Below are positions 1-64,000 of a stretch of 64,000 nt of DNA, piece after piece; position 1 is the first letter of the stretch; the number at the start of each line of letters is the position of its first letter. The notes below the pieces were generated by a model, which was not told the DNA's origin, did not search any database, and saw only the letters and a list, made by a program, of their open reading frames with translations. Source of the stretch: Escherichia phage vB_EcoM_Alf5. The stretch lies in sequence record KX377933. The stretch is one strand, 5' to 3'. A program made the position numbers and the translations under genes.

Positions 1-2367
1 ATGCGCATGGTAAACGACCACGCAGAAGTGATTAAGAGTTCAACTTCTTTGGAGACATCTCAAGCACAGATTACAATGACACCTGAAATGTTCAGCCTTT
101 TGAGTTCCGGTGTATACACATTTAAAGAAAGGGCAGTGATTCGTGAACTGTCGTGTAATGCAGTAGATGCTCAGAAAGAAGCTGGAAAAGAGAACATCCC
201 GTTCCATGTGCATTTACCTACTCGGTTTGAGCCTTACTTTGAAGTCCGTGACTTTGGAACTGGTTTAACCCATGACAAAGTAATGAGTTTGTATCTGAAC
301 TACGGAGCTTCTACGAAGAATGACTCTAATGACTACATTGGTGCAATGGGTATCGGCTCAAAGTCACCGTTTGCGATTGCTCAGTCATTCACAGTGTCTA
401 GCTATGTTGATGGTGTTGTTAATAAGTACTCTGTTTACCTTGAGAATGGTATCCCTCAAGTAACTAAGCTTACTACTAACCAAACAAATGAACCTAATGG
501 TTTAGCTGTACGTGTGGCAGTTGCTGACCACCGTATTTCAAAGTTCTTTGAAGAGGCTGGTCACGTATACTCATACTTTGCTGTAAAACCAGAAAGTAAC
601 ATTGTGTATGATGACGTGTTAGCAGATATGAACGTCATTGCCCGTGAAGAAGGTGTTTATGATGCTATGATTCATAAGCAAAGCTGGCGTTCTAGTGGCA
701 ACAGGACAGATTTTAATGTGGTAATGGGTAATATTGCCTACCCAGTTAATATGGAAGCATTACTTGGTGATGATTTCTTCAAAGTCTTGCCAGAATTTTT
801 CCGTAGGAGCGTAGACCTTGTAAACATCTACATGCCTATTGGTTCAGTGGCTATTGCAGCTTCTCGTGAAGCATTGCAGATGAATGATACGACAAAAAAT
901 GTCATCATTGAGGCTACCAAAAAGATAACTGAAGCAATTACAAGGTATGTTATTAAGGGGGTTAATAGCCAACCTACACTCATGGATGCTGCACAGGCTT
1001 ATGCAGAATTACGTTTGAACTCACGAGAAATGTTTAATGCTGTGTGTCCAAAGCTAGAGTGGGGAGGTGTTAAGCTTGATTCTCTGGAAGAAGAATTGCT
1101 AAACATTCGTCGTGGAATTATCTACGCAGAAGACGGCTCAGTCATCTATGAACGTGACGGCAAAGGCAATATTAAGGTTGACAGCAAAGGAAACAATATC
1201 CCTAAAGTTGACTACCTATACAATCCAGTTGCTTATGTTAAGTTTAACTCTTTAGAGAGTAAGATTCGTGCAACAGCACTTTCCTACACTCAAGAAGCAA
1301 GCATGTTCAATATCTTTGGTGCAATGCGTAAAAGTCAAATTGAACAGTTTTTGTTTGTTATTAATGACCGTCGCAATAAAAATGGTACTGAGAAGACTGT
1401 AGGCCGCAATCAGATTCTGCGTGGTGCATGTCGAGACTACGCCAACGAGTCAAGTTTGTTCCACAGATACAATGGTATTGTGTTTGTATTCTCGACTGAA
1501 AAAGAGTTAGATGATTTAATCAATCTACACAAACTTGATAAAAGCTTGTTAAAGATTGTGAAAATGTCTGATAAGGAGCACCATTACCAGCGCAAAGAAG
1601 CTGTAAGGGGTGTTGTAAAACTCTGGAAAGCTGTTCCAGCAGAAGGTGTAGCTTCCTATAAAGAGGTTTCAGAGGACTTAGACACAATTGAAGAACCTCG
1701 GCTTTACATTAAGGCAATTGGTGACACAGTTGATGGTGAATGTTTTTGCTCATCCCCAGAAGATGTAGCTAAGTCAGTTGCTAATGTTATTGGAAAGACA
1801 GTCTATGTTTTCCGAAAAGCAAATTGGAAAAAGATACCAGAAGACTGGATTGAAGTAGATGAGAAGCTCTTGAACGACAGCTTAACTGATGTTCATTGGA
1901 TTAATCATAACAGGTATATGACACGCATCTACATGAATGGTGTTCTTGACCTTACAAGTAGCTGGATTATTACCAGAAACTTTACGTTCAATAACAGGAA
2001 GATTTCTCGTGGCTATTGCTATTCACGAGACACAAACAAAACTATCTTCTTAGAAGGTAATGAAGATGCTGTTGAGGCAATGTTTGGTAAAATCCAATAC
2101 GTTGCTGCACCGTTTGCATACACTTACACTATCAGTGTTCTTCAGGATTTGAAGTCATGCCTTGACAATGATACAAAACTGTACAAAAAGATTAAGAAAG
2201 CGGGTGACCGCATGGTTATCAAACTGACAAACTATCTTTCAAAAAGAAAACAAGAAAACTTCTTGCTTTCTCATTTAGATTGGAATAAAGTGTCACCCAT
2301 CGAAGTGAGTAAGTTCTTAGGTTTTGATGTGAAGTGTGTTCCAGAAGGAACTACAATTTACGATTAA
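1..2367 (+). CDS. rIIA: rIIA-like protein with N-terminal GHKL-type ATPase fold
   Basis: 788-aa ORF; ELSCNAVDA, DFGTGL and GAMGIGSKS motifs resemble GHKL N/G1/G2 boxes; immediately followed by rIIB-like gene. Confidence 0.75.
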   Translation: MRMVNDHAEVIKSSTSLETSQAQITMTPEMFSLLSSGVYTFKERAVIRELSCNAVDAQKEAGKENIPFHVHLPTRFEPYFEVRDFGTGLTHDKVMSLYLNYGASTKNDSNDYIGAMGIGSKSPFAIAQSFTVSSYVDGVVNKYSVYLENGIPQVTKLTTNQTNEPNGLAVRVAVADHRISKFFEEAGHVYSYFAVKPESNIVYDDVLADMNVIAREEGVYDAMIHKQSWRSSGNRTDFNVVMGNIAYPVNMEALLGDDFFKVLPEFFRRSVDLVNIYMPIGSVAIAASREALQMNDTTKNVIIEATKKITEAITRYVIKGVNSQPTLMDAAQAYAELRLNSREMFNAVCPKLEWGGVKLDSLEEELLNIRRGIIYAEDGSVIYERDGKGNIKVDSKGNNIPKVDYLYNPVAYVKFNSLESKIRATALSYTQEASMFNIFGAMRKSQIEQFLFVINDRRNKNGTEKTVGRNQILRGACRDYANESSLFHRYNGIVFVFSTEKELDDLINLHKLDKSLLKIVKMSDKEHHYQRKEAVRGVVKLWKAVPAEGVASYKEVSEDLDTIEEPRLYIKAIGDTVDGECFCSSPEDVAKSVANVIGKTVYVFRKANWKKIPEDWIEVDEKLLNDSLTDVHWINHNRYMTRIYMNGVLDLTSSWIITRNFTFNNRKISRGYCYSRDTNKTIFLEGNEDAVEAMFGKIQYVAAPFAYTYTISVLQDLKSCLDNDTKLYKKIKKAGDRMVIKLTNYLSKRKQENFLLSHLDWNKVSPIEVSKFLGFDVKCVPEGTTIYD

Positions 2368-2446
2368 AGTGTTTGACAAGGGGCTTCGAAGCCCCTTAGA
2401 ATAGCCTTACAAAATGATTTATTAACTAACAAGAGAGAGTAATAAG

Positions 2447-3556
2447 ATGACTACTAAAACTAAAGCACAGATTGACGCAGAAATTTACGAACTGGTTAAA
2501 GAAGGTAAGCTGACTAAAACAGCTATTGCACAGAAGTTCAATACTTCAACCCGTTCAGTTGGTCGTGCTGTAGAGCGTCATGAAGCAACCTTAAAAGGTA
2601 AGAAAAAGGTAGCTTCTAAACCAGCTACGAAGACTTTGAAGCAAGTTGCTAAATCAGTTAAAAAGAAAGCTGACAAACCAGTTGAAAAGGTTGTTAAAGA
2701 GCCTGTACAGAAAGCTCCGGTAAATAAACTGCATGAAGCTATGCAGAATGGCAACCAGATTGAGTACATGATTACTGGCGACTCTGTTATCATGACTTTC
2801 GGTGCAGATTCTGAAATCGTTGAATCTACCCATCCGAACTACAAAGAAATCGTGATGGCTGTTGTATCAGGTGAGTATAAGAAAGCTTTCGAACTGATGA
2901 ACATTCGTAAGTCTATCGAAAACTTCACTCAGGGTGCTATCACCATCAAAGGTGACAAGTTATTCTACGGTGCTGTTGAGATGCGTTCTACTCTGGTTGA
3001 CCGTATTCTTCACATGATGAAGACTGGAGATAAGGGTTTTGAACGCCTTGTGATGTTCTTCGAAAAACTGATGGAAAACCCATCTAAAGATTCTGTAGAA
3101 CAACTTTGGGGATTCGTATCTCACCTTGATGTTGAAATTGATGAAGAAGGCTACATCATTGGTTGGAAGAAAGTCTCTACTCATGAAGGCAAGCTGGTTG
3201 ACTCCCACACCTACAGAGTACCTAATGATTTGGGTAACATTGTAGAAATGCCACGTTGGATGGTTGATAATAACCGTAACGTGACTTGCTCTCAGGGTCT
3301 TCACGTTGGTGCTTGGGATTATGTTCGTTGCTTCTCAGGTGATACAATCCTGAAGGTTCGTGTCCATCCACGAGATGTTGTATCTGTTCCAACTGATTAC
3401 AACGATATGAAGATGCGTTCGTCTCGTTATGAAGTTGCAGCAATCGTTGATAATCAACGTAAAGTGCTGAAAGAATGGGATGGCAAGACTGAAGCTTTGC
3501 ATGTCATCGTTGGCACTGCTGGTGAACTAATCTCCCAACGTAAACGTGAAATCTAA
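2447..3556 (+). CDS. rIIB: rIIB-like protein
   Basis: 369-aa ORF; C-terminal VHPRDVVSVPTDYNDMKMR and TCSQGLHVG segments match the rIIB pattern as I recall it; adjacent to rIIA. Confidence 0.7.
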   Translation: MTTKTKAQIDAEIYELVKEGKLTKTAIAQKFNTSTRSVGRAVERHEATLKGKKKVASKPATKTLKQVAKSVKKKADKPVEKVVKEPVQKAPVNKLHEAMQNGNQIEYMITGDSVIMTFGADSEIVESTHPNYKEIVMAVVSGEYKKAFELMNIRKSIENFTQGAITIKGDKLFYGAVEMRSTLVDRILHMMKTGDKGFERLVMFFEKLMENPSKDSVEQLWGFVSHLDVEIDEEGYIIGWKKVSTHEGKLVDSHTYRVPNDLGNIVEMPRWMVDNNRNVTCSQGLHVGAWDYVRCFSGDTILKVRVHPRDVVSVPTDYNDMKMRSSRYEVAAIVDNQRKVLKEWDGKTEALHVIVGTAGELISQRKREI

Positions 3557-3573
3557 TAAGTAATTTCTTAAAA

Positions 3574-3597
3574 GGCTGCTTCGGCGGCCTTTTTTAT
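3574..3597 (+). terminator. Rho-independent terminator after rIIB
   Basis: GGCTGC-TTCG-GCGGCC hairpin followed by TTTTTTATTT. Confidence 0.6.
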
Positions 3598-3656
3598 TTG
3601 TATTTTGTGCAGAGTGCTGTATAATTGTTGTCACGATAAACTAAACAGGAGAACCA

Positions 3657-4205
3657 ATGAAGAAATTGATTCTAGGTTTGTGCTTAATGTTTACAGCACA
3701 CTTATCTTATGCAGTTGACTGCCCAGAGCTATCAATTAGCCAAAAAGTAAACATGTTAAAAGCTTACCAGTATGGTGAGAATAACATGGGTAAAGGTTGG
3801 GGTATCACTCTAGCTGCTATAGCCTTACAAGAGTCAGAGTTAGGTCTGAAGGTAGAGAATAAAAAGACACATGATTATGGTATCTTCCAGAATCACTTGA
3901 AGACTGTTGTAAAGCGTAACAAAATCAGTCCTAATGTGGCTAAAAAGAAACTCTTAAAAGATTTTGACTATGCTGCAAAGGAAACACACAAAGAGCTTGA
4001 ATTTTGGACTAAGGTACACGGTCAACCAAAGTCAAAGAAGACTTTACAAAAAGTTTTAGCATCATATAATGCTGGGTATTCATACAAAATTCCTAAAGCT
4101 AAGAAATACTCTCAAGATGTCTATAACAATATGAAAGTCATCGCTCAATGTGAATTTGCAACAAACATTTCTAAGGTAAATCATGAAAAAATTAAGAAAG
4201 TTTGA
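3657..4205 (+). CDS. lytic transglycosylase (SLT domain) with signal peptide
   Basis: N-terminal hydrophobic signal; ES (ALQESELGL), GIFQ and AYNAG-like (ASYNAGYSY) motifs of family 1 transglycosylases. Confidence 0.55.
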   Translation: MKKLILGLCLMFTAHLSYAVDCPELSISQKVNMLKAYQYGENNMGKGWGITLAAIALQESELGLKVENKKTHDYGIFQNHLKTVVKRNKISPNVAKKKLLKDFDYAAKETHKELEFWTKVHGQPKSKKTLQKVLASYNAGYSYKIPKAKKYSQDVYNNMKVIAQCEFATNISKVNHEKIKKV

Positions 4206-4878
4206 TGAAGTATTGTGCCATGCTTATGACTTACATCCTCATGAGTTAGGTCTTGATTCCTGTGTATGGACTCCAGAACAGTGCAGGGATTTTGAAGACA
4301 CCGCAAGAGAAGTTGTATGTTCACTTGAAGAGTTCCACACATCAGAACCAATTGTGAACGTTGTGGACAAAGAGACTGGGCAATCCATAGGTGTAAAACG
4401 TGATAGTTTAGTCATAGTCAACAAAGACCTTGTAGAGAAAGGTAATCTTATCTTAGCAGATATTGATGGAGTTCTTACAAATTTTAATCACGAAGATTGT
4501 TCAACGGAATTGACTGATGGTTCATTTTCACAGTACACTAATCTTCTTGACTCTGTAAGAGCAAAACCAACGTATGTTTTCAATATCATTGATGCAATTG
4601 CTAATCATGCTGCCGTTGGACTCTTGACAGCGAGAGGCGAATCTCAGAGAATACCTACTGAGATGTTTTTAAGGCATAACACAGAGCATGATTATATGCT
4701 TTTTATGCGTGGTTTTGGAACTAACTCTATAAGTGCAGAAAGTTTGAAAGTGAGGATGATTCAGTCTTGCATTCTGCCTTACTTTAATATAGTATGTTTT
4801 ATAGAAGATACAGAGAAGAATGTGCAGAAGGTGAATAGAATCCTTCCACACATCAAAACCATGTTAGTTAAACATTGA
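4183..4878 (+). CDS. hypothetical protein, possible HAD-like hydrolase
   Basis: 231-aa ORF; LILADIDGVLT resembles HAD motif I but lies ~95 aa from N-terminus; weak. Confidence 0.4.
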   Translation: MKKLRKFDEVLCHAYDLHPHELGLDSCVWTPEQCRDFEDTAREVVCSLEEFHTSEPIVNVVDKETGQSIGVKRDSLVIVNKDLVEKGNLILADIDGVLTNFNHEDCSTELTDGSFSQYTNLLDSVRAKPTYVFNIIDAIANHAAVGLLTARGESQRIPTEMFLRHNTEHDYMLFMRGFGTNSISAESLKVRMIQSCILPYFNIVCFIEDTEKNVQKVNRILPHIKTMLVKH

Positions 4879-4888
4879 GAGAAAACTT

Positions 4889-5353
4889 ATGAACAATATC
4901 ATTACGGTAGCACTGGACGTTACGGCAAACAAATCTGAAGTAGTTCGTAACATTATCAAGAACAACTTTGAGGGTAAAATCTTTCGTGCTGTCAACGTAA
5001 AAGCAGACGGTAACATCAGAGAGTATCGTGCTCTTTTGAATGTTAAGAAACACGTCAAAGGTGCTGGTTCAACGACTGCACACAAAGAAAACCTGATGAC
5101 TATCTATGATATGGGTATGGCTTCAGAGTTAGGTGCTGAAGGTATCGTTAAAGAAGGTGCTCCGTATCGCTCTTTCAATCTGGAAACTGCTCTCATGCTT
5201 TCCTTTACAAGTGGTTCTAAAACAACTACTTATCTCTTTACTGATGCTGCAACGGTATCTGCTATCAAGGATAACGCTATCAAAGCTGGGGTAGCTGCTG
5301 CTGCAAAAGCTTCTTCGATGGCTGCAAATGTCCTTGCTAAAGTCCTCGGTTAA
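4889..5353 (+). CDS. hypothetical protein
   Basis: 154-aa ORF with RBS-like spacing, followed by terminator. Confidence 0.45.
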   Translation: MNNIITVALDVTANKSEVVRNIIKNNFEGKIFRAVNVKADGNIREYRALLNVKKHVKGAGSTTAHKENLMTIYDMGMASELGAEGIVKEGAPYRSFNLETALMLSFTSGSKTTTYLFTDAATVSAIKDNAIKAGVAAAAKASSMAANVLAKVLG

Positions 5354-5365
5354 GGTTAAGATACA

Positions 5366-5390
5366 GGCTCCTTCGGGAGCCTTTTTCATT
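5366..5390 (+). terminator. Rho-independent terminator
   Basis: GGCTCC-TTCG-GGAGCC hairpin followed by TTTTTCATTTT. Confidence 0.6.
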
Positions 5391-5405
5391 TTAGGAGATT
5401 GTTAA

Positions 5406-5753
5406 ATGACATTTAAAGAGTTCTGTCAAGCTACTTTCATAATTGTTTTCTTAGTTGGGGCAGGTGTCTGGGGAGGATATTCTTACAGAGACTATCAAGT
5501 TGCTGAAACTGAGCTAAACAATCAAAAGCTCATAAGTGTTGCTAAAGATGCTTATCAGGAAGGATTAGTCACACTGAGCACTAATTACAAAAATGATTTG
5601 AAAGATGTGCTTGCTAAGAATAAGCATACAAAAGAGGTGCTAACATATGAAAAAACTAAGCCAGAGTTTTATAATGTTTGTGTTACTGATAACTATGTCA
5701 GGGTGTTCAACGAACAAAGTGAACAGTACATTCAAAAACTCCCAAGTAAGTGA
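5406..5753 (+). CDS. i-spanin-like protein (N-terminal TM, periplasmic coiled region)
   Basis: 115-aa ORF with N-terminal hydrophobic helix FIIVFLVGAGVWGG; overlaps next ORF in another frame. Confidence 0.4.
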   Translation: MTFKEFCQATFIIVFLVGAGVWGGYSYRDYQVAETELNNQKLISVAKDAYQEGLVTLSTNYKNDLKDVLAKNKHTKEVLTYEKTKPEFYNVCVTDNYVRVFNEQSEQYIQKLPSK

Positions 5754-5916
5754 GAGTGATAAGTACACTCAAGAAGAATCACGGTATATTATCAAAGGTA
5801 ACACTGGCAGTGACGTAGCAGCAGCCCTTGAGTTCTATCGTGATGGCTTTTACCAGTGTACAATCAAAGCTAATAACCTTATTGATATGATTTTATTAGG
5901 GAATAAGCAGCAATGA
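5647..5916 (+). CDS. o-spanin-like lipoprotein (overlapped with i-spanin)
   Basis: 89-aa ORF; signal peptide with lipobox-like LITMSGC; starts inside the preceding ORF in a different frame. Confidence 0.4.
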   Translation: MKKLSQSFIMFVLLITMSGCSTNKVNSTFKNSQVSESDKYTQEESRYIIKGNTGSDVAAALEFYRDGFYQCTIKANNLIDMILLGNKQQ

Positions 5917-6182
5917 CAGAGAATGAAGATACTTTTTACGTAGAAGGTTACTTACTGTTACCACGACCAAAAGAAACTTATATGCGAATTGATTTCTTAC
6001 CAACCATTATGGATAATGTGATGTGCCATATCTTTATGCAAGGTGTCACATCACAACTTAAGCATGTTGGCAAAGAGTGCAAAATAAAGGTTGACACTCA
6101 TCCAGAAATCAAAGAAAATCACTACACATGGTTCTTACCAGACTCTAAAGAAATCTTAGCAGTTCTTAAAACGAGGAAGTAA
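5913..6182 (+). CDS. hypothetical protein
   Basis: 89-aa ORF, start overlaps stop of upstream gene (ATGA). Confidence 0.4.
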   Translation: MTENEDTFYVEGYLLLPRPKETYMRIDFLPTIMDNVMCHIFMQGVTSQLKHVGKECKIKVDTHPEIKENHYTWFLPDSKEILAVLKTRK

Positions 6183-6184
6183 CT

Positions 6185-6508
6185 ATGCAGATTAATGGAA
6201 GAGACTTTGTAGCCGTTTACTACGAGAAGGGTAAAGAGGTTGGTGTAGCACAAGTAACTTATGGTAATGGTAAGTGGTTATACGGAACAATAGCAGTAGT
6301 CGGAACAAGAAGTGATACAAAAACTTTTAAAGATTGTGTTGACCTTCTTGAAGAATCCATCCAGAATCATTGGTGTCTGATATGGATGACTGACGACGAA
6401 GTGAAGGAGCGTTTCAAAAAGATTGATATCAACATTGACAGTATTGAGCATGTTGATTTGTATGAACTAACCGAAAAGGTAAGCTATGAAAGCTCTAGAG
6501 GTAATTGA
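6185..6508 (+). CDS. hypothetical protein
   Basis: 107-aa ORF tightly packed in operon. Confidence 0.4.
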   Translation: MQINGRDFVAVYYEKGKEVGVAQVTYGNGKWLYGTIAVVGTRSDTKTFKDCVDLLEESIQNHWCLIWMTDDEVKERFKKIDINIDSIEHVDLYELTEKVSYESSRGN

Positions 6509-6713
6509 CAAAGATACTGGAGAAGTTACATCAGCATGTGTTTTCGTGAGCGATGACACAGTGATACCATTTTACAATCTTGATGGTTTTAGTTTTACAG
6601 GGATAACTCCAGAGGAATACTTTGAAGACCTCACCTTTGCCAGAATCTCTATAGACACATTCTATAAATGCTTCTATGATGAAGGTAAAGAATTACGAGA
6701 AACCGAACTATAA
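6486..6713 (+). CDS. hypothetical protein
   Basis: 75-aa ORF overlapping upstream stop. Confidence 0.35.
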   Translation: MKALEVIDKDTGEVTSACVFVSDDTVIPFYNLDGFSFTGITPEEYFEDLTFARISIDTFYKCFYDEGKELRETEL

Positions 6714-6724
6714 GGTGTATATTT

Positions 6725-6925
6725 ATGGCTGACTTCTGCAAAGACTGTGCTATCGAAATGTTCGGGCGTGATACAGGTGACTTAAAATGCCTTATCACTG
6801 AAGATGACTTCAAAGCTGGCTATGCAATGCCAGTAATCTGTGAAGGTTGTGGATGTATCTGGGTAGACCATGAAGGACAACGTGTAAAACCTTCAGAAGA
6901 TAAAGAATCTTGGGAGAGATGTTAA
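6725..6925 (+). CDS. Cys-rich zinc-ribbon protein
   Basis: 66 aa with CxxC...CxxCxC pattern (CKDC, CEGCGC). Confidence 0.4.
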   Translation: MADFCKDCAIEMFGRDTGDLKCLITEDDFKAGYAMPVICEGCGCIWVDHEGQRVKPSEDKESWERC

Positions 6926-7711
6926 ATGGGTATTGTAAAAATCATCAAAGGTGATATCTTTGACGCATTTGATAAAGGTAAATTTGATATCATTGGTCAT
7001 GGTTGCAACTGTATGAATTTCATGGGTGCAGGTATTGCAGCAACTATTTCTAAGCGTTATCCAAAAGTATATGATACTGATACAGAAGTTTACCTGTTTG
7101 CAGGTGGCATTCGCCACAAACCCTGTGAAAATTTACTAGGTAATTTTTCTGTAACACGTTTAAAGCAAGGTCGTATAGCTAACCTTTATACGCAACTTCA
7201 TACTGGTAAAGATGCCCGATACAGTGCTTTAGAGTCATCTTTGAAACAGCTTAACAGATACTGTGAAGTTAACCAGTTGAAGAAAGTTGGTCTACCTATG
7301 ATTGGTGCAGGTATCGGTGGACTCGACCCTCAAGCTGTCACAGTTATCATCAATCAGGTGATGAAGAGTGTAGATGTTTATCTTTATGTCTACGAAGCGG
7401 GAATGTACAATGAGTTACATTCAGGTTGGAAGAACTACTGTGAACCAGAATACTTTGCAGGCGTAGCTGTGTTCACAGACAATGCAGTTACCCTCTTCAG
7501 ACGAAGAAAAGGTAAGACACATCAAAGTAACCCTCCGGTTGAAAAGATGTCTCTGAGTAACGCTCTAGTTACCCACCTGTCGAAGAACAATCACAGGATT
7601 GCAGTGACATTTGGCAGTGATGCGGATACTTATATCTATGCAAGAACTGATGAGGATATCGAGTTAATCTTCTCTTCACCAGAGCTTACCTTCTTAGACG
7701 CAAAGAACTAA
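6926..7711 (+). CDS. macro-domain protein (TARG1/Poa1p-like ADP-ribose hydrolase fold) with C-terminal extension
   Basis: GDIFDAF...IIGHGCNCMNFMGAGIAATI and GLPMIGAGIGGLD match macro-domain signature segments. Confidence 0.6.
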   Translation: MGIVKIIKGDIFDAFDKGKFDIIGHGCNCMNFMGAGIAATISKRYPKVYDTDTEVYLFAGGIRHKPCENLLGNFSVTRLKQGRIANLYTQLHTGKDARYSALESSLKQLNRYCEVNQLKKVGLPMIGAGIGGLDPQAVTVIINQVMKSVDVYLYVYEAGMYNELHSGWKNYCEPEYFAGVAVFTDNAVTLFRRRKGKTHQSNPPVEKMSLSNALVTHLSKNNHRIAVTFGSDADTYIYARTDEDIELIFSSPELTFLDAKN

Positions 7712-7779
7712 GAAACTTCGTAGCATATTCACAATAGACTAAGCCTTTCTTATCTGGTAAATTTTTTCAGGTAAGGAGG

Positions 7780-7975
7780 GCTTTTTCATTTTAGAATTGT
7801 GCAGGTAGAGTTCTGTAGAGAAATCTGTAGAGAGGATTTTGAACTCCAAAGAGAAAATTCATTTTCAAACTGTGCAGGTAATCTCCAAAGAGCTTTTTCA
7901 TTTTCAAAACGTGCAGAGAAAAATCAGGTCGGGCAAGAAAAATCATTTGAGAATTGTGCAGGTAGGTGGGTGTAG
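7780..7975 (+). repeat. four direct copies of a ~24-bp motif TCATTTT-N6-TGTGCAGGTA
   Basis: ttcattttagaattgtgcaggtag, ttcattttcaaactgtgcaggtaat, ttcattttcaaaacgtgcagag, aatcatttgagaattgtgcaggtagg. Confidence 0.5.
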
Positions 7976-8143
7976 GTGGGGCTGTCGCCATTTCTCACAA
8001 GGCTACCACATCTGAAAATAAAAGTCAACATAAAAATTTGTAGCGGATTGAAAAATAATTCTTGATTGTAGTTCTGTTTTGTGGTAATCGCGCGCACACC
8101 CGTTTCATTACATTTTTGCCAAAAATATTTTTAAAAATTTTCA

Positions 8144-8172
8144 TTGACTCCTTGAACGGGTTTTTATAGTAT
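8144..8172 (+). promoter_or_regulatory. sigma70-like early promoter
   Basis: TTGACT, 17-bp spacer, TAGTAT; ~50 bp upstream of first cassette gene. Confidence 0.5.
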
Positions 8173-8225
8173 TTGCATCAGACAGGGCGACAAGCCCGAC
8201 AGCCTTAAACTAGGAGAACTTAAAA

Positions 8226-8432
8226 ATGCTATACGGTCGTGAATTGATGGTTACAACTAACGTTAACACAAAGGTAAAACGTTTTTACATGCAAATCTGT
8301 GGCGTATGGTCTAGAATATCAGAAGCTGACTATTGCAACTATGTAGAAACGGCAATCAACTCTGATTGCTACCTTACAAGAAATACAAGAAAGCACATAA
8401 GACAGATAGCAGTTTATTACTACGATATCTAA
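8226..8432 (+). CDS. hypothetical early protein
   Basis: 68-aa ORF preceded by conserved leader ccttaaactaggaga...aaaATG. Confidence 0.4.
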   Translation: MLYGRELMVTTNVNTKVKRFYMQICGVWSRISEADYCNYVETAINSDCYLTRNTRKHIRQIAVYYYDI

Positions 8433-8519
8433 TAAAGTACTTTACAGGGGGCTTAAAAGTTGATATCTTAAGCCCCAGATAAAGAGCTTTACCACTAAAT
8501 CCTAAATTGGAGAATCAAA

Positions 8520-8816
8520 ATGAAGTTATCGAATAAAGTTCGTGAAAATTTGAGCAAGTTACTTAATAAAATTGATTTCATTGAAACATCAAGAAATAGC
8601 CACGATGTTATGGAATGGCTACACGGAAAAATTAAAGGCCGTCGTGTAGTGATTTGCTTATGGAATAGTTGCAGGGAGTATAAAAACCCTGTATTGCAAG
8701 TCAATATTTACGATGATACTTCTAAAAGTCCAGTAAAGTCTAAAAGTGACTTATTAGAATCCTATGAGATAACTGTAAGCGGCAAAGTATCACGTAAAGA
8801 GGAAACACCATGTTAA
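8520..8816 (+). CDS. hypothetical early protein
   Basis: 98-aa ORF preceded by type-A hairpin-leader module. Confidence 0.4.
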   Translation: MKLSNKVRENLSKLLNKIDFIETSRNSHDVMEWLHGKIKGRRVVICLWNSCREYKNPVLQVNIYDDTSKSPVKSKSDLLESYEITVSGKVSRKEETPC

Positions 8817-9142
8817 TGACTGGCATCACTGCAATCATTGCCATTTTCGCGCTCTATAAGGCATATAAAGCCTATAATTTAGCAGATAAGGCAATCACAC
8901 AACAAGTCAGTAATGGACTTGTGAGGGGCTTTCTGGAGCGTTTAAGCGATGAGCAAATAAAGCGGTTAGAGATGAGCTTCAGATATAAAGCAAAAACCCA
9001 CCAGATAAGTGACATCTTTAAAGATGATTTTCAGTTAGTCGATGATTATAATTCTCTGATAAATGCTTTAAATATCAGTGACTTAAAAGACTACTACGCT
9101 GTAATTGTTCAAGAACTGAGCAAACGAAAAAATTTATCTTGA
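8810..9142 (+). CDS. hypothetical membrane protein
   Basis: 110-aa ORF, N-terminal hydrophobic helix, start overlaps upstream stop. Confidence 0.4.
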   Translation: MLMTGITAIIAIFALYKAYKAYNLADKAITQQVSNGLVRGFLERLSDEQIKRLEMSFRYKAKTHQISDIFKDDFQLVDDYNSLINALNISDLKDYYAVIVQELSKRKNLS

Positions 9143-9232
9143 TTTTGATTTTAAAAACAAGTAAATTACTAATCAACGGGGAGGGAATGACCTTCCCCAC
9201 TACATAAAGCCCTTAAACTAGGAGATTCTAAA

Positions 9233-9505
9233 ATGTATACTACTAACAACGGTCGCACCTTAAACGTAACCCTGCGCCACTATGTGAACGGCGTAATGCA
9301 CTTCGAGGATTTACAAGCTGAACAACATATTCTTGATTGGCAACTTGCAGGACTGCAAAAAACTGCTACAGGATACGGGAAAAAGATTCCAACCAGTTGG
9401 AAAGTATACTACGAAGGCCGTTTGCGTAGAATTTATCAAGATGTGCAAAGTAATAGCGCATCAAGTTACATCATAGTAAAAGGTAAAAAACTGCATTTAG
9501 TATAA
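9233..9505 (+). CDS. hypothetical early protein
   Basis: 90-aa ORF preceded by type-B hairpin (GGGGAGGG...CCCC) and leader with AGGAG RBS. Confidence 0.4.
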   Translation: MYTTNNGRTLNVTLRHYVNGVMHFEDLQAEQHILDWQLAGLQKTATGYGKKIPTSWKVYYEGRLRRIYQDVQSNSASSYIIVKGKKLHLV

Positions 9506-9592
9506 AAAGTACTTTACAGGGGGCTTATAGTTCGATAAAGTAAGCCCCAGATAAAGAGCTTTACCACTAAATCCTAAATTGGAGATTCAAAA

Positions 9593-9997
9593 ATGGCTAT
9601 TAATAACCGTGAGTTATCAATCTTAAAAGCACGTTTGACAGTTAACCGGATTAATGTTCTGACATCATCAGCACCTGATGAAACATTGCACAACATTATT
9701 GGGAAGATTCAAAGTGTTATCTTAGACGTTGAAAACGTGAAAAACTCATTAACTGACGTTGCAGCAGGTATCACGCTAGACGGTGCACAATATGAAATGG
9801 CTGACATGTTGGGCAAATCTAAGGTAATGAATAAAGAGCTTGATTTAAAAATGTTCAGATTCGCCGTAAAAGTATGGCTATCCGTCGAGTATGATGCTAA
9901 TTATGCAATCGCTGACTTTTTCGCCACTTGGTTGCAGCGTAATTTGTCAAATCACGACTTCCGTAATATCTGTGATGCAATTTATGCAGAACTTTAA
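9593..9997 (+). CDS. hypothetical early protein
   Basis: 134-aa ORF preceded by type-A hairpin-leader module. Confidence 0.4.
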   Translation: MAINNRELSILKARLTVNRINVLTSSAPDETLHNIIGKIQSVILDVENVKNSLTDVAAGITLDGAQYEMADMLGKSKVMNKELDLKMFRFAVKVWLSVEYDANYAIADFFATWLQRNLSNHDFRNICDAIYAEL

Positions 9998-10006
9998 AAA
10001 TTTTTG

Positions 10007-10036
10007 TTGACACTGGTTTTTATATATATATTAAAT
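10007..10036 (+). promoter_or_regulatory. sigma70-like promoter
   Basis: TTGACA followed by AT-rich TATATATATT -10 region. Confidence 0.4.
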
Positions 10037-10104
10037 TACACATCAACGGGGAGGGAATGACCATCCCCCCACTAAATAAAACCCTTAAACTAGGAGATTC
10101 AAAA

Positions 10105-10308
10105 ATGGCTATTATTAACGGCTTAACCATTGAAACCACACACATCAAAGACATTAAAGCCGGGGATGTAGTTCTTTTTCACGGCGTAGAAAAAACCGTC
10201 ACGGCGAAAGATATTACAGAGGACTCCTTCATGGGTCGGTCGCTCTTCGGTGATTCCTATTGCTTAGGTTACCGTGCTGTTTTAAAAGTTGTCAAAAATA
10301 ACCGATAA
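10105..10308 (+). CDS. hypothetical early protein
   Basis: ORF-track 10057 start lies inside the conserved leader; ATG at 10105 has AGGAG RBS. Confidence 0.4.
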   Translation: MAIINGLTIETTHIKDIKAGDVVLFHGVEKTVTAKDITEDSFMGRSLFGDSYCLGYRAVLKVVKNNR

Positions 10309-10393
10309 AGTAATTTACAGGGGGCTTAAAAGTTGATATCTTAAGCCCCAGATAAAGAGCTTTACCACTAAATCCTAGACTGGAGATTCAAAA

Positions 10394-10936
10394 ATGAAAT
10401 GCTTTCACGGTACTACTCAAGAAAACTTCCTCAACCTGATTAATAACGGCGATAAACCATCAGGCGCATGGAATTGTTCGGACATGGACGGTAATTTTTA
10501 CGTGTATCCAGAAAATAAAATCTATGGCGACGATGAAGAAGAGATGACAGCCGAAGGCATTCAGCAAGCATTAGGTAATGCCACTATTACGGCCGCTTTC
10601 CAGATGAAAACTCAAAATATTGTTATCTTGGAACTTGATATTCCAGAGGATGAGCTGAATGATGATTATTCTTGTGATAATATGTCTGGCGTGGCAAGTT
10701 TTACAGAGTACTTTGATGCAAGTTGGATTAAAAAGGTTTACGTAACCGAGTTTAATGCGATGTTTTCGCCTTTTTGTCTTCCTCCACTGGATAACCCAAA
10801 TTTAAACTATCTTGATGAGTCTCTGGAACTTCTTGCTAAAAGCGTTCAACAGTCGGACAGTATTCAGGTTTTTTGTGACATCATGGACACACTGACAGGA
10901 AACATCACAGAGAGAGATTTAAAGAGCTTTTTCTAA
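10394..10936 (+). CDS. strongly acidic hypothetical protein
   Basis: 180-aa ORF rich in D/E (DDEEEM, DIPEDELNDDY); type-A leader upstream. Confidence 0.45.
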   Translation: MKCFHGTTQENFLNLINNGDKPSGAWNCSDMDGNFYVYPENKIYGDDEEEMTAEGIQQALGNATITAAFQMKTQNIVILELDIPEDELNDDYSCDNMSGVASFTEYFDASWIKKVYVTEFNAMFSPFCLPPLDNPNLNYLDESLELLAKSVQQSDSIQVFCDIMDTLTGNITERDLKSFF

Positions 10937-10967
10937 AACCTATATAATCACCTTATAAACACTAATT

Positions 10968-10988
10968 AGCCCCTTGTAGGGGCTTTTA
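10968..10988 (+). terminator. Rho-independent terminator
   Basis: GCCCC-TTGTA-GGGGC hairpin followed by TTTT. Confidence 0.5.
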
Positions 10989-11001
10989 GAGGGCTTAAAT
11001 C

Positions 11002-11235
11002 ATGCTTACAACCATTTATCTCATCCTTTCCATCTGTAATGGTCATTCATGCGATTTTAAAGGGCTTGAGGAGTTTACAGGAAGTAAAGAAAATGCTATT
11101 CAAGTTTGCCAGATAGCAAGGCAAGACTACCCCGCAAGTGATGATATTCAATGCTACTTTAAGACAGAAGACGACGACGGCATTTATTTTGATAGTGTTG
11201 ATGGTCAATATGAAATTATCATTGAAAAAGACTAG
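11002..11235 (+). CDS. hypothetical protein
   Basis: 77-aa ORF. Confidence 0.35.
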   Translation: MLTTIYLILSICNGHSCDFKGLEEFTGSKENAIQVCQIARQDYPASDDIQCYFKTEDDDGIYFDSVDGQYEIIIEKD

Positions 11236-11326
11236 ACAAGCCTGATAAAAATCTGTAAATTGTCAATCAACGGGGAGGGAATGACCTCCCCCACTAAATA
11301 AAACCCTTAAACTAGGAGATTCAAAA

Positions 11327-11668
11327 ATGGCTCACGTAACTGTAATTACCAATAAACCGGATTCATCTTGGTCAACTCAAGTAAGTGATAAGATGACACC
11401 TATGCAGTGCCTAAAATACTTTGAGCAATGGAATAAAGGCGAGGATGTAAGCCCCTTCCAAGTAATGCAGATTATTCATGTAGACAATGAAGGGAAGAAA
11501 ACAACCCTGAGCAGCGAGTACTATGCAAACCGATTTGAAACGAGAAGTAAAGCAATGAAGCTTCTACGTGAATCAGGTTATGCTCATATTGCCGCACTAA
11601 TCTGGGATGACCTGCTAAAAATCCAACGTGCTAACTATGTAAAGCCTGAAAAAATATTCATCAGTTAA
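11327..11668 (+). CDS. hypothetical early protein
   Basis: 113-aa ORF preceded by type-B hairpin-leader. Confidence 0.4.
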   Translation: MAHVTVITNKPDSSWSTQVSDKMTPMQCLKYFEQWNKGEDVSPFQVMQIIHVDNEGKKTTLSSEYYANRFETRSKAMKLLRESGYAHIAALIWDDLLKIQRANYVKPEKIFIS

Positions 11669-11889
11669 TCAACAACTTACAAAAAACTTTCAAAAAAGTG
11701 TTGACAATACCCATTGACATTGGTAATGTTGTTCGAGGGGGGTTTATCTAAAAGGGATTCACTTAAAAGGTTCTTTATAGATAAGCTTAAAAAATTGCTT
11801 GCAATCAGCTATCAAAACAAGTAAATTACTAATCAACGGGAGGGATGACCTCCCCACTAAATAAAACCCTTAAACTAGGAGATTCAAAA

Positions 11890-12420
11890 ATGAACAAGTT
11901 CAAAGCCATCAACTATATTCGTTCAAATGCTGTAATGTCAAAGCCTGTCAAAGATACCTACGAATTTCGCTGCAATGGTGTACACTTCGCAACCATCACC
12001 AAATCAGAAAACGGGGCTTATTACGTCCATCGTCGTAATGTTGCAACCGTTGTAGTCTCTCACTTTATGCAAGCTGTAGCAGAATTATTACCGCTATTTT
12101 TAGGGATTTACTTGGATGAGTGTAAAAACGTTCATAGCCACGTTAAAAACCTTTTAAATAGCTATAAAATGGCTTATGAGCGTTCAATCAAGACCTTAAA
12201 CAAGTTTTATAAAGCCCCTGTAAATACTGTTTCAATGGCTTACGCTTCAAACGGTGAAAGAGTAAACTTATCCGATGTGGAAGATATCGAGCTTTACGAC
12301 CATCGACCTAACGGTTACGCTAAAACCATCGGTGAAGGTTTAACGTTCAATATCAAGAACTTAGAAAAAACTTTAAAAGATATTGAAAAAGATATTGACG
12401 AGACAATCAAAAATCTGTAA
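11890..12420 (+). CDS. hypothetical early protein
   Basis: ATG at 11890 follows the conserved AGGAGATTCAAAA leader; the track start 11845 lies in the hairpin. Confidence 0.4.
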   Translation: MNKFKAINYIRSNAVMSKPVKDTYEFRCNGVHFATITKSENGAYYVHRRNVATVVVSHFMQAVAELLPLFLGIYLDECKNVHSHVKNLLNSYKMAYERSIKTLNKFYKAPVNTVSMAYASNGERVNLSDVEDIELYDHRPNGYAKTIGEGLTFNIKNLEKTLKDIEKDIDETIKNL

Positions 12421-12489
12421 ATTGTCAATCAACGGGGAGGGAATGAACTTCCCCACTAAAATAAAACCCTTAAACTAGGAGATTCAAAA

Positions 12490-12738
12490 ATGGCAACTAT
12501 CCGCGCTACTGTAAATGCTTATGGCTGTTATACTCTGGACGTTAAATTTGATATCGGCGGAACTGATGAATGCTTTTCCTTAGTGAAGACAGTTATCAAG
12601 CAAGTTATCCCAGACTATAACCCTACTGATGACTTCTGGAAAGATGCCGTAAAAGAGGCCATAAACGATGAGCATCACTATCATTACTGGGGTGATTTGA
12701 TTGTCTCCCTGTACTACAGCAAACAAGGTTACAACTAA
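12490..12738 (+). CDS. hypothetical early protein
   Basis: 82-aa ORF preceded by type-B hairpin-leader. Confidence 0.4.
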   Translation: MATIRATVNAYGCYTLDVKFDIGGTDECFSLVKTVIKQVIPDYNPTDDFWKDAVKEAINDEHHYHYWGDLIVSLYYSKQGYN

Positions 12739-12758
12739 TCGACGCAACGGGGCTATTT

Positions 12759-12802
12759 AGCCCCAGATACCTGAACAGACCCTACTCAAAGGGGCTTTTT
12801 TA
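12759..12802 (+). terminator. terminator with alternative upstream hairpin
   Basis: AGCCCC...GGGGCT stem followed by TTTTTT; upstream GGGGCT could pair with the same AGCCCC instead. Confidence 0.4.
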
Positions 12803-14389
12803 CGTCTATCGAATCCTTATACAACCCCTTTCCCTTTCCTTTCCAGAATCTTACTAGACCTTAAAAAGCAATAACTCTACAGTCTACTCTATAACCTCTT
12901 ATCAAATCAACTTAAATATAAGCCCATAACCCGAAAGGGAAGGGCAACCCCTTAAACGCTCTATAACGCCCTATAACAGCCTTATCACCCTAACTTAAGC
13001 AATCATATTAACCCACCCTAAAAAGCCCTTTATAAAGCTTCTGAGAGCCTTAAAAGAATCTTATAAGGGTGTAAGCTTATAGGCTGGCTAGTATCTTGTG
13101 AATGATTAAACAAACCCCTTGATAGCTATTAAAAAGCATGTTATAGGGGTTATAAAGTTACTTTGAAGTAGCTTAAAAGTTACGTAAATGCTAGCCCCCT
13201 TAACAATTTCTTAACAATTTCTTAACAATTTCTTAACAAACCTACATAGTTATTCTTGTTAGCACCTTGTTAAATCTCTGTTAAGACCACGTAAAAACCT
13301 TGTAAGAACCTTTGGCATAGCCTTAAAAGCTCCTGTAAAGCCCTATAAAGAGCTATCCATACAGTTGATGGGTAAATACTAGGGAGGGACTTAAAAGAGC
13401 CTATAAAGAGCTTTTAAGAGCTTTTAAGAGGTATGTTTAAGAAGTCACTAAGAAAGGAAAGGGAACGATAAGAAAAGAGTAGTGACCATGTTAATAGCTT
13501 GTTAAAAAGATTAAACACTTGTTAGGAACTTGTTAATTATCTTAACAAAATAACTCTTTAAAATTAACTTGTTAGCTCTTGTTAGTCATCTGTTAAGATT
13601 CTGTAAAGCCTATTCAGCACTTGTTAAGAATCTGTTACAGCCTTGTTAGTTCTGTTAAGAAACTGTTAAGACCTTTGAAGAGTTGTTAAGAAGATGTGAG
13701 AACTGTTAAGAAACTGTTAATGATATTTTAAAATTCTGCAAAGTACTTGTAAGGGAGCTGTTAAGGGCTACCAAGCAGATATACATCTTCTACAGATATT
13801 TTTCAGTTCCTTCAAAGACCCTAAAAAAAAAAAATGACTTGATAGTCCTATTTTATAAAAATTTTAAAATTCTGAATAATTACCTATACAGTCTTTTAAA
13901 AATACAGGTAGAAACAGGCTTATAAGATACCTTGTTAGTACCGTGTTAGACCTTGTGAGATAAGGTCTGTGAAGATATTCCTGTTAAGTTTGTTAAAACA
14001 GTCTATATAGAGGCTTAGTAATACCTAGTGAACACCTATAGAGAGTGTCATAGCTAACCTAGAGATTAAGAGGTGTATGGGAGCTTCTAAGAGAGTATAG
14101 AGAGATGGTTAAGGTGATTGTATAGGTTGTTTAGAAGGCTTGTTAGAGGGCTTGTTAGAAGGGTTATACAGAGGGCTATTAAGACCACTAGATAGTTACT
14201 AAGATACTATATAGTACTATATAACTATATAGAGAGTAAGATTAAGAAGGCTGTTAAGAAGGATAGATATTTTATTCACATATGATGGTGACCCAGAGGT
14301 TGGGACAACCGATAAAATTTTATAAAAATATAAATTTCGTAAATTTTACTCAATAAAAAGCCCCCAATTAAGGAGGCTCTTAAGATATT
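12803..14389. repeat. ORF-free iteron-rich region
   Basis: more than 30 copies of YTGTTAR, many CTTWWAAG palindromes, poly-A and AT-rich tract near 13826-13880; lies between convergent gene blocks. Confidence 0.6.
13199..13240. repeat. tandem repeat, 11-bp unit TTAACAATTTC, about 3.7 copies
   Basis: cttaacaatttcttaacaatttcttaacaatttcttaacaaa read directly. Confidence 0.7.
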
Positions 14390-15013
14390 TTAAATCAGTG
14401 TTTCCAGAACTGTTTTCAATGATGACTTGGTTGTCTGATAAAAATGAGTAAATCCATTGTTATTATCGAATACCTGCATCATGATATCATCACCCTTGAT
14501 TGGGTAAACTCGGATATCATAGTGAAAACCATTAAAGACACAAGAGCCATTACAGAATGCACTAAAGTCATCAACTGAGATATACTCTTCATGTCCTGTG
14601 ATTTTTATACAAACGCCTTTACTCGGTCTCTTAGGGTTGATATCTTCCATCACAGACATACTCTGTCCACCAAGAGATACCATAGTGACCACTTTACGGT
14701 TCTTCTGTCTAAAGTACATTTTAACTTTCTGCAAAGTGTCTTCATAGAACGGATAAGACCTTTCTACAAAGATTCCTTCAAGTGGCTCTTTACCATTTTC
14801 AACTTCTCTGTTATGCCGTACTGCAAAGATAATTTGTTCGAACCAGTCAAGATTTTCTTCGGAGAGTGCTTCTCGAACATCACTCCAGTCAAGTACTAGA
14901 TAGTTACCTTCAACATCTTTTAAGTTATCTTTTTCCATATCTATCACACCATTATCGTAAAACTTGATATTCTGGTACTGCGAATTTATTACTATTGTTC
15001 TTGATGAGGTCAT
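14390..15013 (-). CDS. hypothetical protein
   Basis: 207-aa ORF; in-frame Met at 14938 would avoid overlap with the upstream gene. Confidence 0.45.
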   Translation of the reverse strand: MTSSRTIVINSQYQNIKFYDNGVIDMEKDNLKDVEGNYLVLDWSDVREALSEENLDWFEQIIFAVRHNREVENGKEPLEGIFVERSYPFYEDTLQKVKMYFRQKNRKVVTMVSLGGQSMSVMEDINPKRPSKGVCIKITGHEEYISVDDFSAFCNGSCVFNGFHYDIRVYPIKGDDIMMQVFDNNNGFTHFYQTTKSSLKTVLETLI

Positions 15014-15416
15014 CTTCTGAAACTAAAAATGTAATCCCACATAAGTGTCTGTAACGACTATCATACTCGAATATCTTAAACAGATATTTACCATCATGAT
15101 AAACCTGTTGCACTTCACCTTCTGCAACAATCTCGCCTGTAATAAAATTTTTTAGTTTATACACATTACCAACTTTAGGTACTGTTTTCATCTCAGGCTC
15201 TTTTAGTGCTACACCTATTTTTGCATCACCGAGTAAATGAGAACTCTCAAAAGCTACGTGTTTCATATAAGCTTCTGAACATTCCCAAATAAAACAATGT
15301 ACAAGAATCTTAGCAGCATGTCTTGAACAGTTCAACTTATCACAGATTTCTGTGTACATCTCATCTTTAGTCGAGTTGTCAAGCATTGCTCTTTGTACTA
15401 TCTCTTTAACCTTCAT
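14952..15416 (-). CDS. hypothetical protein
   Basis: 154-aa ORF in co-directional block. Confidence 0.45.
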   Translation of the reverse strand: MKVKEIVQRAMLDNSTKDEMYTEICDKLNCSRHAAKILVHCFIWECSEAYMKHVAFESSHLLGDAKIGVALKEPEMKTVPKVGNVYKLKNFITGEIVAEGEVQQVYHDGKYLFKIFEYDSRYRHLCGITFLVSEDDLIKNNSNKFAVPEYQVLR

Positions 15417-15828
15417 AAGCTCTCCGAATAACCCTATTAAGCATCTCTAAAGTCAGCTTTCCAGATTCTAAATGCGGCATAACAAGCTTTAAAGCTTTTT
15501 CAACATCATGCACAATATCAATTATACCTTCTTCATAGGCTTCTACGAGGATATCTTTTACACCGATATAGCCTTCATTGATAATGATTTGCATATCAAA
15601 ATCTTCTGATTGCTTGTTTAACTTACCTCTCCAATACCCATCAGCATTAAAAGATATCACTTCACACTCTTTAAAATCCATATCATCTGCATTGAATGGA
15701 GTAATTATTGTGCATTGGATTGGATACTCTACACCAGTGGTGTCAACATCAAAAACCTTCACAGAAGTGAGTGGTTTCTTTGTTTTAGAGCAGTAAACTG
15801 TCAATCTTTTACCAATAAGCTCTTTCAT
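15406..15828 (-). CDS. hypothetical protein
   Basis: 140-aa ORF. Confidence 0.45.
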   Translation of the reverse strand: MKELIGKRLTVYCSKTKKPLTSVKVFDVDTTGVEYPIQCTIITPFNADDMDFKECEVISFNADGYWRGKLNKQSEDFDMQIIINEGYIGVKDILVEAYEEGIIDIVHDVEKALKLVMPHLESGKLTLEMLNRVIRRAYEG

Positions 15829-15881
15829 TTCGCTACCTTCTAAGTTTCTACAAAGGGGCTATCAAGTAACCCCTCAAGTTA

Positions 15882-16106
15882 CTACTCAGACTTTTCAGTC
15901 TTCTTATCGGATTTCTTACTAGTCTTCTTCTCAGCTTTCTGTTCAGGCTCCTTCTCAGAAGTTGCCTTAATAACCATATCAAGAAGCTCTGATAAGTCAC
16001 TCTTCAGCAAAGTAACAGGCTGCTCGTTGTAGAAGTTTTTGTCAAGATAAACTTTGAACTCTTCTATAGAAGGAAATCCAAAAATTGGTACAGGTGTCTT
16101 AATCAT
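15882..16106 (-). CDS. hypothetical lysine-rich protein
   Basis: 74-aa ORF with K/E-rich C-terminus. Confidence 0.35.
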   Translation of the reverse strand: MIKTPVPIFGFPSIEEFKVYLDKNFYNEQPVTLLKSDLSELLDMVIKATSEKEPEQKAEKKTSKKSDKKTEKSE

Positions 16107-16182
16107 TACTTAGTCTCTCCATAGGCATCTTTTAAGATTGCCTTGTTAATCATTTCAGCGATTGCAAAACGAACACATACAG

Positions 16183-16716
16183 CTATAATTGTAGGTTGCA
16201 TTCTTTACTTACCTCTTCAAGTTTAACCTCAGAATCCTTAAGTCGTTTCTTATGAACTCTGAACCTCATTAGTGAGATGATGATACCAGCTAAAGGAACA
16301 GTATACAAGTACCAGATATCATGTACCTTTGCAGTAATCTGTGTAATTGTCAAATCTTGAGCTATGCAGCTAATTGCTGATACTACCAGTAACATTGCTA
16401 AGAAGAACGCCAATACCATAACAACACTTAGGCATCCTCTGGCATGGTGTTCATGCTTAATACACTTGTTCTTTTCGTCAACAACCCTATTGTAGTCGTT
16501 TGTAAAGTCTCTGTAGAAAGCTTTCAAGTATTCTTGACTGTAGCCTTCAAAGCAACCTGTACCGTACCAGTAATCACCACCAAAATGTGCTATGATACCG
16601 GTATCTCCATTTGGTTTTGTTACTCTTAGGGAGACATGATGACCAGTCTTCTGGTAATCTATTTTGTATCTTTCTTCGTAAATCATTTCCCAACCCCTCT
16701 CAATCGTTTGTTCCAT
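16183..16716 (-). CDS. hypothetical membrane protein
   Basis: 177-aa ORF with hydrophobic helices near C-terminus (LSVVMVLAFFLAMLLVV). Confidence 0.45.
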   Translation of the reverse strand: MEQTIERGWEMIYEERYKIDYQKTGHHVSLRVTKPNGDTGIIAHFGGDYWYGTGCFEGYSQEYLKAFYRDFTNDYNRVVDEKNKCIKHEHHARGCLSVVMVLAFFLAMLLVVSAISCIAQDLTITQITAKVHDIWYLYTVPLAGIIISLMRFRVHKKRLKDSEVKLEEVSKECNLQL

Positions 16717-16901
16717 TCAAGGTTAACAAATCTTTGCAGAACTTTCCCTCTAGGTGTTACGCCTTTTAAACCTGCATCATAGCAATGGTAAAAATCGCCT
16801 TCAGCGTACTTACCATAACATTTTCTGATATTATGGCTTCTGCGATACTGTTCTAACAGGGAAAGTTTGTAGTAATCTTCAACTGTAGTTAACTTTTTCA
16901 T
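16683..16901 (-). CDS. hypothetical protein
   Basis: 72-aa ORF overlapping downstream gene start. Confidence 0.3.
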   Translation of the reverse strand: MKKLTTVEDYYKLSLLEQYRRSHNIRKCYGKYAEGDFYHCYDAGLKGVTPRGKVLQRFVNLEWNKRLRGVGK

Positions 16902-16984
16902 TCTTTTACCATGTCTCTTCTCTAGAAACTAAAAAGGGAACTACCTCTCGATAGCTCCCATCATAATTAGTTTTGTATACTCGG

Positions 16985-17566
16985 TCAAGAGTATTTTTTA
17001 GGCAGTAACGCACTACGCTTGTTACTCTCTTCACTCAATAGTGCAATGAAATCATCACTTTTACCTTTCCACGGGCTGAACGAAGGGATATGTTCGCGGA
17101 TAGCCTCAATCACTGTTTTAAGTGCTGTGTTCTTCATCCACCAATCAGAATCTGCTGATGCTACCACGTAGTATCCACCGTCATCAGTTAAAATTGGCTC
17201 TGAAATACATGGTGAAATCAAAGTGGTGATGATTGAACCATTGTTCATGTAATATGTGCGCTTAATAACCTTTTCAAGAAGCTTGTGAAGGTCACCAAAC
17301 AGTGTTACAAGTTCTTTGTGGTCGATGTCTTTTTCTAGGTTTGCTCGGTACTTCAATAGTGCAGCGTCAACCTCTCTGTCATTAAACTTGAAATATTGAA
17401 CTTCATCAACAAGGCAAACACTGATGTTGTTAACATTCATAGTCAGCTTGCAAACTTTTGCAGGAGAGTTGATGCTTGGTTGAAAAAGTGCAACACACCC
17501 TTCAATATTTCCAAAGTGTTGTACAAGTGTTACTTGTGGAATGATATCCTGTTGCTCTTCGGACAT
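16985..17566 (-). CDS. hypothetical protein
   Basis: 193-aa ORF. Confidence 0.45.
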   Translation of the reverse strand: MSEEQQDIIPQVTLVQHFGNIEGCVALFQPSINSPAKVCKLTMNVNNISVCLVDEVQYFKFNDREVDAALLKYRANLEKDIDHKELVTLFGDLHKLLEKVIKRTYYMNNGSIITTLISPCISEPILTDDGGYYVVASADSDWWMKNTALKTVIEAIREHIPSFSPWKGKSDDFIALLSEESNKRSALLPKKYS

Positions 17567-17910
17567 TACAGTTTCCTCATTAAATACTTTTTAAGTTGTG
17601 TGTTAGGTTTCTCAAAAACTTCTATAGAAGATATCTTGACAGATTCACCACGCATACCAGTATGTTTGAATATGTAATACTCTAACATCCCTATGTACTT
17701 TGCTGGTAAGTCATATTTGACATACACCGTCACAGAATCTTCAAATTCAACAACCTTTGTACCATCTTTGTAGTTAAACTCTTTAGGATGGTTGTAGTTA
17801 TCTATGTCGTACATTAAAAAGAGTCTTTTACGTTGTAAGTCAAGCTTATTTGTTAAAGACTCTTTGATATCTGAGAAGTTTTTGTAAACTGTGACATGGA
17901 GCTTACTCAT
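17566..17910 (-). CDS. hypothetical protein
   Basis: 114-aa ORF, start/stop coupled to neighbours. Confidence 0.4.
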   Translation of the reverse strand: MSKLHVTVYKNFSDIKESLTNKLDLQRKRLFLMYDIDNYNHPKEFNYKDGTKVVEFEDSVTVYVKYDLPAKYIGMLEYYIFKHTGMRGESVKISSIEVFEKPNTQLKKYLMRKL

Positions 17911-18115
17911 CGTTAAACTCTCTGACGAAGAAATAGTTGACTTTGTTATTGCCTACCATAAGGTCAAAGCAGGTATTCTCAAAAGGTTTGTTGTAGGCAT
18001 CATAGGTAGTGTCTACAACAGACCAGATAATTTCGTCAGTAATTTCTTCGTACAGGTCAAGTTCACGCTCTAGTGAGAAGTCACAAATAGGGAAAACAAC
18101 CTGTACTTTACTCAT
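17903..18115 (-). CDS. hypothetical protein
   Basis: 70-aa ORF. Confidence 0.35.
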   Translation of the reverse strand: MSKVQVVFPICDFSLERELDLYEEITDEIIWSVVDTTYDAYNKPFENTCFDLMVGNNKVNYFFVREFNDE

Positions 18116-18510
18116 TAACGAATAACCTGTGAGACTTGAATTGCTTCAGTTACTGACAAGTCACCTACTTTCTCTTCTTTGATAAAAGTGAAGGTGAGTT
18201 CAACAGGTTCTTGCTCTTCTTGCTCAACTGGAACACCATTAAGCTCATCAAAGATTGACTGCGTTGTCCAGTCTTCCCCACCATCTGGATAGTGGATTGC
18301 ATAAAGAGGAAACTCTAAATTATACCAAGCAAAAACAGGACAACCATCTACATCATCTCGACATCTGTGTAGATATGTGTTTGTACCTTCAAAATGTAAA
18401 TGCAGATTGCCATTCTTCTCATAGAGAATCGCATCTCGCAGGTCTAATTCTTCATCTCCACTGTAACGGCTAACATCGACTTTAACTTTAATCTGACTGA
18501 TATTATTCAT
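18115..18510 (-). CDS. hypothetical protein
   Basis: 131-aa ORF. Confidence 0.4.
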   Translation of the reverse strand: MNNISQIKVKVDVSRYSGDEELDLRDAILYEKNGNLHLHFEGTNTYLHRCRDDVDGCPVFAWYNLEFPLYAIHYPDGGEDWTTQSIFDELNGVPVEQEEQEPVELTFTFIKEEKVGDLSVTEAIQVSQVIR

Positions 18511-18901
18511 AAAAACCTCTCTCTGCTTGTTCGATTTTTGCTCTTAAAACTTCACAACGTTCTATGTGATATCTGGCCTCATGCTCATGTGTTGCCAAAG
18601 TCCTTTCAAGAACGGTTTTATAGTAACTCGCAAGCTGCTCTCTTGTCAAGGGGTGTTCTGAAATAATATCAAGGCCACTTTCACCTAGAGTGTTAAACTG
18701 TCCGTGTTCATTTACATGGTAAGTCTCAAACTTGAACAGACCGTTGTTAGCAGACTCAATAGGTGAGAGTTCAGCCAACTCAACAGTAAACATTGTGTGT
18801 ACCCTATCACCAACTGTAACAATGTTACTACCAATGATTCTCACCATTGAGCCATTGCGAGTGTACTTAAAAGTTCCAAAGTCACTAGCCCAAAGTTTCA
18901 T
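18503..18901 (-). CDS. hypothetical protein
   Basis: 132-aa ORF. Confidence 0.4.
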   Translation of the reverse strand: MKLWASDFGTFKYTRNGSMVRIIGSNIVTVGDRVHTMFTVELAELSPIESANNGLFKFETYHVNEHGQFNTLGESGLDIISEHPLTREQLASYYKTVLERTLATHEHEARYHIERCEVLRAKIEQAERGFYE

Positions 18902-18916
18902 AGTTTTCTCCTTAGA

Positions 18917-18943
18917 AAATAAAAAAGGCTCCCGAAGGAGCCT
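18917..18943 (-). terminator. Rho-independent terminator (minus strand) downstream of lysozyme
   Basis: GGCTCC-CGAA-GGAGCC hairpin with A-run on plus strand, i.e. U-run on the minus transcript. Confidence 0.5.
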
Positions 18944-18952
18944 ATGAAGATA

Positions 18953-19417
18953 TTACTTTGGATATACACTGTCAAGATAAATGTCAGTTTCCATTCTACG
19001 TCTGTTTTTCAGGCCGTTTGAAGTGACCTTCTTACCTTTGACTGTAACCTTGTTCCACCACTGCATAGCTTCTGCACAACCTACCTTGTCACCAGCATTA
19101 TGTCGCTTGATAAATGTAGAATCCTGCATAGCTGTGATACCGATGTTGTATGTTTCACTTACAAGTGCATCGAACTCATTCTGAGATGTTGGAACCTTGA
19201 TAGCTTTATTCACTGCTGCAACGAACTTCTCAACATCTGCAAGAAGATACTGTTCAGCCTGCTCAGCAGCAATTTTCATACCCATCTTAACAGGTTTTCC
19301 GTCAATACGGATTGTACCATACCCGATTGTTGGGATTCCGGCAGAGTCTTCGTAAGCCTCTAACTTCAGACCTTCAAAGAACTTAATAGCATCTAAGCCT
19401 TTTCTTGAGAGTTGCAT
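18953..19417 (-). CDS. T4-type lysozyme (glycoside hydrolase family 24)
   Basis: FEGLKLEAYEDSAGIPTIGYGT matches catalytic Glu/Asp/Thr region of GH24 lysozymes. Confidence 0.8.
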   Translation of the reverse strand: MQLSRKGLDAIKFFEGLKLEAYEDSAGIPTIGYGTIRIDGKPVKMGMKIAAEQAEQYLLADVEKFVAAVNKAIKVPTSQNEFDALVSETYNIGITAMQDSTFIKRHNAGDKVGCAEAMQWWNKVTVKGKKVTSNGLKNRRRMETDIYLDSVYPK

Positions 19418-20550
19418 TATGCCTCCCCTGCTGGGTTAACAGTAACTGTTGCTGCATTAGATGTTACAGAGCCACCTGCACCAGTAACTACACAGGCGTA
19501 GCTTCCTGCATCAGCAGTGGTTGCACCTTCTTTGGTGTAAGTTGCAGTAGTTGCATCGAGGATGTCTTCCTCCCCTTTCTTCCACTGATAACCTGTCGCA
19601 CCTGTTGCCGCAACATTCAGCGTTAAGGTCTCACCTTCATTAATTTCTTGATTGGTTGGCTGTTGAGTAATTACTGGAAGTGCGTTCACAGTTACTACAG
19701 CAGCATTAGATGTCACTGCACCACCCGCACCTGTTACAACGCAAGTATATGAACCTGCATCTGCTGGAAGCGCACCAGACTTGCTATAGGTAGCTTCTGT
19801 AGCCGAAGGAATGTCAGAACCATCTTTCTTCCACTGGTAACCTGTCGCACCTGTTGCAGTCACTTCCAAGTTAATGCTTCCACCCTCATTGACAGTCTGA
19901 CCAGAAGGCTGCTGTGTAATCACAGGCAGTGCATTAACAGTAACTGTTGCCACATCTGAGGTGACACTTGTTCCAGCCTCTCCAGATACAACACAAGTGT
20001 ATGAACCTGCATCAGAAGGTAATACAGACTGTTTTGTGTAGGTTGCAGAGGTGGCACTAGTGATATCCTCACCATCCTTTTTCCATTGATATCCAGTGGC
20101 ATTCGTTGCAACAACACTTAGGGTAAGCGTACCACCTTCATTTACTGTTTGATTGGTTGGCTGCTGAGTGATTGCTGGTGGCTTGATAGCATCCTTCAAC
20201 TTAGCATTCAACATTGAGAACGGCTTAACCCTTGCCAGCCATTCACAATAAATTGTATCAACGTCTTTACCATTGATAATTGCATATTGTAAGTCCATGA
20301 AGAAGTCAGAAGTTCTCATTTGAGCACCGATGCTGTAAAGCAACTCATCACTAAATGGAACTTTGTAGTCTGGTTTGTAGTCAAACTCCTCAACTTCTGC
20401 AATATCAGCTTCAGGCCAATACGAACTATAGGTAAGCGGTAAAATAGCCTCTTGATATGTTCTAAAATCATATCTCTTACCAGCTTTTACGTTTGCAATG
20501 AAGCCCTTCACAAACTCTTTGAAGTCTGGGTAAGTCTTTGCTTTAATCAT
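19417..20550 (-). CDS. protein with N-terminal domain plus three tandem Ig-like repeats
   Basis: three ~90-aa repeats of PVITQQP..QTVNEGG..TGYQWKKDG..DAGSYTCVV..VTVNA; stop overlaps lysozyme start. Confidence 0.6.
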   Translation of the reverse strand: MIKAKTYPDFKEFVKGFIANVKAGKRYDFRTYQEAILPLTYSSYWPEADIAEVEEFDYKPDYKVPFSDELLYSIGAQMRTSDFFMDLQYAIINGKDVDTIYCEWLARVKPFSMLNAKLKDAIKPPAITQQPTNQTVNEGGTLTLSVVATNATGYQWKKDGEDITSATSATYTKQSVLPSDAGSYTCVVSGEAGTSVTSDVATVTVNALPVITQQPSGQTVNEGGSINLEVTATGATGYQWKKDGSDIPSATEATYSKSGALPADAGSYTCVVTGAGGAVTSNAAVVTVNALPVITQQPTNQEINEGETLTLNVAATGATGYQWKKGEEDILDATTATYTKEGATTADAGSYACVVTGAGGSVTSNAATVTVNPAGEA

Positions 20551-20918
20551 TTCTTTTTAGCCTCTAAATGTGCGTTTAGTCTAAAATAACCTTTGTGATG
20601 TGGAGATACGTCACCAACAACAATACCTTTAACCTTATAACCTTTACCAATTACATACTGGATATCCATAAGGAATCTTCCAAGACCAACAATATGGAAC
20701 ATTGGATATAGTAGATTCTCAGAATCTGGAATATTTATTTCAGGTTTGTAGGTGCGTTGTTCACTTGTTGGTGTAATATCTTCTTCAGGCCATTTGCTGA
20801 GTCTCCATGTCAAAGGTGTTGGGATAACATCATTAAGGTTGTACCTTTCACCATTTTGCACGGAATTGATATAGGATTGTAGGAAGCAATAAAAGTCTTT
20901 TGCACTCTTAGCCTTCAT
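20547..20918 (-). CDS. paralog of the N-terminal domain of the Ig-repeat protein
   Basis: 123 aa aligning with residues 1-120 of the downstream 377-aa protein (KxxFxxFxxxYIxxVxxGxRY...FLMDIQY). Confidence 0.5.
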   Translation of the reverse strand: MKAKSAKDFYCFLQSYINSVQNGERYNLNDVIPTPLTWRLSKWPEEDITPTSEQRTYKPEINIPDSENLLYPMFHIVGLGRFLMDIQYVIGKGYKVKGIVVGDVSPHHKGYFRLNAHLEAKKK

Positions 20919-20929
20919 TAAATATCCTT

Positions 20930-20957
20930 ATAAATAATTAAAGGGGCATCAGCCCCT
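20930..20957 (-). terminator. possible terminator (minus strand)
   Basis: GGGGC-ATCA-GCCCC hairpin flanked by AT-rich run. Confidence 0.35.
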
Positions 20958-20965
20958 ATTCACAC

Positions 20966-21556
20966 TTAAGCTTTGGTCTTAAGTAGGTTCTTAAGTTTTT
21001 TAAGATTCATACTCTCATCAAACTTAAAACCAAATCCATTGACATAATCAATGAACTCGGATTTCTTACTGAGTGACAATGCGTAACTCATATCAAAGTT
21101 CTTACTTGTTTCTGCGTCTGGACTAGAGTTCACATCAAATGAAATTTCTGTAGGCTCTTGCTTACTTTTTCTCATATTATCAGTCAATAAACATGTATAG
21201 TTTGCTGGATAGAAGTTTACACTACCATCAACGTAGCTGTACTTATTATTATGAATAAGGTTGGAAAATACCTTAAGGAATGTTTCTGAGTCGTGGCAAA
21301 CAAGTTTGAATTGGCTGGACTCTCCAAGCGCAACTAATGAGTACGGACTTTCACTATCAAAGTCATATTTTGGATTCGATGCCGTCACTGTTACACGCAT
21401 CAAGTTATTAGCAATAGTCTTCTGTTTAAAAGAATTTTGAACATAGTGAAGACCCCTCTCACACTGATTGACTAGCTCTTTAAGTAGGTCATTTGCATAA
21501 GGTGAGTTAATTGATACAGAGCCATCACTATTGTAATTAAAACTTACTGTTAGCAT
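20966..21556 (-). CDS. hypothetical protein
   Basis: 196-aa ORF. Confidence 0.45.
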   Translation of the reverse strand: MLTVSFNYNSDGSVSINSPYANDLLKELVNQCERGLHYVQNSFKQKTIANNLMRVTVTASNPKYDFDSESPYSLVALGESSQFKLVCHDSETFLKVFSNLIHNNKYSYVDGSVNFYPANYTCLLTDNMRKSKQEPTEISFDVNSSPDAETSKNFDMSYALSLSKKSEFIDYVNGFGFKFDESMNLKKLKNLLKTKA

Positions 21557-21783
21557 TTTTCAGTTCTCCTGCGATTTATAATTTTGCTGCAATAGAGAAA
21601 CGAAGTAAACTCACTGGAAGAAACCACTAAGTGTTGTTCACTAGATTGAGCCATTGCCCTGAAATACATTCCAGTCAAAGCATCATAGTGACTATTCTTT
21701 CCAATTGAGGTTATATAGCCATGACTCTTTGCAGTTTGATATAAATCTATAATATCTGCGATTTCTAATTGGGAACTACACAT
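21550..21783 (-). CDS. hypothetical protein
   Basis: 77-aa ORF. Confidence 0.35.
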   Translation of the reverse strand: MCSSQLEIADIIDLYQTAKSHGYITSIGKNSHYDALTGMYFRAMAQSSEQHLVVSSSEFTSFLYCSKIINRRRTEKC

Positions 21784-22021
21784 AGATAATCCTCTTGTCT
21801 TCTGTAATTTTGAAAGAACAGGTACAGACCAATTTCAGAGGATGAATAGTAGATTAATTCTACCCTTTTTGATTCCTTACAGTGATTGGTATTCTTACCT
21901 TTCTTCGGTTTATTTGATTTTCTCATTAAGTCTCCTTTGTAGAACAAGGCAGACCTACAGCTTTAAGTAAGATGGTACAGTAATCCATACAACAAGTCAA
22001 GAACTATTGCAAGTTAAAAAA

Positions 22022-22060
22022 GTTGTTGACAAAGTACTTGACAAGGTATAGGCTTATAAA
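22022..22060 (+). promoter_or_regulatory. sigma70-like promoter
   Basis: aaaaagTTGTTGACA with downstream TATAGG/TATAAAT in divergent intergenic region. Confidence 0.4.
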
Positions 22061-22175
22061 TACTTAGAAGATAACTTAAAAGGTTCCTCTAAAAAGGCTA
22101 TTTAAACAGATATCTTTCTGGATATCTATCTTTTATCTTAAAAGCCTTTTAAGAGGTCTTATAAGAGGCATACCA

Positions 22176-22547
22176 ATGAAAAACAGAACAAACAAAGGCC
22201 AGTTTAAAAAAGGCCAGTCTGGAAACCCATCTGGAAGACCAAAAGGCTCTCGTAACAAAAGCTCACTCGTAAAAGCTCAACTGACCATTGATAATTCTGC
22301 TGAGTTTGCTGCAAAATTGTTTGAGGCGATTGTTACAAGGGACGCTGCTAAGCTTGCAGAGTTCGGTTTGACGACTGACGATGTAAACCTGAAGTCGATG
22401 ATGGAAGCTGGTAAAACTATCATGACCCACTCAGCAGGTGAGATGAAAGCGATTGCAGCAGACACTAAGAAGACCCCTGATAATGGTGGTCAAACCCAGA
22501 CAGATAACAAACCAACGTTTTCTGCTGTAGCGACTCTCAAAAAATAA
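22176..22547 (+). CDS. hypothetical protein with N-terminal KKGQSGNPSGRPKG motif
   Basis: 123-aa ORF; Gly/Pro/basic N-terminal motif, Ala-rich helical middle. Confidence 0.45.
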   Translation: MKNRTNKGQFKKGQSGNPSGRPKGSRNKSSLVKAQLTIDNSAEFAAKLFEAIVTRDAAKLAEFGLTTDDVNLKSMMEAGKTIMTHSAGEMKAIAADTKKTPDNGGQTQTDNKPTFSAVATLKK

Positions 22548-22626
22548 TTTTAAAAGGTGTTGACAGACTCTACAAAGTTGCTCTAAAGTCTGTCACATCA
22601 AACAACAATGAGAGAAGAGAGTAAAT

Positions 22627-24042
22627 ATGAGCGAGTTATTTAAACATGCACACCTTCATGCAGGTCGGACTGAAAATGGTGCTGTAAACCATACTTCATC
22701 AATGTCTGCTCTGGTAGACTTTTACAAAGCCGCTGGCTCAAGCCGTAGCAATGTAGAAATCTTACCAGACCTGTTCTACAAAGCTTTGCATGAGGATGTT
22801 GATGTTGCAGTTCGTATTTTACTGCATATGCGAGATGTACGAGAAGGTATGGGTGAGCGTAAAGCTTTCCGAACTGTTTTACTTCAAGCAATTGAAGATA
22901 AAGTTTTAGAGCCTACACAGGTTCTTCGCATTATGGATAAGATTGCAGAACTTGGTCGTTTTGATGACTTCAAAATCTTCGTAGGTACTCGTTTCGAGAC
23001 GGATGCCTTCAAACATTTAGAGGCAGCATTACTAGACCCTGCAACAGCAGGTTTGGCAGCTAAGTGGTTACCACGAGTCAAACCACGTCATAAGCAGTTT
23101 GTAAAACGTTTCTGCAAGTTTGCCAACTTGAGTGAGAAAGAGTACCGCACACTGTTATCTGCACTGTCTGATACGGTTGAGCAAAAAATCTCTGCTAATG
23201 AGTTTGGTAAGATTGACTACAGCAAGATTCCTTCACTCGCTGCTGCACGTTACCAAAAGCTCTTTAACCGCAAAGATGGAGAACGTTACAAAGCTTACAT
23301 CGAATCACTCTCAAAGGGTGAGTCTAAGATTAACGCTGGTGCTGTTTATCCATACGATGTGATTAAGTCTATCAAGCATGGTAATGCAGATGTTGCCAAT
23401 GAGCAGTGGAAAGCACTACCAAACTGGATGGCAGAAGGTGAGAACATCTTGTGTATGACTGATGTTTCAAGCTCAATGTCTTGGGTGAATCTTGGTTCAA
23501 TCACTGCCCTTGATATTGGTGTATCACTTGCCTTGTATGTAGCAGAACGCAATACAGGTTGCTTTAAGGATGAGTTGATGGTTTATTCAACAAACCCTCA
23601 CTTCATTGAACTGAGTGGTGATTTACGAAACCGTCATCGTCAGGTGATGCGACACGTTGAATATGGCTCAACTAACTTACAGGCAGCTTTTGACCGCATT
23701 CTTGAGGTAGGTAAAAGAAACAACTTGACTCAGAAAGATATGCCAAGTAAGCTTATCATCTTCTCTGATATGGAGTTCAATCAGGTTGATGGAGCTAATG
23801 GTCGTACAAACTTTGAAGCAATTCAGAGTAAGTACAAAAAAGCTGGATATGAGATGCCACAACTGGTATTCTGGTACTTAGCAAACCGTAATGGTACTTG
23901 CGAAGTGTCTGTTAAGGATAACGGTGTAGCAATGGTATCTGGTTTCTCTCCAGCCACTTTAAAAGCTTTGCTTGGTGGTGAGAAGTTTGACCCAATCAGT
24001 GTAATGCTCAAAGCAGTAATGATTGACCGTTACATCTGGTAA
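22627..24042 (+). CDS. Ro60/Rsr-like protein (TROVE-like N-terminal region plus vWA domain with MIDAS)
   Basis: 471 aa; LCMTDVSSSM (DxSxS), downstream GSTNL and IIFSDMEF fit a vWA MIDAS; ERKAFRTVL resembles Ro60 TROVE as recalled. Confidence 0.55.
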   Translation: MSELFKHAHLHAGRTENGAVNHTSSMSALVDFYKAAGSSRSNVEILPDLFYKALHEDVDVAVRILLHMRDVREGMGERKAFRTVLLQAIEDKVLEPTQVLRIMDKIAELGRFDDFKIFVGTRFETDAFKHLEAALLDPATAGLAAKWLPRVKPRHKQFVKRFCKFANLSEKEYRTLLSALSDTVEQKISANEFGKIDYSKIPSLAAARYQKLFNRKDGERYKAYIESLSKGESKINAGAVYPYDVIKSIKHGNADVANEQWKALPNWMAEGENILCMTDVSSSMSWVNLGSITALDIGVSLALYVAERNTGCFKDELMVYSTNPHFIELSGDLRNRHRQVMRHVEYGSTNLQAAFDRILEVGKRNNLTQKDMPSKLIIFSDMEFNQVDGANGRTNFEAIQSKYKKAGYEMPQLVFWYLANRNGTCEVSVKDNGVAMVSGFSPATLKALLGGEKFDPISVMLKAVMIDRYIW

Positions 24043-24056
24043 AAAGTTTTAAAAAG

Positions 24057-24095
24057 GGTATTGACAATGTGTTTGATACCCTTTAATATGTTCTA
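24057..24095 (+). promoter_or_regulatory. sigma70-like promoter upstream of tRNA island
   Basis: TTGACA, 17-bp spacer, TAATAT. Confidence 0.45.
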
Positions 24096-24207
24096 CATAG
24101 AAACGAAATGAGAGCTTTTCTAAGATACTGAAAAATATTTTAAAAAAGTTCTTGACAATCACTAAAAAATAATGTTAAAGTGGTTACATAGAGTTTGAAA
24201 AGTTTAT

Positions 24208-24284
24208 CTCTGTTTAGCTCAGCTTGGTAGAGCGTTCCGTTTGGGGCGGTAAGGCCGGAGGTTCAAGTCCTCCAACAGAGACCA
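24208..24284 (+). tRNA. tRNA, anticodon TGG (Pro)
   Basis: 7-bp acceptor ctctgtt/aacagag, D-stem gctc/gagc, T-arm ggagg-ttcaagt-cctcc, encoded CCA. Confidence 0.55.
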
Positions 24285-24291
24285 AATTAAT

Positions 24292-24369
24292 GTTCCAGTA
24301 GACAAAATGGTAAAGTCACCACTCTTTCAAAGTGGATATTTGAGGGTTCAAATCCCTTCTGGAACGCCA
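24292..24369 (+). tRNA. tRNA, anticodon TTC (Glu)
   Basis: acceptor gttccag/ctggaac, anticodon arm ccact-ctttcaa-agtgg, T-loop ttcaaat, CCA. Confidence 0.6.
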
Positions 24370-24375
24370 GTTTTG

Positions 24376-24452
24376 ACAGAAGACCAATTACAGCAAACTT
24401 AATCTACTCATCTGACACGAAATCGGACAAAGAAGATATTTGGTCTGGTCAT
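24376..24452 (+). ncRNA. repeat module A: conserved stem-forming motif pair
   Basis: agaccaa (24381-87) pairs with ttggtct (24440-46); shared flanks acagaagacc and ggtctggt. Confidence 0.35.
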
Positions 24453-24459
24453 TAAGAAT

Positions 24460-24536
24460 TGCGGGTATAGAGAAAGGGCGTCTCACATGTCTCATTAGCA
24501 TGGTATCGGCAGGTTCGACTCCTGCACCCGCCTCCA
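24460..24536 (+). tRNA. tRNA, anticodon CAT (Met)
   Basis: D-stem gaga/tctc, anticodon arm catgt-ctcatta-gcatg, T-arm gcagg-ttcgact-cctgc; 1:72 appears unpaired. Confidence 0.5.
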
Positions 24537-24541
24537 AATTT

Positions 24542-24610
24542 ACAGAAGACCGTTTACAGCAATATTTATTAAATTTTTAGCGGAAAAATTGAAAGATACG
24601 GTCTGGTAAT
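24542..24610 (+). ncRNA. repeat module B
   Basis: agaccgt (24547-53) pairs with acggtct (24598-604); same acagaagacc...ttacagcaa / ggtctggt flanks. Confidence 0.35.
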
Positions 24611-24619
24611 ACTAAACAT

Positions 24620-24696
24620 GGTTAGGAAGCACATAAGGTATGTGCGGTCGCCTGTTAAGCGAATGGCACAGGGTTCGAATCCCTGACTAACCGCCA
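24620..24696 (+). tRNA. tRNA, anticodon GTT (Asn)
   Basis: D-stem gcac/gtgc, anticodon loop ctgttaa, T-arm caggg-ttcgaat-ccctg, CCA. Confidence 0.55.
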
Positions 24697-24765
24697 AATT
24701 TAGGAGAGAAGCGATTGCTCACCGATTTGTAAGGTGCAAGTCCTTAGCCTGAATAGAAATTAAAT

Positions 24766-24853
24766 GTGTCGTTATCCCGTAGATGGTAGCGGTGGGGACT
24801 GTAAATCCCTTGTCATTGAGACTCGGTAGGTTCGACTCCTACACGGCACACCA
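24766..24853 (+). tRNA. tRNA, anticodon GTA (Tyr), long variable arm
   Basis: acceptor gtgtcgt/acggcac, anticodon loop ctgtaaa, 15-nt variable arm, T-arm gtagg-ttcgact-cctac. Confidence 0.6.
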
Positions 24854-24858
24854 ATAAA

Positions 24859-24936
24859 GGTTATGTAGTTTAATTTGGTTAAAATACTCCCCTGTCACGG
24901 GAGATGATGAGGGTTCAAATCCCTTCGTAGCCGCCA
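24859..24936 (+). tRNA. tRNA, anticodon GTC (Asp)
   Basis: anticodon arm ctccc-ctgtcac-gggag, T-loop ttcaaat, CCA. Confidence 0.6.
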
Positions 24937-24963
24937 ATTTTGAGAGGACTATTTAGCCCCTCC

Positions 24964-24995
24964 CTTAAAGAGTTCTTACGAGTATTCTTTAAAGG
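24964..24995 (+). promoter_or_regulatory. hairpin with conserved loop GTTCTTACGAGTAT
   Basis: cttaaagag-gttcttacgagtat-tctttaaag; a second copy with the same loop occurs at 28346-28377. Confidence 0.4.
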
Positions 24996-24996
24996 A

Positions 24997-25072
24997 GCAG
25001 AAGACCAAATTCAGCAAGAACGTATGAAATTTCAAGCCAATTTAATTTTGAAAATTTAAACTTGGTCTGGCT
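24997..25072 (+). ncRNA. repeat module C
   Basis: agaccaa (25002-08) pairs with ttggtct (25062-68); degenerate copy of modules A/B. Confidence 0.3.
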
Positions 25073-25081
25073 CAACAAATT

Positions 25082-25218
25082 TACAGAAGACCGTTTACAG
25101 CAAAACTTAAACAATCTATTTCTCCGGTAAAGAAAAGGCGAAGGTTCGATTCCTTCACTCGGCAGATGTCGAGTTGGTGTAATGGTAGCACTTAAGATGA
25201 TAAACAACGGTCTGGTAA
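25082..25218 (+). ncRNA. candidate Y RNA-like ncRNA with permuted tRNA-like domain
   Basis: 8-bp stem agaccgtt (25088-95) / aacggtct (25206-13) encloses T-arm gaagg-ttcgatt-ccttc, hairpin actcggc-agat-gtcgagt and D-arm gtgt-aatggta-gcac. Confidence 0.45.
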
Positions 25219-25358
25219 TTATCTTTGTAGATAAGTTATTAAGCTTACCTGTGAGTATGCGACCACAAAGGGTGAAAGGGTAAATTCTAGATTTAAACCC
25301 AAAAAGGCACATCGCTACAGACCTTAAGCAAGTCTGGGTAGCTTATCTACAAAGATAA
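25219..25358 (+). repeat. 17-bp perfect inverted repeat enclosing ~105 nt
   Basis: ttatctttgtagataag (25219-35) and cttatctacaaagataa (25342-58) are exact reverse complements. Confidence 0.6.
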
Positions 25359-25364
25359 TTTAAT

Positions 25365-25440
25365 GGAAGTGTAGCAGAATGGTGATGCGGCAGACTTTTA
25401 ATCTGACAGGCGATGGGTTCGAATCCCTCCACTTCTACCA
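25365..25440 (+). tRNA. tRNA, anticodon TTT (Lys)
   Basis: acceptor ggaagtg/cacttct, anticodon arm (g)caga-cttttaa-tctg, T-loop ttcgaat, CCA. Confidence 0.5.
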
Positions 25441-25444
25441 ATAT

Positions 25445-25521
25445 GGTTCAGTCGCAGATAAGGTAATGCAAGGGTCTCATAAGCCCTATGAATGTGGGTT
25501 CGATTCCCATCTGAACCTCCA
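25445..25521 (+). tRNA. tRNA, anticodon CAT (Met or Ile2)
   Basis: acceptor ggttcag/ctgaacc, anticodon arm agggt-ctcataa-gccct, T-loop ttcgatt, CCA. Confidence 0.5.
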
Positions 25522-25598
25522 AGCTGGTATAGTTAAGAAGGTTATAACACTCCCCTGATAAGGGAACATCGGTGGTTCGATTCCACCTACCAGTACCA
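25522..25598 (+). tRNA. tRNA, anticodon GAT (Ile)
   Basis: D-stem gtta/taac, anticodon loop ctgataa, T-arm ggtgg-ttcgatt-ccacc, CCA. Confidence 0.55.
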
Positions 25599-25606
25599 AT
25601 TTCAAT

Positions 25607-25645
25607 AAAGTTGTTGACATTGAGATGTGACTACTTTATAGTAAC
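25607..25645 (+). promoter_or_regulatory. sigma70-like promoter inside tRNA island
   Basis: aaagTTGTTGACA, 17-bp spacer, TATAGT. Confidence 0.45.
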
Positions 25646-25846
25646 CTTAGTTTTCGTTGCGTAGCGTCTATTTTGCAAATTTAAAATAAATGCAAACGAC
25701 AATGTTTTTCTGGCAGTAGCTTGATAGGCTAAACACCAGTGAGGTCTTCCAATCCCTCATCAAAGAATTTGGCGTACTAGCCCACGGTATGATTAATAAG
25801 GTGGGCATCTTTAAGGGCTTTCTAAGAGAGTCTTTAAAGATAATTA

Positions 25847-25928
25847 CGGGGCGTATCTCAGCGGTCTTCTAAACCGCCGTTAACCGAGTAAGTGGAGTAT
25901 GCGGGTTCGAGTCCTGCCGCCTCGACCA
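25847..25928 (+). tRNA. atypical tRNA-like element, anticodon-like loop TCT (Arg?)
   Basis: 7-bp acceptor cggggcg/cgcctcg and T-arm present, perfect hairpin gcggt-cttctaa-accgc, but no canonical D-arm; 23 nt before T-arm. Confidence 0.3.
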
Positions 25929-25942
25929 ATTTTGGAGAAATC

Positions 25943-26290
25943 ATGAAAACTTGTATTAGGTGCAAACTTAGCAAGGATGAAAATGATTTCTACATGAAAG
26001 ATGGTAGGAGGACTCATTCATACTGTAAAAAGTGTGTTAATGAGCAAACCATAGAAAGACAAAGAGCACTTAAACTCTCAGCTATTGAGTACAAAGGTGG
26101 GGTTTGTCATGATTGTGGTAAAAAGTATCATCCAGCAGTGTATGACTTCCATCATTTGAATCCTTCAGATAAAGATTTTAACATTGGTCATAGGAAAAGC
26201 CTTAAGTTCTCTCAAGAACTAAAAGATGAACTTGACAAATGTGTTTTGCTATGTTCAAATTGCCATAGGGTAAGACATGCAAAGTATTAG
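25943..26290 (+). CDS. HNH homing endonuclease
   Basis: CxxC...HHLNPSDKDFNIGH...CSNCH motifs; ATG at 25943 with GGAG RBS; track start 25892 lies inside the tRNA-like element. Confidence 0.65.
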   Translation: MKTCIRCKLSKDENDFYMKDGRRTHSYCKKCVNEQTIERQRALKLSAIEYKGGVCHDCGKKYHPAVYDFHHLNPSDKDFNIGHRKSLKFSQELKDELDKCVLLCSNCHRVRHAKY

Positions 26291-26427
26291 TTAGCAGATT
26301 ACTTAGACGACCTTAGCGGGTCTTCCTGTAGGGAGGTGGTCTGTATCTCATGTTTTCCAGAACATGTAAATAATCTGAGAAGGGGCTTTACAGTGTTGAG
26401 ATAATACGGTAAGCTTCGAATTATAGT

Positions 26428-26510
26428 ATGGGACGATGTTAAGACTCTAAGGCATGAGCAACGGCCTCCAAAACCGTTTCAAAGGGGTTCAACTCCTCCG
26501 TCCCATGCCA
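26428..26510 (+). tRNA. atypical tRNA, anticodon CCA (Trp?) with ~7 extra nt between acceptor and D-arm
   Basis: perfect acceptor atgggac/gtcccat, anticodon arm acggc-ctccaaa-accgt, T-loop ttcaact, CCA. Confidence 0.4.
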
Positions 26511-26523
26511 AAGTCTTATTAGG

Positions 26524-26611
26524 GGTAGGTAGCGGCTAATGGTAGCCAAACTGTCTTGAAAACAGTTGCCACTGTAGAGATACGGTGAGGGTTCGACTCC
26601 TTTACTTACCG
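26524..26611 (+). tRNA. tRNA, anticodon TGA (Ser), long variable arm
   Basis: anticodon arm actgt-cttgaaa-acagt, ~20-nt variable arm, T-arm gaggg-ttcgact-ccttt; no encoded CCA. Confidence 0.55.
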
Positions 26612-26868
26612 CCTAATAAGATTTAAAGCCAAGCTTCATTCGGATGTCGCTTTGGTATCCCGCGTGTATTGTCGTACACACTGATAAAACACCTAGTAGG
26701 TGTCACGGAGAAGAGATAATATCAAGCTCTCCAAAGGTTCTAGTCACCGGATTAAACAAGACTATGCAAAGACCTTTTTAGGTCTTTTTAGAGGGCTTCT
26801 AAGGTTATTACAGCTTGTTGTGGAACCTTGTTGCTTAGGTTCTTAGAAGTTCTCTAAAAAGATTTAAT

Positions 26869-26946
26869 GGGAGATTGACGGTAATTGGTAAACCTACCAT
26901 CCTTAGAAGTTGGTGTTTGAGGGTTCGAATCCCTTGTCTCCTACCA
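26869..26946 (+). tRNA. class-I tRNA, anticodon TAG (Leu by anticodon)
   Basis: acceptor gggagat/gtctcct, anticodon arm ccatc-cttagaa-gttgg, 5-nt variable loop, T-loop ttcgaat, A73, CCA. Confidence 0.45.
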
Positions 26947-26953
26947 AATTAAT

Positions 26954-27029
26954 GCAGGTGTAGCAAAATGGTTATGCGGCTGACTCTTAATCAGTAAGAC
27001 GACGGGTTCAATTCCCTCCACCTGTACCA
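26954..27029 (+). tRNA. tRNA, anticodon CTT (Lys)
   Basis: anticodon arm (g)ctga-ctcttaa-tcag(t), T-loop ttcaatt, CCA. Confidence 0.5.
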
Positions 27030-27034
27030 AAAAT

Positions 27035-27110
27035 GGGGTCATAGTTTATATGGTTAAAATTCGAGTTTTGCAAACTTGGGAACTGAGTTCAATTCTCAGT
27101 GACTCCACCA
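27035..27110 (+). tRNA. tRNA, anticodon TGC (Ala)
   Basis: acceptor ggggtca/tgactcc, anticodon arm cgagt-tttgcaa-acttg, T-arm ctgag-ttcaatt-ctcag, CCA. Confidence 0.6.
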
Positions 27111-27116
27111 ATTAGT

Positions 27117-27191
27117 GCATCCATAGTTTAAACGGGAAAATTACAGTCTTCCAAACTGAGGTTGAGGGTTCGATTCCCTCTGGATGCTCCA
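27117..27191 (+). tRNA. tRNA, anticodon TCC (Gly)
   Basis: perfect acceptor gcatcca/tggatgc, anticodon loop cttccaa, T-arm gaggg-ttcgatt-ccctc, CCA. Confidence 0.55.
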
Positions 27192-27197
27192 AATTAA

Positions 27198-27274
27198 TGC
27201 TCCTATCGTATAATCGGCTATTACGGTTGCCTTGTAAGCAACTTATCAGGGTTCGAATCCTTGTGGGAGCACCA
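27198..27274 (+). tRNA. tRNA, anticodon TGT (Thr)
   Basis: anticodon arm gttgc-cttgtaa-gcaac, T-loop ttcgaat, CCA. Confidence 0.6.
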
Positions 27275-27275
27275 A

Positions 27276-27368
27276 TTCAGAGGTCAAGTGAAAGACCGCT
27301 GGTGTCAACTGAAGACCGTAACAAATTCCACGGAGTTGAGTTAGCGGCACAACTTCAGACCTCTTTCA
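27276..27368 (+). ncRNA. structured non-tRNA spacer with paired repeat segments
   Basis: agaggtc/gacctct and ctgaag/cttcag complementarities; two GAAGACCG motifs. Confidence 0.3.
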
Positions 27369-27369
27369 C

Positions 27370-27444
27370 ACTCGCTTAGTTTATATGGTAAAACATCACC
27401 CTTACAAGATGAAGAAAAAGGTTCAAGTCCTTTAGTGAGTACCA
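27370..27444 (+). tRNA. tRNA, anticodon TAC (Val)
   Basis: D-stem gttt/aaac, anticodon arm tcacc-cttacaa-gatga (one mismatch), T-arm aaagg-ttcaagt-ccttt, CCA. Confidence 0.55.
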
Positions 27445-27445
27445 T

Positions 27446-27523
27446 GTTCCAGTATCCCAATTGGCAGAGGATGCAAGCTCAAACCTTGTATTAGTGACGG
27501 TTCGAATCCGTCTTGGAACACCA
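27446..27523 (+). tRNA. class-I tRNA, anticodon CAA (Leu by anticodon)
   Basis: acceptor gttccag/ttggaac, anticodon arm gcaag-ctcaaac-cttgt, short variable loop, T-arm gacgg-ttcgaat-ccgtc, A73, CCA. Confidence 0.5.
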
Positions 27524-27541
27524 ATTTAAAGAGGCTATTTA

Positions 27542-28099
27542 ATGAGATATTTGAAGTACGCTTCATGGATTTTCTTAGCTTTACTAGACCCAATTGCAGC
27601 AATCCTAGCAGTTATTTTAGCACCTTTCGTAGTTCCATTCTACAGTGAGAAGAAAGGACATCTACCTTTTGGATTCAGATGGATGGAGACATATGACAAC
27701 CCAATTGATGGTGATGAAGGTCACGTTAAAAGATGGGCTAAGATTAGAAAGATTGGTAAGCTGGGTGTCTACATGCAGAGAGTCGGATGGCTCTGGAGAA
27801 ACAAAGCTTATAACTTCTCTTACCATGTATTAGGAAGAGATGTAAAAGATGTTACTAAGTGGAAAGGTAATATCAACGTAAGTTCTGACCCCGAAGATAA
27901 TCAGACAGGTTATCTCCTAATGTGGAACAACAATGCTTGGGGATTATTCGCTTTTATTCCGTCAATTAAAGTCTTTGGTAAACAGTTTTACTGGAGAATT
28001 TATGTTGGATGGAAACTAAAAAGTGTTGTCCCAGAAGAAAGAGCATTCTCAAGGGAAAGAGTTATGTTGGCATTCTTTATTCATCCACTGAGAAAGTAA
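27542..28099 (+). CDS. hypothetical membrane protein inside tRNA island
   Basis: 185-aa ORF; N-terminal hydrophobic segment IFLALLDPIAAILAVILAPFVVPF; Trp-rich; AGAGG RBS. Confidence 0.5.
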   Translation: MRYLKYASWIFLALLDPIAAILAVILAPFVVPFYSEKKGHLPFGFRWMETYDNPIDGDEGHVKRWAKIRKIGKLGVYMQRVGWLWRNKAYNFSYHVLGRDVKDVTKWKGNINVSSDPEDNQTGYLLMWNNNAWGLFAFIPSIKVFGKQFYWRIYVGWKLKSVVPEERAFSRERVMLAFFIHPLRK

Positions 28100-28107
28100 A
28101 GATTTAA

Positions 28108-28183
28108 AGGGGATTAGTTTACAAGGTTAAAACCTCGGTCTTTGAAATCGAAGAAGTTGGTTCAATTCCAACATCCCCCGCCA
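28108..28183 (+). tRNA. tRNA, anticodon TTG (Gln)
   Basis: D-stem gttt/aaac, anticodon arm tcggt-ctttgaa-atcga, T-arm gttgg-ttcaatt-ccaac, CCA; 1:72 A-C mismatch. Confidence 0.55.
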
Positions 28184-28185
28184 AT

Positions 28186-28264
28186 GCTCCATTACTCCAA
28201 TTGGCAGAGAGGCCAGACTTAAAATCTGTGTTATGTATCGGTTCGAATCCGATATGGAGTACCA
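28186..28264 (+). tRNA. class-I tRNA, anticodon TAA (Leu by anticodon)
   Basis: acceptor gctccat/atggagt, anticodon arm (c)caga-cttaaaa-tctg, T-arm atcgg-ttcgaat-ccgat, A73, CCA. Confidence 0.45.
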
Positions 28265-28269
28265 ATTTT

Positions 28270-28345
28270 AGCGGTATAGCATAACTGGCAATGCAGCAGT
28301 CTCTGAAGCTGTCCTATTAAGGTTCAAATCCTTATGCCGCTGCCA
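28270..28345 (+). tRNA. tRNA, anticodon CTG (Gln)
   Basis: D-stem gcat/atgc, anticodon arm gcagt-ctctgaa-gctgt, T-arm taagg-ttcaaat-cctta, CCA. Confidence 0.55.
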
Positions 28346-28377
28346 CTTCTAAGGGTTCTTACGAGAATCCTTAAATG
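28346..28377 (+). promoter_or_regulatory. second copy of hairpin with loop GTTCTTACGAGAAT
   Basis: ctaagg-gttcttacgagaat-ccttaa directly after tRNA 3' end. Confidence 0.4.
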
Positions 28378-28452
28378 TGGCCTTATCATAAATGGTAATG
28401 ACCCATGCTGTGAACATGGTCTATACGGGTTCGACTCCCGTAGGTCACCCCA
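28377..28452 (+). tRNA. tRNA, anticodon GTG (His)
   Basis: anticodon arm ccatg-ctgtgaa-catgg, T-arm acggg-ttcgact-cccgt, C73, CCA. Confidence 0.6.
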
Positions 28453-28457
28453 ATTTA

Positions 28458-28534
28458 TAGTCCAAGTAGCTTATATGGTTAAAGCGCGTGTCTGAAAAAC
28501 ATGAGAAGAGGGTTCAAATCCCACTGGACTACCA
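28458..28534 (+). tRNA. tRNA, anticodon GAA (Phe)
   Basis: D-stem gctt/aagc, anticodon arm cgtgt-ctgaaaa-acatg, T-loop ttcaaat; acceptor register ambiguous by 2 nt. Confidence 0.5.
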
Positions 28535-28550
28535 ATTTCAAAGGTGCTTA

Positions 28551-29285
28551 ATGAAAGAGATGACAGAACAAGGTAAGGAGATTTTTAATCTCTTAAAAAC
28601 CGGTAAAGGGTTTTCTAACCCACTTATTACTGGTGCAGCAGTTCTCGGTGGAACCGTAGCTGCCTCTACATCACTTGTAAGCTCTATTAGCTCTGTAACA
28701 GACCCTACAATGAAGGAGAAGCTTGTTGCTGCTGGACTTACAACAGTCCTTCTAAACAGCTTTACAACAAGCCTGACAAGCACTACAGCAACTACTAAGA
28801 CCCTAACAGACTATGGTCAAAAGTCTATTGATGAGTTTTCATCACGTATGCAGGTAGCAAAGGGTTATTCCAATGTTATGGGTGCAGCAGGAGAACAAGT
28901 TGGTTGTACACCATTCAGTGGTATTATGGGTGTTGCTACAGAGTATGGTCAAAAAGCTATTGACATGATTAACAGCACACTAGACAGTGTTAACGGTGTG
29001 TTAAGTGACTTACAAGACGCTATTGATAAGGGTCTTGATACTGTTTCTGATTTAGCTAATCAGGCTGTTAGTAAGATTAATGAAGGTATCTCAAAGATTA
29101 CAGCTTATGCAGATGAAGTTGTGCAGATGATTGAAGAAGAAGCTGCCCTTATTACAGAGTACCTTAAAACTAATATCAATGGGTTCTTAGCAGGTATCTT
29201 ACCAGACTGGTTTGATGATGCTTGTAAAACTGGTGTGATTGATACTATTGCAACACCAGAAATGAAGAGCGCATTACAGAAATAA
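28551..29285 (+). CDS. hypothetical Ser/Thr-rich protein inside tRNA island
   Basis: ATG at 28551 after AAAGG RBS; track start 28488 lies inside the preceding tRNA. Confidence 0.5.
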   Translation: MKEMTEQGKEIFNLLKTGKGFSNPLITGAAVLGGTVAASTSLVSSISSVTDPTMKEKLVAAGLTTVLLNSFTTSLTSTTATTKTLTDYGQKSIDEFSSRMQVAKGYSNVMGAAGEQVGCTPFSGIMGVATEYGQKAIDMINSTLDSVNGVLSDLQDAIDKGLDTVSDLANQAVSKINEGISKITAYADEVVQMIEEEAALITEYLKTNINGFLAGILPDWFDDACKTGVIDTIATPEMKSALQK

Positions 29286-29286
29286 C

Positions 29287-29379
29287 GGAAGATTAACCCT
29301 AAAAGGTAAGGGAGCAGTTTGCTAAACTGCCAGTAGCTGAGAAATCGGTGTACCAGTTCAAGTCTGGTATCTTCCTCCA
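29287..29379 (+). tRNA. tRNA, anticodon GCT (Ser), long variable arm
   Basis: perfect acceptor ggaagat/atcttcc, anticodon arm gcagt-ttgctaa-actgc, ~21-nt variable arm, T-arm accag-ttcaagt-ctggt, CCA. Confidence 0.6.
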
Positions 29380-29383
29380 ATTT

Positions 29384-29459
29384 GAATCCGTGACAGAAAT
29401 GGATATGTGCCTGTCTGCAAAACAGGTTTATAAGGGTTCAAGTCCCTTCGGATTCTCCA
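29384..29459 (+). tRNA. tRNA, anticodon GCA (Cys)
   Basis: perfect acceptor gaatccg/cggattc, anticodon arm cctgt-ctgcaaa-acagg, T-arm aaggg-ttcaagt-ccctt, CCA. Confidence 0.6.
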
Positions 29460-29496
29460 AGTTATTTTACTCTCTCTCAATTAAAATAATAATAAT

Positions 29497-29557
29497 GCCC
29501 TGCTATAAGTATTCTTCCTTTCGCTACCGAAGAGTATTTTTAGACAGGGCTTTTTTA
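29497..29557 (+). terminator. terminator closing tRNA island
   Basis: GCCCTG...CAGGGC stem followed by TTTTTT. Confidence 0.45.
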
Positions 29558-29622
29558 CAGAGTCATACTTTATAGGAAGACTTATACAGTATGTCTCTGA
29601 CGTACATTGTGGTTTCTCCTTG

Positions 29623-29646
29623 ACGGTCTCTGTGCCGTCTTTTTTA
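29623..29646 (+). terminator. Rho-independent terminator
   Basis: GACGG-tctctgtg-CCGTC hairpin followed by TTTTTT. Confidence 0.5.
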
Positions 29647-29681
29647 AGGGGAAACATGGTTAATTATTTGGAGAAAACATA

Positions 29682-29882
29682 ATGAGTGAGACCGTTTATA
29701 AAGAACTTTATGAAGCTAACAAGAAGTTAGAGTTTATGCAGAATACTATCATGGCAATTGCAGACAGACTATCTGTAGCAACAGGTATTGATATTAAAGA
29801 AGCATCTATGGATGCACTTCTTGATGCTGTTGATGCAAAGTTCGAAGTTAAGAAAGAAGAGACTGCTACAGACTCTGAATAA
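29682..29882 (+). CDS. small hypothetical protein upstream of terminase
   Basis: 66-aa ORF with GGAG RBS; too small to call small terminase confidently. Confidence 0.35.
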   Translation: MSETVYKELYEANKKLEFMQNTIMAIADRLSVATGIDIKEASMDALLDAVDAKFEVKKEETATDSE

Positions 29883-29903
29883 TTCTATTTGCGGAGGCGC
29901 TTA

Positions 29904-31505
29904 ATGGACTTAAATGCTGTTAAGCAGAAGCGAGTGGAAGATGTTAGGAAAGTCCTAGCTGGAGAGTTGGGGCTTTCTGATGAAGTAAAAGAAATTATTA
30001 AATCATTCGGTAAAGACCCCTCTAAATTCCTTCCAACTCAAATTCTGACTTTATTAAGATACACACCAGACCAAGTTCGCCTCATCTTTAAATTGATGAC
30101 TGATAAGAACTATGTAGCACCTCAACCGGGTTCTCAAGAGGTCTTTTTAAATACTAATGCTGACTTGGTTCTCTATGGTGGTGCTGCTGGTGCTGGTAAA
30201 ACTGCCGCATTGTTAATGGACTCTTTAAGATTTATTGAAGACCCTAACTATAATGCTGTATATTTCCGTCGAAATACAACACAGTTACAAGGTGGTTTAT
30301 GGCCTGCTGCAAAGAAACTATTTGGTAAGTTTGGTGGGATTCCTCACGAGCAGAAAATGACTATCACATTCCCTTCTGGGGCGACTATCAAGTTTACCTA
30401 TCTAGAACTTGAAAAGCACGCTGAAGGTCATCAGGGTATTGAATACTCAGCTATTTACTTTGACGAAGGTACACACTTCTCTGCTTCACAGATTTCATAC
30501 CTACAAACTCGTCTACGTTCTGGTGCTGAAGGTGATTCATACATGAAGATTTCCATGAACCCAGATAGAGACCACTTTATTTACGATTGGGTAGAACCAT
30601 TCTTAGATGAAGAAGGTTACCCAGACCCTGAAAAGTGTGGTCGTATTCGTTGGTATGTAATGAATGATGGTGTGATGGTTTCTGATTGGGAGAGAGACAA
30701 GATTCTTGAAATGTTCCCTCTTGAGATTCCTCAAACATACACCTTCATCTCTGGTACGATTGATGATAACCCAATTCTTGACTTCTTAGAGCCAAAGTAT
30801 CGCGGTAAGCTTGAAAACAACACTCCTGTAAACGTTGCAAGACTTCGTTTCGGTAACTGGAAGGCTCGTGCAGAAGGTTCAAACTATTGGCAAAGACAAT
30901 GGTGTGAGATTGTTGATTCACTCCCAGAAGATGTATTTGATGTTAGAGCATGGGACTTAGCAGCAACTTTACCATCTGAGGTTAACCCTAATCCAGACTG
31001 GACAGCAGGTGTTAAGATGGGTAAATCTAAAAAAGACGGTTGCTATTATATCATTGATGTAGTAAGATTTAGAGATAGACCCTCTGGAGTCGAAACACAA
31101 ATTAATTTGACTGCTGAAAGTGACGGTAAGCGAACTGGTATTTTTATCCCTCAAGACCCAGGCGCTGCTGGTAAATCCTACGCAACATCCCTCATCAGGA
31201 AACTTGCCGAGAAAGGCTATCGTGCAAGAGCTAAACCAACAAATAAAGATAAAGTTACCCGCTTTGCGGGATTTTCTGCTGCTTCTGAAGCTGGACTTGT
31301 AAAAGTCTTGAGAGGTAGTTGGAATGAAGCTTACTTTCAAGAGCTTGAAGGCTTTTGTGGTGATGGCAAAACTAAAGATGACCAAGTGGATGCTACCAGT
31401 GATGCTTTCAACAGTCTTAACGAAGTTAAATTATTCAAGCCACCATCAATGGGTGCTCACACAGACTTAGTGAGAGGAAATCCATATGAGGGGCTTAGAC
31501 GTTGA
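29904..31505 (+). CDS. terminase large subunit
   Basis: Walker A LYGGAAGAGKT; ATG at 29904 after GGAGG RBS (track start 29889 is a TTG). Confidence 0.85.
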   Translation: MDLNAVKQKRVEDVRKVLAGELGLSDEVKEIIKSFGKDPSKFLPTQILTLLRYTPDQVRLIFKLMTDKNYVAPQPGSQEVFLNTNADLVLYGGAAGAGKTAALLMDSLRFIEDPNYNAVYFRRNTTQLQGGLWPAAKKLFGKFGGIPHEQKMTITFPSGATIKFTYLELEKHAEGHQGIEYSAIYFDEGTHFSASQISYLQTRLRSGAEGDSYMKISMNPDRDHFIYDWVEPFLDEEGYPDPEKCGRIRWYVMNDGVMVSDWERDKILEMFPLEIPQTYTFISGTIDDNPILDFLEPKYRGKLENNTPVNVARLRFGNWKARAEGSNYWQRQWCEIVDSLPEDVFDVRAWDLAATLPSEVNPNPDWTAGVKMGKSKKDGCYYIIDVVRFRDRPSGVETQINLTAESDGKRTGIFIPQDPGAAGKSYATSLIRKLAEKGYRARAKPTNKDKVTRFAGFSAASEAGLVKVLRGSWNEAYFQELEGFCGDGKTKDDQVDATSDAFNSLNEVKLFKPPSMGAHTDLVRGNPYEGLRR

Positions 31506-31512
31506 TAGCTAG

Positions 31513-32988
31513 GTGAGAAGAATGGCAGATATTACAGAAACACAAGAAAGCTTACCACCATTTAGAATGGGTGAAGTAGGTTCTTTGGGTCTGAAGGTTA
31601 AGAATGGAAGAATCTATGAAGAACCTCGTCAGGCACTAAGGTTCCCTGAAAGTATTAAAACTTTCCAATTAATGATGCGTGACCCTGCTGTAGCAGCATC
31701 TGTAAATATTATTAAGATGTTTGTCAGAAAAGTCAACTGGAGATTCGTACCTCCAAAGGGAAAAGAGCAAGACCCTAAAATGCTTGAAAGAGCAGACTTC
31801 TTTAATTCTTTAATGGATGACATGGAGCATGATTGGGCAGATTTTATTAATTCTGTAATGTCATTCTGCACTTATGGGTTCTGTGTTAACGAGAAAGTTT
31901 ATAAGAAGCGACAGGGTAAAAAAGGAAAGTACCAGTCAAAATTTGATGATGGTCTAATTGGATGGGCTAAATTACCAATCAGAAACCAATCAACACTTGA
32001 TAAGTGGTATTTTGATGAAGACTTTAGAAAAGTTACTGGTGTCAGACAAAATCTGAGAAATGTTTCACATATTGCTGGAGCAATTAATCTTGGAGAGAGA
32101 CCATTAACAAGAAAACTTCCACGAGCTAAATTCATGCTGTTTAAGTATGATGATGAATATGGAAACCCAGAAGGTCGTTCACCATTACTTAATGCTTATG
32201 TACCGTGGAAATATAAAGTACAAATTGAAGAGTATGAAGCTGTTGGTGTTTCAAGAGACTTGGTAGGTATGCCAAAGATTGGTTTACCACCTGACTATCT
32301 GGATGAAAATGCAGAACCTGAAAAGAAAGCTTTCGTACAATACTGCAAAACTGTTGTTAACGATATGATTGCTAATGACAGAGCAGGTTTAATCTGGCCT
32401 AGATATATCGACCCAGATACTAAAGAGGATATTTTTGAGTTCTCATTAGTTTCTAGACAGGGTGCTAAAGCATATGACACAGGTTCTATTATTGACAGAT
32501 ACTCCAAGCAGATTATGATGGCATTCATGTCAGATATTCTTGCTATGGGTCAGTCAAAATACGGTTCATTCTCTCTTGCAGATTCTAAGACAAGCTTATT
32601 GGCGATGTCAGTAGATATCCTGCTGAAGCAAATTAAGAACGTAATTAACCGTGATTTAGTTGCACAGACTTATGCTCTTAATATGTGGGACGATGAAGAA
32701 CATGTGCAAATCACATATGATGATATCGAAACTCCAGACCTTGAAGCAATTGGTTCTTATATTCAAAAGACTGTTGCAGTAGGTGCTTTGGAAGTTGACA
32801 AAGAGCTATCTAACAAGCTTAGAGAGCATATTGGTCTTCCTCCTGCTGATGAGTCTCAACCAGTATCTGAAAAGCTTTCTCCAAATAGCCAAAGCCGCTC
32901 AGGAGATGGTTATAAGACCGCTGGAGAAGGTACTGCAAAGACACCTTCAGCGAAAGACCCAAGCACAGCAAATAAGGCAAATAAATAA
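31513..32988 (+). CDS. portal protein
   Basis: 491-aa ORF immediately downstream of terminase; assigned by position and size. Confidence 0.65.
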   Translation: MRRMADITETQESLPPFRMGEVGSLGLKVKNGRIYEEPRQALRFPESIKTFQLMMRDPAVAASVNIIKMFVRKVNWRFVPPKGKEQDPKMLERADFFNSLMDDMEHDWADFINSVMSFCTYGFCVNEKVYKKRQGKKGKYQSKFDDGLIGWAKLPIRNQSTLDKWYFDEDFRKVTGVRQNLRNVSHIAGAINLGERPLTRKLPRAKFMLFKYDDEYGNPEGRSPLLNAYVPWKYKVQIEEYEAVGVSRDLVGMPKIGLPPDYLDENAEPEKKAFVQYCKTVVNDMIANDRAGLIWPRYIDPDTKEDIFEFSLVSRQGAKAYDTGSIIDRYSKQIMMAFMSDILAMGQSKYGSFSLADSKTSLLAMSVDILLKQIKNVINRDLVAQTYALNMWDDEEHVQITYDDIETPDLEAIGSYIQKTVAVGALEVDKELSNKLREHIGLPPADESQPVSEKLSPNSQSRSGDGYKTAGEGTAKTPSAKDPSTANKANK

Positions 32989-33488
32989 TGGCTGAAGTTA
33001 TCTCTATTTCAAATGCTACACGAGTGCATTCGTATAGAGGTGTTCTTATTATCACTGACAAATTATCTGTAGAGGCTGGCTCAAGGGTCAGCCTTTCAGG
33101 TTATGTAAGTGATGGTGGAGCCTCTGACGTTTTCACTATTTGCAGGTTACTTGATGCTCCAATGAGTGGAAAACCGTTTATTTCAGGAAATTGTAGTGAA
33201 ATTGTTAAAATTCCATTTGACAGTTCATGCCTTTTGGGTGTAAAGTTATATAACTGCGAGAATAAACGTATCAATGTTAATAGCATTGAAGCCGCTTTCA
33301 TTACCCTCGACACTGCATTTCAATCTCCAATGACAGTTAATAAAGAAACAAACAGACTTGAGTACATTTTTTCACAAAATGATTACAAAGTACTTGTCAA
33401 AGGTAAAGTATATGATATGATTGTAAATGTGGTAGATGAATCTGGTAACCATTCAACAGTCCTTAAACAAAAAGTAAGGTTTAATTAA
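32988..33488 (+). CDS. hypothetical head-module protein
   Basis: 166-aa ORF coupled to portal stop. Confidence 0.4.
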   Translation: MAEVISISNATRVHSYRGVLIITDKLSVEAGSRVSLSGYVSDGGASDVFTICRLLDAPMSGKPFISGNCSEIVKIPFDSSCLLGVKLYNCENKRINVNSIEAAFITLDTAFQSPMTVNKETNRLEYIFSQNDYKVLVKGKVYDMIVNVVDESGNHSTVLKQKVRFN

Positions 33489-33820
33489 TGGGAACATTAA
33501 CTATTGATGGTAAGAATAAAATCCTCGCCACGCTAACCCCAACGACTATTATTTTACACAATGTAGACCCAACGGCAGACCCTACAGCAAATAAGGTTAC
33601 TCAGCCAGTGGCTATTTATTTTTCTGAACCGGATAATGGCTTAATTGCCTCAGAAGACACAGTTAATATTACTGTTCCAGCTTCTGCAACGGTCTCACAC
33701 TATAGCTTGTGGGATGCTAACGATAAATGCGTGGCAACTGGTGCTCTTAGCAAACCTCAATTCTTTGCTGAAGAAGGTATCTATGTTATCTCTTCAGTCT
33801 CTGTAGATTTAAACAAATAG
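33488..33820 (+). CDS. hypothetical head-module protein
   Basis: 110-aa ORF. Confidence 0.4.
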   Translation: MGTLTIDGKNKILATLTPTTIILHNVDPTADPTANKVTQPVAIYFSEPDNGLIASEDTVNITVPASATVSHYSLWDANDKCVATGALSKPQFFAEEGIYVISSVSVDLNK

Positions 33821-33831
33821 GGTGAGTAAAA

Positions 33832-35178
33832 ATGAGTTCGAATATCTTCAGACTTGCTGATAGATTATTCAACCAACCTTTACTAGCCACTGAATCATTA
33901 GCTCACTCAGCAGCAACTTATGTAAATAACAGATTGCTGGGTGATGTCCAAGCAGCAGTAAACTTTGATAAACCCAAAGGTGAAGCAAGAAGTCTTTTAA
34001 AAGTGAAAGATGACATTGCTATTATCCCTATTATGGGCGGTTTAACCCATCGTATGACATTCATTGATGCAATGTGTACAGGTGGATTAAGCTCTTATGA
34101 AGGTTTGCGTAGAGGCTTTGACGAAGCTTTAGCAGATGAGTCAATCAAGACTATTGTTCTGCACATTGATTCTGGTGGCGGTGAAGCTTCAGGTTGCTTT
34201 GAATTAGCACGTCACATTATGGCTTCAAGAGGCCAAAAGAAAATTATTGCTTATGTGGATGAGTTCGCTTGTTCCGCTGCATACGCTCTTGCATCTTCTG
34301 CTGAAGAAATTATTGCATCACCAGATGCAGATGTTGGTTCTATTGGTGTAATTATGGTTCATCAGGAATTAACTAAAGCATTTGAAAAGAATGGCGTAAC
34401 AATTAACGTCATCAAGGCTGGTGAGTTTAAAGGTATGGGTTCACCATTCCAAGCACTTTCAGAAGAAAGCAAAGAAAGACTTCAAAAGAGAATTAATGAT
34501 ACCTACGCAACCTTTACAGGTTTTGTAGCTGAATCTCGTAATCTCTCTGAAGAAGCTGTAAAGAATACTGAGGCGAATGTTTATTCTGCTCAGGAAGCTC
34601 TTGAACTTGGTTTAATTAACTCAATCATGTCTCAAGATGATTTCTTAAATTACTTACAAGGTTCTGAAGAGGCTCCTGTAAGTTTAAACGTTAACAATTC
34701 AGGTGAAGAAATGACTGAACAAGAAAAGCAAGAACTAGAAGCTTTGCGTCTTCAGGTTGCTCAAATGAAAGCTAAAGAACAGGAAGCTGCTTTGTCAGAT
34801 TTGACTAATAAGATTTCTGCTTCTGCTGAAGCTTTTGGATTTGATGCAAAAGAAGCTGCAACGACTATTTTAGGTGCTGGTCTTGATAACCCTCTGAGTG
34901 TTCTGTTTATGAATGCTATGGAAGGTGCTAACCAGAAACTTAATGAAACTATCGCGTCCCATGCTTCTGCAATGGAAGAAAAAGAATCAGAAATCACCAA
35001 GCTGAAAGAAACCGCTGGTGCTGTTCTTGAACATTCCAACGCTATGGAAGAAGTGGGTAATGACGGCGAAGCTGATTTGGTTGAAGAAGAAAAAGAACCA
35101 GCTAAGAATGCTTCCGAAGACACCGCTGAACAACGCAAACTGGCTCTCCAGAATGCTCTAAAATCTCTTATCAAATAA
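33832..35178 (+). CDS. prohead protease (S49/ClpP-like) fused to acidic coiled-coil scaffold-like C-terminus
   Basis: LHIDSGGGEASG and SAAYALASSAEE resemble S49 peptidase core; C-terminal 150 aa E/K/A-rich. Confidence 0.65.
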   Translation: MSSNIFRLADRLFNQPLLATESLAHSAATYVNNRLLGDVQAAVNFDKPKGEARSLLKVKDDIAIIPIMGGLTHRMTFIDAMCTGGLSSYEGLRRGFDEALADESIKTIVLHIDSGGGEASGCFELARHIMASRGQKKIIAYVDEFACSAAYALASSAEEIIASPDADVGSIGVIMVHQELTKAFEKNGVTINVIKAGEFKGMGSPFQALSEESKERLQKRINDTYATFTGFVAESRNLSEEAVKNTEANVYSAQEALELGLINSIMSQDDFLNYLQGSEEAPVSLNVNNSGEEMTEQEKQELEALRLQVAQMKAKEQEAALSDLTNKISASAEAFGFDAKEAATTILGAGLDNPLSVLFMNAMEGANQKLNETIASHASAMEEKESEITKLKETAGAVLEHSNAMEEVGNDGEADLVEEEKEPAKNASEDTAEQRKLALQNALKSLIK

Positions 35179-35189
35179 GGAACACAATA

Positions 35190-35567
35190 ATGGCATATCA
35201 AGGTTTTACTAAGTTAGGTAACAGAGAACCTCTGAATGATATCATTCTTTGGGAACAGATTACCCCAACAGGCCACTCTCGTAAAGAGTACACTCCGGTT
35301 GCTTCAACAGAATACCGTGTAGGTGAAGTTCTGAAAGCAGACGGTACTAAGGTACAAGCTGGAGAAGAAGCCCAAGCAGACTCTGTATGTATCGTTAATT
35401 TCTACGCAGACCTGCAATTGTCTTATCATGGTCAGTTGAAAGTGGTAGGTATCCACCGTGATGCAGAACTAAAAGACCTGCTGACTCTTGAATCAAGCGT
35501 TAATGCTGCTGAAGTCAAGAAAGCTCTGGCTGCTAAAGGTATTGATTTCGTACCAACTGGCCTGTAA
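35190..35567 (+). CDS. hypothetical protein between protease and capsid
   Basis: 125-aa ORF. Confidence 0.4.
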   Translation: MAYQGFTKLGNREPLNDIILWEQITPTGHSRKEYTPVASTEYRVGEVLKADGTKVQAGEEAQADSVCIVNFYADLQLSYHGQLKVVGIHRDAELKDLLTLESSVNAAEVKKALAAKGIDFVPTGL

Positions 35568-35600
35568 TAACAATAATAAGACATTCTGGAGAATTTTACA

Positions 35601-36710
35601 ATGTTGACTAATTCTGAAAAAAGCAGATTTTTACTTGCTGACCTGACTCGTGAAGTCCAGTCTATCCCAAACACTTATGGGTATATTTCCAACTTAGGTC
35701 TGTTCCGTTCAGCACCACAAACTCAGACAACCTTCCTGATGGACTTGACAGATTGGGATATCAGCTTGCTTGATGCTGTAGACCGCACTAGCCGTAAAGC
35801 TGAAACAAGTGCTCCTGAGCGTGTTCGTCAAATCAGCTTCCCAATGCTGTACTTCAAGGAAGTTGAAAGCATTACTCCTGATGAGATTCAGGGTGTACGT
35901 CAGCCAGGTACTGCAAATGAACTAACCACTGAAGCCATCGTTCGTGCTAAGAAGCTGATGAAGATTCGCACCAAGTTCGATATTACTCGTGAGTTCTTGT
36001 TCATGCAAGCTCTGAAGGGTAAAGTTATCGACGCTAATGGTGTTCTGTACGCAGACCTGTACAAACAGTTCGATGTAACTAAGAAGACTATCTACTTCGA
36101 CCTTGACAATCCGAACTCTGATATTGATGCTCACATCGAAGACCTACGTATGCACATGGAAGACGAAGCTAAGACTGGTACTGTAATCAACGGTGAAGAG
36201 ATTCACGTAGTTGTTGACAGAACTTTCTTCAGTAAACTTACCAAGCATCCGAAGATTCGTGACGCATACCTTGCACAGCAGACTCCGCTGGCATGGCAAC
36301 AGATTACTGGCTCTCTGAGAACTGGTGGTTCTGATGGTGTTCAGGCTCATATGAACACGTTCTACTACGGTGGTGTTAAGTTTGTCCAGTACAACGGTAA
36401 GTTCAAAGACAAGCGCGGCAAGACCCATACTCTGGTTAGCATCGATGGTGTTACTCAGGATGGAACTGTAGGTGTAGGGCACGCTTTCCCTAACGTTTCT
36501 ATGCTTGGTGAAGCAAACAACATCTTTGAAGTAGCTTACGCTCCATGTCCGAAGATGGGCTACGCAAATACTCTGGGTCAGGAGTTGTACGTATTTGAAT
36601 ACGAAAAAGACCGTGATGAAGGTATTGACTTTGAAGCTCACTCTTACATGCTGCCATACTGCACACGTCCTCAGTTGCTGGTAGATGTTCGTTCTGACGC
36701 TCAAGAATAA
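35601..36710 (+). CDS. major capsid protein
   Basis: 369-aa ORF after protease/scaffold; position and size typical; lambda E-like family suspected. Confidence 0.65.
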   Translation: MLTNSEKSRFLLADLTREVQSIPNTYGYISNLGLFRSAPQTQTTFLMDLTDWDISLLDAVDRTSRKAETSAPERVRQISFPMLYFKEVESITPDEIQGVRQPGTANELTTEAIVRAKKLMKIRTKFDITREFLFMQALKGKVIDANGVLYADLYKQFDVTKKTIYFDLDNPNSDIDAHIEDLRMHMEDEAKTGTVINGEEIHVVVDRTFFSKLTKHPKIRDAYLAQQTPLAWQQITGSLRTGGSDGVQAHMNTFYYGGVKFVQYNGKFKDKRGKTHTLVSIDGVTQDGTVGVGHAFPNVSMLGEANNIFEVAYAPCPKMGYANTLGQELYVFEYEKDRDEGIDFEAHSYMLPYCTRPQLLVDVRSDAQE

Positions 36711-36731
36711 TATTCTTAAGGAGGGTTATGA

Positions 36732-37181
36732 ATGTGTTATACAGGCGACCCAGCCAATAACCCTCTTGATAGAGTAAGAATCCTCTGCACAGACACTAAT
36801 AATGATGAAATTCTTATTGAGCAGTCTGTGCTAGAGTGGTTCTATCTAGAATCTGGAAAGGATGAAAAGAAAGCAGCCATCAAAGCTCTTAAATATTTAC
36901 TCTTTCAAGTAGCCAAGATGGGAGATGAGAAGGTTGGTGGTGTTTACTTACGTAACTCTTCCAGATTCAAGTCTCTGAAAGCTGTTTATGACGACCTTGT
37001 TAAAAGCTCTGTTTCAGGACTACCCTATGCAGGTGGTATTAATCAGTGTGATATTGACATGCGTCGTCAGAATCCTTGCTCTGTCAAGAAATACACAGAA
37101 TATGGTGATGCTGCCAGATACGAAGGCAGAGATTACTGCAACCGTGTTAATGGCGTATTTATTATCGAGCGAGATGAATAA
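36732..37181 (+). CDS. hypothetical head-tail joining protein
   Basis: 149-aa ORF in structural operon. Confidence 0.4.
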   Translation: MCYTGDPANNPLDRVRILCTDTNNDEILIEQSVLEWFYLESGKDEKKAAIKALKYLLFQVAKMGDEKVGGVYLRNSSRFKSLKAVYDDLVKSSVSGLPYAGGINQCDIDMRRQNPCSVKKYTEYGDAARYEGRDYCNRVNGVFIIERDE

Positions 37182-37663
37182 TGGTTAAAAGGGTTATTCA
37201 CCCCGCTAGAGCAAAATTAGTCGGGGCTATGAAGAACTTGCAAACGGCTAATGCTCAAGTTGGGTATTTTCAAGAACAAGGTCAACATAGCTCTGGTTTT
37301 TCTTATCCTGCTTTAATGTATTTACAAGAAGTTATTGGTGTTCCTTCAGCTTCTGGTAAAGTATATCGTAGGTTGTTTGAAATCACTATGATGCTAAACA
37401 AACAGACCTTGTTAGAGCAGACTAAGAAGAATCTATATAAGCAACTTAGCAGTCTCAACACAGACACTTCAAATACCTTAGAAGCATTTGCAAAGAATGC
37501 TCAAAAGGCAATTAAAAGAGGTTTTGGTAATTCTGCTATCCTCCCTCCTAACGCACCTTCCACAGTCAAGAAAAAAGGCTTTAACGCACCTCTTGTTGAG
37601 ACAGGTGACTTAAGAGATAACCTTGCTTATAAAATTTCTACTAAGAAGGGTATTAAGAAATGA
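37181..37663 (+). CDS. hypothetical head-tail joining protein
   Basis: 160-aa ORF. Confidence 0.4.
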   Translation: MVKRVIHPARAKLVGAMKNLQTANAQVGYFQEQGQHSSGFSYPALMYLQEVIGVPSASGKVYRRLFEITMMLNKQTLLEQTKKNLYKQLSSLNTDTSNTLEAFAKNAQKAIKRGFGNSAILPPNAPSTVKKKGFNAPLVETGDLRDNLAYKISTKKGIKK

Positions 37664-38061
37664 GACTCTTAAACAGACACAGCTTTGTAGTAAAGCGTAA
37701 AGTCTCTGAAGACGGTTATTATAATGATGATGGTGATTGGGTAGCTTCACAAGATATTGTAGAGGTTAACTGCAAAGGTAATATCCAGCCATATATCAAA
37801 GGTTCTGTAAAGAATGGTACACAGATTGCTTTACCGGAAGGTATCAGGCTTACCGATACAAGAATCCTGTATACCACATATAGACTTAGAACTTCAGATG
37901 ATGTAGAGTGGAATGAGTCTGATATTGTTATGATTGATGGTCATGAGTATGAAGTATTTATGACTATGGATTGGTCACAGCAATTAGCCCATACATCCCA
38001 TTATGAATATATCATTATTAGAAGGGATAAAATGAATGCAGTTAGAAACAGCAGAACTTGA
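37660..38061 (+). CDS. hypothetical structural protein
   Basis: 133-aa ORF. Confidence 0.4.
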   Translation: MRLLNRHSFVVKRKVSEDGYYNDDGDWVASQDIVEVNCKGNIQPYIKGSVKNGTQIALPEGIRLTDTRILYTTYRLRTSDDVEWNESDIVMIDGHEYEVFMTMDWSQQLAHTSHYEYIIIRRDKMNAVRNSRT

Positions 38062-38635
38062 AAAAGGTCTAGTTAGAACCTTAGTGGGTGTTATTGGTCA
38101 CAGACTAGCTCGTGATAAAAATAATAGACCAAATGTAATTAGAGCTTACCCTTCTGATAACTCAAATGACAAAGGTTTAAAACCTGACCAGCCATTTATT
38201 ACCGTATATTGTCAAGATGCTGCAACACCTTATGGTTGGGTTCTTGATAAGTTTGTTGAGGATGATGTAGTTTGCTACAGAATTGCTTTTCAGATTCCAG
38301 TATTAATTACGGTGAATGGTAAAGGTGCTCACAGTATTATGCTTGAGCTTAAACAACGATTAGAGATGAGTTCAGTCAGAGATTTAATCCTTGAAGAAAC
38401 AGGAGCTACAGTACTAGACACTGGAGCTATCCCGAATGACTATACTTATCTCAATACAGATTTCGAAAATTCTGCACCTCTTGTTGTAACTCTTGTAAAA
38501 AACTCAGTCCTGAAGGATGAACGTGGAAGTATTATTGAGCGTGTCATTGTTGATGGTGAGTTGGTTTATGAAGAAGGACAAGAGCCACCAGAATATACTA
38601 TCCATCTAGATGTAGACTCCAAAGGGGTAAAATAA
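38036..38635 (+). CDS. hypothetical structural protein
   Basis: 199-aa ORF. Confidence 0.4.
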   Translation: MQLETAELEKGLVRTLVGVIGHRLARDKNNRPNVIRAYPSDNSNDKGLKPDQPFITVYCQDAATPYGWVLDKFVEDDVVCYRIAFQIPVLITVNGKGAHSIMLELKQRLEMSSVRDLILEETGATVLDTGAIPNDYTYLNTDFENSAPLVVTLVKNSVLKDERGSIIERVIVDGELVYEEGQEPPEYTIHLDVDSKGVK

Positions 38636-39988
38636 ATGTGGAATCCAATTGTTAATGTAGATATTACATTGAACACCGCAGGAACTACAAGAGAAGGTTT
38701 TGGTTTGCCACTATTCTTAGCTTCAACAGATAACTTTGAAGAAAGAGTACGTGGTTACACTTCCTTAACTGAAGTTGCTGAAGATTTCGATGAGAATACT
38801 GCTGCATATAAGGCTGCTAAACAACTTTGGAGTCAGACTCCTAAAGTAACTCAGCTTTATATCGGTAGACGCGCTATGCAGTACACTGTATCAATTCCTG
38901 ATGCCGTTACCGAAAGTACAGACTACTCAATTACTGTAGCTGTTGGCGGTGGAATTTCTCAACCATACCAGTACACAGCACAAGATTCAGACACTGCTGA
39001 GGTAGTGTTGCAACAGTTTAAAACACAGATTGAAGCTGACCCAACAATCAAAGATAAGGTTTCTGTGAATGTAACTGGTAGCAATGGCTCTGCCACAATG
39101 ATTATTACCAAAGCTGGTGATAATGACTTTGTGAAAGTAACAACCACAGCACAGACTGTATATATTGCAAGTACAACTGCTGATACAGCAGCAACTGCTC
39201 TGGCAGCTATCGAAGCTTACTCTACTGACTGGTATTTCATTGCAGCAGAAGACAGAACTCAACAGTTTGTCTTAGCAATGGCTTCTGAGATTCAGGCTCG
39301 TAAGAAAATCTTCTTTACGGCTAACTCCGATGTAACAGCCCTACAAGGTACAGAATTAGCCAGTGCAAATGATGTTCCAGCACAGCTTGCTAAGAATATG
39401 TACACTCGTACAGTTTGCTTGTGGCATCACGCAGCAGCAGAAGATTATCCAGAGATGGCATACATTGCTTATGGTGCTCCATATGATGCAGGTTCAATTG
39501 CTTGGGGTAATGCTCAGTTAACTGGTGTAGCAGCTTCTCTACAACCATCTAATCAGAGACCTCTGACAAGTATTCAGAAGTCTGCTTTAGATGTACGTCA
39601 CTGTAACTTTATTGACCTTGATGGCGGTGTTCCAGTGGTTCGTAGAGGGATTACTTCTGGTGGGGAATGGATTGATATCGTCCGTGGTGTTGACTGGTTA
39701 GAATCAGACCTGAAAACTTCTCTGAGAGACTTGCTAATTAACCAGAAGGGTGGTAAGATTACTTATGATGATACTGGTATTACCCGTATTCGTCAAGTCA
39801 TTGAAACCTCTCTGCAAAGAGCAGTCAACAGAAACTTCCTGTCATCTTACACAGTTAATGTTCCTAAAGCCTCTCAAGTTGCTTTAGCAGACAAGAAAGC
39901 GCGTATCCTGAAAGACGTTACCTTCGCAGGTATCTTAGCAGGGGCTATCTTGGATGTTGACTTGAAAGGTACAGTGGCTTACGAATAA
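38636..39988 (+). CDS. tail sheath protein
   Basis: 450-aa ORF immediately upstream of tube-sized ORF, chaperones and tape measure. Confidence 0.65.
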   Translation: MWNPIVNVDITLNTAGTTREGFGLPLFLASTDNFEERVRGYTSLTEVAEDFDENTAAYKAAKQLWSQTPKVTQLYIGRRAMQYTVSIPDAVTESTDYSITVAVGGGISQPYQYTAQDSDTAEVVLQQFKTQIEADPTIKDKVSVNVTGSNGSATMIITKAGDNDFVKVTTTAQTVYIASTTADTAATALAAIEAYSTDWYFIAAEDRTQQFVLAMASEIQARKKIFFTANSDVTALQGTELASANDVPAQLAKNMYTRTVCLWHHAAAEDYPEMAYIAYGAPYDAGSIAWGNAQLTGVAASLQPSNQRPLTSIQKSALDVRHCNFIDLDGGVPVVRRGITSGGEWIDIVRGVDWLESDLKTSLRDLLINQKGGKITYDDTGITRIRQVIETSLQRAVNRNFLSSYTVNVPKASQVALADKKARILKDVTFAGILAGAILDVDLKGTVAYE

Positions 39989-40003
39989 TAGAGGTAAATT
40001 GGA

Positions 40004-40450
40004 ATGGCTATGTATCAGCAATATTCCCCTAAAGACGTTGTATGTAGCTGGAACGGCATTGCTATTGAAGGCTTTGCTCCAGACTCATTCTTGCGTCTAC
40101 AGAGAACATCACCACTTGTGACACCAGTTGTTGGTGCAGGTGGTCAGGTTGCTCTGACACGAAATGCAGACAAGACAGGTACTATTGAGATTGAGTTAAT
40201 GCAGACTTCTCTCTCTAACCAGATGCTTTCTGCAATTCAAGCTAAACAAGACAATATGGAACTTGAAGAAGATATCTCTTCTAACTTCGTAATCTACGAC
40301 CCATCAGGCTCTGTTCTGGCAACTGGTATCAACGCTTGGTTGCAGGAGTTACCACAGATTGAACTTGGTCGTGACCAGAACTCTAAAACTTGGATTTTTG
40401 GTTGTGAGAAGCTAGACTACACTTCTACAATTCCAGCGTCAAGTGTTTAA
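40004..40450 (+). CDS. tail tube protein
   Basis: 148-aa ORF after sheath, followed by terminator. Confidence 0.6.
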   Translation: MAMYQQYSPKDVVCSWNGIAIEGFAPDSFLRLQRTSPLVTPVVGAGGQVALTRNADKTGTIEIELMQTSLSNQMLSAIQAKQDNMELEEDISSNFVIYDPSGSVLATGINAWLQELPQIELGRDQNSKTWIFGCEKLDYTSTIPASSV

Positions 40451-40462
40451 TAAATCCTATAA

Positions 40463-40496
40463 GGGGGAGACTTTAAAAGGTCTTCCCCTTTTTTGT
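40463..40496 (+). terminator. Rho-independent terminator after tail tube
   Basis: GGGGAGAC...GTCTTCCCC hairpin followed by TTTTTTG. Confidence 0.55.
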
Positions 40497-40523
40497 TTCT
40501 TTTAAAAGTATTAAGGAATCACA

Positions 40524-40922
40524 ATGAAAACAGAATCTAGAGTAATTAATGGTAAGAAAGTAAATATCGTTCTGCTTGGGGCAAGAGATGGTATTAAGAT
40601 GTCTATGAAGTTGGGTAAGATTGTTGTCCCAACCTTTGCACAGATGCTATCAAGTCTGACTGACAAGGGTAAGAAAGAAGCTCCAATGGTTCCATTTAAA
40701 GAACTTGTTGAAGCTTGTTTTGACAGAATTGAAGAAATTAACCTTGAAGAGATGGCTACCCTGCTGTTTCAAGGGGCAACTGTTGATGACTTCCCACTTA
40801 ATATTGATACGTACTTCCAAGCAAACTACGGTGAGTTTATTGATTACTTAGCATTTGCGCTGGAGGCAAACTTCGGAAGTTTTTTCGAAGCAAGCATTTT
40901 CAAAAGCCTAACTTCTCAGTAA
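40524..40922 (+). CDS. tail assembly chaperone
   Basis: 132-aa ORF directly upstream of tape measure; slippery TTTTTTC near 3' end. Confidence 0.45.
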   Translation: MKTESRVINGKKVNIVLLGARDGIKMSMKLGKIVVPTFAQMLSSLTDKGKKEAPMVPFKELVEACFDRIEEINLEEMATLLFQGATVDDFPLNIDTYFQANYGEFIDYLAFALEANFGSFFEASIFKSLTSQ

Positions 40923-40924
40923 AC

Positions 40925-41163
40925 ATGGGTAACACTCTACAGACACCACTAACTGATGCTGCTGTAGAGGCAACCTATGAAGAAGCAGACGAGATGAAAT
41001 TTGTGCTTGCTATTTATGGTATGGAAGGGTGTAAAGAAACACTTGACCAACTCTTTGCTATGACATTCTCTGATTTATTATCATTGAGACAATTTCTTGA
41101 GATTCAGAGGTCGTATAAAGAGGAAATTGCTTACAACGAACTTAGAAGAGCAGGAAAAATGTA

Positions 41164-41164
<1 letters not shown>
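40925..41164 (+). CDS. tail assembly chaperone, -1 frame partner
   Basis: 79-aa ORF in the -1 frame relative to 40524-40922; -1 frame open from 40844. Confidence 0.4.
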
Positions 41165-49165
<8,001 letters not shown>

Positions 49166-49167
49166 TA

Positions 49168-50316
49168 ATGGCAGTAGGTGAAATTCAAATTAGTGCCTTG
49201 CCTCAAGCAGCCTTACCAATTGACCTTAGTGATATCTTCCATCTTAAACAGGGTATCGAGGATAAGAGATGTACTCTTGAGCAATTACTTGCTCCACACT
49301 CAAGCCTAAGAAATAACCCACATGGTGTTACTAAGACACAAATTGGTTTAGATAACGTTATTAATGCTCTCCAGTTAGTTGCTGAAAATAACTTATCAGA
49401 TATTGTTAATGTAGCTGAGGCAAGAGCAAATCTACAGATTATGTCTTCAGAAGAGGTTAATAATCTTATTCAACAGCATATTGATGATAAGAGCAACCCA
49501 CACAATACTACTAAGGCACAGGTTGGGTTAAGCAATGTTCAGAACTGGGTGACATCTAACCTTTATAATGAGGATGCAGATAAGTATGCTACAGCAAGAG
49601 CAGTAAATAACTTGTACAAGGCTGTTCAGGCTTCTTATCCAGTAGGTACTATCCATCTCTCTATGAATCCTGCAAACCCTTCTACATATTTAATTTGTGG
49701 AGGTACTTGGGAGTTAGTTTCAAAAGGAAGAGCACTTGTAGGTTATGATAGTGCTTCTAGGCCAGTTGGTTCAACGTTTGGTTCGCAGACTACTGCACTG
49801 ACAGTTAACAACATTCCTGCACATACTCACTCAGTATACGTCACTGGTGGTGGTCACACACACGGTGCAACGGCCTCTATCAGTGCTTTTGACTACGGTA
49901 CTAAAGGGACTACAACGTTTGACTATGGAACAAAGACTGTATCTACTTATGACTATGGTAACAGAACAACCAGTGCTGCTGGTTTAACACAAACAACATT
50001 CATTAATCGTGGTTATGCTGATGGTGGTTGGAGAGGTTTATCAGTTGAGGGGGCAAGCTATGACCCAAGAGCTACGCTGACAACAGCTAACAACCACACT
50101 CACTCTGTAGCAATTGGTGCGCATAATCACACAGTGGGGATTGGTGCTCACAGCCATTCTGTTGCAATTGGTTCCCACAACCACTCAGCAACAGTAACAG
50201 TAACCGGAGCAGGTGAGCATTCGCACTCTGGCACAACTGGCACAACTGGTTCTGGTCAAGCGTTTAGCGTTGAACAGCCATCCTTCGTATTGTATGTATG
50301 GCAGAGAACAGCTTAA
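49168..50316 (+). CDS. tail fiber protein with His-box tip
   Basis: NPHGVTKTQIGLDNV fiber repeats; C-terminal HTHS/HNHT/HSHS repeats and FDYGTK motifs. Confidence 0.65.
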   Translation: MAVGEIQISALPQAALPIDLSDIFHLKQGIEDKRCTLEQLLAPHSSLRNNPHGVTKTQIGLDNVINALQLVAENNLSDIVNVAEARANLQIMSSEEVNNLIQQHIDDKSNPHNTTKAQVGLSNVQNWVTSNLYNEDADKYATARAVNNLYKAVQASYPVGTIHLSMNPANPSTYLICGGTWELVSKGRALVGYDSASRPVGSTFGSQTTALTVNNIPAHTHSVYVTGGGHTHGATASISAFDYGTKGTTTFDYGTKTVSTYDYGNRTTSAAGLTQTTFINRGYADGGWRGLSVEGASYDPRATLTTANNHTHSVAIGAHNHTVGIGAHSHSVAIGSHNHSATVTVTGAGEHSHSGTTGTTGSGQAFSVEQPSFVLYVWQRTA

Positions 50317-50326
50317 TTTCTTTACA

Positions 50327-50346
50327 GGGGCTGTATAGCCCCTTTT
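50327..50346 (+). terminator. Rho-independent terminator between fiber genes
   Basis: GGGGCT-gtat-AGCCCC hairpin followed by TTTT. Confidence 0.5.
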
Positions 50347-50362
50347 AAGAGGAAAATTTATA

Positions 50363-52696
50363 ATGGCAGATTACAAGTTGAGTGAATTAAACTCAATTGA
50401 TACAATTCGTTCAGACGACCTCCTTCATGTCAGGGTTAAAAAGAGACCTGAAATGCTGGGTGATGAAGACCGTCGAATGACCTATCAAGACTTCTTAGCG
50501 TCTTTTAAACTAGAAAGATTTGTTCAGATTGCTGGTAGCACTATGACGGGTGACTTAGGGATTGTTAAGTTACTTTATGGTGGTAAGGCAGTCTTTGACC
50601 CTACAGGCTCTTCTGAGATTACTATGGGGGATGTTTTAAAGACTTTTAAAATTAATGCAAATGGTCTTAAACTAACTATTGCAGATGCTTCAAGGTCTGC
50701 AACTGTTTATCATACTCTTAATAAGCCAAGCCCTAATGAACTTGGGATGAGAACTAATGCTGAGAATGATGCTAGATATGCTAGATTAGAAGTACTAAAT
50801 ACTTTTAAGTCTAGGCAGACAATTGTAGCAGATGGTCAAGCACTGTTGTTAAGAAGTGCAACTGATAGCCCTTCTCTCTATGTTAGAGGTCAAGACCCAT
50901 CTGGAACTAATAAATGGTATGTTGGATTTAATACTTCAAATGTTCTTGGATTATCAAATGAAGCCTCTGGCACGACATTGACATTGGATTCAGCAGGTAT
51001 TAATTCTAATAAGAATTTAAATATCACTGGTCAGGTTAAACCTTCAGACTGGTCTAACCTAGATGATAGATACTTTACCCAAACATTGGCTAATCAAAGA
51101 TTTGCACAGTTGGCTGGTAATAACACTTTTAACGGCACTAATACATTCAACCAACTGAGTGTTTTCAAAAAAGATGGTGAAGCAATTAGGCTACAGAATG
51201 CCAATGCTGCACAACCATTGTACATTAAAGCAATTGATAGCACAGGTGTCAACAGATGGTACATTGGTAATAGTAACGAAGGTGATAACGTAGCTCTAGA
51301 AAACTACAAAACTAGTGGCAAGATTACTGTAGGGACAAGTGTTAATATCAATAAAACACTAACTGTAACTGGTCAAGTTCAACCTTCAGATTGGACTAAC
51401 ATTGACTCTAGATATATTCCGGCAGCAACATTAAGCACTCTTGCAAAAATTAATGCTAAGAATACTTTTTCTCAAGGTCAGATTATTAAGGCTGATGGAG
51501 AGGGTATTAGGCTTCAAGGGGTAAATGATACTGGTGGTTTGTTCTTGCAAGGTTATACTTCTGATGGTGCTAAAAAGTGGTTTATGGGTACTAATGCTTC
51601 AGGAAACTTTACTATCAGGGAGATGGTGTTAGGTACTGAACTGTCTCTTAGAGAGAACTATATCCAGTTTAATAAGAATGTAACAATCACTGGGCAGGTT
51701 CAACCATCAGACTGGACTAACCTAGATAAAAGGTACTATACCGGTTCAGCATCAAACGCCAGATACATGTATGCAGGAAAAACTGGTGAAGGTGATAATG
51801 ATGCTGCTATTGCTTGGGATGCTAAGACAGGGCTGTATAATGTCAAGACTGGAGCTACATCATCAAATCTTTTACTTCAGTTATATCAGGGGTCTGAGTC
51901 ATCTACACCGTCTGCGCAGCTAAGATTTAAATGGGCGAATGGTGGTATGTGGTATAGGACATCAAGAGATGGTGTTGGCTTTGAGAAAAGTTGGGCTATG
52001 GTGTACACAACTGCACAGAAGCCAACCCCTTCAGATATTGGTGCATACACTAAAGCAGAAACTGACCAGAAGATTGCACAGGCAGTAAGTGATTCAACAG
52101 ACCTTAATAAAATCTACCCTGTTGGTATTGTAACGTGGTTTAACAGTAACGTTAACCCTAATACAGCACTGCCTGGTCTAACTTGGACGTACCTTAACAA
52201 TGGTGTAGGTAGAACAATCAGGATTGCAGCAGCTAACGGTTCAGATGTTGCTACAACTGGTGGTTCAGATTCTGTAACGTTATCTGTTGGTAACTTACCT
52301 TCACACACACACAGTTTTTCTGCTACTACTTCGTCTTTTGACTACGGAACAAAAAACACTAACACGACTGGTGCTCACACACACTCTGTAAGTGGTTCTA
52401 CTTCATCTGCTGGTAACCACAGCCACTCTATTTCGTGGATTGGTCAGAACTCACAGCACTATTCCGGTGGTGGTGGTGGTTACATTGGTACAGGGCCGGG
52501 TTACACCGATGCTAACGGTGCTCACACCCACTCTGTAAGTGGTACTGCCGCTTCTGCTGGTAACCATGCTCACAGTGTTGGTATTGGTGCTCACAGTCAT
52601 ACAGTTAGTGGTAACACTGGTGGTACAGGTTCTGGTTCAGCATTTAGTGTTACTAACCAGTTCTATAAGTTAATGGCTTGGGTGAGGACTGCTTAA
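50363..52696 (+). CDS. long tail fiber protein with His-box tip
   Basis: 777 aa; repeated [12 protein letters not shown] modules; C-terminus with HTHS repeats homologous to the 382-aa fiber. Confidence 0.7.
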
Positions 52697-52775
52697 TCCC
52701 TTATTGACTGATTGTTAAGATGGTGTTAATATTCTTTATAAGTATTCTCACCATCTTGGCTGATGAGGTGATTAA

Positions 52776-52970
52776 ATGCCTACAATCCTAGCAATTCTCC
52801 TAAAAAATCTAGGTAGTTTCTTCTGGAAACTCATTTTATCTCTTCTAAGTGAATACATGATTGAGAAAGTGTTCTTTAAGCTTGCAAGATACCTTGCGGG
52901 TAAGACAGACACGCCTATTGATGATGAATTCGTAGATAACTTAGAAAAAGCTTTTAAGGGGGAGAAATAA
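52776..52970 (+). CDS. small membrane protein (holin-like?)
   Basis: 64-aa ORF with N-terminal hydrophobic helix. Confidence 0.35.
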   Translation: MPTILAILLKNLGSFFWKLILSLLSEYMIEKVFFKLARYLAGKTDTPIDDEFVDNLEKAFKGEK

Positions 52971-53342
52971 ATGAAGTGGATAGAGGAAGCTTTTAAAAAT
53001 AATATTGGTGCAATTGTTGTTGGTATTTTTAGTGTTATTGGGATGTATACCACGAAGCAAGTTTCAAGTGGTAAGCAAGAGGTGTCTGTCACAACAAAAT
53101 TACAGCAGCTAGATAATTATAGCAAATCTAATTACTCAGCTATTCGTGATTTACAGTCTGACATAAGACTTATTCAGTTAGGGATGGAGAACCAGAAAGT
53201 TCAGTTAGAGAATGTTAAGGGTGAGAATGCAAAACTTACCAAAACTCTTGATAAATTCTCTGACAGTGTGAATAATCTGGCTCAATCAGTATCAGCCCTC
53301 CAAGCTATTACTGAAAAGAACACAAAGAATACTGAAAAATAA
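52971..53342 (+). CDS. membrane-anchored coiled-coil protein
   Basis: 123-aa ORF; N-terminal TM IGAIVVGIFSVIGMY then heptad-like region. Confidence 0.4.
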   Translation: MKWIEEAFKNNIGAIVVGIFSVIGMYTTKQVSSGKQEVSVTTKLQQLDNYSKSNYSAIRDLQSDIRLIQLGMENQKVQLENVKGENAKLTKTLDKFSDSVNNLAQSVSALQAITEKNTKNTEK

Positions 53343-53349
53343 AATTTAA

Positions 53350-53383
53350 GGCTCCTTTTTACGGGAGCCTTTTTTTTTTTTTT
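53350..53383. terminator. bidirectional terminator between convergent blocks
   Basis: GGCTCC...GGAGCC hairpin flanked by A-run upstream and 14-nt T-run downstream. Confidence 0.6.
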
Positions 53384-53386
53384 GTT

Positions 53387-54286
53387 TTACTTACCTACTG
53401 ACAGAGGTGCTTCAATCTTTCCTGCATGTTGGTAGTTGCTAATACCACCAATAAAATCACTTGCGGTAAGGTGTTTTAGGTCACTTATCGTGTTAAGCTG
53501 CACACCAATCTCAAAAGTAGGCGCATGGAACTCTTTATTGTTCATCAGTTCATAAACCTGCTTCATATGGTTCTGATAAATCTGAGTATCCCCAAAGACA
53601 CCTATCAAGTACCGTGGAGTATATCCAGTCATCTTGCAAAGTACTTCCAGAATAAAACCATAAGATGCAATGTTAAATGGAAGACCTAAAAAGGTGTCTA
53701 CAGAACGTTGATACCATTGTAAGTCAACTTCACCCTCGTTAGTGATATAAATCTGAAACAGAACATGACAAGGTGCTAAAGCCATCGAGTTGGCTGCAAT
53801 ATCTGCTGCATTCCAAGCATTAACAAGCATGTAACGGTCTGTGATATCACCTTTCATCTTCGTTACTAAGGTCTCTAACTGGTCTACAACACAACCGTTA
53901 TGACCTTCAAAGTTTCTCCACTGAACCCCGTAGATTCTACCACCTGCATCTTCTAACCAGTCTTGTTCAGAAGAATAGTTAGAGCTTAACCAACGTTTAA
54001 AATCATCTGACCAGATAGTCCAGCGTTCCCCATCATTTTCACCCCAAGTACGGTAGCGGAGTTCACCAAGTTTATTCTCACCATTCAGGAACCATAAAGC
54101 CTCCCCAATGACTTGCCGCGTAAACACCTGTTTAGATGTTAAGAGTGGGAAACCAGTTCTCATATCAAAACGAAATTGTGGTGGAGCAAATGCAGAGATA
54201 ACATCTCCAGTTCGTGTAGTACGCAGTTCACCAACTGATAAAACATGGTTCAGGATATTTTTGTAGCTTGTATCTGCTTGTGACAT
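53387..54286 (-). CDS. thyA: thymidylate synthase
   Basis: LAPCHVLFQIY and WYQRSVDTFLGLPFNIASYG match ThyA active-site and folate-binding motifs. Confidence 0.85.
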   Translation of the reverse strand: MSQADTSYKNILNHVLSVGELRTTRTGDVISAFAPPQFRFDMRTGFPLLTSKQVFTRQVIGEALWFLNGENKLGELRYRTWGENDGERWTIWSDDFKRWLSSNYSSEQDWLEDAGGRIYGVQWRNFEGHNGCVVDQLETLVTKMKGDITDRYMLVNAWNAADIAANSMALAPCHVLFQIYITNEGEVDLQWYQRSVDTFLGLPFNIASYGFILEVLCKMTGYTPRYLIGVFGDTQIYQNHMKQVYELMNNKEFHAPTFEIGVQLNTISDLKHLTASDFIGGISNYQHAGKIEAPLSVGK

Positions 54287-54287
54287 A

Positions 54288-54833
54288 TTAAAAGTGCCCT
54301 TTTACTTGTGGAACATAGATTTCAAAAGTTGCTTTACCATCCTCTGATGGTTTTGACTGTACCTTTGTAAACACACGGTTATCATACAGCTTCTCAAAGA
54401 AGTTTTCAAAAGGTAAATGCACAGTGGCCTCTTCAGTAACTTTATGGAAAACAGTATGGAACACCACACTAGCATACGGTAAAGCATTGACAAGGATACC
54501 TGCACCACCAATTACAAAGACATCTTCATCAATAGAGCTATCAAGATACTTCAAAAATGCTCCAAATGACTCTTTACTGGCTTTAGCATACATTACATCA
54601 TCTTTGCCAAAGTCTATGCCTAAGTATGGTACAGAATTTGTTAAGATGAGGTTTGCACGTTCTGGTAAAGGTTTACTACCCAGAGTCTTAAAAGTCTTAT
54701 TACCCATGACTACTAAGTTATTTTTAGTGAGTCTCTTAAACTCTTGCATGTCCTGTTTATGTCGAGGCCACGGCATACCAGTCGGTGTACCAAATTCACC
54801 GTTTTCACCACTTGCAAATATTAGTTTAATCAT
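54288..54833 (-). CDS. frd: dihydrofolate reductase
   Basis: MIKLIFA..GEFG..GMPW and VVMGNKTF motifs typical of DHFR; adjacent to thyA. Confidence 0.8.
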   Translation of the reverse strand: MIKLIFASGENGEFGTPTGMPWPRHKQDMQEFKRLTKNNLVVMGNKTFKTLGSKPLPERANLILTNSVPYLGIDFGKDDVMYAKASKESFGAFLKYLDSSIDEDVFVIGGAGILVNALPYASVVFHTVFHKVTEEATVHLPFENFFEKLYDNRVFTKVQSKPSEDGKATFEIYVPQVKGHF

Positions 54834-55090
54834 TTTGTAAACCCTTTCTTAATGAACCAGTTGATGACACTCTTCACAAATTTACTACGATGGTAGATAA
54901 AATGTGGAGAGGGTTGGTATGAACCATAAGCCCAGAAAGCGATAATTTCATTACACCCTGTGCATCGGGTACTTTCTTCAGCAATATGACCGTTGACTAT
55001 TTCACTTACCTCACCTTGTAAGTCTGTACACCCACAATGTGGACATCGGATAGGTGTTCCATCAGACTCATAGCAGTGTTCAATTTTCAT
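54830..55090 (-). CDS. zinc-ribbon protein
   Basis: 86 aa with CPHCGC and CTGC pairs. Confidence 0.4.
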   Translation of the reverse strand: MKIEHCYESDGTPIRCPHCGCTDLQGEVSEIVNGHIAEESTRCTGCNEIIAFWAYGSYQPSPHFIYHRSKFVKSVINWFIKKGFTK

Positions 55091-55606
55091 TTATTTAACC
55101 TCAAAAACTGGCTCAAGAACCAATATAAAGTCTACACAGTCATCTTCTTCATCCAGAATACCATCAAAGTTCTTAGGAACGAAGTCGAAGAGGCTCATAA
55201 CAAAGCAGTCAGAAGTGACCTTGATAGTTCCTCCCATGTTCTCTACAGTCAACACTGTACGACTTTCTTTTACCTCCCTCAGAAGATTACCCACAAAGTC
55301 GTCTAAGAAGTACTTCATCAGTGACTTGAAACCTTTAGGGTAATCTGTACCAGAGTATGTTTCAATCTGAGGAACAAGCTTAACATTTATACTAGTCTTT
55401 GTTAAGAACGTTTTAGAGAACATACTATCAGGTAACTTACAAACAGTCTTTCCAGTACCTTCATGCTCAATCTCAACAAAACCAGCTTCGTCGCCACATG
55501 TAACTATTTTAAAAGATGCTTCATTCTCATACTGTGAAGCCATAAACTTTTTAAGCATCTCTTTAAGGAAGTCTGCATGAGCATCTTGTAAGAAGATATC
55601 AATCAT
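55091..55606 (-). CDS. hypothetical protein
   Basis: 171-aa ORF. Confidence 0.45.
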   Translation of the reverse strand: MIDIFLQDAHADFLKEMLKKFMASQYENEASFKIVTCGDEAGFVEIEHEGTGKTVCKLPDSMFSKTFLTKTSINVKLVPQIETYSGTDYPKGFKSLMKYFLDDFVGNLLREVKESRTVLTVENMGGTIKVTSDCFVMSLFDFVPKNFDGILDEEDDCVDFILVLEPVFEVK

Positions 55607-55619
55607 AGTTAATCACCTA

Positions 55620-55979
55620 TTATGGGAACAAACACTTAATGTCATCGTTTTTGAAAACAAAACTTGTGTAATTATGACCATCAACATCCAGCCAAACAGC
55701 CTGAACATCTACACCATCAAGATTTTGGTAAAGCTCTTTGATGAAGTGGTCTTTTACAATCTGACTGCTAGTTGTTTCCAACTTAATGTTCGAGATTGCT
55801 GAACCTACAGCCATATAGCCCATGACACGTTTCTTCTCAGTATGCTTAATCTTACCATCTTTGTAAGCCATAATGAGATTGGAAAGAATCTTTACACCGT
55901 AATACTTTTCAAGGTGAGTAGGTACACCATAAAAGCCTAATGCGAAGTTTTCAGAGTGGATAATGTTTTCACGTTTCAT
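55620..55979 (-). CDS. hypothetical protein
   Basis: 119-aa ORF. Confidence 0.4.
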   Translation of the reverse strand: MKRENIIHSENFALGFYGVPTHLEKYYGVKILSNLIMAYKDGKIKHTEKKRVMGYMAVGSAISNIKLETTSSQIVKDHFIKELYQNLDGVDVQAVWLDVDGHNYTSFVFKNDDIKCLFP

Positions 55980-55980
55980 A

Positions 55981-56310
55981 CTAGTCTGCCAACCTTAAAT
56001 TGAAATTAACACCAAATTTTTCACATACTTCCAACATATACTCAAGGGAAACATTACCAGTGAGGTGGATTATGTTGGATACACGAGCCTGAGAGATACC
56101 ACAAATTTTAGCAACTTGCTCTTGAGAAAGACCTCTTGATTTAATCTCTCTCTTAAAACGATGTGCAACGAAGTCTCTCATTTCATCTACATCCATTGGA
56201 CAAATATAACTCTCCATTTCAGCCTCTCTATCAGCCTCCCAATCATCTTGTGGGGCATAAGGGTCAAAAACCTCATTCATCTTTCTTCTTCCGTTTGCGT
56301 GAAGTGTCAA
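55981..56310 (-). CDS. helix-turn-helix DNA-binding protein
   Basis: GLSQEQVAKICGISQARVSNI fits XRE-type HTH. Confidence 0.5.
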   Translation of the reverse strand: MTLHANGRRKMNEVFDPYAPQDDWEADREAEMESYICPMDVDEMRDFVAHRFKREIKSRGLSQEQVAKICGISQARVSNIIHLTGNVSLEYMLEVCEKFGVNFNLRLAD

Positions 56311-56485
56311 TCAATGAATCTATGTTTGTAGCCCTAACCTTTTCACGTTCATCATTAAGATAATCGTCAAGAGCCTTTTCAATCTGTGAATCATCTTGAC
56401 AGATGACTGTAAAGACTGTAAAGCCGTCTGTATCGTCAATTATCTTACCATAACCGCTTCTGGGATGTAACTTTTTAAGAGCCAT
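56273..56485 (-). CDS. hypothetical protein
   Basis: 70-aa ORF. Confidence 0.35.
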   Translation of the reverse strand: MALKKLHPRSGYGKIIDDTDGFTVFTVICQDDSQIEKALDDYLNDEREKVRATNIDSLIDTSRKRKKKDE

Positions 56486-56486
56486 A

Positions 56487-56870
56487 TTAGATACCTGTGC
56501 AGCTTCTGTTTTCTAAGAAATACTCAACACCATACATAGCTTTTTGCATCAAATCTTCTTTAAACTGGATACGATGGTTGAGCATAGCCTGTACATCAAT
56601 ATCATCATGGTGCTTCTCTTTAATATTTGCAGATTGCAGGAAATACTCTGCAAGAACGCGATACTGGTAGTCAGTTACCTTATCAGTCATCTCTGTCAAA
56701 GACTCTTCAGAGATTGGTTTAAGTAGCTCACCATTAGCTAGAGCAACACCTTTTACAATCTGGCAAGTATCCTCTGGAACACCTGATAAGTCCACATTTG
56801 GAAGTTCTGTTGCATTGACTGGTAAATTCATTGCCATAACCATTGCAGCAGCTAATAAAATCTTTTTCAT
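56487..56870 (-). CDS. secreted hypothetical protein
   Basis: signal peptide MKKILLAAAMVMAMNLPVNA. Confidence 0.45.
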   Translation of the reverse strand: MKKILLAAAMVMAMNLPVNATELPNVDLSGVPEDTCQIVKGVALANGELLKPISEESLTEMTDKVTDYQYRVLAEYFLQSANIKEKHHDDIDVQAMLNHRIQFKEDLMQKAMYGVEYFLENRSCTGI

Positions 56871-57055
56871 AATGACCTCAAAGTTATATTAAATTTTGTA
56901 TTACATTGAGTATAAAAATAAGCTATAACACCTGACTTGTCAACAGATTTTATAGCTTATTTGGCAGATTTTTTATAAGGCTACTGCCATCCTTCCATAC
57001 CTTACCTTACCACACCTAACCATACCTAACCAAACTACACCATACAATACCTTGT

Positions 57056-57123
57056 TAAAAGACCCTCTTAAAGACCTTTTAAAAAGGTAAGTCTCATTTT
57101 AATGTAGCTGAGACTAACTACCC
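57056..57123 (-). repeat. direct repeat R1 (~68 bp) containing a minus-strand terminator-like hairpin
   Basis: near-identical to 58466-58535; AGTCTCA...TGAGACT hairpin followed by T-run on minus strand. Confidence 0.6.
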
Positions 57124-57206
57124 GCACCTTACATCGCCATACCCAACCAAACCCAACCAGACCGCACCTTACAGCGCCTAACCTTACCTGACCGAACCAT
57201 ACCTTA

Positions 57207-57262
57207 TTAAAAGACCCTCTTAAAGACCTTTTAAAAAGGAGCCTCCGAAGAGGCTGCCTAGT
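57207..57262 (-). terminator. partial R repeat fused to minus-strand terminator
   Basis: first 33 nt of R then AGCCTC-CGAA-GAGGCT hairpin with T-run on minus strand, after the 57267 stop. Confidence 0.5.
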
Positions 57263-57266
57263 CAAC

Positions 57267-57707
57267 TTAGAAAGGTTTTCTACGTTGCTTGTTAATGTTA
57301 GCCTTCATAGCAGCTAAATGGTTTTGCTGTTCAATCAGTCGTGAACGTTCTTGATGGCTAAGTGCCATAGTGTTCACATTCTCAATCGCTTGAGTGGCTT
57401 GCTTTAAAGCTCGACCAATCTTACCAGACATTTTACGTTTTGCAATAGTTGCTTGATGCTTAGGTTCAACCACACGATAACCAACACCCATTGAAGCAAC
57501 CAGATAAATCTTCTCTTCTTTAAGAAGCTTCTCAATAAACTTCTCAAGTCGGTTTAGACGTGTAAGCGCATAAGCCTTCATTTCATCTTCGTACTTAACA
57601 ATGTCACCTTGATAAGTTGGCTTCACAATACCTAAGAAGGTGTCCATCTCAGAATGTGATACAGTGTCACCGTAACTAAACTTTGCTGCTAATGCTTTCG
57701 TATTCAT
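57267..57707 (-). CDS. hypothetical protein (repeat-flanked cassette gene 2)
   Basis: 146-aa ORF. Confidence 0.45.
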   Translation of the reverse strand: MNTKALAAKFSYGDTVSHSEMDTFLGIVKPTYQGDIVKYEDEMKAYALTRLNRLEKFIEKLLKEEKIYLVASMGVGYRVVEPKHQATIAKRKMSGKIGRALKQATQAIENVNTMALSHQERSRLIEQQNHLAAMKANINKQRRKPF

Positions 57708-57709
57708 AA

Positions 57710-58315
<606 letters not shown>

Positions 58316-58465
58316 TTAGTTGATTGTTAAGTTGTTTGTAAAGAACCCTCAACAGAAGACTCTTTAGAAACTTGGTAGATTTTTAACGTGGCTACTACCA
58401 TCCACCCATACCAGACCTAACCCGACCGCACCGAACCTGACCAGACCTCACAGCGCCACACCTCA

Positions 58466-58535
58466 TTAAAAGACCCTGTTTAAAGACCTTTTAAAAAGGT
58501 AAGTCTCATTTTAATGTAGCTGAGACTAACTACCC
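58466..58535 (-). repeat. direct repeat R2
   Basis: ttaaaagaccctgtttaaagaccttttaaaaaggtaagtctcattttaatgtagctgagactaactaccc, matches R1 except one small indel. Confidence 0.6.
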
Positions 58536-58843
58536 ATACCAAACAGCACCGCACTATGCCTTACCCCACCTCACCGAGCCTCGCCCCACATCACTTAAAA
58601 AACCCTTTTCAAAGACTCTTAAGTGATGTTGGTGAGTACCCGTTGGTTTATGCTGCTCAGTATACTCACCAAATTTTCTATGTCAACAACTTTTTATAAA
58701 AAAGTTCTGATAGCTATATGTGTCACGAAACAAAAGATTGTAAACAAGACACCCATTGCAAAAGATGTGTCCAAAAGCTTACTTGCAACGTATGACAATA
58801 CAAAGACAACCAGTATAAACAGAATGACTGTACTGAACATAGT

Positions 58844-59980
58844 TTATTCATAATCCCTAATAACTAGCCCTACAGGGAACTGTAAAGACCCCTTACGAGT
58901 CATCTTCTGGAACTGAACCGTTAAAGGTTTCCCGATAAACTCTTCAGGGTGTTCAGCAAGATACTGTTTCTTCTCGTGAGTAGTCTTCCATGAAACATCT
59001 ACAAAGACGTTAGGAAGAGTCTCTACAACGAACTTACCATGACCACGCTTATCGGTCTTGACACCAGTCACTTTAAACTCTTCAGTGTGCATCTTCTTGT
59101 GCTTAATCAAGAAGTATGAACGGTGACAACACTCATAGAAGGAGTCTTCAGAGATTGAACGGTACATTGCACCTTCAAACTTAGCTTCAACCCACTTATC
59201 ATGAGCTTCATCAAACTCTTCCCAAGAATTTACACGGATAGTCTGTACAGGAACAACTCTACAGGTATCCCCAAGCTCAACAATAGGTGAGTTATCAATA
59301 ACTTCACGACGTTCAGGCCAAGATTTTGAATTGTCGCAGATATCATACCAGTAGAATTTAAGAAGGTGACGGTCTGGATTGTCAGCATTCTTAATCATAG
59401 ACACAATGTCTTCTAAGTCCCAACCATGAGCATAAATCTCGCCATCAAAGTCTTCAACTTGTGGATGTAATTTAAGCAACAAAAGCAAATCTGGGATTAG
59501 TTCTTCTGGAACGTTGTAAACAGTATTCTCACGAGAATAAGCCGTGAAACTAACTGAATCATCATCTCTTGAAATTCTACAACGAACACCATCAAGTTTT
59601 GGTTGAGCATCAGCAGGGAACTTCAGGTACTTCGCATGACTAACCTTTGCAGCATCATGAGCAAGCTGTACACCTACCTTCTCAGTATTCTGTGCAGACT
59701 CTTTTGTGTAAGCATAACCTTTACGGTCAACTTGCTTTTTATACTTAGCAGCAACTTCAAAGAGAGCTTGCTGTTCAGCGTTACGCTCATTCTTTTTACC
59801 GATGTTTTTAGGTTCTGCTGTATACTCTTCAAACATCATCTTGCCATTTTCTTTACCATAGGTTGTAATAACTTTGTCACCTACAGCAACGCATGACCAG
59901 ACGTTGAAAGAGCCATCTTTATTTTGTTTGTATAGGATTGTCATTTTATTCCTCTGAGTGATACCAAGTGTTGCAAGCAT
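58844..59980 (-). CDS. ATP-dependent DNA ligase
   Basis: KLDGVRC adenylation motif (KxDG) and downstream ligase-like motifs. Confidence 0.8.
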   Translation of the reverse strand: MLATLGITQRNKMTILYKQNKDGSFNVWSCVAVGDKVITTYGKENGKMMFEEYTAEPKNIGKKNERNAEQQALFEVAAKYKKQVDRKGYAYTKESAQNTEKVGVQLAHDAAKVSHAKYLKFPADAQPKLDGVRCRISRDDDSVSFTAYSRENTVYNVPEELIPDLLLLLKLHPQVEDFDGEIYAHGWDLEDIVSMIKNADNPDRHLLKFYWYDICDNSKSWPERREVIDNSPIVELGDTCRVVPVQTIRVNSWEEFDEAHDKWVEAKFEGAMYRSISEDSFYECCHRSYFLIKHKKMHTEEFKVTGVKTDKRGHGKFVVETLPNVFVDVSWKTTHEKKQYLAEHPEEFIGKPLTVQFQKMTRKGSLQFPVGLVIRDYE

Positions 59981-60137
59981 TACATGCGTAAATCTCTAAG
60001 TCATTTTTATCCGGTTTATGAAAACAGTTTGCTCCGCAGTGGCAACGAAATGGCTTTCCACCAACTGTCAGGACGAAGGACTGAATCTTTCCATCAGGAG
60101 TTCGTACAGCATTTTTATGCTTATCTTCTTTGTTCAT
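59946..60137 (-). CDS. zinc-finger protein
   Basis: 63 aa with CHCGANC and CNACNTWY cysteine pairs. Confidence 0.35.
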   Translation of the reverse strand: MNKEDKHKNAVRTPDGKIQSFVLTVGGKPFRCHCGANCFHKPDKNDLEIYACNACNTWYHSEE

Positions 60138-60439
60138 TTCCTCTTGCCACCAATTTCTACGTCAATAACTTGAACATCACCAGCAACATCAAACTTATGA
60201 ATGATGCTTTCCACAGTGTAAGTCCAATCCTCAATGCGAACCAACTCACCTTCTCGTGGGACGATTGGATTACGTTGAGCTACCGTTGTAGTGGAGTGAA
60301 CAACATCATAACGATAGATATAGTTTACTAATACTTCCATCGTTAAAACCTCACTCAATAACCGTAGTATGTGATTGACCATTTTTGCCATAGCTATAAG
60401 ATGTTGTTGTTTGAGAGTTTGGGCATCTGACAACAACAA
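60134..60439 (-). CDS. hypothetical protein
   Basis: 101-aa ORF. Confidence 0.4.
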   Translation of the reverse strand: MLLSDAQTLKQQHLIAMAKMVNHILRLLSEVLTMEVLVNYIYRYDVVHSTTTVAQRNPIVPREGELVRIEDWTYTVESIIHKFDVAGDVQVIDVEIGGKRK

Positions 60440-60608
60440 TATCTCTGCTTATAGCATCACCATTGAGTTTGTAGATTTTGCAGTCTTGCATCTCTGGAGG
60501 GAGGCTGTAAGAAGCATCTTTGTTTTCATAAGATGGGTTGCAGCCAGCCAGAAAAATTACTCCAAGTGCAACCATTGCTTTCACACAACTCTTAACCTTA
60601 TTGTTCAC
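60351..60608 (-). CDS. putative lipoprotein
   Basis: signal peptide with lipobox LAGC; overlaps downstream ORF, so one of the two may be spurious. Confidence 0.35.
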   Translation of the reverse strand: MNNKVKSCVKAMVALGVIFLAGCNPSYENKDASYSLPPEMQDCKIYKLNGDAISRDIVVVRCPNSQTTTSYSYGKNGQSHTTVIE

Positions 60609-60740
60609 GATAGTCTACCTCTCTGTATGTTTTTAAATAGTGAGTGATGAGTTCTGGTAATTCACTACGTTTAACGTTTGAACGAAGAAGTGTCCAGTCA
60701 AAACCTTTACCAACCCTTCCCCAGAGACTGTACATTTTCT

Positions 60741-60974
60741 TCATAGCAACTCCAGAATATCAATACGTTCGCCTTTGAGTACTCCAGTACGGTCTTTTGC
60801 AATCTTACCGTCAACGATAAGGATGTGTGTAGACCTTAAAGCATCGTTGTTAAAGGTTTTTACGAACTTGCTAGGCATGACTACAATGGACATCTCCTGA
60901 ATTAACTCTGGAGTGTAGCAGTTATCATGAAGTTGCTGAATAACGTCTGCAAGTGTCATTTTTGATGTCTCCAA
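60741..60974 (-). CDS. hypothetical protein
   Basis: 77-aa ORF. Confidence 0.35.
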   Translation of the reverse strand: METSKMTLADVIQQLHDNCYTPELIQEMSIVVMPSKFVKTFNNDALRSTHILIVDGKIAKDRTGVLKGERIDILELL

Positions 60975-61165
60975 TACTCAATGTCAATAAGTTCTTGTGC
61001 AATGCTTTTTAGATTACCTTTCAAGAAAACCTTCTCAGAACCTGAAAGAGATGAATTGTCAATTAACCTGTTCATTCTCTCAAACAACTTCTGCTTACGG
61101 TTCTTGATAGTTTCCTTTGAAGCACCTTTCATCATTGCTGCATGGGTTCTTCCACGGTGGCTCAT
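60956..61165 (-). CDS. hypothetical protein
   Basis: 69-aa ORF. Confidence 0.35.
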   Translation of the reverse strand: MSHRGRTHAAMMKGASKETIKNRKQKLFERMNRLIDNSSLSGSEKVFLKGNLKSIAQELIDIEYWRHQK

Positions 61166-61216
61166 AAGCCCTCCTATATAAGATATAGTATAAGGTACTC
61201 TTCCATGAGCACCTTG

Positions 61217-61768
61217 TCAAGATAGTTTTGCAAACTCTCCGTGGAGCTTAATAGCAGCTTCACAGTAAGCTTTATGGGCTTCTTCTGGTGTGTCAAACAT
61301 ACCAAGATGATAGTTTTTACCTTGTAAACGTATCATTGCTCGAAACATTTTACTTATCTTCTGTACACCTTTTGGCAACCCAGATGGGGACTCTCTTGAC
61401 CGATTGCAAGAGTTTTGTGAAGCTGTACAAACCCTTAAATTCAAGTACCTATTGTCCCAACCGTCCCCATTCTTATGGTCAACCTGTAAGGTTTTATCAG
61501 GTAGATATCCATCCATATACAAGATAACTAAACGATTTGCTTGGTAACCCCTTCCATCAATCAGCAACTGAACTGACTTGTGTCCATCAGTATTTGTTCT
61601 GTAGTTTCCAGCCCTCTTACCTCCAAATCTAGAGTTAAAGTTTGCATTACCTTCTCTAAACTTCCAAGTAAAGACCCCTGTTTCGGGGTCGTAGTCCAAT
61701 AGCTCCTTAAGACGAATTTCTGTAATCATTTCAACACCATCAATGCACTTCCAACCAGCTCTTACCAA
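61217..61768 (-). CDS. HNH homing endonuclease with AP2-like DNA-binding domain
   Basis: VDHKNGDGWDNRYLNLRVCTASQN (HNH) and C-terminal AP2-like KNYHLGMFDTPEEAHKAY; overlaps 3' end of polymerase gene. Confidence 0.7.
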   Translation of the reverse strand: MVRAGWKCIDGVEMITEIRLKELLDYDPETGVFTWKFREGNANFNSRFGGKRAGNYRTNTDGHKSVQLLIDGRGYQANRLVILYMDGYLPDKTLQVDHKNGDGWDNRYLNLRVCTASQNSCNRSRESPSGLPKGVQKISKMFRAMIRLQGKNYHLGMFDTPEEAHKAYCEAAIKLHGEFAKLS

Positions 61769-63968
61769 CCTTACCTGTGCCAGTTACAAGCGTCTCACTC
61801 TTCAAACCTAAATTCTTAGATGCCTGACCATACATCCAGTCAGTTATGGCTTTAACTTCTTGAGTCATACTTTCTGGGCACTCCCAACTGTTTTCATCGT
61901 GGTATGCCAGCAAAAGCCTAGCACCAATTGCTGGTTTTCGTCCATTTAATTTTGTCAACCCTTCTTCACATGCTCTTCTACAAGCAAGGTTAATTGCCTC
62001 ATTTTGAATCTGAGCCTCTGAACCCATCAAAAGATAGTTCAATAATTTGTGTGGAGATTTACACCACAACCAAGCTCCTGCAACCTTTACAAAACCTCCT
62101 TTAGAGATTGCAGCAGTCTTACCAAACACCTCTTCAAGTGCCTTTTTAGTTGCTTTGTAGTCAGCTTCCAAGTCATCTAGCAGCTTCTTAATTTTAGGCA
62201 AACGAATAAAGTAAGTCTGTTTAGTCAGTGCTCCTTCCTGAGTAGTTGCAGCTTTAATCGTCTTAGCAAACTTCTCATCACCTGCACCGAACAGCAGTGC
62301 ATAGATACCATTCTTAGCTTTCTTACGACCTTTGCTAATCTCATGAAGAAGATTCTCATCCTGAGTAGCTCGACAAGTCAAGATATCCTGCTCATCATTC
62401 AAGCTAAAGTAAATACTGTTCAGTGTATGTGCATCAGTCCCTGAATAGACAACGTACAGGTCATTCTCAGAGTCATAGCGAAGGTACTTATCAATTTCTG
62501 GGTTGAGATACTCATCAAAATGTTTGCAGTAATAGCGTCCATCTTCTTGACGAATGAACTCAATCTCTTCTTTACCTTGCGTTACCGCTTTGGTGAAGTC
62601 TTTGTCACCCATAAAGTTACAAAGAAGAACTAGCTGGGCTGAGTTCATGTCTACAGAGACAACGTTAGTCCCTTCCTCACAAATCCACACTGCCCTCATT
62701 GGTTCCCCATAGACAGCAGCACCAGACGGTACGTTTACAATACCATATTGTGTCATACGTCCAGTTGAAGTACCAAACACCATTGCACCAGCACTAAGGC
62801 GACCATCAGGACGAATCTGGTTCAACCAACCTTTTTCATCATCTTTTGAGTTCTCAATAGTTCTGCGTCGGTGCATTAAAGTATAGTACTTAGCAATCTT
62901 CTGTCCAAGCTCACCTTCAATCGTATCATAAGATGATTCAGTAAGTTTTGGTGAAGTACGGATTAAGCAAGGCTCAAGCAAATCTGTGTACTTCTTCACA
63001 GACCAGTTATGCTCAATGTACTGTACACCTTCGTGCTCAACATAGCTCAAACCACACCGCTCAACCATTTCCTGCCACTTAGGATGTTTTGTAATCATCT
63101 TTTTATTGTCTTTGAAACGACAAACTTTGACAGGGCGACCGTCTGAGTCTTTCTTGTAGTTCCAGTCATCTGGAATCCAACCAACTGATTTCAAGTAGTC
63201 TTTAACAACTGCTACCTGAGTCATACGAGAAACTTCAAACTCAATTGGTGTATATGGTGCATCAATCAAACCTGTGTAGCGACTTGACTCAAGTTCAAAG
63301 TGGTTAACAACGTGGCTGTTATAGTACTTCACAGTTTTGACTGTTTTTACTGGCTTCCAGTCTTTGCATTTCTTACCAATCTTTGCATTCAACTCATTGC
63401 AAATTGCACGAGCATCCTTCATTGCTACAAAACCTTCCTTGTACTCTTCACCAGTTACAGAGTTGGTTGGTGTATAGCAATTCCTTTTTTCAATGTTAAA
63501 AATCTTTGTAGTTGGCTTACCAAATGGTTTGATTTCATAAGTCTGCATCTCACCATTACGTACCTGCTGACGGTACTTTGTCTTAGGGTACTTGGTAATT
63601 CTCTTCAGTCCATCTGCATGACCAAATGTTTCAACATACTCATTCCAAGCCCTTGCAAACTCTTCTCCAGTGACTTTACCTTTGGTCTTAATAGTTGGAG
63701 GAAGATGTGGTTCAACCTCTGAAGCAAGCTCATTAGTCAACTTGTCAAGTTCCTTTACATGGAACTCCATAAGCTCTTTATCAGCTTTCCAACCATTGAT
63801 AGCTTGCTGGCTCATCCAGAAAGATGTCTCTTTAGCTCGCATGTAAGTCTCATAAGTGTCTATACCACACTTCTTAAGCTTGAGATACTCGTTATCAAGT
63901 GCCCGTTTAGTTTTGGCATTAATACGGATATCTTCTACAACACGAGTGAAGATTTCTGCATTCCACAC
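61740..63968 (-). CDS. DNA polymerase, family A
   Basis: motif A VDMNSAQLVLL, motif B KAKNGIYALLFGAG, motif C YHDE; N-terminus near window edge and may extend further. Confidence 0.8.
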   Translation of the reverse strand: MWNAEIFTRVVEDIRINAKTKRALDNEYLKLKKCGIDTYETYMRAKETSFWMSQQAINGWKADKELMEFHVKELDKLTNELASEVEPHLPPTIKTKGKVTGEEFARAWNEYVETFGHADGLKRITKYPKTKYRQQVRNGEMQTYEIKPFGKPTTKIFNIEKRNCYTPTNSVTGEEYKEGFVAMKDARAICNELNAKIGKKCKDWKPVKTVKTVKYYNSHVVNHFELESSRYTGLIDAPYTPIEFEVSRMTQVAVVKDYLKSVGWIPDDWNYKKDSDGRPVKVCRFKDNKKMITKHPKWQEMVERCGLSYVEHEGVQYIEHNWSVKKYTDLLEPCLIRTSPKLTESSYDTIEGELGQKIAKYYTLMHRRRTIENSKDDEKGWLNQIRPDGRLSAGAMVFGTSTGRMTQYGIVNVPSGAAVYGEPMRAVWICEEGTNVVSVDMNSAQLVLLCNFMGDKDFTKAVTQGKEEIEFIRQEDGRYYCKHFDEYLNPEIDKYLRYDSENDLYVVYSGTDAHTLNSIYFSLNDEQDILTCRATQDENLLHEISKGRKKAKNGIYALLFGAGDEKFAKTIKAATTQEGALTKQTYFIRLPKIKKLLDDLEADYKATKKALEEVFGKTAAISKGGFVKVAGAWLWCKSPHKLLNYLLMGSEAQIQNEAINLACRRACEEGLTKLNGRKPAIGARLLLAYHDENSWECPESMTQEVKAITDWMYGQASKNLGLKSETLVTGTGKVGKSWLEVH

Positions 63969-64000
63969 ACCCCAATGTTCAATCTCTGGTTTACGGACAC

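What the first reader, a model, noticed from the sequence alone, without database searches (positions are those of the whole stretch)
6926..7711. Macro-domain protein in the early region: candidate anti-ADP-ribosylation factor
The N-terminal ~170 aa carry macro-domain signatures of the TARG1/Poa1p type (GDIF...HGCNCMNFMGAGIA...LPMIGAGIGG), the same fold as DarG antitoxins that remove ADP-ribose from DNA. An early phage macro domain could reverse host ADP-ribosylation defences such as DarT-type toxins.
Basis: partly seen in the sequence, partly recalled or inferred. Interest (0 to 1): 0.55.

Follow-up and report, generated by a model that had tools for sequence, protein, structure and literature searches.

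The report
Two-domain phage macrodomain counter-defence enzyme
This is a real, conserved gene of a FelixO1-type phage encoding an ADP-ribose-processing macrodomain, related to two phage anti-defence enzymes described in 2025-26, fused to a tail domain of unknown fold; it is a sensible candidate counter-defence gene but not a new kind of one.

Summary
The ORF at 6926-7711 (+), 261 aa, is real and carries a bona fide macrodomain at residues ~1-157: Pfam Macro above its gathering score, DarG-profile hits near 1e-14, and an AlphaFold model matching TARG1, Poa1p and DarG.

The window is a Felixounavirus. About 255 of 257 related phage records carry this gene.

The macrodomain belongs to one phage family with two characterised members:
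- T4 Tk.4/AdfM, required for resistance to DarTG2.
- The NARP1-operon phosphatase Adpp, an ADPR-1''-phosphate phosphatase that counters aRES.

The window protein is slightly nearer Tk.4: 34% versus 30% identity, with shared NLYTQ and G-I-G loop motifs. It lacks the G-L-A-G-G signature found in all nine NARP1-adjacent members examined. The whole family, T4 AdfM included, lacks the catalytic lysine of TARG1 and DarG.

- A roughly 100-aa C-terminal domain found only in Ounavirinae, with no sequence or fold relative.
- Two allele classes, 39% identical, swapped precisely at the start codon between otherwise ~95% identical genomes.
- Felixounaviruses carry NARP1 7.8 kb upstream.

Most likely function: removal of ADP-ribose from DarT2-modified DNA. 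The close rival is ADPR-1''-phosphate phosphatase feeding NARP1. "Early" expression is untested.

The parts
6926..7711 (+). CDS of the 261-aa two-domain macrodomain protein. Orthologue of FelixO1 NP_944801 and of Bas63 bas63_0095 ('putative phosphatase').
   Evidence: ORF. 91% identical to bas63_0095. Present in ~255 phage records. dN/dS well below 1.
6926..7396 (+). Macrodomain, residues 1-157. Family-invariant residues: H25-G-C-N28-C, M33-G-A-G36-I-A, N86-L-Y-T-Q90, P124-x-I-G-A-G129.
   Evidence: Pfam, PHROG and PDB hits. DarG HMMs. AF2 model plus Foldseek. Invariant columns in alignments A2 and A4.
7397..7708 (+). C-terminal domain, residues 158-261. One helix, then 6-7 beta strands and a C-terminal helix. 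Contains a basic hairpin, RRRKGK. Restricted to Ounavirinae, and the fold has no detected relative.
6912..6918 (+). Shine-Dalgarno-like GGGAGAG, 7 nt before the ATG. It lies inside the end of the upstream ORF.
   Evidence: Read directly from the sequence.
6725..6925 (+). Upstream 66-aa acidic ORF with 7 Cys (CxxC...CxxC). Its TAA stop abuts the macro ATG. It sits immediately before the macro gene in Felixounavirus and Mooglevirus, but not in the Pectobacterium relatives. Membership of a functional unit with the macro gene is not shown.
   Evidence: PHROG_2210, unknown function. No Pfam hit.
7741..7792 (+). Intrinsic terminator closing the transcription unit: a 17-bp stem followed by UUUUCAUUUU.
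   Evidence: RNA fold of -24.9 kcal/mol, z=-5.6. Annotated as a terminator in phage Barry.
5365..5392 (+). Upstream terminator that marks the likely start of the unit (5406-7711) in which the macro gene is the last gene.
   Evidence: Terminator scan. Barry annotation.

Best explanation
The gene encodes a counter-defence enzyme of the phage Tk.4(AdfM)/Adpp macrodomain family, which is Poa1p-like.

Proposed mechanism:
- The N-terminal macrodomain binds the ADP-ribose moiety through its two glycine-rich loops and hydrolyses the substituent on ribose C1''.
- The most likely physiological substrate is ADP-ribosyl-thymidine placed on single-stranded phage DNA by DarT2-type host toxins. The protein would then act like T4 AdfM and like the macro half of the DarG antitoxin, restoring replication.
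- The chemistry is probably Poa1p/MacroD-like, using conserved His25 and Asn28, rather than the lysine mechanism of TARG1 and DarG.
- The lineage-specific, faster-evolving C-terminal domain is inferred to be a targeting or partner-binding module.

What is shown: the fold, family membership, conserved site residues, conservation across the lineage, and purifying selection. What is inferred: the substrate, the in vivo role, the expression timing and the role of the C-terminal domain.
For: Macro fold and ADP-ribose-site motifs are present.

The closest non-Ounavirinae relatives are Tk.4 orthologues, recognised by synteny next to the vs gene: 39% identity to Serratia phage CHI14 and 34-36% to T4 and RB9. 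T4 tk.4 knockout sensitises T4 to DarTG2.

The active-site-proximal motifs NLYTQ and G-I-G are shared with all 11 Tk.4-syntenic proteins.

Scores against the NCBIfam DarG macro profile:
- Ounavirinae proteins: 52-57 bits.
- T4 AdfM: 30 bits.
- NARP1-adjacent proteins: 27-37 bits.

Asn28 aligns with PhiKZ AdfM Asn23, whose mutation reduces de-ADP-ribosylation of DarT2-modified DNA.

The gene is near-universal in the lineage: ~255 records against 257 with rIIB.

There are two allele classes only 39% identical, exchanged exactly at gene boundaries within ~95% identical flanks. I read this pattern as fitting an arms-race gene; that is my inference.
Against: - No biochemical activity has been shown for any Tk.4-type protein. 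The T4 evidence is genetic only.
- Identity to T4 AdfM is only 34%.
- The TARG1/DarG catalytic Lys is Gln90, and TARG1 Asp125 is Gly131.
- Adpp-type relatives are nearly as close (30%, 62 bits against 82 bits), and the deep phylogeny is unresolved, with bootstraps of 20% or less.
- The phage lineage carries NARP1, which gives the phosphatase function an obvious use.
- I found no report on Felixounavirus sensitivity to DarTG2.
Confidence: 0.45

Rival explanations
1. It is an Adpp-type enzyme: an ADP-ribose-1''-phosphate phosphatase. It would convert the ADPR-1P made by RES-domain NAD+ phosphorylases (the aRES defence) into ADPR. The phage's own NARP1 enzymes (Adps plus Namat) would then rebuild NAD+ from that ADPR. 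This would be a 'split' NARP1-AP pathway, with the phosphatase encoded 7.8 kb from the operon.
For: - It belongs to the same family as the NARP1-operon macro proteins: 30% identity and E=8e-17 to Vibrio phage Thalassa gp184, which lies between Adps and Namat.
- Adpp from Vibrio phage Gary is a proven ADPR-1P phosphatase and is Poa1p-like.
- Poa1p is a top structural match (E=1.9e-10), and Poa1p His23 aligns with His25.
- Felixounaviruses carry NARP1. It was discovered in the Felixounavirus Bas63, whose macro orthologue is 91% identical to the window protein and lies 15 genes downstream on the same strand.
- NARP1 alone fails against aRES, and aRES occurs in E. coli, Klebsiella and Enterobacter.
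Against: - The gene is not in or next to the NARP1 operon.
- All nine NARP1-adjacent macros examined share G-L-A-G-G (L130, A131) and a non-Leu residue at position 87. All 12 distinct Ounavirinae sequences examined have L87/I130/G131, the Tk.4 pattern. Fisher test of 9/9 against 12/41 other family members gives p=1.2e-4.
- Sequence similarity to Adpp-type proteins is lower than to Tk.4.
- None of the other family members has, or needs, a 100-aa extra domain.
Confidence: 0.27
2. It reverses ADP-ribosylation of a different macromolecule, or degrades an ADP-ribose-derived signal. Candidates are RNA or protein ADP-ribosylation by other host toxins, O-acetyl-ADP-ribose, or Thoeris-type cyclic ADPR signals. 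The C-terminal domain would confer that specificity.
For: - Macrodomains of this class act on many C1''/C2''-linked substrates, and viral specificities are largely unmapped (review PMC9503650).
- Public annotations vary: 'O-acetyl-ADP-ribose deacetylase', 'phosphatase', 'high-affinity ADP-ribose binding module'.
- The unique C-terminal domain and the allele dimorphism fit a lineage-specific target.
Against: No direct evidence points to any of these substrates. Both characterised relatives point to DNA-ADPr or ADPR-1P. No ADP-ribosyltransferase was found in the window ORFs that I scanned, though only part of the window's ORFs were scanned.
Confidence: 0.15
3. It is a non-catalytic ADP-ribose binder: a sponge or sensor. 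It would sequester ADPR-type molecules, or bind ADP-ribosylated targets, without hydrolysis.
For: The catalytic Lys and Asp of TARG1 and DarG are absent. Some macrodomains are readers only.
Against: - His25, Asn28 and the NLYTQ motif are invariant across 28 family members, including the functional T4 AdfM, and H25, N28 and Q90 also in the Adpp orthologue.
- Gary Adpp, from the same family, is an active enzyme.
- The macro part is under strong purifying selection (dN/dS 0.12).
Confidence: 0.05

Closest known systems
T4 Tk.4 = AdfM (anti-DarT factor Macrodomain; HIDEN-SEQ preprint, bioRxiv 10.1101/2025.11.20.689424)
   Same: Same macrodomain subfamily: 34-35% identity, E=5e-24. Shared invariant HGCNC, MGAGIA, NLYTQ and PxIGAG motifs, and both have Gln in place of the TARG1/DarG lysine. 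Both sit among small non-structural genes of a lytic myovirus.
   Different: T4 AdfM is a stand-alone 155-aa protein, while this one has an extra ~100-aa C-terminal domain. The macro part is basic (pI 9.0) against acidic Tk.4 orthologues (median 5.6). The anti-DarTG2 role has been tested only in T4.
Adpp, the macrodomain ADPR-1''-phosphate phosphatase of NARP1-AP (Vibrio phage Gary gp137; orthologue Thalassa gp184; bioRxiv 10.64898/2026.01.28.702374)
   Same: Same family: 30% identity, E=8e-17. Poa1p-like fold. The host phage lineage also encodes Adps and Namat.
   Different: Adpp lies between Adps and Namat, whereas this gene is 7.8 kb and 15 genes away. This protein lacks the G-L-A-G-G loop and the small residue at position 87 shared by all nine NARP1-adjacent proteins. 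It has an added C-terminal domain.
DarG antitoxin (macro plus C-terminal DarT-binding domain) and the DarG-like PhiKZ gp104 AdfM (PMC13309987)
   Same: Macro fold, with Foldseek matches to Taq and Mtb DarG at E~3e-10 to 1e-9. DarG profiles give the only match above the reporting threshold in PADLOC and NCBIfam. Two-domain layout with macro at the N-terminus. Asn28 is equivalent to PhiKZ Asn23.
   Different: - Scores 54.5 bits against the equivalog cutoff of 250. Only profile positions 2-150 of 338 match, and the C-terminal domain does not match the DarT-binding half.
- The catalytic Lys motif FPTKxxWR is replaced by NLYTQ.
- No darT neighbour.
- PhiKZ gp104 is a true DarG relative (E=9e-25 to Mtb DarG). 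It is only 24.5% identical to this protein, at 29 bits.
Human TARG1/OARD1 and yeast Poa1p
   Same: Best solved-structure matches: TARG1 4j5s at E=1.6e-10 with TMt 0.85, and Poa1p 6lfr at E=1.9e-10. The H-x-C-N-C motif is shared with Poa1p.
   Different: TARG1 Lys84 and Asp125 correspond to Gln90 and Gly131. Poa1p Ser30 corresponds to Phe32. Sequence identity is only 23-25%. These are cellular proteins, not phage proteins.

Membership tests
Macro domain superfamily (Pfam PF01661) | Profile match above the curated gathering score | tested here: met
   30.6 bits against 22, E=3.5e-7, profile positions 2-117 of 118.
Macro domain superfamily (Pfam PF01661) | Macro alpha/beta fold with glycine-rich ADP-ribose-binding loops | tested here: met
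   AF2 model with pLDDT 91. Foldseek TM 0.78-0.87 to TARG1, Poa1p and DarG. The G34-A-G36 and G127-A-G129 loops are invariant.
TARG1/DarG-type ADP-ribosyl hydrolases (lysine mechanism) | Catalytic lysine (TARG1 K84, DarG K80 motif FPTK) and, for TARG1, Asp125 | tested here: not met
   In the alignments K84 corresponds to Gln90 and D125 to Gly131. Gln90 is invariant in the subfamily. The residue numbers for TARG1 and DarG come from my own knowledge.
DarG antitoxin (NCBIfam NF048014, equivalog) | Full-length profile score above the curated cutoff, including the C-terminal DarT-binding domain | tested here: not met
   54.5 bits against a cutoff of 250. Only profile positions 2-150 of 338 are matched. 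PADLOC DarG matches positions 5-146 of 329.
DarG antitoxin (NCBIfam NF048014, equivalog) | Encoded next to a darT toxin gene | tested here: not met
   The neighbours are small phage ORFs, spanins and rIIA/B. No DarT-like gene appears in the unit.
AdfM, T4 Tk.4 type | Sequence homology and shared subfamily motifs with T4 Tk.4 | tested here: met
   35% identity over 161 columns, E=5e-24. NLYTQ, HGCNC and G-I-G/A are shared with all 11 Tk.4-syntenic proteins.
AdfM, T4 Tk.4 type | Stand-alone ~150-160-aa macrodomain protein | tested here: not met
   261 aa, with an additional domain at residues 158-261. All non-Ounavirinae family members in 79 IMG/VR loci are 145-175 aa, apart from a few start-codon artefacts.
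AdfM, T4 Tk.4 type | Required for phage growth on DarTG2 hosts, and removes ADP-ribose from DarT2-modified DNA | not testable with these tools
   Needs plaque assays and enzymology. I found no published data for Felixounavirus.
Adpp / NARP1-AP | Homology to NARP1-operon macrodomain proteins | tested here: met
   30% identity, 62 bits, E=8e-17 to Thalassa gp184.
Adpp / NARP1-AP | Gene located within or adjacent to the Adps-Namat operon (within two genes in the defining study) | tested here: not met
   In Bas63 the orthologue is gene 95 against NARP1 genes 79-80, 7.8 kb apart on the same strand. In the window, the genes flanking the macro ORF and the larger ORFs that I scanned gave no Adps or Namat hit. 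In relatives NARP1 lies beyond the window's end.
Adpp / NARP1-AP | Loop signature common to NARP1-adjacent members (L130-A131 'GLAGG', non-Leu at position 87). This is an empirical signature found here, not a published criterion. | tested here: not met
   9 of 9 NARP1-adjacent proteins have it. 12 of 12 Ounavirinae sequences have L87/I130/G131. Fisher p=1.2e-4 against other family members.
Adpp / NARP1-AP | ADPR-1''-phosphate phosphatase activity | not testable with these tools
   Needs an LC-MS assay as in bioRxiv 10.64898/2026.01.28.702374.

The most novel reading that the evidence does not exclude
The Ounavirinae protein is a phage-built functional analogue of the complete DarG antitoxin, or more generally a two-module ADP-ribosyl-toxin neutraliser.
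- The macrodomain would erase the modification.
- The orphan, fast-evolving, possibly PH-like C-terminal domain would bind the host toxin, or single-stranded DNA.
- The two sharply distinct allele classes circulating in otherwise near-identical Felixounaviruses would be matched to different host toxin variants.

A further unexcluded twist is that the same enzyme also dephosphorylates ADPR-1P. That would link DNA repair of ADP-ribosylation to the phage's NARP1 NAD+ recycling.
Probability: 0.12. Interest if true: 0.65.

Novelty: new variant of a known kind. Interest (0 to 1): 0.4.

Why it matters
Phage macrodomains are very common: 41% of myoviruses carry one (PMC9503650). Only two functions have been pinned down, both in 2025-26 preprints or papers.

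This lineage is a good test case for three reasons:
- It includes Bas63, the phage in which NARP1 was discovered and for which a published Cas13a deletion method exists.
- It has both a NARP1 pathway and a core macrodomain gene located away from that pathway.
- It carries natural allele replacements and an extra domain.

A handful of plaque assays would show whether one macrodomain family serves anti-DarT, anti-aRES or both. They would also show what the added domain contributes. For annotation, the current database labels for this gene ('phosphatase', 'O-acetyl-ADP-ribose deacetylase', 'hypothetical') are inherited guesses.

Tried and rejected
**1. Relatives of the C-terminal domain.** None of these searches found a usable relative.
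- phmmer against 1.84 billion representatives gave only orthologues, plus a 1072-aa repeat protein (P0030). I reject P0030 as a compositional or repeat artefact: a 28-residue stretch matched six times.
- Foldseek against BFVD found only the SUSP2 orthologue.
- The afdb50 fold library was unavailable.

**2. Phylogeny to choose between AdfM and Adpp.**
- The tree was neighbour-joining on 75 sequences with 200 bootstraps.
- Ounavirinae are monophyletic (78%), but deeper nodes have 20% support or less, so the tree does not discriminate.
- A first attempt with Biopython timed out.

**3. Net charge as a proxy for DNA binding.** Uninformative: Tk.4 orthologues are acidic, and the Ounavirinae and Adpp types are mixed or basic.

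**4. DarG-profile score.** All family members hit the profile, so it does not separate AdfM from Adpp types. Ounavirinae proteins simply score about 20 bits higher.

**5. Promoter scan for expression timing.** No clear promoter lies just upstream of the unit, and the number of sigma-70-like hits is not above the shuffled expectation.

**6. Literature search for Felixounavirus expression timing.** Badly targeted; it returned nothing relevant. The search for Bas63 with DarTG returned no papers.

**7. Antisense ORF at 6893-7117 (-).** Rejected: it lies inside the conserved + strand frame, which is under purifying selection.

Full report
**What is there**

Window 6926-7711 (+) is an ATG-to-TAA ORF of 261 aa. 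It has a GGGAGAG ribosome-binding site 7 nt upstream. Its ATG directly abuts the TAA of a 66-aa Cys-rich ORF.

The macrodomain assignment rests on several independent results:
- Pfam Macro matches above its gathering score: 30.6 against 22 bits, E=3.5e-7.
- PHROG_335, labelled 'phosphatase', matches at E=1.6e-112.
- phmmer against PDB sequences finds TARG1 (2e-6), DarG (3.8e-5) and Poa1p.
- The PADLOC and NCBIfam DarG profiles match the macro half at about 1e-14. The score is 54.5 bits against an equivalog cutoff of 250, and the C-terminal DarT-binding half of the profile is not matched.
- An AlphaFold2 model built on 28 homologues is confident (pLDDT 91, pTM 0.88).
- Its best solved-structure matches are TARG1, Poa1p and the Thermus and Mycobacterium DarG macrodomains, at E~1e-10 with TM 0.78-0.87 on the target.

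The macro domain ends at about residue 157.

**Whose gene it is**

The window is a Felixounavirus (FelixO1-like myovirus).
- The 6000-8500 segment is 92-93% identical to many E. coli, Salmonella and Shigella phages.
- The window begins with rIIA and rIIB, as in phage Barry.
- It carries a 24-tRNA array and the usual structural and replication genes.

The two-domain protein is present in about 255 phage records: 242 at 60% identity or more to this allele, plus 13 of a second allele. rIIB at 60% identity or more is present in 257 records. The gene is therefore effectively a core gene of this lineage. Public records label it 'hypothetical', 'phosphatase', 'O-acetyl-ADP-ribose deacetylase' or 'Macro domain, Poa1p_like'.

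**Transcription unit**

The gene is the last in a co-directional unit. The unit is bounded by a terminator at 5365-5382 and by a strong hairpin plus U-run at 7741-7792 (-24.9 kcal/mol, z=-5.6).

The same unit starts with genes annotated as i- and o-spanin in relatives. No convincing promoter was found, and I found no expression data. The 'early' label is therefore plausible but untested.

**Which family, and what is known about it**

Outside the Ounavirinae, the best hits are Tk.4 orthologues of T4-like phages, recognisable by their position next to the vs gene. Identity to T4 Tk.4 is 35%, E=5e-24.
- A November 2025 preprint showed that tk.4 is the single T4 gene depleted on a DarTG2 host.
- It also showed that a clean knockout sensitises T4 to DarTG2. 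The gene was named adfM.
- Enzymatic removal of ADP-ribose from DNA was proposed but not shown.

A different phage macrodomain, PhiKZ gp104, was independently named AdfM.
- It does remove DarT2-installed ADP-ribose from DNA in vitro.
- It is a true DarG relative (E=9e-25 to Mtb DarG, FPTKxxWR lysine motif).
- It is only 24.5% identical, at 29 bits, to the window protein.

A second characterised relative emerged from the NARP1 literature.
- In about 15% of NARP1 operons a Poa1p-like macrodomain, Adpp, sits between Adps and Namat.
- The Vibrio phage Gary enzyme converts ADPR-1''-phosphate to ADPR. This lets NARP1 overcome the RES-domain NAD+ phosphorylase defence aRES.
- Vibrio phage Thalassa gp184 is an Adpp orthologue by synteny. 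It is 30% identical to the window protein (62 bits) and 34% identical to T4 Tk.4.

T4 AdfM, Adpp and the window protein therefore belong to one family. Shared invariant residues are H25, N28, C29, M33, G36, A38, N86, Y88, Q90, P124, G127 and G129.

**Active site**

In the alignments, the catalytic Lys84 and Asp125 of TARG1 correspond to Gln90 and Gly131. The lysine position is the same one as the DarG lysine. Gln90 is invariant throughout the subfamily, including the functional T4 AdfM and the active Adpp lineage. The lysine mechanism of TARG1 and DarG therefore does not apply.

Conserved His25 aligns with Poa1p His23. Asn28 aligns with PhiKZ Asn23, whose mutation lowers activity. A Poa1p/MacroD-like, water-mediated cleavage at C1'' is the most reasonable inference. 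Both known substrates of the family, N3-thymidine-ADPr and ADPR-1''-phosphate, are C1''-linked, so one site could in principle serve both.

**Discriminating the two candidate functions**

I collected 79 family loci from IMG/VR with 6-kb flanks and classified them by neighbouring genes:

| Context | Loci |
|---|---|
| Ounavirinae (rIIB nearby) | 14 |
| Tk.4-syntenic (vs, tk, regB nearby) | 10 |
| NARP1-adjacent (Adps or Namat within 6 kb) | 9 |
| Unknown | the rest |

- **Tree.** A neighbour-joining tree of 75 sequences with 200 bootstraps gives a monophyletic Ounavirinae clade (78%) but no resolved deeper structure. NARP1-adjacent proteins are scattered in at least four places. Phylogeny does not decide.
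- **Column analysis.** This is more informative. All nine NARP1-adjacent proteins, including Thalassa gp184, have L130-A131 (G-L-A-G-G) and a non-leucine residue at position 87. All 12 distinct Ounavirinae sequences and all 11 Tk.4-syntenic sequences (10 loci plus T4 itself) have L87 and I130 (NLYTQ; G-I-G/A). The comparison of 9/9 against 12/41 other family members gives p=1.2e-4.
- **DarG macro profile.** Ounavirinae proteins score about 20 bits higher than either T4 AdfM or the NARP1-adjacent proteins.

These results tilt toward the AdfM/DarG-like reading, but they are correlative.

Evidence on the other side:
- Felixounaviruses do carry NARP1 (VpaE1).
- NARP1 was in fact discovered in the Felixounavirus Bas63.
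- Bas63 gene 95 is 91% identical to the window protein. It lies 7.8 kb and 15 genes downstream of NARP1 genes 79-80, on the same strand.

**The C-terminal domain**

Residues 158-261 form a helix followed by 6-7 beta strands and a terminal helix.
- Only Ounavirinae proteins have this domain. Other family members are 145-175 aa.
- The topology, and several weak hits, suggest a PH-like sandwich. This is not established.
- The domain is under purifying selection but evolves faster than the macro part: dN/dS 0.2-0.45 against 0.12-0.15. Identity to Mooglevirus is 49% for this domain against 76% for the macro part.
- It does not match the DarT-binding half of DarG profiles.

Its role is inferred only; a targeting or partner-binding module seems most likely.

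**Allelic replacement**

A Felixounavirus contig, L003, has the same eleven-gene order as the window. Its ten upstream proteins are 90-99.5% identical to the window's, but its macro protein (P0009) is only 39% identical.
- DNA identity is about 95% up to the macro start codon (~6930).
- It is about 50% across 6930-7900.
- It is 85-90% again from about 7900.

Thirteen GenBank Felixounaviruses carry this second allele at 95% identity or more, with nothing intermediate. Both alleles keep the two-domain architecture and the invariant macro residues. Such cassette-like exchange at gene boundaries looks to me like the pattern expected of genes in host-phage conflict; that reading is my inference. 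It fits a counter-defence role without saying which one.

**Verdict**

It is only partly supported here: the DarG/TARG1 chemistry is not conserved, an equally characterised alternative function exists in the same family, the 'early' label is untested, and 40% of the protein was overlooked.

| Reading | Weight |
|---|---|
| Anti-DarT2-type DNA de-ADP-ribosylase | 0.45 |
| ADPR-1P phosphatase feeding NARP1 | 0.27 |
| Other ADP-ribose substrates | 0.15 |
| Non-catalytic binder | 0.05 |

Dual activity is not excluded. In kind this is a variant of a recently described class, the phage macrodomain counter-defence enzymes. It is distinguished by an orphan fused domain and by allele dimorphism. Interest is moderate.

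Noticed in passing
window 6930-7900; L003:5001-5780; 13 phage records: The macro gene exists as two discrete allele classes, 39% aa identical overall (macro part 50%, C-terminal part 24%), in otherwise ~95% identical Felixounaviruses. The recombination boundaries fall at the start codon and about 190 nt after the stop. No intermediate alleles were found.
   Followed up: yes
window 6725-6925 (+): A 66-aa acidic (pI 4.4) ORF with 7 Cys and a conserved CxxC...CxxC pattern, zinc-ribbon-like. Its stop codon abuts the macro ATG. It is conserved immediately upstream in Felixounavirus and Mooglevirus but absent from the Pectobacterium relatives. PHROG_2210, unknown function; no Pfam hit.
   Followed up: partly
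window 7795-7964 and 8144-8172: The ~500-nt non-coding stretch after the macro terminator holds three direct copies of AAYTGTGCAGGTA, at 7795, 7868 and 7952. Two of them (7795 and 7868) are preceded by TTTTCATTTT-like runs. A sigma-70-like promoter (TTGACT-17-TAGTAT) then precedes the next gene at 8226. With up to two mismatches the motif count in the whole window (6) is not clearly above chance: 2 of 100 shuffles reach it.
   Followed up: partly
window 5406-5753 and 5695-5916 (+); 3657-4205 (+): The transcription unit containing the macro gene begins with an overlapping pair annotated as i-spanin and o-spanin in relatives (JK55, Bas63). An upstream ORF has a weak SLT transglycosylase hit (E=0.0012, below the gathering score).
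   Followed up: partly
window 4183-4878 (+): A 231-aa ORF annotated 'polynucleotide kinase' in Bas63. It has a HAD-type DxDGV motif (ADIDGVLTN) but no Pfam hit at E<=0.01. The Pectobacterium phage counterpart has only a weak HAD_PNKP hit. It is probably a HAD-family phosphatase rather than a full PNK.
   Followed up: partly
outside the window; L005:24652-27829 (VpaE1) and L091:1747-4455 (Bas63): Relatives carry the NARP1 pair (Adps, annotated ribose-phosphate pyrophosphokinase, and Namat, annotated nicotinamide phosphoribosyltransferase) just upstream of rIIA on the same strand. In this phage NARP1 should therefore lie beyond the window's right end, or before its left end, about 7.8 kb from the macro gene on the replicating genome.
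   Followed up: partly
window 24208-29459 (+): An array of 24 tRNA genes interspersed with DUF7338 and DUF7217 ORFs, directly upstream of the terminase large subunit (29889-31505).
   Followed up: no
window 19417-20550 (-) and 22627-24042 (+): A 377-aa protein with three immunoglobulin-like domains (Pfam Ig_3 E=2.7e-32), and a 471-aa DUF2828/DUF7788 protein, both among the small-ORF region.
   Followed up: no
one search hit list (MG065664.1; one Staphylococcus-named record): Records named 'Campylobacter phage A132' (92.9% identity over 2.5 kb) and one 'Staphylococcus' phage match this Felixounavirus segment. They look like host misassignments or contaminants in the public records.
   Followed up: no
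The name AdfM is used in the literature for two macrodomain lineages that are only distantly related. One is T4 Tk.4, which is Poa1p-like and has Gln at the lysine position. The other is PhiKZ gp104, which is DarG-like and has the lysine motif. BLASTP aligns them over only 23 residues (E=0.033).
   Followed up: yes

Follow-up and report, generated by a model that had tools for sequence, protein, structure and literature searches.

What are the short repeated modules that stand before a run of small early genes in Escherichia phage vB_EcoM_Alf5 (KX377933), and what could they do there? Within the 64,000 nucleotides analysed here (the window), which represent a Felixounavirus (Felix O1-type, Ounavirinae) with 96.5% identity to phage pinkbiff, an initial annotation had placed two alternating kinds of hairpin-leader module, A and B, before each of eleven small ORFs between positions 8140 and 12802. 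That repeated modules of two kinds exist, far above chance, is confirmed by exact-repeat counts and by repeat families: a window search finds five copies of a 24-nt B leader, three of a 25-nt A core and four of a B hairpin anchor, all on the plus strand and all within 8140-12802, against a chance expectation of 0 in 64 kb, and repeat families of 84-96 nt with 64-93% identity agree with these counts. Judging by the sequence, we consider it probable that this is a hyperplastic early-gene region in which single-gene cassettes are set apart by composite regulatory modules of the promoter-early stem-loop (PeSL) kind.

The eleven ORFs, all on the plus strand, encode 67-180 aa and span 8226-12738 (8226-8432, 8520-8816, 8810-9142, 9233-9505, 9593-9997, 10105-10308, 10394-10936, 11002-11235, 11327-11668, 11890-12420 and 12490-12738). 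As had been claimed, they are mutually unrelated: the ten that were tested fall into ten different PHROGs, all of unknown function, and none of these ten has a Pfam match. Homologues in Felix O1 are transcribed at 5-25 min after infection according to RT-PCR (PMC3185647), and these timings do not distinguish genes with an A module from genes with a B module. Type A modules precede ORFs 8520, 9593 and 10394 (n=3), type B modules precede ORFs 9233, 10105, 11327, 11890 and 12490 (n=5), and ORF 8226 has a B-like module (n=1); ORFs 8810 and 11002 have neither, so the claim of a module ahead of every ORF holds only in part. Strict alternation does not survive, the actual order being B', A, none, B, A, B, A, other, B, B, B. 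ORF 8810 overlaps the preceding ORF by 7 nt and is translationally coupled to it. The element before ORF 11002 (10968-11004, plus strand) consists of a terminator-like hairpin (AGCCCC-TTGTA-GGGGCT, 10968-10984), TTTT, GAGGG and the ATG; it resembles a weak terminator in its sequence, and relatives keep it ahead of the same gene family.

The array opens with the putative first early promoter, P1 (8144-8228, plus strand), recognized by sequence reading, promoter scan and fold. Its hexamers TTGACT (8144-8149) and TAGTAT (8167-8172), 17 nt apart, follow a 22-nt tract of 95% A+T and are followed by a small hairpin of its own (GGGCGACAAGCCC; GGGC-GACAA-GCCC, 8185-8197) and a B-type leader (CCTTAAACTAGGAG) with GGAG at 8213-8216 and ATG at 8226. 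In relatives, P1 is borne by whatever gene comes after the macro-domain gene. At the other end (12749-12802, plus strand; sequence, repeat family D11 and fold), an A-like remnant hairpin, GGGGCT-ATTT-AGCCCC followed by AGATA (12749-12769), precedes an intrinsic-terminator-like CCCT..AGGGGC stem with T6 (12780-12801); terminator t23 of Felix O1 lies at the same position.

The type B repeat had been read as a hairpin followed by a leader. The repeat is real, but what appears to be a sigma-70 promoter comes first, with the hairpin downstream of its -10. In the first module (9139-9235), -35 TTGATT (9139-9144), -10 TAAATT (9162-9167) and TCAAC (9173-9177) lead to the hairpin GGGGAGGG-AATGA-CCTTCCCC (9178-9198), the leader and the ATG at 9233. 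The second (10007-10107; TTGACA 10007-10012, TAAATT 10032-10037, hairpin 10048-10070, ATG 10105) has a spacer of 19 nt through expansion of a TA repeat, compared with 17 in relatives. The third (11233-11329) has TAGACA at 11233-11238, TAAATT at 11256-11261, a hairpin at 11272-11292 and its ATG at 11327; the fourth (11799-11892) has TTGCAA at 11799-11804, TAAATT at 11822-11827, a shortened hairpin, GGGAGG-GATGA-CCTCCC, at about 11838-11855 and its ATG at 11890; and the fifth (12395-12492) has TTGACG at 12395-12400, TAAATT at 12418-12423, a hairpin at 12434-12454 and its ATG at 12490. All five are on the plus strand. The -35 of the first overlaps the stop codon of ORF 8810-9142, that of the third includes the stop codon of ORF 11002-11235, and that of the fifth lies in the coding end of ORF 11890-12420, whose TAA stop is within the -10.

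Across 207 type B instances, the -10 is TAnnnT in every case, and the -35 at 17-nt spacing is conserved as T203/T180/G203 (n=207); the genes upstream provide ten non-homologous contexts. The tract ahead of the promoter has 78% A+T versus 61% for the window. The hairpin always starts 5 nt after TCAAC and, in all 207, 10-11 nt after the -10. From these features we infer promoter activity, type B being a probable sigma-70 promoter with a downstream G/C hairpin: the AT-rich tract, TTGnnn, 17-nt spacer and TAnnnT would be used by host sigma-70 polymerase, with the -35 placed in or on the end of the upstream gene. Transcripts would start in the TCAAC motif, as predicted from the position of the -10, and the hairpin would therefore sit 2-3 nt from the mRNA 5' end, its first base at about +3/+4 if transcription begins 7-8 nt after the -10. 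Folds place it at nt 4-24 of the predicted transcript with the Shine-Dalgarno site open; the suggestion that the modules exert translational control thus finds no support in these models. The stems vary (GGGGAGGG/CCUUCCCC, GGGC/GCCC, GGGGAAG/CUUCCCC), and among unique variants the plus strand is the more stable in 56 and the minus strand in 41, a slight excess only.

A hairpin within 2-4 nt of an mRNA 5' end is positioned to block 5'-end-dependent RNase E decay, and the ompA 5' UTR hairpin reportedly acts as such a 5'-terminal mRNA stabiliser (Emory, Bouvet and Belasco, 1992). The type B hairpin, stable and near the predicted 5' end, would most likely be a stabiliser of this sort and may attenuate read-through as well; it differs from the ompA case in that its start site is predicted from the -10 and that read-through transcripts carry the hairpin too. 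It is unlikely that the hairpins are instead ordinary terminators or attenuators, with the remainder a conserved ribosome-binding region of no recombinational role. They are intergenic and G/C-rich, the ASO1B GenBank records label some B hairpins as WebGeSTer 'rho-independent terminators', and a PeSL stem-loop cut downstream lacZ as much as rrnB T1 did (PMC2839356, PMC4122927). However, no A or B hairpin is followed by a T-run, making canonical intrinsic termination unlikely, and a terminator scan gave no hit on the plus strand within the array; genuine T-run terminators flank the array on both sides, at 7735-7785 and 12780-12801. B hairpins, moreover, lie downstream of a near-consensus promoter and would thus be included in the new transcript, and cassette content varies among relatives with its junctions in the modules.

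Type A is built differently. Its hairpin had been noticed but described too short: the full form is a bipartite structure of 62 nt that starts directly at the stop codon of the upstream gene and shares its sequence with a conserved -35/-10 pair. Its lower stem has 11-12 bp and its upper stem 9 bp, with a 3x3 internal loop, conserved as CAN/AGA, between them and an apical loop of 11-13 nt. Module 1 (8433-8522) has its hairpin at 8433-8491, TTTACA at 8441-8446, TATCTT at 8464-8469, a predicted start near A8477, GGAG at 8509-8512 and ATG at 8520, and folds at -21.9 kcal/mol (z -4.7). The corresponding features of module 2 (9506-9595) are a hairpin at 9506-9562, TTTACA 9513-9518, TAAAGT 9536-9541, AGA 9549-9551 and ATG 9593 (-21.5 kcal/mol, z -4.6), and those of module 3 (10306-10396) a hairpin at 10306-10364, TTTACA 10314-10319, TATCTT 10337-10342, AGA 10350-10352 and ATG 10394 (-20.2 kcal/mol, z -4.2); all are on the plus strand.

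Compensatory changes in the stems, which had been claimed from the window, are weak there and become clear once relatives are compared. Among 133 unique type A copies, 2389 pairs are Watson-Crick, 226 G.U and 11 A.C; both stems show GC<->UA covariation with 98.4% of cells paired, and the covariation score is 0.141 versus 0.080 in shuffles (0/500). Type A in Erwinia phage follows the same pattern with GGUG/CACC stems. Because G.U pairs so outnumber A.C pairs and the stems covary, the type A hairpin is under RNA-level selection on the plus strand. The promoter-like pair is conserved as well: TTTACA is found in 177/178 copies and the 17-nt spacer in 167/178, the -10 is TAnnnT, the sole invariant bases of the apical loop are the TA of the -10 (-12/-11), and at least 90% of copies, from four genera, have a T at -7. 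Since all type A modules are homologous, this conservation could partly reflect shared descent; it could also partly reflect an RNA- or protein-binding constraint and not promoter use.

The hairpin would be able to form only in transcripts coming from upstream, for which it is likely an insulator, a 3'-end protector or a processing site, and the overlapping TTTACA-17-TAnnnT would act as a second promoter, starting RNAs at the conserved AGA 3' of the upper stem. T7 and T3 early genes, read as an operon by host polymerase, are separated by RNase III processing hairpins; sites of this type are intercistronic helices of about 20 bp, often with an internal loop holding the scissile bond. The type A hairpin may resemble the T7 R1.1-type substrate. 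A tentative alternative is that type A hairpins are primarily such RNase III-type sites, cutting B-started polycistronic early mRNAs into monocistronic ones while the upstream piece retains a protective 3' hairpin, and that the promoter-like hexamers are incidental. Right after the stop codon, two helices (9 and 11-12 bp, about 20 bp in total) enclose the conserved CAN/AGA loop, a geometry that would suit cleavage, the selection acts on RNA, the hairpin is always tied to the upstream gene, and A elements are confined to units beginning with a B promoter. Like the T7/T3 elements, these hairpins are of about 60 nt, with two stems about an internal loop, past a stop codon and before a ribosome site; the T7 sites, however, do not overlap promoters, and T7 has three left-end promoters, whereas there is one here per one to five genes. 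RNase III, moreover, has no need of an invariant loop TA exactly 17 nt from an invariant TTTACA, nor of the -7 T kept in four genera. RNA processing, proposed earlier for the modules, is possible for type A on structural grounds, and compatible with our main explanation, not exclusive of it.

What joins the two types is the leader. Every module carries a nearly identical A-rich leader of 25-45 nt with GGAG 8 nt before the ATG, which would give each cassette, whichever its type, the same strong translation start. The contrast drawn earlier between TTGGAG in A and CTAGGAG in B is seen in the window but dissolves in relatives, where Shine-Dalgarno variants are shuffled over genes and module types. 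A further point had been missed: the hairpin/promoter part of a module goes with the upstream gene family, which fixes the module type, and only the Shine-Dalgarno leader is common to both types. The same downstream gene can receive A or B. Every copy points the same way and keeps its register, a stop codon preceding it and a Shine-Dalgarno site plus ATG following it; A elements occur only within units opened by a B promoter. In the window the modules are confined to this one array, and beyond it they are found in Ounavirinae only, Erwinia phages included.

The description of the modules as portable expression cassettes is supported by comparison among relatives: whole single-gene units differ, with the junctions in modules. 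The 25 complete arrays have 21 architectures, n-u and u-n gene orders both being found. Across 38 relatives, 187 of 215 homology-block ends (87%) fall inside modules, which make up 26% of the region (P ~1e-79, the counts being drawn from related genomes in which events are not independent). In a 752-bp indel relative to L013, both flanks are homologous to the whole of A module 1, and the junction may lie anywhere within the module. We propose that the modules, above all the shared leader, serve as direct repeats of 25-95 bp for homologous recombination, which would delete, insert or reorder genes along with their 3' modules, perhaps via mini-circles. It is very improbable that the modules act instead as DNA, whether as cruciform or single-strand hairpin sites for a recombinase or nuclease, as N4-type promoters or as selfish REP/MITE-like repeats. 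The clustering of breakpoints would suit that idea, and the PeSL authors speculated that the GGGG..CCCC stem is the target of a DNA-binding recombination protein. However, the excess of G.U over A.C points to selection on plus-strand RNA and not on a symmetrical duplex, the copies share one orientation and register and are restricted to a single array, A-B crossovers must fall in the hairpin-free leader, and Felix O1 has no RNA polymerase of its own (PMC3185647).

PeSL cassettes are known from the T4-like phages RB49/phi1, PST/T4 and nt-1/KVP40 (Arbiol et al. 2010, PMC2839356; Comeau et al. 2014, PMC4122927), where their definition includes a stable stem-loop, often polyG..polyC, in one of five positions relative to the promoter, among them between the two hexamers, overlapping the -10 and downstream of it. 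A stretch rich in A+T lies upstream, and the 3' end carries a Shine-Dalgarno site followed by an ATG. The modules here share the AT-rich tract (75-78% A+T at -57..-36 versus 61% for the window), sigma-70-like hexamers about 17 nt apart in both types, a GGGG..CCCC stem-loop that spans the spacer and -10 in A and lies 10 nt past the -10 in B, and a 3' end made of a Shine-Dalgarno site (GGAG throughout) and the ATG of a small ORFan. They are also clustered in a hyperplastic early region, close relatives differ at the modules by indels, replacements and half-elements that have degraded, and the type A -35 TTTACA fits the PST/T4 PeSL consensus TTTACW-N17-TAYWAT. They differ in lineage, Ounavirinae and not Tevenvirinae, and in forming two very uniform classes in one array, whereas the T4-type cassettes are scattered over several hyperplastic regions; occurrence in T4-like phages is where PeSLs were described, not how they work. 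Further differences are the long, bipartite type A hairpin (about 20 bp; its conserved internal loop includes the -35), the type B hairpin predicted inside the transcript (+4 to +24), and the near-identical leader common to all modules, apparently the main crossover site. PeSLs are further marked by demonstrated promoter strength, terminator or attenuator activity and mini-circles that form by recombination between neighbouring elements, traits that are putative for the modules here. The searchable literature yielded neither experimental 5'/3' ends nor reporter data nor RNA-seq from any phage of the Ounavirinae. Rfam gave no family match, its sole hit being a sub-threshold chance one on the minus strand.

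The same sequences have been listed before. The 57-bp direct repeat of the Felix O1 genome paper (CTTTACATGGGGCTTAAAAG...CTTTACCACT) is type A and its 39-bp direct repeat (TTGACACTGGTTTTTAGATAGATTAAATTACACATCAAC) is the type B promoter, and repeats DR_7 and DR_9 of the wV8 GenBank record also match modules; these listings give them only as direct repeats, without a structural, regulatory or evolutionary reading. Read as proposed here, the modules fit the sequence-level definition of the T4-type PeSL cassettes, in this case in the Ounavirinae.

The array of small early genes at 8140-12802 is bounded on the left by a macro-domain 'phosphatase' gene and the terminator of that gene, and on the right by a 1.6-kb non-coding stretch. 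This 4.7-kb region has matches in 251 phage records, nearly all of them Felix O1-like, with Escherichia phage pinkbiff as the top match (96.5%); the window also has rIIA at its start and contains 24 tRNA genes, as does Felix O1. In the related phage UAB_Phi87, the genome ends carry 608-bp terminal repeats. All 11 small ORFs of the array, named here by their start positions, lie on the + strand. Each of the ten ORFs tested fell into its own PHROG, all ten being of unknown function, and none of them had a Pfam match; the ORFs are thus real, conserved and mutually unrelated, the last point in agreement with the initial annotation. Their homologues in Felix O1 are transcribed, with a maximum at 5 min for ORFs 16, 20, 21 and 22 and at 25 min for ORFs 17, 19 and 23 (PMC3185647). 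A search of the literature on transcriptomes, promoters and stem-loops found no transcription start site or RNA-seq data for Felix O1 or the Ounavirinae.

The repeated modules between these ORFs are real and not due to chance: five type B leaders, three type A cores and four type B hairpin anchors are present, all on the + strand and within the array, where shuffled sequences are expected to give none. The repeat families are 84-96 nt long. No further module was found in the remaining 58 kb of the window or in Felix O1 1-6500 and 54000-86155, and an Rfam scan of 7600-13500 (E≤1) returned nothing relevant and no family matching the modules. A module had been proposed ahead of each of the 11 ORFs, which holds for eight of them: type A precedes ORFs 8520, 9593 and 10394, and type B precedes ORFs 9233, 10105, 11327, 11890 and 12490. 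ORF 8226, the first, comes with a promoter of its own (P1), a B-type leader and a small hairpin of another kind; ORF 8810 overlaps the preceding ORF and lacks a module; and ORF 11002 lies downstream of a different, terminator-like hairpin. Nor do the two types strictly alternate along the array, as had first been thought.

The flanking non-coding regions contain repeats of their own. Just upstream of P1, a 510-nt gap holds four copies of a 28-34-nt repeat ending in TTCATTTTCAAAcTGTGCAG (7777-7961), with a weaker copy at 3585-3612; these may be operator or regulator sites. At the other end, 1.6 kb without ORFs (12803-14390) extend from the array to convergent - strand genes and contain 16 of the 28 YTGTTARRA sites of the window, for which 12 would be expected in the whole 64 kb. 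Among these sites lie three tandem CTTAACAATTT units (13199-13239) and an array with a 31-nt period (13578-13720). The region looks like a candidate iteron field (origin, packaging or regulator-binding region), and several GenBank relatives have a 'repeat_region' annotated at this place.

With one exception, the type B copies in the window have a -35-like hexamer exactly 17 nt upstream of a conserved TAAATT. The hexamers are TTGATT, TTGACA (19-nt spacing), TAGACA, TTGCAA and TTGACG, and they overlie or sit inside the 3' ends of five different upstream genes. Across 207 type B modules in 39 genomes, with ten non-homologous upstream contexts, the -10 reads TAnnnT in every case, and the -35 at 17-nt spacing carries T, T and G in 203, 180 and 203 modules, respectively. 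The 22 nt upstream of the -35 are 78% A+T, against 61% window-wide. These data provide strong in silico evidence that type B modules are sigma-70 promoters, and some of them are already annotated as promoters in two GenBank records. The type B hairpin always starts 5 nt past a TCAAC motif, whose placement puts it 10-11 nt past the -10, while its stem varies from copy to copy (GGGGAGGG/CCUUCCCC with a G.U pair, GGGAGG/CCUCCC, GGGC/GCCC, GGGGC/GCCCC and GGGGAAG/CUUCCCC). Since transcription usually starts 7-8 nt past the -10, the predicted mRNA 5' end is about 3 nt from the hairpin. When the predicted 5' UTRs were folded, the hairpin formed and the Shine-Dalgarno region stayed essentially open. 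Type B modules would start transcription units whose mRNA the 5' hairpin would protect.

Several variations on the type B theme were also seen. In B2, the module ahead of ORF 10105, a TA-repeat expansion (10013-10037; TATATATATAT compared with TAGATAGAT in relatives) sets TTGACA 19 rather than 17 nt from TAAATT, which probably makes this promoter copy weaker. An additional near-consensus promoter, TTGACA-17-TAATGT, lies at 11701-11729, ~95 nt upstream of the promoter of B4 (the module ahead of ORF 11890), within a 221-nt gap (11669-11889) that is kept in relatives. This predicted promoter would serve a small RNA, a short leader or an ORF of ~30-36 aa; an ORF with a TTG start occupies 11714-11824, and the LMP33 record has a 30-aa CDS annotated at the same place. 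In Erwinia phage phiEa104 (L039, 5700-7660), which is among the subfamily's most distant members, the TTGACA-17-TTAAAA of B-like modules lies inside GAGGGG..CCCCUC, with CATCAAC after the hairpin and not before it. Within the subfamily, then, the hairpin has moved with respect to the promoter, since here the G/C hairpin sits over the -10.

The type A hairpin is present as the initial annotation had described, but is bigger, a 62-nt bipartite fold of -20 to -22 kcal/mol (z -4.2 to -4.7). Its lower stem of 11-12 bp (AAAGUACUUUA/UAAAGAGCUUU) starts at or within the upstream stop codon and is followed by a 3x3 internal loop (CAN/AGA), a 9-bp upper stem and a loop of 11-13 nt. Over 21 stem positions in 133 unique copies, we counted 2389 Watson-Crick pairs, 226 G.U pairs, 11 A.C pairs and 167 mismatches of other kinds, the majority of them at one fixed A.A or G.A position. 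A G.U pair on the + strand corresponds to A.C on the - strand, so the 20-fold excess of G.U over A.C shows that type A is selected as + strand RNA. Across relatives, the compensatory changes proposed for the stems were borne out in both of them, with GC exchanged for UA at pair 7 of the lower and pair 2 of the upper stem and with CG/UG/UA series at other positions; 98.4% of cells are paired, and the covariation score is 0.141 vs 0.080 in shuffled controls (0/500), a signal that collapses once the partners are slid. The structure is kept in phiEa104 with stems GGUG/CACC. This strand asymmetry, together with the single orientation and fixed register of the modules, speaks against their acting at the DNA level or as selfish repeats, a disfavoured reading. 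The same three properties and the unrelated ORFs also led us to reject N4-type hairpin promoters, REP/MITE-like elements and recent tandem gene duplication.

A promoter-like pair is embedded in type A as well. Of 178 copies, 177 have TTTACA and 167 have a 17-nt spacer, and the hexamer at the -10 position is nearly always TAnnnT with differing inner bases (TAAAGT, TATCTT, TAAGAT, TAGTAT, TACCTT, TATGAT and others). In an alignment of 39 sequences from four genera, the TA of the -10 are the sole invariant bases of the apical loop, and T is found at -7 in at least 90%. An RNA hairpin alone requires neither the invariant TA nor the -7 T. From the embedded promoter, transcripts would start at the conserved AGA; since this promoter comes after the 5' arm of the hairpin, the structure can form only in transcripts from the upstream gene. 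On such read-through RNA, type A hairpins would act as insulators, 3' protectors or processing sites, and the overlapping promoter would restart transcription. In the main rival reading, the hairpin serves first of all as an RNase III-type site, like those between T7 early genes. Its geometry fits such a role, but a promoter better accounts for the invariant TA and TTTACA. Neither role precludes the other. That the hairpins are plain terminators is disfavoured, as no U-tracts follow them and the cassette content varies among relatives.

This variation was followed by comparing the array with 12 GenBank relatives and 26 IMG/VR contigs, a comparison that the initial annotation had called for. 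Gene order is collinear, whereas content is highly variable: 25 end-to-end complete arrays show 21 architectures of 9-17 genes each, and both n-u and u-n orders of two cassette genes (designated, like the others, by single letters) are found. The upstream gene family sets the module type: A invariably comes after nine of the families, and B after six. A downstream gene can take either (g, 14 B and 14 A; u, 6 and 6; o, 32 A and 5 B; q, 25 B and 10 A), and leader variants near the Shine-Dalgarno site (CTAGGAG, CTGGAG and TTGGAG) are mixed over genes and module types. The exchanged unit is therefore the ORF plus its 3' promoter/hairpin, and many crossovers must fall in the shared leader, which would supply homology for recombination as well as uniform strong translation starts. 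Alignment with a 95% identical contig (L013) shows that 752 bp, comprising two genes and two A modules, are absent from the window, and the whole 97-nt A module at 8426-8522 aligns with both flanks of this indel, as expected from direct-repeat recombination. Felix O1 is without exactly the three genes that lie between two B modules. Overall, 187 of 215 homology-block ends fall in modules, which make up 26% of the region (binomial P ~1e-79, the events not being independent). Degraded half-modules remain at the array end (12749-12769) and at the q-q junction of Shigella phage Sf14.

In Sf14 (L012, 8627-9384), gene q is tandemly duplicated, and the second copy has ahead of it only an A module reduced to its 3' half, with neither hairpin nor promoter. 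The 52-aa product of cassette gene y (L005 2520-2678 and 25 other phage records) is 100% identical in 23 of 26, while the array DNA around it is typically ~10% divergent among Felixounavirus relatives, which suggests that y has recently spread horizontally within the genus. Two variable cassette genes searched for beyond the subfamily were found in Ounavirinae only, with no sign of exchange with other phage groups.

The closest known parallel is the promoter-early stem-loop (PeSL) cassette of T4-like phages. As set out in the passages describing it (PMC2839356, PMC4122927), a PeSL has an AT-rich tract, sigma-70-like -35/-10 boxes, a Shine-Dalgarno site and ATG at its 3' end, and a stem-loop, frequently polyG..polyC, that takes one of five places: between the boxes, over either, upstream or just past the -10. 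PeSLs cluster in hyperplastic regions and are tied to indels, replacements and mini-circles (PMC2839356, PMC4122927). All the sequence-level features so described are present in the array modules, type A matching the class 'between -35 and -10 / over the -10' and type B the class 'after the -10'. Unlike the T4-like PeSLs of those passages, the modules belong to Ounavirinae, are limited to one array, fall into just two very uniform classes and share a near-identical leader, and in type A the lower stem is long and the internal loop conserved. The repeats themselves are already on record: the Felix O1 genome paper gives the repeat of type A and one from a B promoter as direct repeats and nothing more, and the wV8 record tags the same repeats DR_7 and DR_9. 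In the Felix O1/Ounavirinae literature, we found no published interpretation beyond 'direct repeats'; the interpretation, RNA-level evidence and cassette rules appear to be new and to extend a known concept. On the sequence evidence, this real and coherent feature is best filed with the PeSL-type cassettes for regulation and recombination, which it records in a new phage subfamily.

We consider rather improbable a joint reading in which type A is dual-use (as RNA, a hairpin processed by a nuclease or protein; as DNA, a promoter), the GGAG leader is a shut-off handle and genes are exchanged as mini-circles. Were it true, an RNase III-type enzyme, another nuclease or a protein would process type A in incoming RNA, leaving each gene self-insulated with defined RNA ends; one phage- or host-encoded factor would shut off the entire early class via the invariant leader; and excised mini-circles of module-flanked genes would pass among co-infecting Ounavirinae, giving phages outside the T4 group an exchange system dedicated to host-takeover or anti-defence genes.

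The predicted start and processing sites are now concrete and testable, and the modules offer compact natural parts of ~95 bp that combine a strong predicted promoter, a 5' hairpin and a ribosome site. The G.U/A.C asymmetry shows that a promoter-overlapping stem-loop is selected as RNA, a point that the cited passages of the PeSL papers do not address. The idea that regulatory cassettes are recombination linkers shuffling accessory early genes reaches a second, unrelated group of virulent myoviruses, one in wide use for typing and biocontrol, and accounts for the differing small early genes among Felixounavirus genomes that are ~90% identical.

What the first reader, a model, noticed from the sequence alone, without database searches (positions are those of the whole stretch)
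12803..14389. 1.6-kb ORF-free iteron field between convergent gene blocks
The region has no credible ORF but more than 30 copies of YTGTTAR, a tandem 11-bp repeat at 13199-13240, many CTTWWAAG palindromes, an 11-nt poly-A and an AT-rich tract (13826-13880). Iterons next to an unwinding-prone tract are the architecture of a replication origin or a regulator/partition binding array; so large a non-coding region is unusual in a compact phage genome.
Basis: seen in the sequence. Interest (0 to 1): 0.7.

Follow-up and report, generated by a model that had tools for sequence, protein, structure and literature searches.

The report
Felix O1-type phage terminal-repeat region
The 1.6-kb gene-free, repeat-filled stretch is where the packaged chromosome of a Felix O1-like phage begins and ends (a roughly 580-bp direct terminal repeat plus its flanks), which has already been mapped in close relatives, so it is real and conserved but largely ordinary.

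Summary
Window 12739-14389 is the largest ORF-free gap in the window. It holds 28 YTGTTAR copies (about 1.6 expected), an 11-bp tandem repeat and the most AT-rich tract of the 64 kb.

The window is a Felixounavirus (Felix O1-like myovirus) genome, and the gap is conserved in more than 250 phage records.

The middle of the gap, 13194-13772 (579 bp), is the short direct terminal repeat (DTR) of the virion DNA:
- Four independent GenBank records begin with GCCCCCTTAACA (window 13194) and end with GTTAAGGGCTACC (window 13772). Three of them carry the whole repeat at both ends (581, 591 and 613 bp).
- The DTR of phage UAB_Phi87, determined by Bal31 digestion and run-off sequencing, maps to about 13202-13774.
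- Erwinia phage M7, from another genus, has a 444-bp DTR in the same gap, with the same boundary sequences and the same TGTTAAGA arrays.

So this is the concatemer junction, where terminase cuts and the repeat is duplicated. It resembles the T7 terminal repeat with its CCTAAAG heptamer arrays.

The repeats sit about one helical turn apart and are probably the protein-binding array that marks the junction. This is inferred, and the binding protein is unknown. A replication origin is neither supported nor excluded. The feature is already known, and interest is low to moderate.

The parts
12490..12738 (+). Last gene (82 aa, unknown function) of the + strand block. It is the gene nearest the right end of the virion chromosome.
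   Evidence: ORF list; phrog_4559, unknown function; no Pfam domain.
12749..12802 (+). Terminator zone closing the + strand block: hairpin GGGGCTATTTAGCCCC, then AAAGGGGCTTTTTT.
   Evidence: Read directly from the sequence. Terminators are annotated at the equivalent position in phages Tribble and AYO145A. The simple scan did not call it.
12803..13193 (.). Left flank: unique non-coding DNA that adjoins the right-end copy of the repeat in the virion. It is rich in CTTAAAAG / CTATAAC / CTTATAAG-type short repeats and has no YTGTTAR copy.
   Evidence: It is 83-94% conserved in Felixounavirus loci and 72-90% identical to Mooglevirus Michonne over 12840-13139.
13180..13205 (+). Left boundary sequence TTACGTAAATGCTA|GCCCCCTTAACA, the presumed terminase nick or cut site. 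Record ends fall at 13194, and the run-off end of UAB_Phi87 falls at about 13202.
   Evidence: Four records start with GCCCCCTTAACA. The motif TTACG..TAGCC(C/A)C(C/T)TT(A/T)ACA is conserved in Michonne and Erwinia phage M7. The UAB_Phi87 DTR starts with AACATTTTCTTAACAA.
13194..13772 (.). Direct terminal repeat (579 bp). It is present once per unit in the concatemer and at both ends of the packaged DNA.
   Evidence: Homologous to the annotated 581-bp DTR of Pr103Blw and to the exact terminal duplications of 613 bp in SPJ41 and 591 bp in ZX4221. Ro111lw starts at the same base. The experimentally sequenced DTR of UAB_Phi87 aligns to 13213-13774.
13199..13239 (-). 11-bp tandem repeat (CTTAACAATTT x 3.7), giving four minus-strand TTGTTAAG copies at the left edge of the DTR. 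Copy number varies among relatives.
   Evidence: TRF; motif search. Conservation dips at 13190-13239 because of indels. Erwinia phage M7 also has minus-strand copies at the left edge of its DTR.
13254..13765 (+). Array of 17 plus-strand YTGTTAR copies (core TGTTAAGA), mostly spaced at 10-11 bp or multiples of that. CTTAAAAG/CTATAAAG/CTTTTAAG-type repeats lie between them at 13322-13430.
   Evidence: Spacing and phase coherence: R about 0.5 at 10.25-10.5 bp, with 15 of 18 short spacings near multiples of 10.4 bp. The deepest cross-genus conservation is at 13490-13790.
13758..13784 (+). Right boundary sequence CTGTTAAGGGCTACC|AAGCAGATATAC, the presumed nick or cut site on the other strand. Record ends fall at 13772, and the run-off end of UAB_Phi87 at 13774.
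   Evidence: GGC(T/C)AC(C/T)AAG(C/T)AGATATACA is conserved in Erwinia phage M7.
13773..14360 (.). Right flank: unique non-coding DNA next to the left-end copy of the repeat. It holds a 12-A run (13823-13834), the most AT-rich tract of the window (13826-13880), six more YTGTTAR copies, a 12-bp tandem repeat (14131-14162) and TATAGAGAG / CTATATAG repeats.
   Evidence: Positions 13840-14290 are 92-99% conserved within the genus.
14361..14375 (-). Intrinsic terminator closing the minus-strand gene block.
   Evidence: Terminator scan. A terminator is annotated at the same place in AYO145A.
14390..15013 (-). Last gene (207 aa, unknown function) of the minus-strand block. It is the gene nearest the left end of the virion chromosome.
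   Evidence: phrog_4330, unknown function; no Pfam domain.
29889..31505 (+). Large terminase subunit, the enzyme expected to act on the junction. No small subunit is recognisable.
   Evidence: phrog_979, E = 8e-234. At least 99% identical in 204 Felixounavirus records. The neighbouring small ORFs have unknown function.

Best explanation
The region is the concatemer junction of a Felix O1-like (Felixounavirus) myovirus.

Its central 579 bp (13194-13772, to within 2-8 nt) is the short, exact, non-permuted direct terminal repeat (DTR). It occurs once between genome units in replicating concatemers and at both ends of every packaged chromosome.

Shown here:
- the repeat and both boundaries are homologous to ends determined experimentally and by PhageTerm in relatives;
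- both boundary sequences are conserved across three genera;
- TGTTAAGA-type repeats are strongly enriched, spaced about one helical turn apart, and conserved across genera;
- terminators on both sides insulate the region from convergent transcription.

Inferred, by analogy with T7-type DTR phages:
- Terminase (large subunit at 29889-31505) is directed to the junction. It nicks opposite strands at the two boundary sequences about 579 bp apart. Strand-displacement synthesis then duplicates the repeat, so both neighbouring genomes leave with a copy.
- After injection, the repeats let replicated linear molecules anneal or recombine into concatemers.
- The phased TGTTAAGA array is most likely the binding array for a still unidentified recognition factor, such as a small-terminase-like or end-binding protein, that bends or wraps the DNA and positions the cuts. 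Minus-strand copies sit at the left edge and plus-strand copies run through to the right edge.
For: Identity of the genome and locus: Felixounavirus, with 255-259 phage records matching at 76-94% identity.

Record ends:
- Pr103Blw, Ro111lw and ZX4221 start with GCCCCCTTAACA, which is window 13194. SPJ41 is deposited in the opposite orientation and its far end corresponds to the same base.
- Pr103Blw, ZX4221 and SPJ41 (on the other strand) end with GTTAAGGGCTACC, which is window 13772.
- Exact terminal duplications are 581, 591 and 613 bp.
- Pr103Blw annotates these as a 'short direct terminal repeat region', from PhageTerm. Ro111lw has a 613-bp DTR by PhageTerm.
- Other records or contigs break near the left boundary: BPS15Q2, Seyj1-1, NBEco004, SPT-1 and an IMG/VR contig.

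Experiment: UAB_Phi87 was analysed by Bal31 digestion and run-off sequencing and has a 608-bp DTR. Its published sequence runs AACATTTTCTTAACAA...GGGCTACCAA and aligns to window 13213-13774.

Cross-genus evidence:
- Erwinia phage M7 has an exact 444-bp DTR in the syntenic gap.
- TGTTAAGA is its top 8-mer.
- Its boundary sequences are conserved.

Arrays: enrichment and helical phasing.

Conservation: equal to the coding flanks and deepest in the right half of the DTR.

Precedent: T7 has a 160-bp DTR with CCTAAAG heptamer arrays inside and beside it.

Terminase: the TerL is orthologous to those of the DTR phages.
Against: - No reads or virion DNA of this particular phage were available, so its ends are assigned by homology only.
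- Exact cut positions differ by 2-8 nt between methods and records.
- In-silico SpeI terminal fragments of UAB_Phi87 are 2751 and 4431 bp, against 2819 and 4322 bp in the paper. The 70-110 bp difference is unexplained.
- Within the genus, motif positions are no better conserved than the spacers between them (p = 0.36).
- No binding protein and no small terminase subunit could be identified.
- The nick-and-fill mechanism and the packaging role of the arrays rest on analogy with T7, not on tests.
Confidence: 0.85

Rival explanations
1. Replication origin. The short repeats would be iterons for a phage initiator, and the AT-rich tract at 13826-13880 would be the unwinding element. This could hold instead of, or in addition to, the terminal-repeat function.
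For: - The direct repeats are dense, phased and oriented.
- The most AT-rich 55-mer of the window lies 54-108 bp beyond the right DTR boundary.
- The right flank is 92-99% conserved.
- In T7 the end regions carry the promoters named phiOL and phiOR. From my own knowledge, these are associated with secondary origins.
Against: - There is no DnaA-box cluster, only a single 8/9 match, and no IHF consensus site.
- No recognisable initiator lies among the ten flanking proteins.
- The repeat core is 7-8 bp, not the 17-22 bp of classical iterons.
- Genes converge on the region, so forks leaving it would run head-on into transcription on both sides.
- Cumulative GC skew is at a local maximum here, and its local minimum is at the divergent region near 22 kb.
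- The documented property of the locus, the chromosome ends, already accounts for its conservation.
Confidence: 0.15
2. Transcriptional regulatory array or non-coding RNA locus. The repeats would bind a phage regulator that controls the flanking gene blocks, or the region would encode an sRNA.
For: CTTAAAAG / CTTTTAAGAGG-type repeats also cluster at the divergent promoter region 22040-22170. Eleven weak sigma-70-like matches were found against 6.1 expected.
Against: - Both flanking blocks are transcribed towards the region and end in terminators, so there is nothing downstream to regulate.
- All the promoter-like matches are minimal, at 9 of 12 positions.
- No Rfam family matches, with the best E-value at 0.41.
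- TGTTAAGA is not enriched at promoters elsewhere in the window.
Confidence: 0.05
3. DNA-entry control signal analogous to the injection-stop signal in the T5 terminal repeat. The repeat-rich end region would pause or regulate genome ejection.
For: The region lies at the chromosome ends and is a repeat- and palindrome-rich ORF-free stretch. From my own knowledge, the T5 first-step-transfer stop region is described in the same terms.
Against: No two-step transfer is known for Felix O1-like phages. The repeat is 0.58 kb and gene-free, whereas the T5 repeat is about 10 kb and carries pre-early genes. Nothing tested here bears on ejection.
Confidence: 0.04
4. Functionless repeat expansion: slippage-generated simple DNA tolerated between convergent genes.
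For: Copy number of the 11-bp and 12-bp tandem repeats varies among relatives.
Against: - The region is as conserved as coding DNA across more than 20 loci.
- Identity to another genus is 58-90% across most of the gap.
- The motif, its orientation pattern and the boundary sequences persist in Erwinia phage M7, where the rest no longer aligns.
Confidence: 0.02

Closest known systems
Direct terminal repeats of Felixounavirus phages UAB_Phi87 (608 bp, Bal31 and run-off sequencing), Pr103Blw (581 bp) and Ro111lw (613 bp), the latter two by PhageTerm
   Same: This is the orthologous locus. It has the same flanking genes, the same boundary sequences (GCCCCCTTAACA ... GTTAAGGGCTACC) and the same internal repeats, at 79-94% identity.
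   Different: The window's record is opened elsewhere, so the repeat is internal and present once. The window has one more copy of the 11-bp tandem unit. The ends of this particular phage have not been measured.
Terminal repeat of Erwinia phage vB_EamM-M7 (Kolesnikvirus, Ounavirinae)
   Same: The DTR lies in the syntenic ORF-free gap between convergent blocks. TGTTAAGA is the dominant 8-mer. Minus-strand copies sit at the left edge, followed by plus-strand copies. Both boundary sequences are conserved.
   Different: The repeat is 444 bp. The left flank uses a different repeat, TCTTCTAA(A/G). Overall the DNA no longer aligns, apart from a single 74-bp BLAST match. The record ends lie 2 nt further out on each side.
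Phage T7 concatemer junction: 160-bp terminal repeat with the SRL/SRR heptamer arrays (Dunn and Studier 1983, cited from memory; the sequence itself was checked)
   Same: It is a short, exact, non-permuted DTR in ORF-free DNA. A short heptamer (CCTAAAG) is repeated inside the repeat and in arrays just beside it: 15 copies in the left 420 bp, mostly at 13-bp spacing. The junction is processed by terminase, with duplication of the repeat.
   Different: The phage family is unrelated (Autographiviridae podovirus) and there is no sequence similarity. The motif differs. The repeat is 160 bp rather than 579 bp. In T7, transcription runs through the junction and promoters (phiOL, phiOR, A0-A3) sit next to it, whereas here the junction is insulated by convergent terminators.
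Lambda cosB and SPP1 pac recognition arrays, which are small-terminase binding sites (from my own knowledge)
   Same: Multiple short, helically phased repeats lie next to the terminase cut site and act as a protein-binding and DNA-bending array.
   Different: Those systems produce cohesive ends or headful-permuted ends, and their small subunit is known. Here no small subunit is recognisable and binding has not been tested.
Iteron-type origins (lambda ori, plasmid oriV)
   Same: Clustered direct repeats lie next to an AT-rich tract.
   Different: No initiator gene, DnaA boxes or IHF site was found. The repeat unit is much shorter. Gene orientation converges on the region.

Membership tests
Short exact direct terminal repeat (T7-type 'short DTR') genome ends, as documented for Felixounavirus | Sequence orthologous to a terminal repeat determined in relatives | tested here: met
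   Window 13194-13772 matches Pr103Blw 6-581 within its annotated DTR (annotation). The sequenced DTR of UAB_Phi87 aligns to 13213-13774.
Short exact direct terminal repeat (T7-type 'short DTR') genome ends, as documented for Felixounavirus | Both boundary (cut-site) sequences present and conserved | tested here: met
   GCCCCCTTAACA lies at 13194 and GTTAAGGGCTACC ends at 13772, identical to the ends of four records. Both are conserved in Michonne and M7.
Short exact direct terminal repeat (T7-type 'short DTR') genome ends, as documented for Felixounavirus | The same sequence physically present at both ends of this phage's virion DNA, with unique non-permuted ends | not testable with these tools
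   This needs reads (PhageTerm), run-off sequencing or Bal31 digestion on virion DNA. It has been shown only for relatives.
Short exact direct terminal repeat (T7-type 'short DTR') genome ends, as documented for Felixounavirus | Large terminase orthologous to those of phages with this end type | tested here: met
   TerL at 29889-31505 matches phrog_979. It is at least 99% identical in 204 Felixounavirus records and 69% identical to Erwinia Kolesnikvirus. The paper places this TerL clade in a DTR group.
T7-like terminal-repeat region with heptamer arrays (SRL/SRR) | Arrays of a short repeat inside and immediately beside the terminal repeat, in ORF-free DNA | tested here: met
   Of the YTGTTAR copies, 22 lie in the DTR and 6 in the right flank. 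T7 has 15 CCTAAAG-type copies in its first 420 bp.
T7-like terminal-repeat region with heptamer arrays (SRL/SRR) | Sequence or evolutionary relatedness to the T7 element | tested here: not met
   BLAST hits go almost entirely to Ounavirinae hosts (Escherichia, Salmonella, Shigella, Citrobacter, Erwinia), plus a few generically named records. The motif differs. The relationship is an analogy, not membership.
Iteron-type replication origin | Repeats of iteron size (about 17-22 bp) in direct orientation | tested here: not met
   The conserved core is 7-8 bp at 10-11-bp spacing, and the orientation inverts at the left edge of the DTR.
Iteron-type replication origin | Initiator (Rep-like) gene adjacent, or host-factor sites (DnaA boxes, IHF) | tested here: not met
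   None of the ten flanking proteins has a Pfam domain, and the flanking proteins scanned against PHROGs are all of unknown function. There is one 8/9 DnaA-box match and no cluster, and no IHF consensus site in the region. Proteins of unknown function cannot be excluded as initiators.
Iteron-type replication origin | AT-rich unwinding element | tested here: met
   13826-13880 has 14.5% GC, the lowest of any 55-mer in the window.
Iteron-type replication origin | Origin activity (initiation mapped to the site) | not testable with these tools
   This needs marker-frequency or 2D-gel data. GC skew only follows gene orientation.
Partition site (parS-type centromere array) | Cognate ParA/ParB-type genes and a plasmid-like lifestyle | tested here: not met
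   No Par-like domain was found in the flanking proteins. The genome is a virulent Felix O1-like myovirus.
T5-type long terminal repeat with injection-stop signal | A repeat of several kilobases carrying pre-early genes, with two-step DNA transfer | tested here: not met
   The repeat is 579 bp and gene-free. Two-step transfer was not testable here.

The most novel reading that the evidence does not exclude
The helically phased TGTTAAGA arrays and the two conserved boundary sequences are shared by at least three Ounavirinae genera, including one whose DNA otherwise no longer aligns. They could be the recognition system of a still unidentified packaging-specificity or end-binding protein; no small terminase subunit is recognisable in these phages. 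The nearly invariant AT-rich right flank (13840-14290) could be a second cis element, such as a priming or origin site used to duplicate the repeat. I found no description of these arrays in the papers I searched.
Probability: 0.35. Interest if true: 0.45.

Novelty: already known. Interest (0 to 1): 0.25.

Why it matters
Knowing that 13194-13772 is the terminal repeat fixes the true left and right ends of this genome. Most Felix O1-like GenBank records are opened arbitrarily at rIIA and hide the ends inside an unannotated gap.

This matters for correct genome maps, for rebooting or engineering these phages, which are widely used for typing, biocontrol and therapy, and for studying their packaging.

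The open part is modest but real. The cis signals (boundary motifs and phased TGTTAAGA arrays) are now defined precisely enough to test which protein recognises them in a phage group with no identified small terminase subunit.

Tried and rejected
- Rfam scan of 12400-14700 found nothing significant.
- The sigma-70 promoter scan gave only minimal 9-of-12 matches.
- DnaA-box and IHF consensus searches showed no cluster.
- GATC clustering as an origin signature is meaningless here, because GATC is absent from the whole window.
- The two small ORFs in the gap are broken in relatives and were rejected as genes.
- PHROG and Pfam scans of the flanking proteins and the ORFs next to TerL, looking for a DNA-binding, initiator or small-terminase candidate, found only proteins of unknown function.
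- A phylogenetic footprint within the genus failed: motif positions are no more conserved than spacers, because divergence is too low.
- DNA folding gave a weak hairpin at the left boundary (z = -2.5, -8 kcal/mol) and nothing at the right boundary. I did not build on this.
- A scan of viral contigs with the 14-mer TGTTAAGGGCTACC returned many hits on contigs of quite different lengths, most of them probably chance matches, and the output gives no contig-end coordinates, so it was not useful.
- The terminal overlap in the NJ12 record is 127 bp, which I take to be an assembler k-mer artefact rather than a DTR.
- The SpeI fragment check on UAB_Phi87 agrees only to within 70-110 bp.
- Paper searches found no published description of this gap as an origin.
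Full report
**What the window is.** The query region 12739-14389 matches 255-259 records in the phage collection at 76-94% identity. These are Felix O1, wV8 and many other Felixounavirus phages, plus Mooglevirus phages of Shigella and Citrobacter. There is also one short match in Erwinia Kolesnikvirus phages. In almost all records nothing is annotated under the match, apart from a terminator, short 'repeat_region' features or doubtful small ORFs. The window is therefore a Felix O1-like myovirus genome opened, as is conventional, near rIIA. It contains the large terminase gene (29889-31505), the portal gene (31513-32988) and 24 tRNA genes.

**Checking the observation.**
- The gap is real. It is the largest stretch of the window without an ORF of at least 60 aa in any frame, at 1651 bp. 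The runners-up are tRNA clusters.
- The two ORFs of 33-34 aa inside it are frameshifted or interrupted in many relatives.
- YTGTTAR occurs 28 times between 13200 and 14257, against about one per kb elsewhere.
- The longer core TGTTAAGA occurs 12 times here. It occurs 23 times in the window, where 5 are expected.
- The 11-bp tandem repeat is at 13199-13239, with 3.7 perfect copies.
- CTTWWAAG occurs 8 times, and only two copies are true palindromes.
- The poly-A run is 12 nt (13823-13834). The tract 13826-13880, at 14.5% GC, is the most AT-rich 55-mer of the 64 kb.
- The gap lies between convergent gene blocks that end in terminators.

**What it is.** The first clue was that several GenBank records begin or end inside this gap, always at the same places.
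- Pr103Blw, Ro111lw and ZX4221 start with GCCCCCTTAACA, which is window 13194. SPJ41, deposited in the opposite orientation, reaches the same base at its far end.
- Pr103Blw, ZX4221 and SPJ41 end, on the appropriate strand, with GTTAAGGGCTACC, which is window 13772. They carry exact duplications of 581, 591 and 613 bp at their two ends.
- Pr103Blw annotates these as a 'short direct terminal repeat region'. Its paper reports a 581-bp DTR from PhageTerm (PMC8303462). Ro111lw has a 613-bp DTR by PhageTerm (PMC6454146).
- For UAB_Phi87 the ends were determined experimentally. Bal31 digestion removed two SpeI fragments, and run-off sequencing defined a 608-bp DTR (PMC4837284).
- The DTR sequence printed in that paper's supplement runs 5'-AACATTTTCTTAACAA ... 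GATGTTAAGGGCTACCAA-3'. It aligns to window 13213-13774, or 13202 by register in the tandem array.
- The ends thus agree among methods to within 8 nt on the left and 2 nt on the right.
- One discrepancy remains. In-silico SpeI terminal fragments from the GenBank record are 2751 and 4431 bp, against the published 2819 and 4322 bp. This places the ends in this gap but is off by 70-110 bp. The cause is possibly a different sequence version.

**Deep conservation.** Erwinia phage M7 belongs to a different genus, and its DNA aligns with the window over only 74 bp. Its record has an exact 444-bp duplication at its two ends, in the syntenic ORF-free gap between convergent blocks.
- TGTTAAGA is again the most frequent 8-mer, with 12 copies.
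- The copies near the left edge of the repeat are again on the minus strand, and those further right are on the plus strand.
- Both boundaries are conserved among the window, Michonne (Mooglevirus) and M7. The left boundary is TTACG..TAGCC(C/A)C(C/T)TT(A/T)ACA and the right is GGC(T/C)AC(C/T)AAG(C/T)AGATATACA.
- Within Felixounavirus the gap is conserved as well as the flanking genes, at 83-98% per 100 bp, with 13840-14290 at 92-99%.
- Against M7 the best-conserved part is the right half of the repeat, 13490-13790.
- Within the genus, motif positions are no better conserved than spacers. Divergence is too low for footprinting.

**Anatomy.**
- Left flank, 12803-13193: it has CTTAAAAG / CTATAAC-type repeats and no YTGTTAR copy.
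- DTR, 13194-13772: four minus-strand TTGTTAAG copies in the 11-bp tandem at its left edge, then 17 plus-strand copies. Successive copies are mostly 10-11 bp, or multiples of that, apart. Fifteen of 18 short spacings fit, and phase coherence R is about 0.5 at 10.25-10.5 bp. The copies therefore lie on one face of the helix.
- Right flank, 13773-14360: the A12 run, the AT-rich tract, six more copies and further short tandem repeats.

**How it most likely works.** The identity as a terminal repeat is shown by orthology to measured ends. The mechanism is inferred from T7-type DTR phages.
- Terminase acts on concatemers that carry one copy of the repeat per junction.
- Nicks on opposite strands at the two boundary sequences, followed by strand-displacement synthesis, give each neighbouring genome its own copy.
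- After infection, the repeats allow concatemer formation.
- The phased repeats are best read as the binding and bending array for a recognition factor. None could be identified. No small terminase subunit is recognisable, and the flanking proteins have no known domains.

**Comparison with what is known.** T7 offers the closest mechanistic parallel. Its 160-bp repeat and the DNA just beside it carry arrays of the heptamer CCTAAAG, with 15 copies in the first 420 bp. The promoters named phiOL and phiOR sit next to its ends. The two elements are not related in sequence, and here the junction is transcriptionally insulated rather than transcribed through.

**The origin hypothesis.** Only the AT-rich tract and the mere presence of repeats support it. 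Several things count against it:
- there is no DnaA-box cluster and no IHF site;
- there is no recognisable initiator gene;
- the repeat unit is much shorter than classical iterons;
- genes converge on the site;
- cumulative GC skew has a local maximum here.

It cannot be excluded as an additional function. By analogy with the T7 end-associated secondary origins (from my own knowledge), the conserved AT-rich right flank is the place to look.

**Verdict.** The feature is the terminal-repeat and concatemer-junction region, already known for this genus. What appears undescribed in the papers I could search is the internal grammar, meaning the phased TGTTAAGA arrays and boundary motifs shared across Ounavirinae genera. 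Interest is low to moderate.

Noticed in passing
window 1-64000: GATC is completely absent: 0 sites against 182 +/- 12 expected. This has already been reported for the genus. The VpaE1 and Alf5 papers note that there is no MboI site.
   Followed up: yes
window 22040-22170: A second small cluster of the CTTAAAAG / CTTTTAAGAGG / CTTATAAGAGG repeats seen inside the DTR (13390-13430). It lies in the divergent intergenic region next to tandem TTGACA promoter-like hexamers, just upstream of the ATG at 22176. It could be a shared regulator-binding motif. This divergent region is also where cumulative GC skew reaches its local minimum.
   Followed up: partly
window about 8438-8497 and about 10311-10370: Two copies of a direct repeat of about 57 bp containing a hairpin: CTTTACAGGGGGCTTAAAAGTTGATATCTTAAGCCCCAGATAAAGAGCTTTACCACT. 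It corresponds to the 57-bp intergenic repeats described in the Felix O1 genome paper, and its loop carries the CTTAAAAG motif.
   Followed up: partly
window 29682-29882 and 29889-31505: The large terminase ORF starts at a TTG codon, and its PHROG match begins at profile position 81. A 66-aa ORF of unknown function (phrog_4397) ends 7 bp upstream. No small terminase subunit is recognisable, so this small ORF is an untested candidate partner.
   Followed up: partly
L017/L018 (Erwinia phage M7, NC_041978.1 ends): The terminal duplication in the M7 record extends 2 nt further out at both boundaries than the Felixounavirus record ends. The run-off right end of UAB_Phi87 agrees with M7 (+2), while its left end is 8 nt further in. 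The exact cut positions, and any overhang, therefore remain unresolved.
   Followed up: partly
L042 (UAB_Phi87, JN225449.1 12000-21000): Predicted terminal SpeI fragments are 2751 and 4431 bp, against the published Bal31-sensitive fragments of 2819 and 4322 bp. The repeat in the record is 614 bp against 608 bp in the paper, and the record is 87,603 bp against 87,669 bp in the paper. These small inconsistencies are unexplained.
   Followed up: partly
L014/L015 (Salmonella phage NJ12, OQ845959.1) and L004/L005 (BPS15Q2, KX405003.1): The NJ12 record has a 127-bp identical overlap at its ends, which is the size of an assembler k-mer and does not lie at the DTR boundaries. BPS15Q2 is opened 14 nt before the left boundary, with no duplication. 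Many 'complete' Felixounavirus records therefore do not represent the physical ends.
   Followed up: yes
window 53370-53383: A run of 14 T, the only other homopolymer of at least 9 nt in the window.
   Followed up: no
window 24208-29459: A cluster of 24 tRNA genes on the + strand, as is typical of Felix O1-like phages.
   Followed up: no

Follow-up and report, generated by a model that had tools for sequence, protein, structure and literature searches.

The three genes at positions 18,953 to 20,918 of the window (the whole 64,000-nucleotide stretch of Escherichia phage vB_EcoM_Alf5, record KX377933, analyzed in this work) very probably form a late decoration and endolysin cassette of Felixounavirus. 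The middle gene encodes a 377-aa protein identified by its sequence as Hex-Dec, the Hoc-like protein known to decorate the capsids of Felix O1-type phages, and it is followed by the gene for a solitary GH24 endolysin. The first gene encodes a 123-aa protein and is shown here to be an old tandem duplicate of the capsid-binding domain (CapBD) of Hex-Dec alone. As the Ig-repeat decoration protein is already known, the sole new lead is this conserved CapBD-only paralog. The window itself belongs to Felixounavirus with approximately 96% DNA identity to wV8, and a megablast search with the region matched 239 Ounavirinae records, reaching 96% identity at 100% coverage for both wV8 and GEC_vB_B1.

According to the ORF list, the 123-aa ORF, the 377-aa ORF and the endolysin lie end to end on the minus strand, to which all cassette coordinates given below refer, with terminators on both sides of the three-gene unit. 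Its 5' boundary is a terminator-like hairpin (AGGGGCTGATGCCCCT with a T-rich tail, 20942..20957), which sets the 123-aa gene apart from a 196-aa gene lying upstream; a rho-independent terminator is annotated at the equivalent place in the wV8 record, and one is also listed for Felix O1 (PMC3185647). A strong intrinsic terminator (AGGCTCCTTCGGGAGCCT followed by TTTTTT, 18926..18943), which is annotated in wV8 too, closes the cassette. A sigma-70 scan gave no clear promoter: the 9 sites that it returned are no more than chance would produce (10.6 expected), and the stretch from the upstream terminator to the start of the 123-aa gene contains none. The junctions within the unit, read directly from the sequence, are tight. 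The 123-aa gene (20547..20918) ends in an ATGA overlap with the Hex-Dec start (20547..20550), and the overlap at this junction is 4 or 8 nt in all 29 related loci. The Hex-Dec gene (19417..20550) runs into the gene for the 154-aa endolysin (18953..19417; Pfam PF00959 E=1.9e-40, phrog_7) through a coupling junction at 19415..19428, where the overlap of the Hex-Dec stop with the lysozyme start reported in the first-pass annotation is borne out as TAATG with one shared base, the final A of the stop TAA (19419-19417) being the first base of the lysozyme ATG (19417-19415). The sequence GGGGAGG at 19428-19422, inside the last Hex-Dec codons, lies at a good Shine-Dalgarno distance to this ATG, and a GGAGG-type Shine-Dalgarno together with a junction ranging from a 1-nt overlap to a 2-nt gap is found in 29 of 29 related loci.

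The identity of the 377-aa protein follows from phmmer searches against the PDB, in which residues 1-362 align one to one with Bas63 Hex-Dec (9NCF_S, E=1e-294) and Sf14 gp20 is matched with E=2.5e-169 (9C2D_S and 9C3A_S; residues 1-371 against 1-370 for 9C2D_S). Its homologues in phrog_3995 include wV8 gp41 and Felix O1 ORF36 in addition to these two proteins. Bas63 Hex-Dec and Sf14 gp20 have been modelled by cryo-EM at the centers of capsid hexamers, occupying 60 of the 80 hexamers of a T=9 capsid, with Ig domains that point outward and are disordered in both reconstructions (PMC12609058, PMC11821841). According to the Sf14 paper, binding at the hexamer center is through the N-terminal 118 aa, with salt bridges from Arg79 and Arg107 to Asp221 of the major capsid protein (MCP), and its authors attribute the exclusion of the decoration protein from the 3-fold hexamers to a shift of the Asp221 side chains there. 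Mass spectrometry has also detected the homologue gp36 in Felix O1 virions with 44% coverage (PMC3185647 Table 4A) and the homologue gp20 in Sf14 virions (Sf14 structure paper).

The elements of this capsid arrangement can also be located in the window. The CapBD, delimited by alignments to Hex-Dec residues 1-118 (20197..20550), has both Arg79, invariant in the alignment, and Arg107, nearly invariant. The MCP gene lies at 35601..36710 on the plus strand (E=5.8e-240 to 9C2D_A, 5.7e-233 to 9NCF_A), and its product aligns as ...KIRDAYL... with D at position 221. The beta-tulip trimeric protein Dec, with which this phage group decorates its capsids a second time, is encoded in the same window (35190..35567, plus strand; E=3e-76 to 9NCF_J, 7.6e-71 to 9C2D_J). 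Full-length homology, the CapBD arginines, the Ig domains and a cognate MCP with Asp221 thus place the protein in the Ounavirinae Hex-Dec group. Its capsid location is transferred from relatives, with 92-99% identity within the genus and about 70% to Sf14, and its presumed binding to hexamers in the virions of this phage is taken from the cryo-EM of Bas63 and Sf14 and the mass spectrometry of Felix O1 and Sf14. By this correspondence one Hex-Dec monomer would occupy the center of every pentamer-proximal hexamer in the T=9 head, 60 in all, anchored by the helical N-terminal 118-aa CapBD with Arg79 and Arg107 paired with Asp221, and the three I-set Ig domains would reach outward as a flexible fiber. 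This fiber probably provides weak adhesion to surfaces, mucus and other particles, by analogy with T4 Hoc.

The Ig character of the remainder of the protein is robust. Three stretches each are recognized by the Pfam families Ig_3 (E=2.7e-32), I-set (E=7.9e-26) and Ig_2 (E=1.4e-24) over residues ~124-372, which together with the AF2 model and Foldseek delimit Ig-like domain 1 (residues ~124-208, 19927..20181), domain 2 (residues ~209-291, 19678..19926) and domain 3 (residues ~292-374, 19429..19677). The AF2 model is all beta with a pLDDT of 92-97 over residues 130-370, and Foldseek matches the Ig region to titin I67-I69, Robo1 Ig1-4 and LRIG1 with E about 1e-20. The first-pass annotation, which had read three Ig-like repeats from the sequence and suggested structure prediction as a check, was correct on this point. 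The outcome that it named as refuting, repeats that do not fold as Ig together with a protein missing from virions and lysis fractions, is not what is seen: the repeats are predicted to take the Ig fold, and the homologue is present in virions. At the protein level the three repeats are ~71% identical to one another, and the in-register pair of Ig2 and Ig3 has ~64% nucleotide identity; Tandem Repeats Finder called no tandem repeat for the Ig units at the DNA level, and no copies of the CapBD or of an Ig unit were found beyond the cassette in the 64-kb window. The number of Ig domains among relatives varies from 1 to 4: the present protein and Sf14 gp20 have three, Bas63 Hex-Dec has four, and other relatives have one or two.

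The general rule invoked by the first-pass annotation, that Ig domains in phages decorate virions, holds for this family, whose members are found on capsids by cryo-EM and mass spectrometry. What does not survive is the view of the present protein as an unexpected exception to the rule, since its homologues (9NCF_S and 9C2D_S, and those seen in virion mass spectrometry) are themselves virion decoration. An Ig protein at this locus is to be expected because the 377-aa protein is a virion decoration protein.

Bas63 Hex-Dec and Sf14 gp20 resemble the present system in every respect that we compared except the number of Ig domains. In all of them a CapBD bearing Arg79 and Arg107 precedes the tandem I-set Ig domains, the genome encodes the same beta-tulip Dec and the same MCP (97% identity, with Asp221), and the decoration gene lies far from the structural module and adjoins the lysin. 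The likeness to T4 Hoc is of another kind. Both are non-essential monomers at the hexamer center that combine a small capsid-binding domain with a string of Ig domains, and T4 Hoc is described in PMC10385173 as thought to mediate adhesion or aggregation, a role also suggested for Hex-Dec. However, the domain order is reversed, with Hoc binding through its C-terminus and Hex-Dec through an N-terminal CapBD, and only Hex-Dec is restricted to 60 of 80 hexamers. In the published comparison the CapBD is larger than the binding domain of Hoc and differs from it in topology, has pseudo-C2 symmetry and shares hardly any conserved sequence with it, and the matches to PHROG families labelled "Hoc-like" cover only the Ig region (residues 121-290). 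Hex-Dec thus works like Hoc, but its binding domain is not a Hoc homologue and falls outside the T4 Hoc family. With T5 pb10 the likeness is limited to the Ig part, where a single Ig domain of the present protein (residues 216-289) is matched by two PDB chains titled "Decoration protein", 5LXK_A and 8ZVI_a; pb10 has a single Ig domain in place of the three found here, and phmmer against the PDB found no similarity between the capsid-binding domains of the two proteins. As with T4 Hoc and T5 pb10, the CapBD offers a natural anchor for cargo display on Felix O1-type therapeutic and diagnostic phages.

The relationship of the 123-aa protein to the start of the 377-aa protein, likewise proposed in the first-pass annotation, is supported by BLASTP with 38% identity over 101 aa (E=2e-17; residues 1-99 against 2-100). 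In a phmmer search of the PDB the 123-aa protein matches only the structures of the 377-aa homologues (E=1e-11 for 9NCF_S over residues 2-117, and 5e-11), and it matches phrog_3995 with E=6.4e-15. Its own homologues are wV8 gp42, Felix O1 ORF37 and VpaE1 ORF40 (phrog_4463). The AF2 model is of moderate confidence (pLDDT 70, pTM 0.71), and its only significant Foldseek matches in the PDB are 9NCF_S (TM 0.59) and 9C2D_S (TM 0.57) over 120 columns. Homology to the CapBD therefore extends over the whole length of the protein and the predicted fold is the same. The loop motifs WPExDI, LLY, F.MD.QY and K..F..LNA.L are common to both paralogs. The equivalent of Arg79 is, however, an invariant Gly, and that of Arg107 is His or Gln, in 14 of 14 short paralogs, the column of Arg107 being less certain owing to a 1-residue gap in the alignment near position 107. 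The difference in charge between the two proteins of this phage (pI 9.1 for the 123-aa protein vs. 5.0 for the CapBD) was considered as a clue and dropped, as it is not conserved: the pI of the short paralog ranges from 5.1 to 9.3 over 29 loci, and the protein is acidic in Mooglevirus-type phages.

The short gene is kept intact in Felixounavirus, in Mooglevirus and in a more distant lineage, and is syntenic with Hex-Dec in 28 of 33 loci as well as in a metagenomic phage of 87 kb that is divergent. Purifying selection acts on the gene, with a dN/dS of ~0.12 (393 pairs, dS up to about 1) compared to 0.045 for the CapBD, 0.11 for Ig1 and 0.07 for the lysin. Exceptions occur in the Z31 / EcF-vB sublineage, where it has become a pseudogene through loss of the start codon, a ~225-bp deletion and frameshifts, and an intact copy is missing from about 19 of 251 phage records; phages of the REP5/REP8 type are among those with a pseudogene. 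In the phages with a pseudogene Hex-Dec stays intact, from which it follows that Hex-Dec does not depend on the short paralog. The short paralog appears dispensable, as decoration functions usually are. A reading of the 123-aa ORF as a copy in decay and without function would agree with these losses, but it is very unlikely given the dN/dS value, the steady length of 122-124 aa with the Shine-Dalgarno and ATGA overlap preserved across genera, and the detection of the transcript of Felix O1 ORF37, late, by RT-PCR (PMC3185647).

Published virion analyses argue against a presence of the short paralog on the mature capsid. It is not in the virion protein list of Felix O1 (PMC3185647), which was limited to the 17 best proteins, each covered to 25% or more, so that a 14-kDa protein at 20 copies or fewer could escape. 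As far as the main text on VpaE1 indicates, it is not among the 22 virion proteins of that phage, and the Bas63 authors do not include it among 23 virion gene products. This absence from mass spectrometry lists is weak evidence. The cryo-EM maps of Bas63 and Sf14 have no density on the other hexamers (PMC12609058, PMC11821841), although imposing icosahedral symmetry would blur a monomer that sits on a 3-fold axis. The short paralog is not discussed in either structure paper, and the supplement of the Sf14 paper contains no mention of the neighboring gene and no mass spectrometry table.

With this in mind, the role that seems to us most likely for the duplicate, which keeps the predicted fold, lacks both anchoring arginines and is not seen in virions, is to act on capsid hexamers while heads are being assembled, either transiently or in competition, for instance by holding the place of Hex-Dec or by regulating its occupancy; we hold this tentatively, as a model short of probable. 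A role as a stable virion component is less likely than such a transient or competitive one. Framed more generally, the 123-aa protein could be a free-standing capsid-binding protein that either caps the 20 three-fold hexamers free of Hex-Dec or transiently fills hexamer centers as heads assemble and in this way sets the site and amount of Hex-Dec binding, a possibility we regard as somewhat doubtful. If the paralog does act on hexamers, the phage would offer a simple natural system in which to study the control of decoration occupancy, and the Hoc-like system would be a two-gene module with an anchor-only copy and an anchor-plus-fiber copy. The lead is of modest interest to phage structural biologists and carries no wider surprise.

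A role of the short paralog away from the capsid, directed at the host or regulatory in nature, is unlikely. The loss of the capsid-anchoring arginines would suit such a role, as would non-synonymous evolution approximately three times faster than in the CapBD, dispensability in one sublineage, and the fact that the most conserved block, LLYPMFHIVGLG.FLMDIQY, departs from the CapBD exactly around position 79. Moonlighting decoration proteins also have a precedent in the satellite P4 protein Psu, which decorates hexamers and in soluble form also inhibits Rho (PMC11718236). The analogy with a free CapBD-like protein that would act off the virion is conceptual; Psu has no sequence or fold relationship to the short paralog. 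Against recruitment, Pfam gives no match for the 123-aa protein, a profile search run exhaustively over 1.84 billion representatives returned only 12 clusters, all Ounavirinae-like, and no other family, expression is late rather than early, and the gene is always attached to Hex-Dec.

Quite unlikely as well is a stable second hexamer decoration on the 20 facet-center 3-fold hexamers or other sites free of Hex-Dec. The shared predicted fold and loop motifs and the late expression together with Hex-Dec are what one would expect of such a protein, and a paralog lacking the arginines could fit the 3-fold hexamers with their shifted Asp221. It might have been overlooked through the averaging of an axial monomer and a copy number too low for easy detection by mass spectrometry. 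Nonetheless, the density-free hexamers of Bas63 and Sf14 and the virion protein lists described above argue against it, and the transient or competitive role remains our preferred reading.

The last gene of the cassette, with homologues wV8 p13/gp40 and Felix O1 ORF35, led the first-pass annotation to speak of a lysis-linked operon, which over-reads the neighborhood. The endolysin is solitary: hydropathy analysis found no SAR or transmembrane segment in it, and no holin or spanin is present in the cassette or the flanking genes. Across the three cassette proteins and three neighbors no 19-residue window reaches a Kyte-Doolittle value of 1.6, the maximum of 1.44 falling in an Ig strand. The unit thus differs from a phage lysis cassette, in which an endolysin is accompanied by membrane proteins, and Felix O1 has itself been described as lacking a holin-lysin cassette (PMC3185647). 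Distant relatives have a terminator-like hairpin between the Hex-Dec and lysozyme genes. In end-point RT-PCR of Felix O1, ORF36 and ORF37, whose numbering was verified, peak at 60 min with the morphogenesis genes and the lysin ORF35 at 25 min (PMC3185647), which does not fit a simple single transcript.

We infer that the position of Hex-Dec beside the lysin has no functional meaning for lysis and that both are simply late functions. Hex-Dec would be translationally coupled to the endolysin directly downstream and probably takes no part in lysis; the gene order, overlaps and published RT-PCR suggest that the two adjoin because both are late, non-regulatory products. That the Ig protein, with or without its paralog, aids the lysozyme, for example as a module binding the cell wall or envelope, is hardly credible and already largely refuted. 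Coupling to the GH24 gene is indeed kept in all 29 close relatives, and the adjacency persists even in distant ones, but cryo-EM and mass spectrometry identify the protein as a capsid component in relatives, it has no transmembrane or signal segments, the hairpin of distant relatives separates the two genes, and the lysin is unchanged while the Ig number varies and the Hex-Dec gene is fragmented in some viable phages.

Finally, the reading of the 377-aa protein (and of the 123-aa protein) as a tail protein has next to no chance of being right and is ruled out by PDB 9NCF and 9C2D: the GenBank and PHROG labels "tail protein" and "major tail protein", the latter also given to Felix O1 gp36 in 2010 (PMC3185647), derive from Ig-domain similarity, whereas its location by cryo-EM is on capsid hexamers, and in the Bas63 paper the annotation as a tail protein is explicitly rejected as incorrect. 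The gene in this phage, and those in most Felixounavirus records, should be annotated as encoding a Hoc-like hexamer decoration protein.

Three closely packed minus-strand ORFs occupy positions 18953-20918 of the window: a 123-aa ORF (20547..20918, hereafter the short paralog), a 377-aa ORF (19417..20550) and a 154-aa GH24 lysozyme (18953..19417; PF00959, E=1.9e-40). The first two overlap by ATGA, as read from the sequence, and GGGGAGG lies 6 nt upstream of the junction at which the 377-aa stop meets the lysozyme start. Terminator-like hairpins flank this cassette, one just upstream of the 123-aa gene and one just downstream of the lysozyme gene, and both carry a terminator annotation in phage wV8. 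All elements of the observation made in the first-pass annotation are confirmed, namely the paralogy of the 123-aa protein and the 377-aa N-terminus (38% identity, E=2e-17, over residues 2-100 of the latter), the three Ig-like repeats of the longer protein (on which Pfam matches, AF2 prediction and structural superposition agree) and the overlap of its stop with the lysozyme start (the last base of TAA is the first base of ATG).

Over its entire length the cassette region shares 96% identity with Escherichia phage wV8, with Salmonella phage GEC_vB_B1 and with many more, and essentially all of the 239 matching records are Ounavirinae. The 123-aa, 377-aa and lysozyme genes correspond to gp42, gp41 and p13 in wV8, to ORF37, ORF36 and ORF35 in Felix O1, and to ORF40, ORF39 and ORF38 in VpaE1. 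A 99%-identical Felixounavirus copy of the cassette also stands at 143190..143558 of GenBank GU169904 (“Staphylococcus phage SA1”), a 147-kb record that is probably chimeric or contaminated.

The Ig part of the 377-aa protein matches the Pfam families Ig_3 (E=2.7e-32), I-set (7.9e-26) and Ig_2 (1.4e-24), each over three stretches. The three domains are ~71% identical among themselves and are predicted with a pLDDT of 92-97, and their models superpose on the Ig arrays of titin, Robo and LRIG1 with E about 1e-20. A PDB sequence search gives two near-full-length matches, 9NCF chain S (labelled “Immunoglobulin-like domain protein”, E=1e-294) and 9C2D/9C3A chain S (labelled “Tail protein” and “Putative tail protein”, E=2.5e-169), and these entries come from icosahedral reconstructions of the capsids of Felixounavirus Bas63 and Mooglevirus Sf14, respectively. 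The protein is described as a Hoc-like decoration, under the name Hex-Dec for Bas63 and gp20 for Sf14; its N-terminal ~118 residues form a mainly helical, pseudo-C2-symmetric capsid-binding domain (CapBD), present as a monomer at the centres of pentamer-proximal hexamers only; with one CapBD per asymmetric unit, 60 hexamers out of the 80 in the T=9 shell are occupied (PMC12609058, PMC11821841). The same studies found the Ig domains to be flexible and not resolved in the capsid reconstructions, and the gene to lie >10 kb outside the structural module (PMC12609058, PMC11821841), and the Bas63 authors state that the common “tail protein” annotation is wrong (PMC12609058). In Sf14, CapBD is anchored by Arg79 and Arg107, which form salt bridges with Asp221 in three subunits of the capsid (PMC11821841). 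Mass spectrometry of purified virions detected the homologue in Sf14 (PMC11821841) and in Felix O1 (gp36, 44% coverage; PMC3185647).

Both arginines are present in the 377-aa protein of the window, which also encodes a matching major capsid protein (about 97% identical, Asp221 present) and the beta-tulip Dec protein. The number of Ig domains is 1, 2, 3 or 4 across related phages, giving proteins of 210, 294, 377 and 461 aa, a variation likewise noted by the Bas63 authors (PMC12609058). Judged by its sequence, the 377-aa protein belongs to the Hex-Dec/Sf14 gp20 family, with which it agrees in every defining feature tested. Because its homologues are capsid-bound in Bas63 and Sf14 and have been detected in virions, the Ig protein of the window is, by homology, an already described capsid decoration; it fits the general premise that Ig domains in phages serve to decorate the virion, and the earlier view that such a protein is unexpected here is not supported. 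The likeness to T4 Hoc is functional, yet the binding domain is not homologous, the domain order is opposite, the topology differs from that of CapBD in a published comparison (PMC12609058), and PHROG “Hoc-like” matches in the 377-aa protein are confined to its Ig part. In T5 pb10, too, the N-terminus is an anchor and an Ig domain comes after it, but the sequence match is restricted to the Ig domain.

No line of evidence points to a part for Hex-Dec in lysis. A hydropathy scan finds no transmembrane-grade hydrophobic segment in the cassette proteins or their immediate neighbours, the lysin of Felix O1-type phages is solitary with no adjoining holin (PMC3185647), and the lysin is intact in two viable phages, Shigella phage Z31 and Salmonella phage ST11, in which Hex-Dec is truncated and split into three ORFs, respectively. 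What the neighbouring position of the two genes shows is conserved synteny; no evidence ties it functionally to lysis. The stop/start junction with its embedded GGAGG is kept in 29 of 29 close relatives examined and also in L034, a divergent 87-kb metagenomic phage, and thus translational coupling of Hex-Dec and lysozyme seems plausible and old. In the metagenomic contigs L037 and L038, which are still more distant relatives, one CapBD gene precedes the lysozyme with a terminator-like hairpin between them. The simplest reading is late expression common to Hex-Dec and lysozyme, both being products for which no special regulation is needed. In end-point RT-PCR of Felix O1, ORF36 and ORF37 are maximal at 60 min, like tail/baseplate genes, and ORF35 (the lysin) and the upstream ORF38 at 25 min (PMC3185647 Table 3); a single simple transcript would not readily give these peaks. 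A promoter scan of the cassette region did no better than chance and gave no convincing internal promoter.

The short paralog goes untreated in the literature consulted: the terms “paralog” and “duplication” occur in neither structure paper (PMC12609058, PMC11821841), and neither refers to the gene next to Hex-Dec. The short paralog is a real gene, as its constant length (122-124 aa in every lineage keeping it), its preserved SD and ATGA overlap, its pairwise dN/dS of about 0.12 (393 comparisons; CapBD 0.045, Ig1 0.11, lysin 0.07) and the late ORF37 transcript detected in Felix O1 (PMC3185647) indicate. Its AF2 model, which is moderately confident (pLDDT 70, pTM 0.71), has 9NCF_S (TM 0.59) and 9C2D_S (TM 0.57) as its only significant PDB structural neighbours, over 120 columns, and the loop motifs WPExDI, LLY, F.MD.QY and K..F..LNA.L are common to the short paralog and CapBD families. 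Sequence similarity and this model identify the short paralog as a predicted CapBD. The family is very narrow, a two-paralog profile recovering only 12 clusters from 1.84 billion cluster representatives, and all of the 12 with readable genomic context are Ounavirinae-like. The duplication is older than the split of the Felixounavirus, Mooglevirus and L034 lineages. Relatives further away carry just one CapBD gene, whose product has an Ig domain, a Big_2-type domain or nothing more than a Lys-rich tail. In L037 (8001..8462) and L038 (4512..4973) this is a 153-aa protein encoded directly upstream of the GH24 lysozyme, in which a Lys-rich, probably disordered, tail replaces the Ig domains; the Big_2-type domain occurs in other distant CapBD members (P0099).

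None of the 14 aligned short paralogs keeps the two arginines: the Arg79 position always holds Gly, the Arg107 position His or Gln, and the most conserved part of the protein, the block LLYPMFHIVGLG.FLMDIQY, departs from CapBD exactly around the Arg79 position. The short paralog is missing from the Felix O1 virion protein list (PMC3185647) and, going by the main text of the VpaE1 paper, is not among the 22 virion proteins of that phage, where it is ORF40 and where only gp54, gp58 and gp68 lack a Felix O1 counterpart. In the sublineage of Z31 and Escherichia phage EcF-vB it is a pseudogene (3306..3497 of the Z31 locus L002 and the corresponding region in EcF-vB) whose start codon reads ATA instead of ATG and which has lost ~225 bp internally and contains frameshifts, and since both phages carry the identical lesion, a single event is indicated. 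Hex-Dec is intact (377 aa) beside this pseudogene in EcF-vB and truncated to 134 aa in Z31, and an intact short paralog is missing in about 19 of 251 phage records. The short paralog is thus dispensable, and Hex-Dec is independent of it. In ST11 (3869..4750 of its locus L004) Hex-Dec is present as three short ORFs, with short paralog and lysin intact; the split is a knock-out that arose in nature or else the product of sequencing errors.

We take the short paralog to be an accessory protein with the CapBD fold, non-essential to the phage and not built into the virion as a stable, stoichiometric component. The mechanism that we favour, tentatively, is that it still works at the centres of capsid hexamers while heads are being assembled, either transiently or in competition. 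Recruitment to a non-capsid function, for which P4 Psu (PMC11718236) offers a conceptual precedent, seems unlikely. Somewhat less probable still, it could stably cap the 20 hexamers on the three-fold axes and have escaped notice because symmetry averaging blurs it and its copy number is low; the cryo-EM papers report the other hexamers to be without density (PMC12609058, PMC11821841). That it is a functionless remnant is very improbable and is contradicted by the dN/dS value. The basic pI of the short paralog (9.1 vs. 5.0 for CapBD here) was rejected as a clue, as it is not conserved across genera. What interest remains is modest and concerns the short paralog, a conserved and unstudied anchor-only version of a decoration protein's capsid-binding domain.

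Immediately upstream of the cassette lies a gene for a 196-aa protein (20966..21556, minus strand; phrog_4034), for which a Pfam search gave no significant match; its L037 counterpart has a faint precomputed match to PF26097 (Phage_Inh_N). Transcribed divergently from the cassette are genes for a DUF5681 protein (22176..22547, plus strand) and a 471-aa DUF2828/TROVE-like “RNA-binding protein” (22627..24042, plus strand; phrog_850), which are followed by a tRNA cluster in wV8. Even L037 and L041, the most distant relatives found, have this divergent pair beside their CapBD and lysozyme genes.
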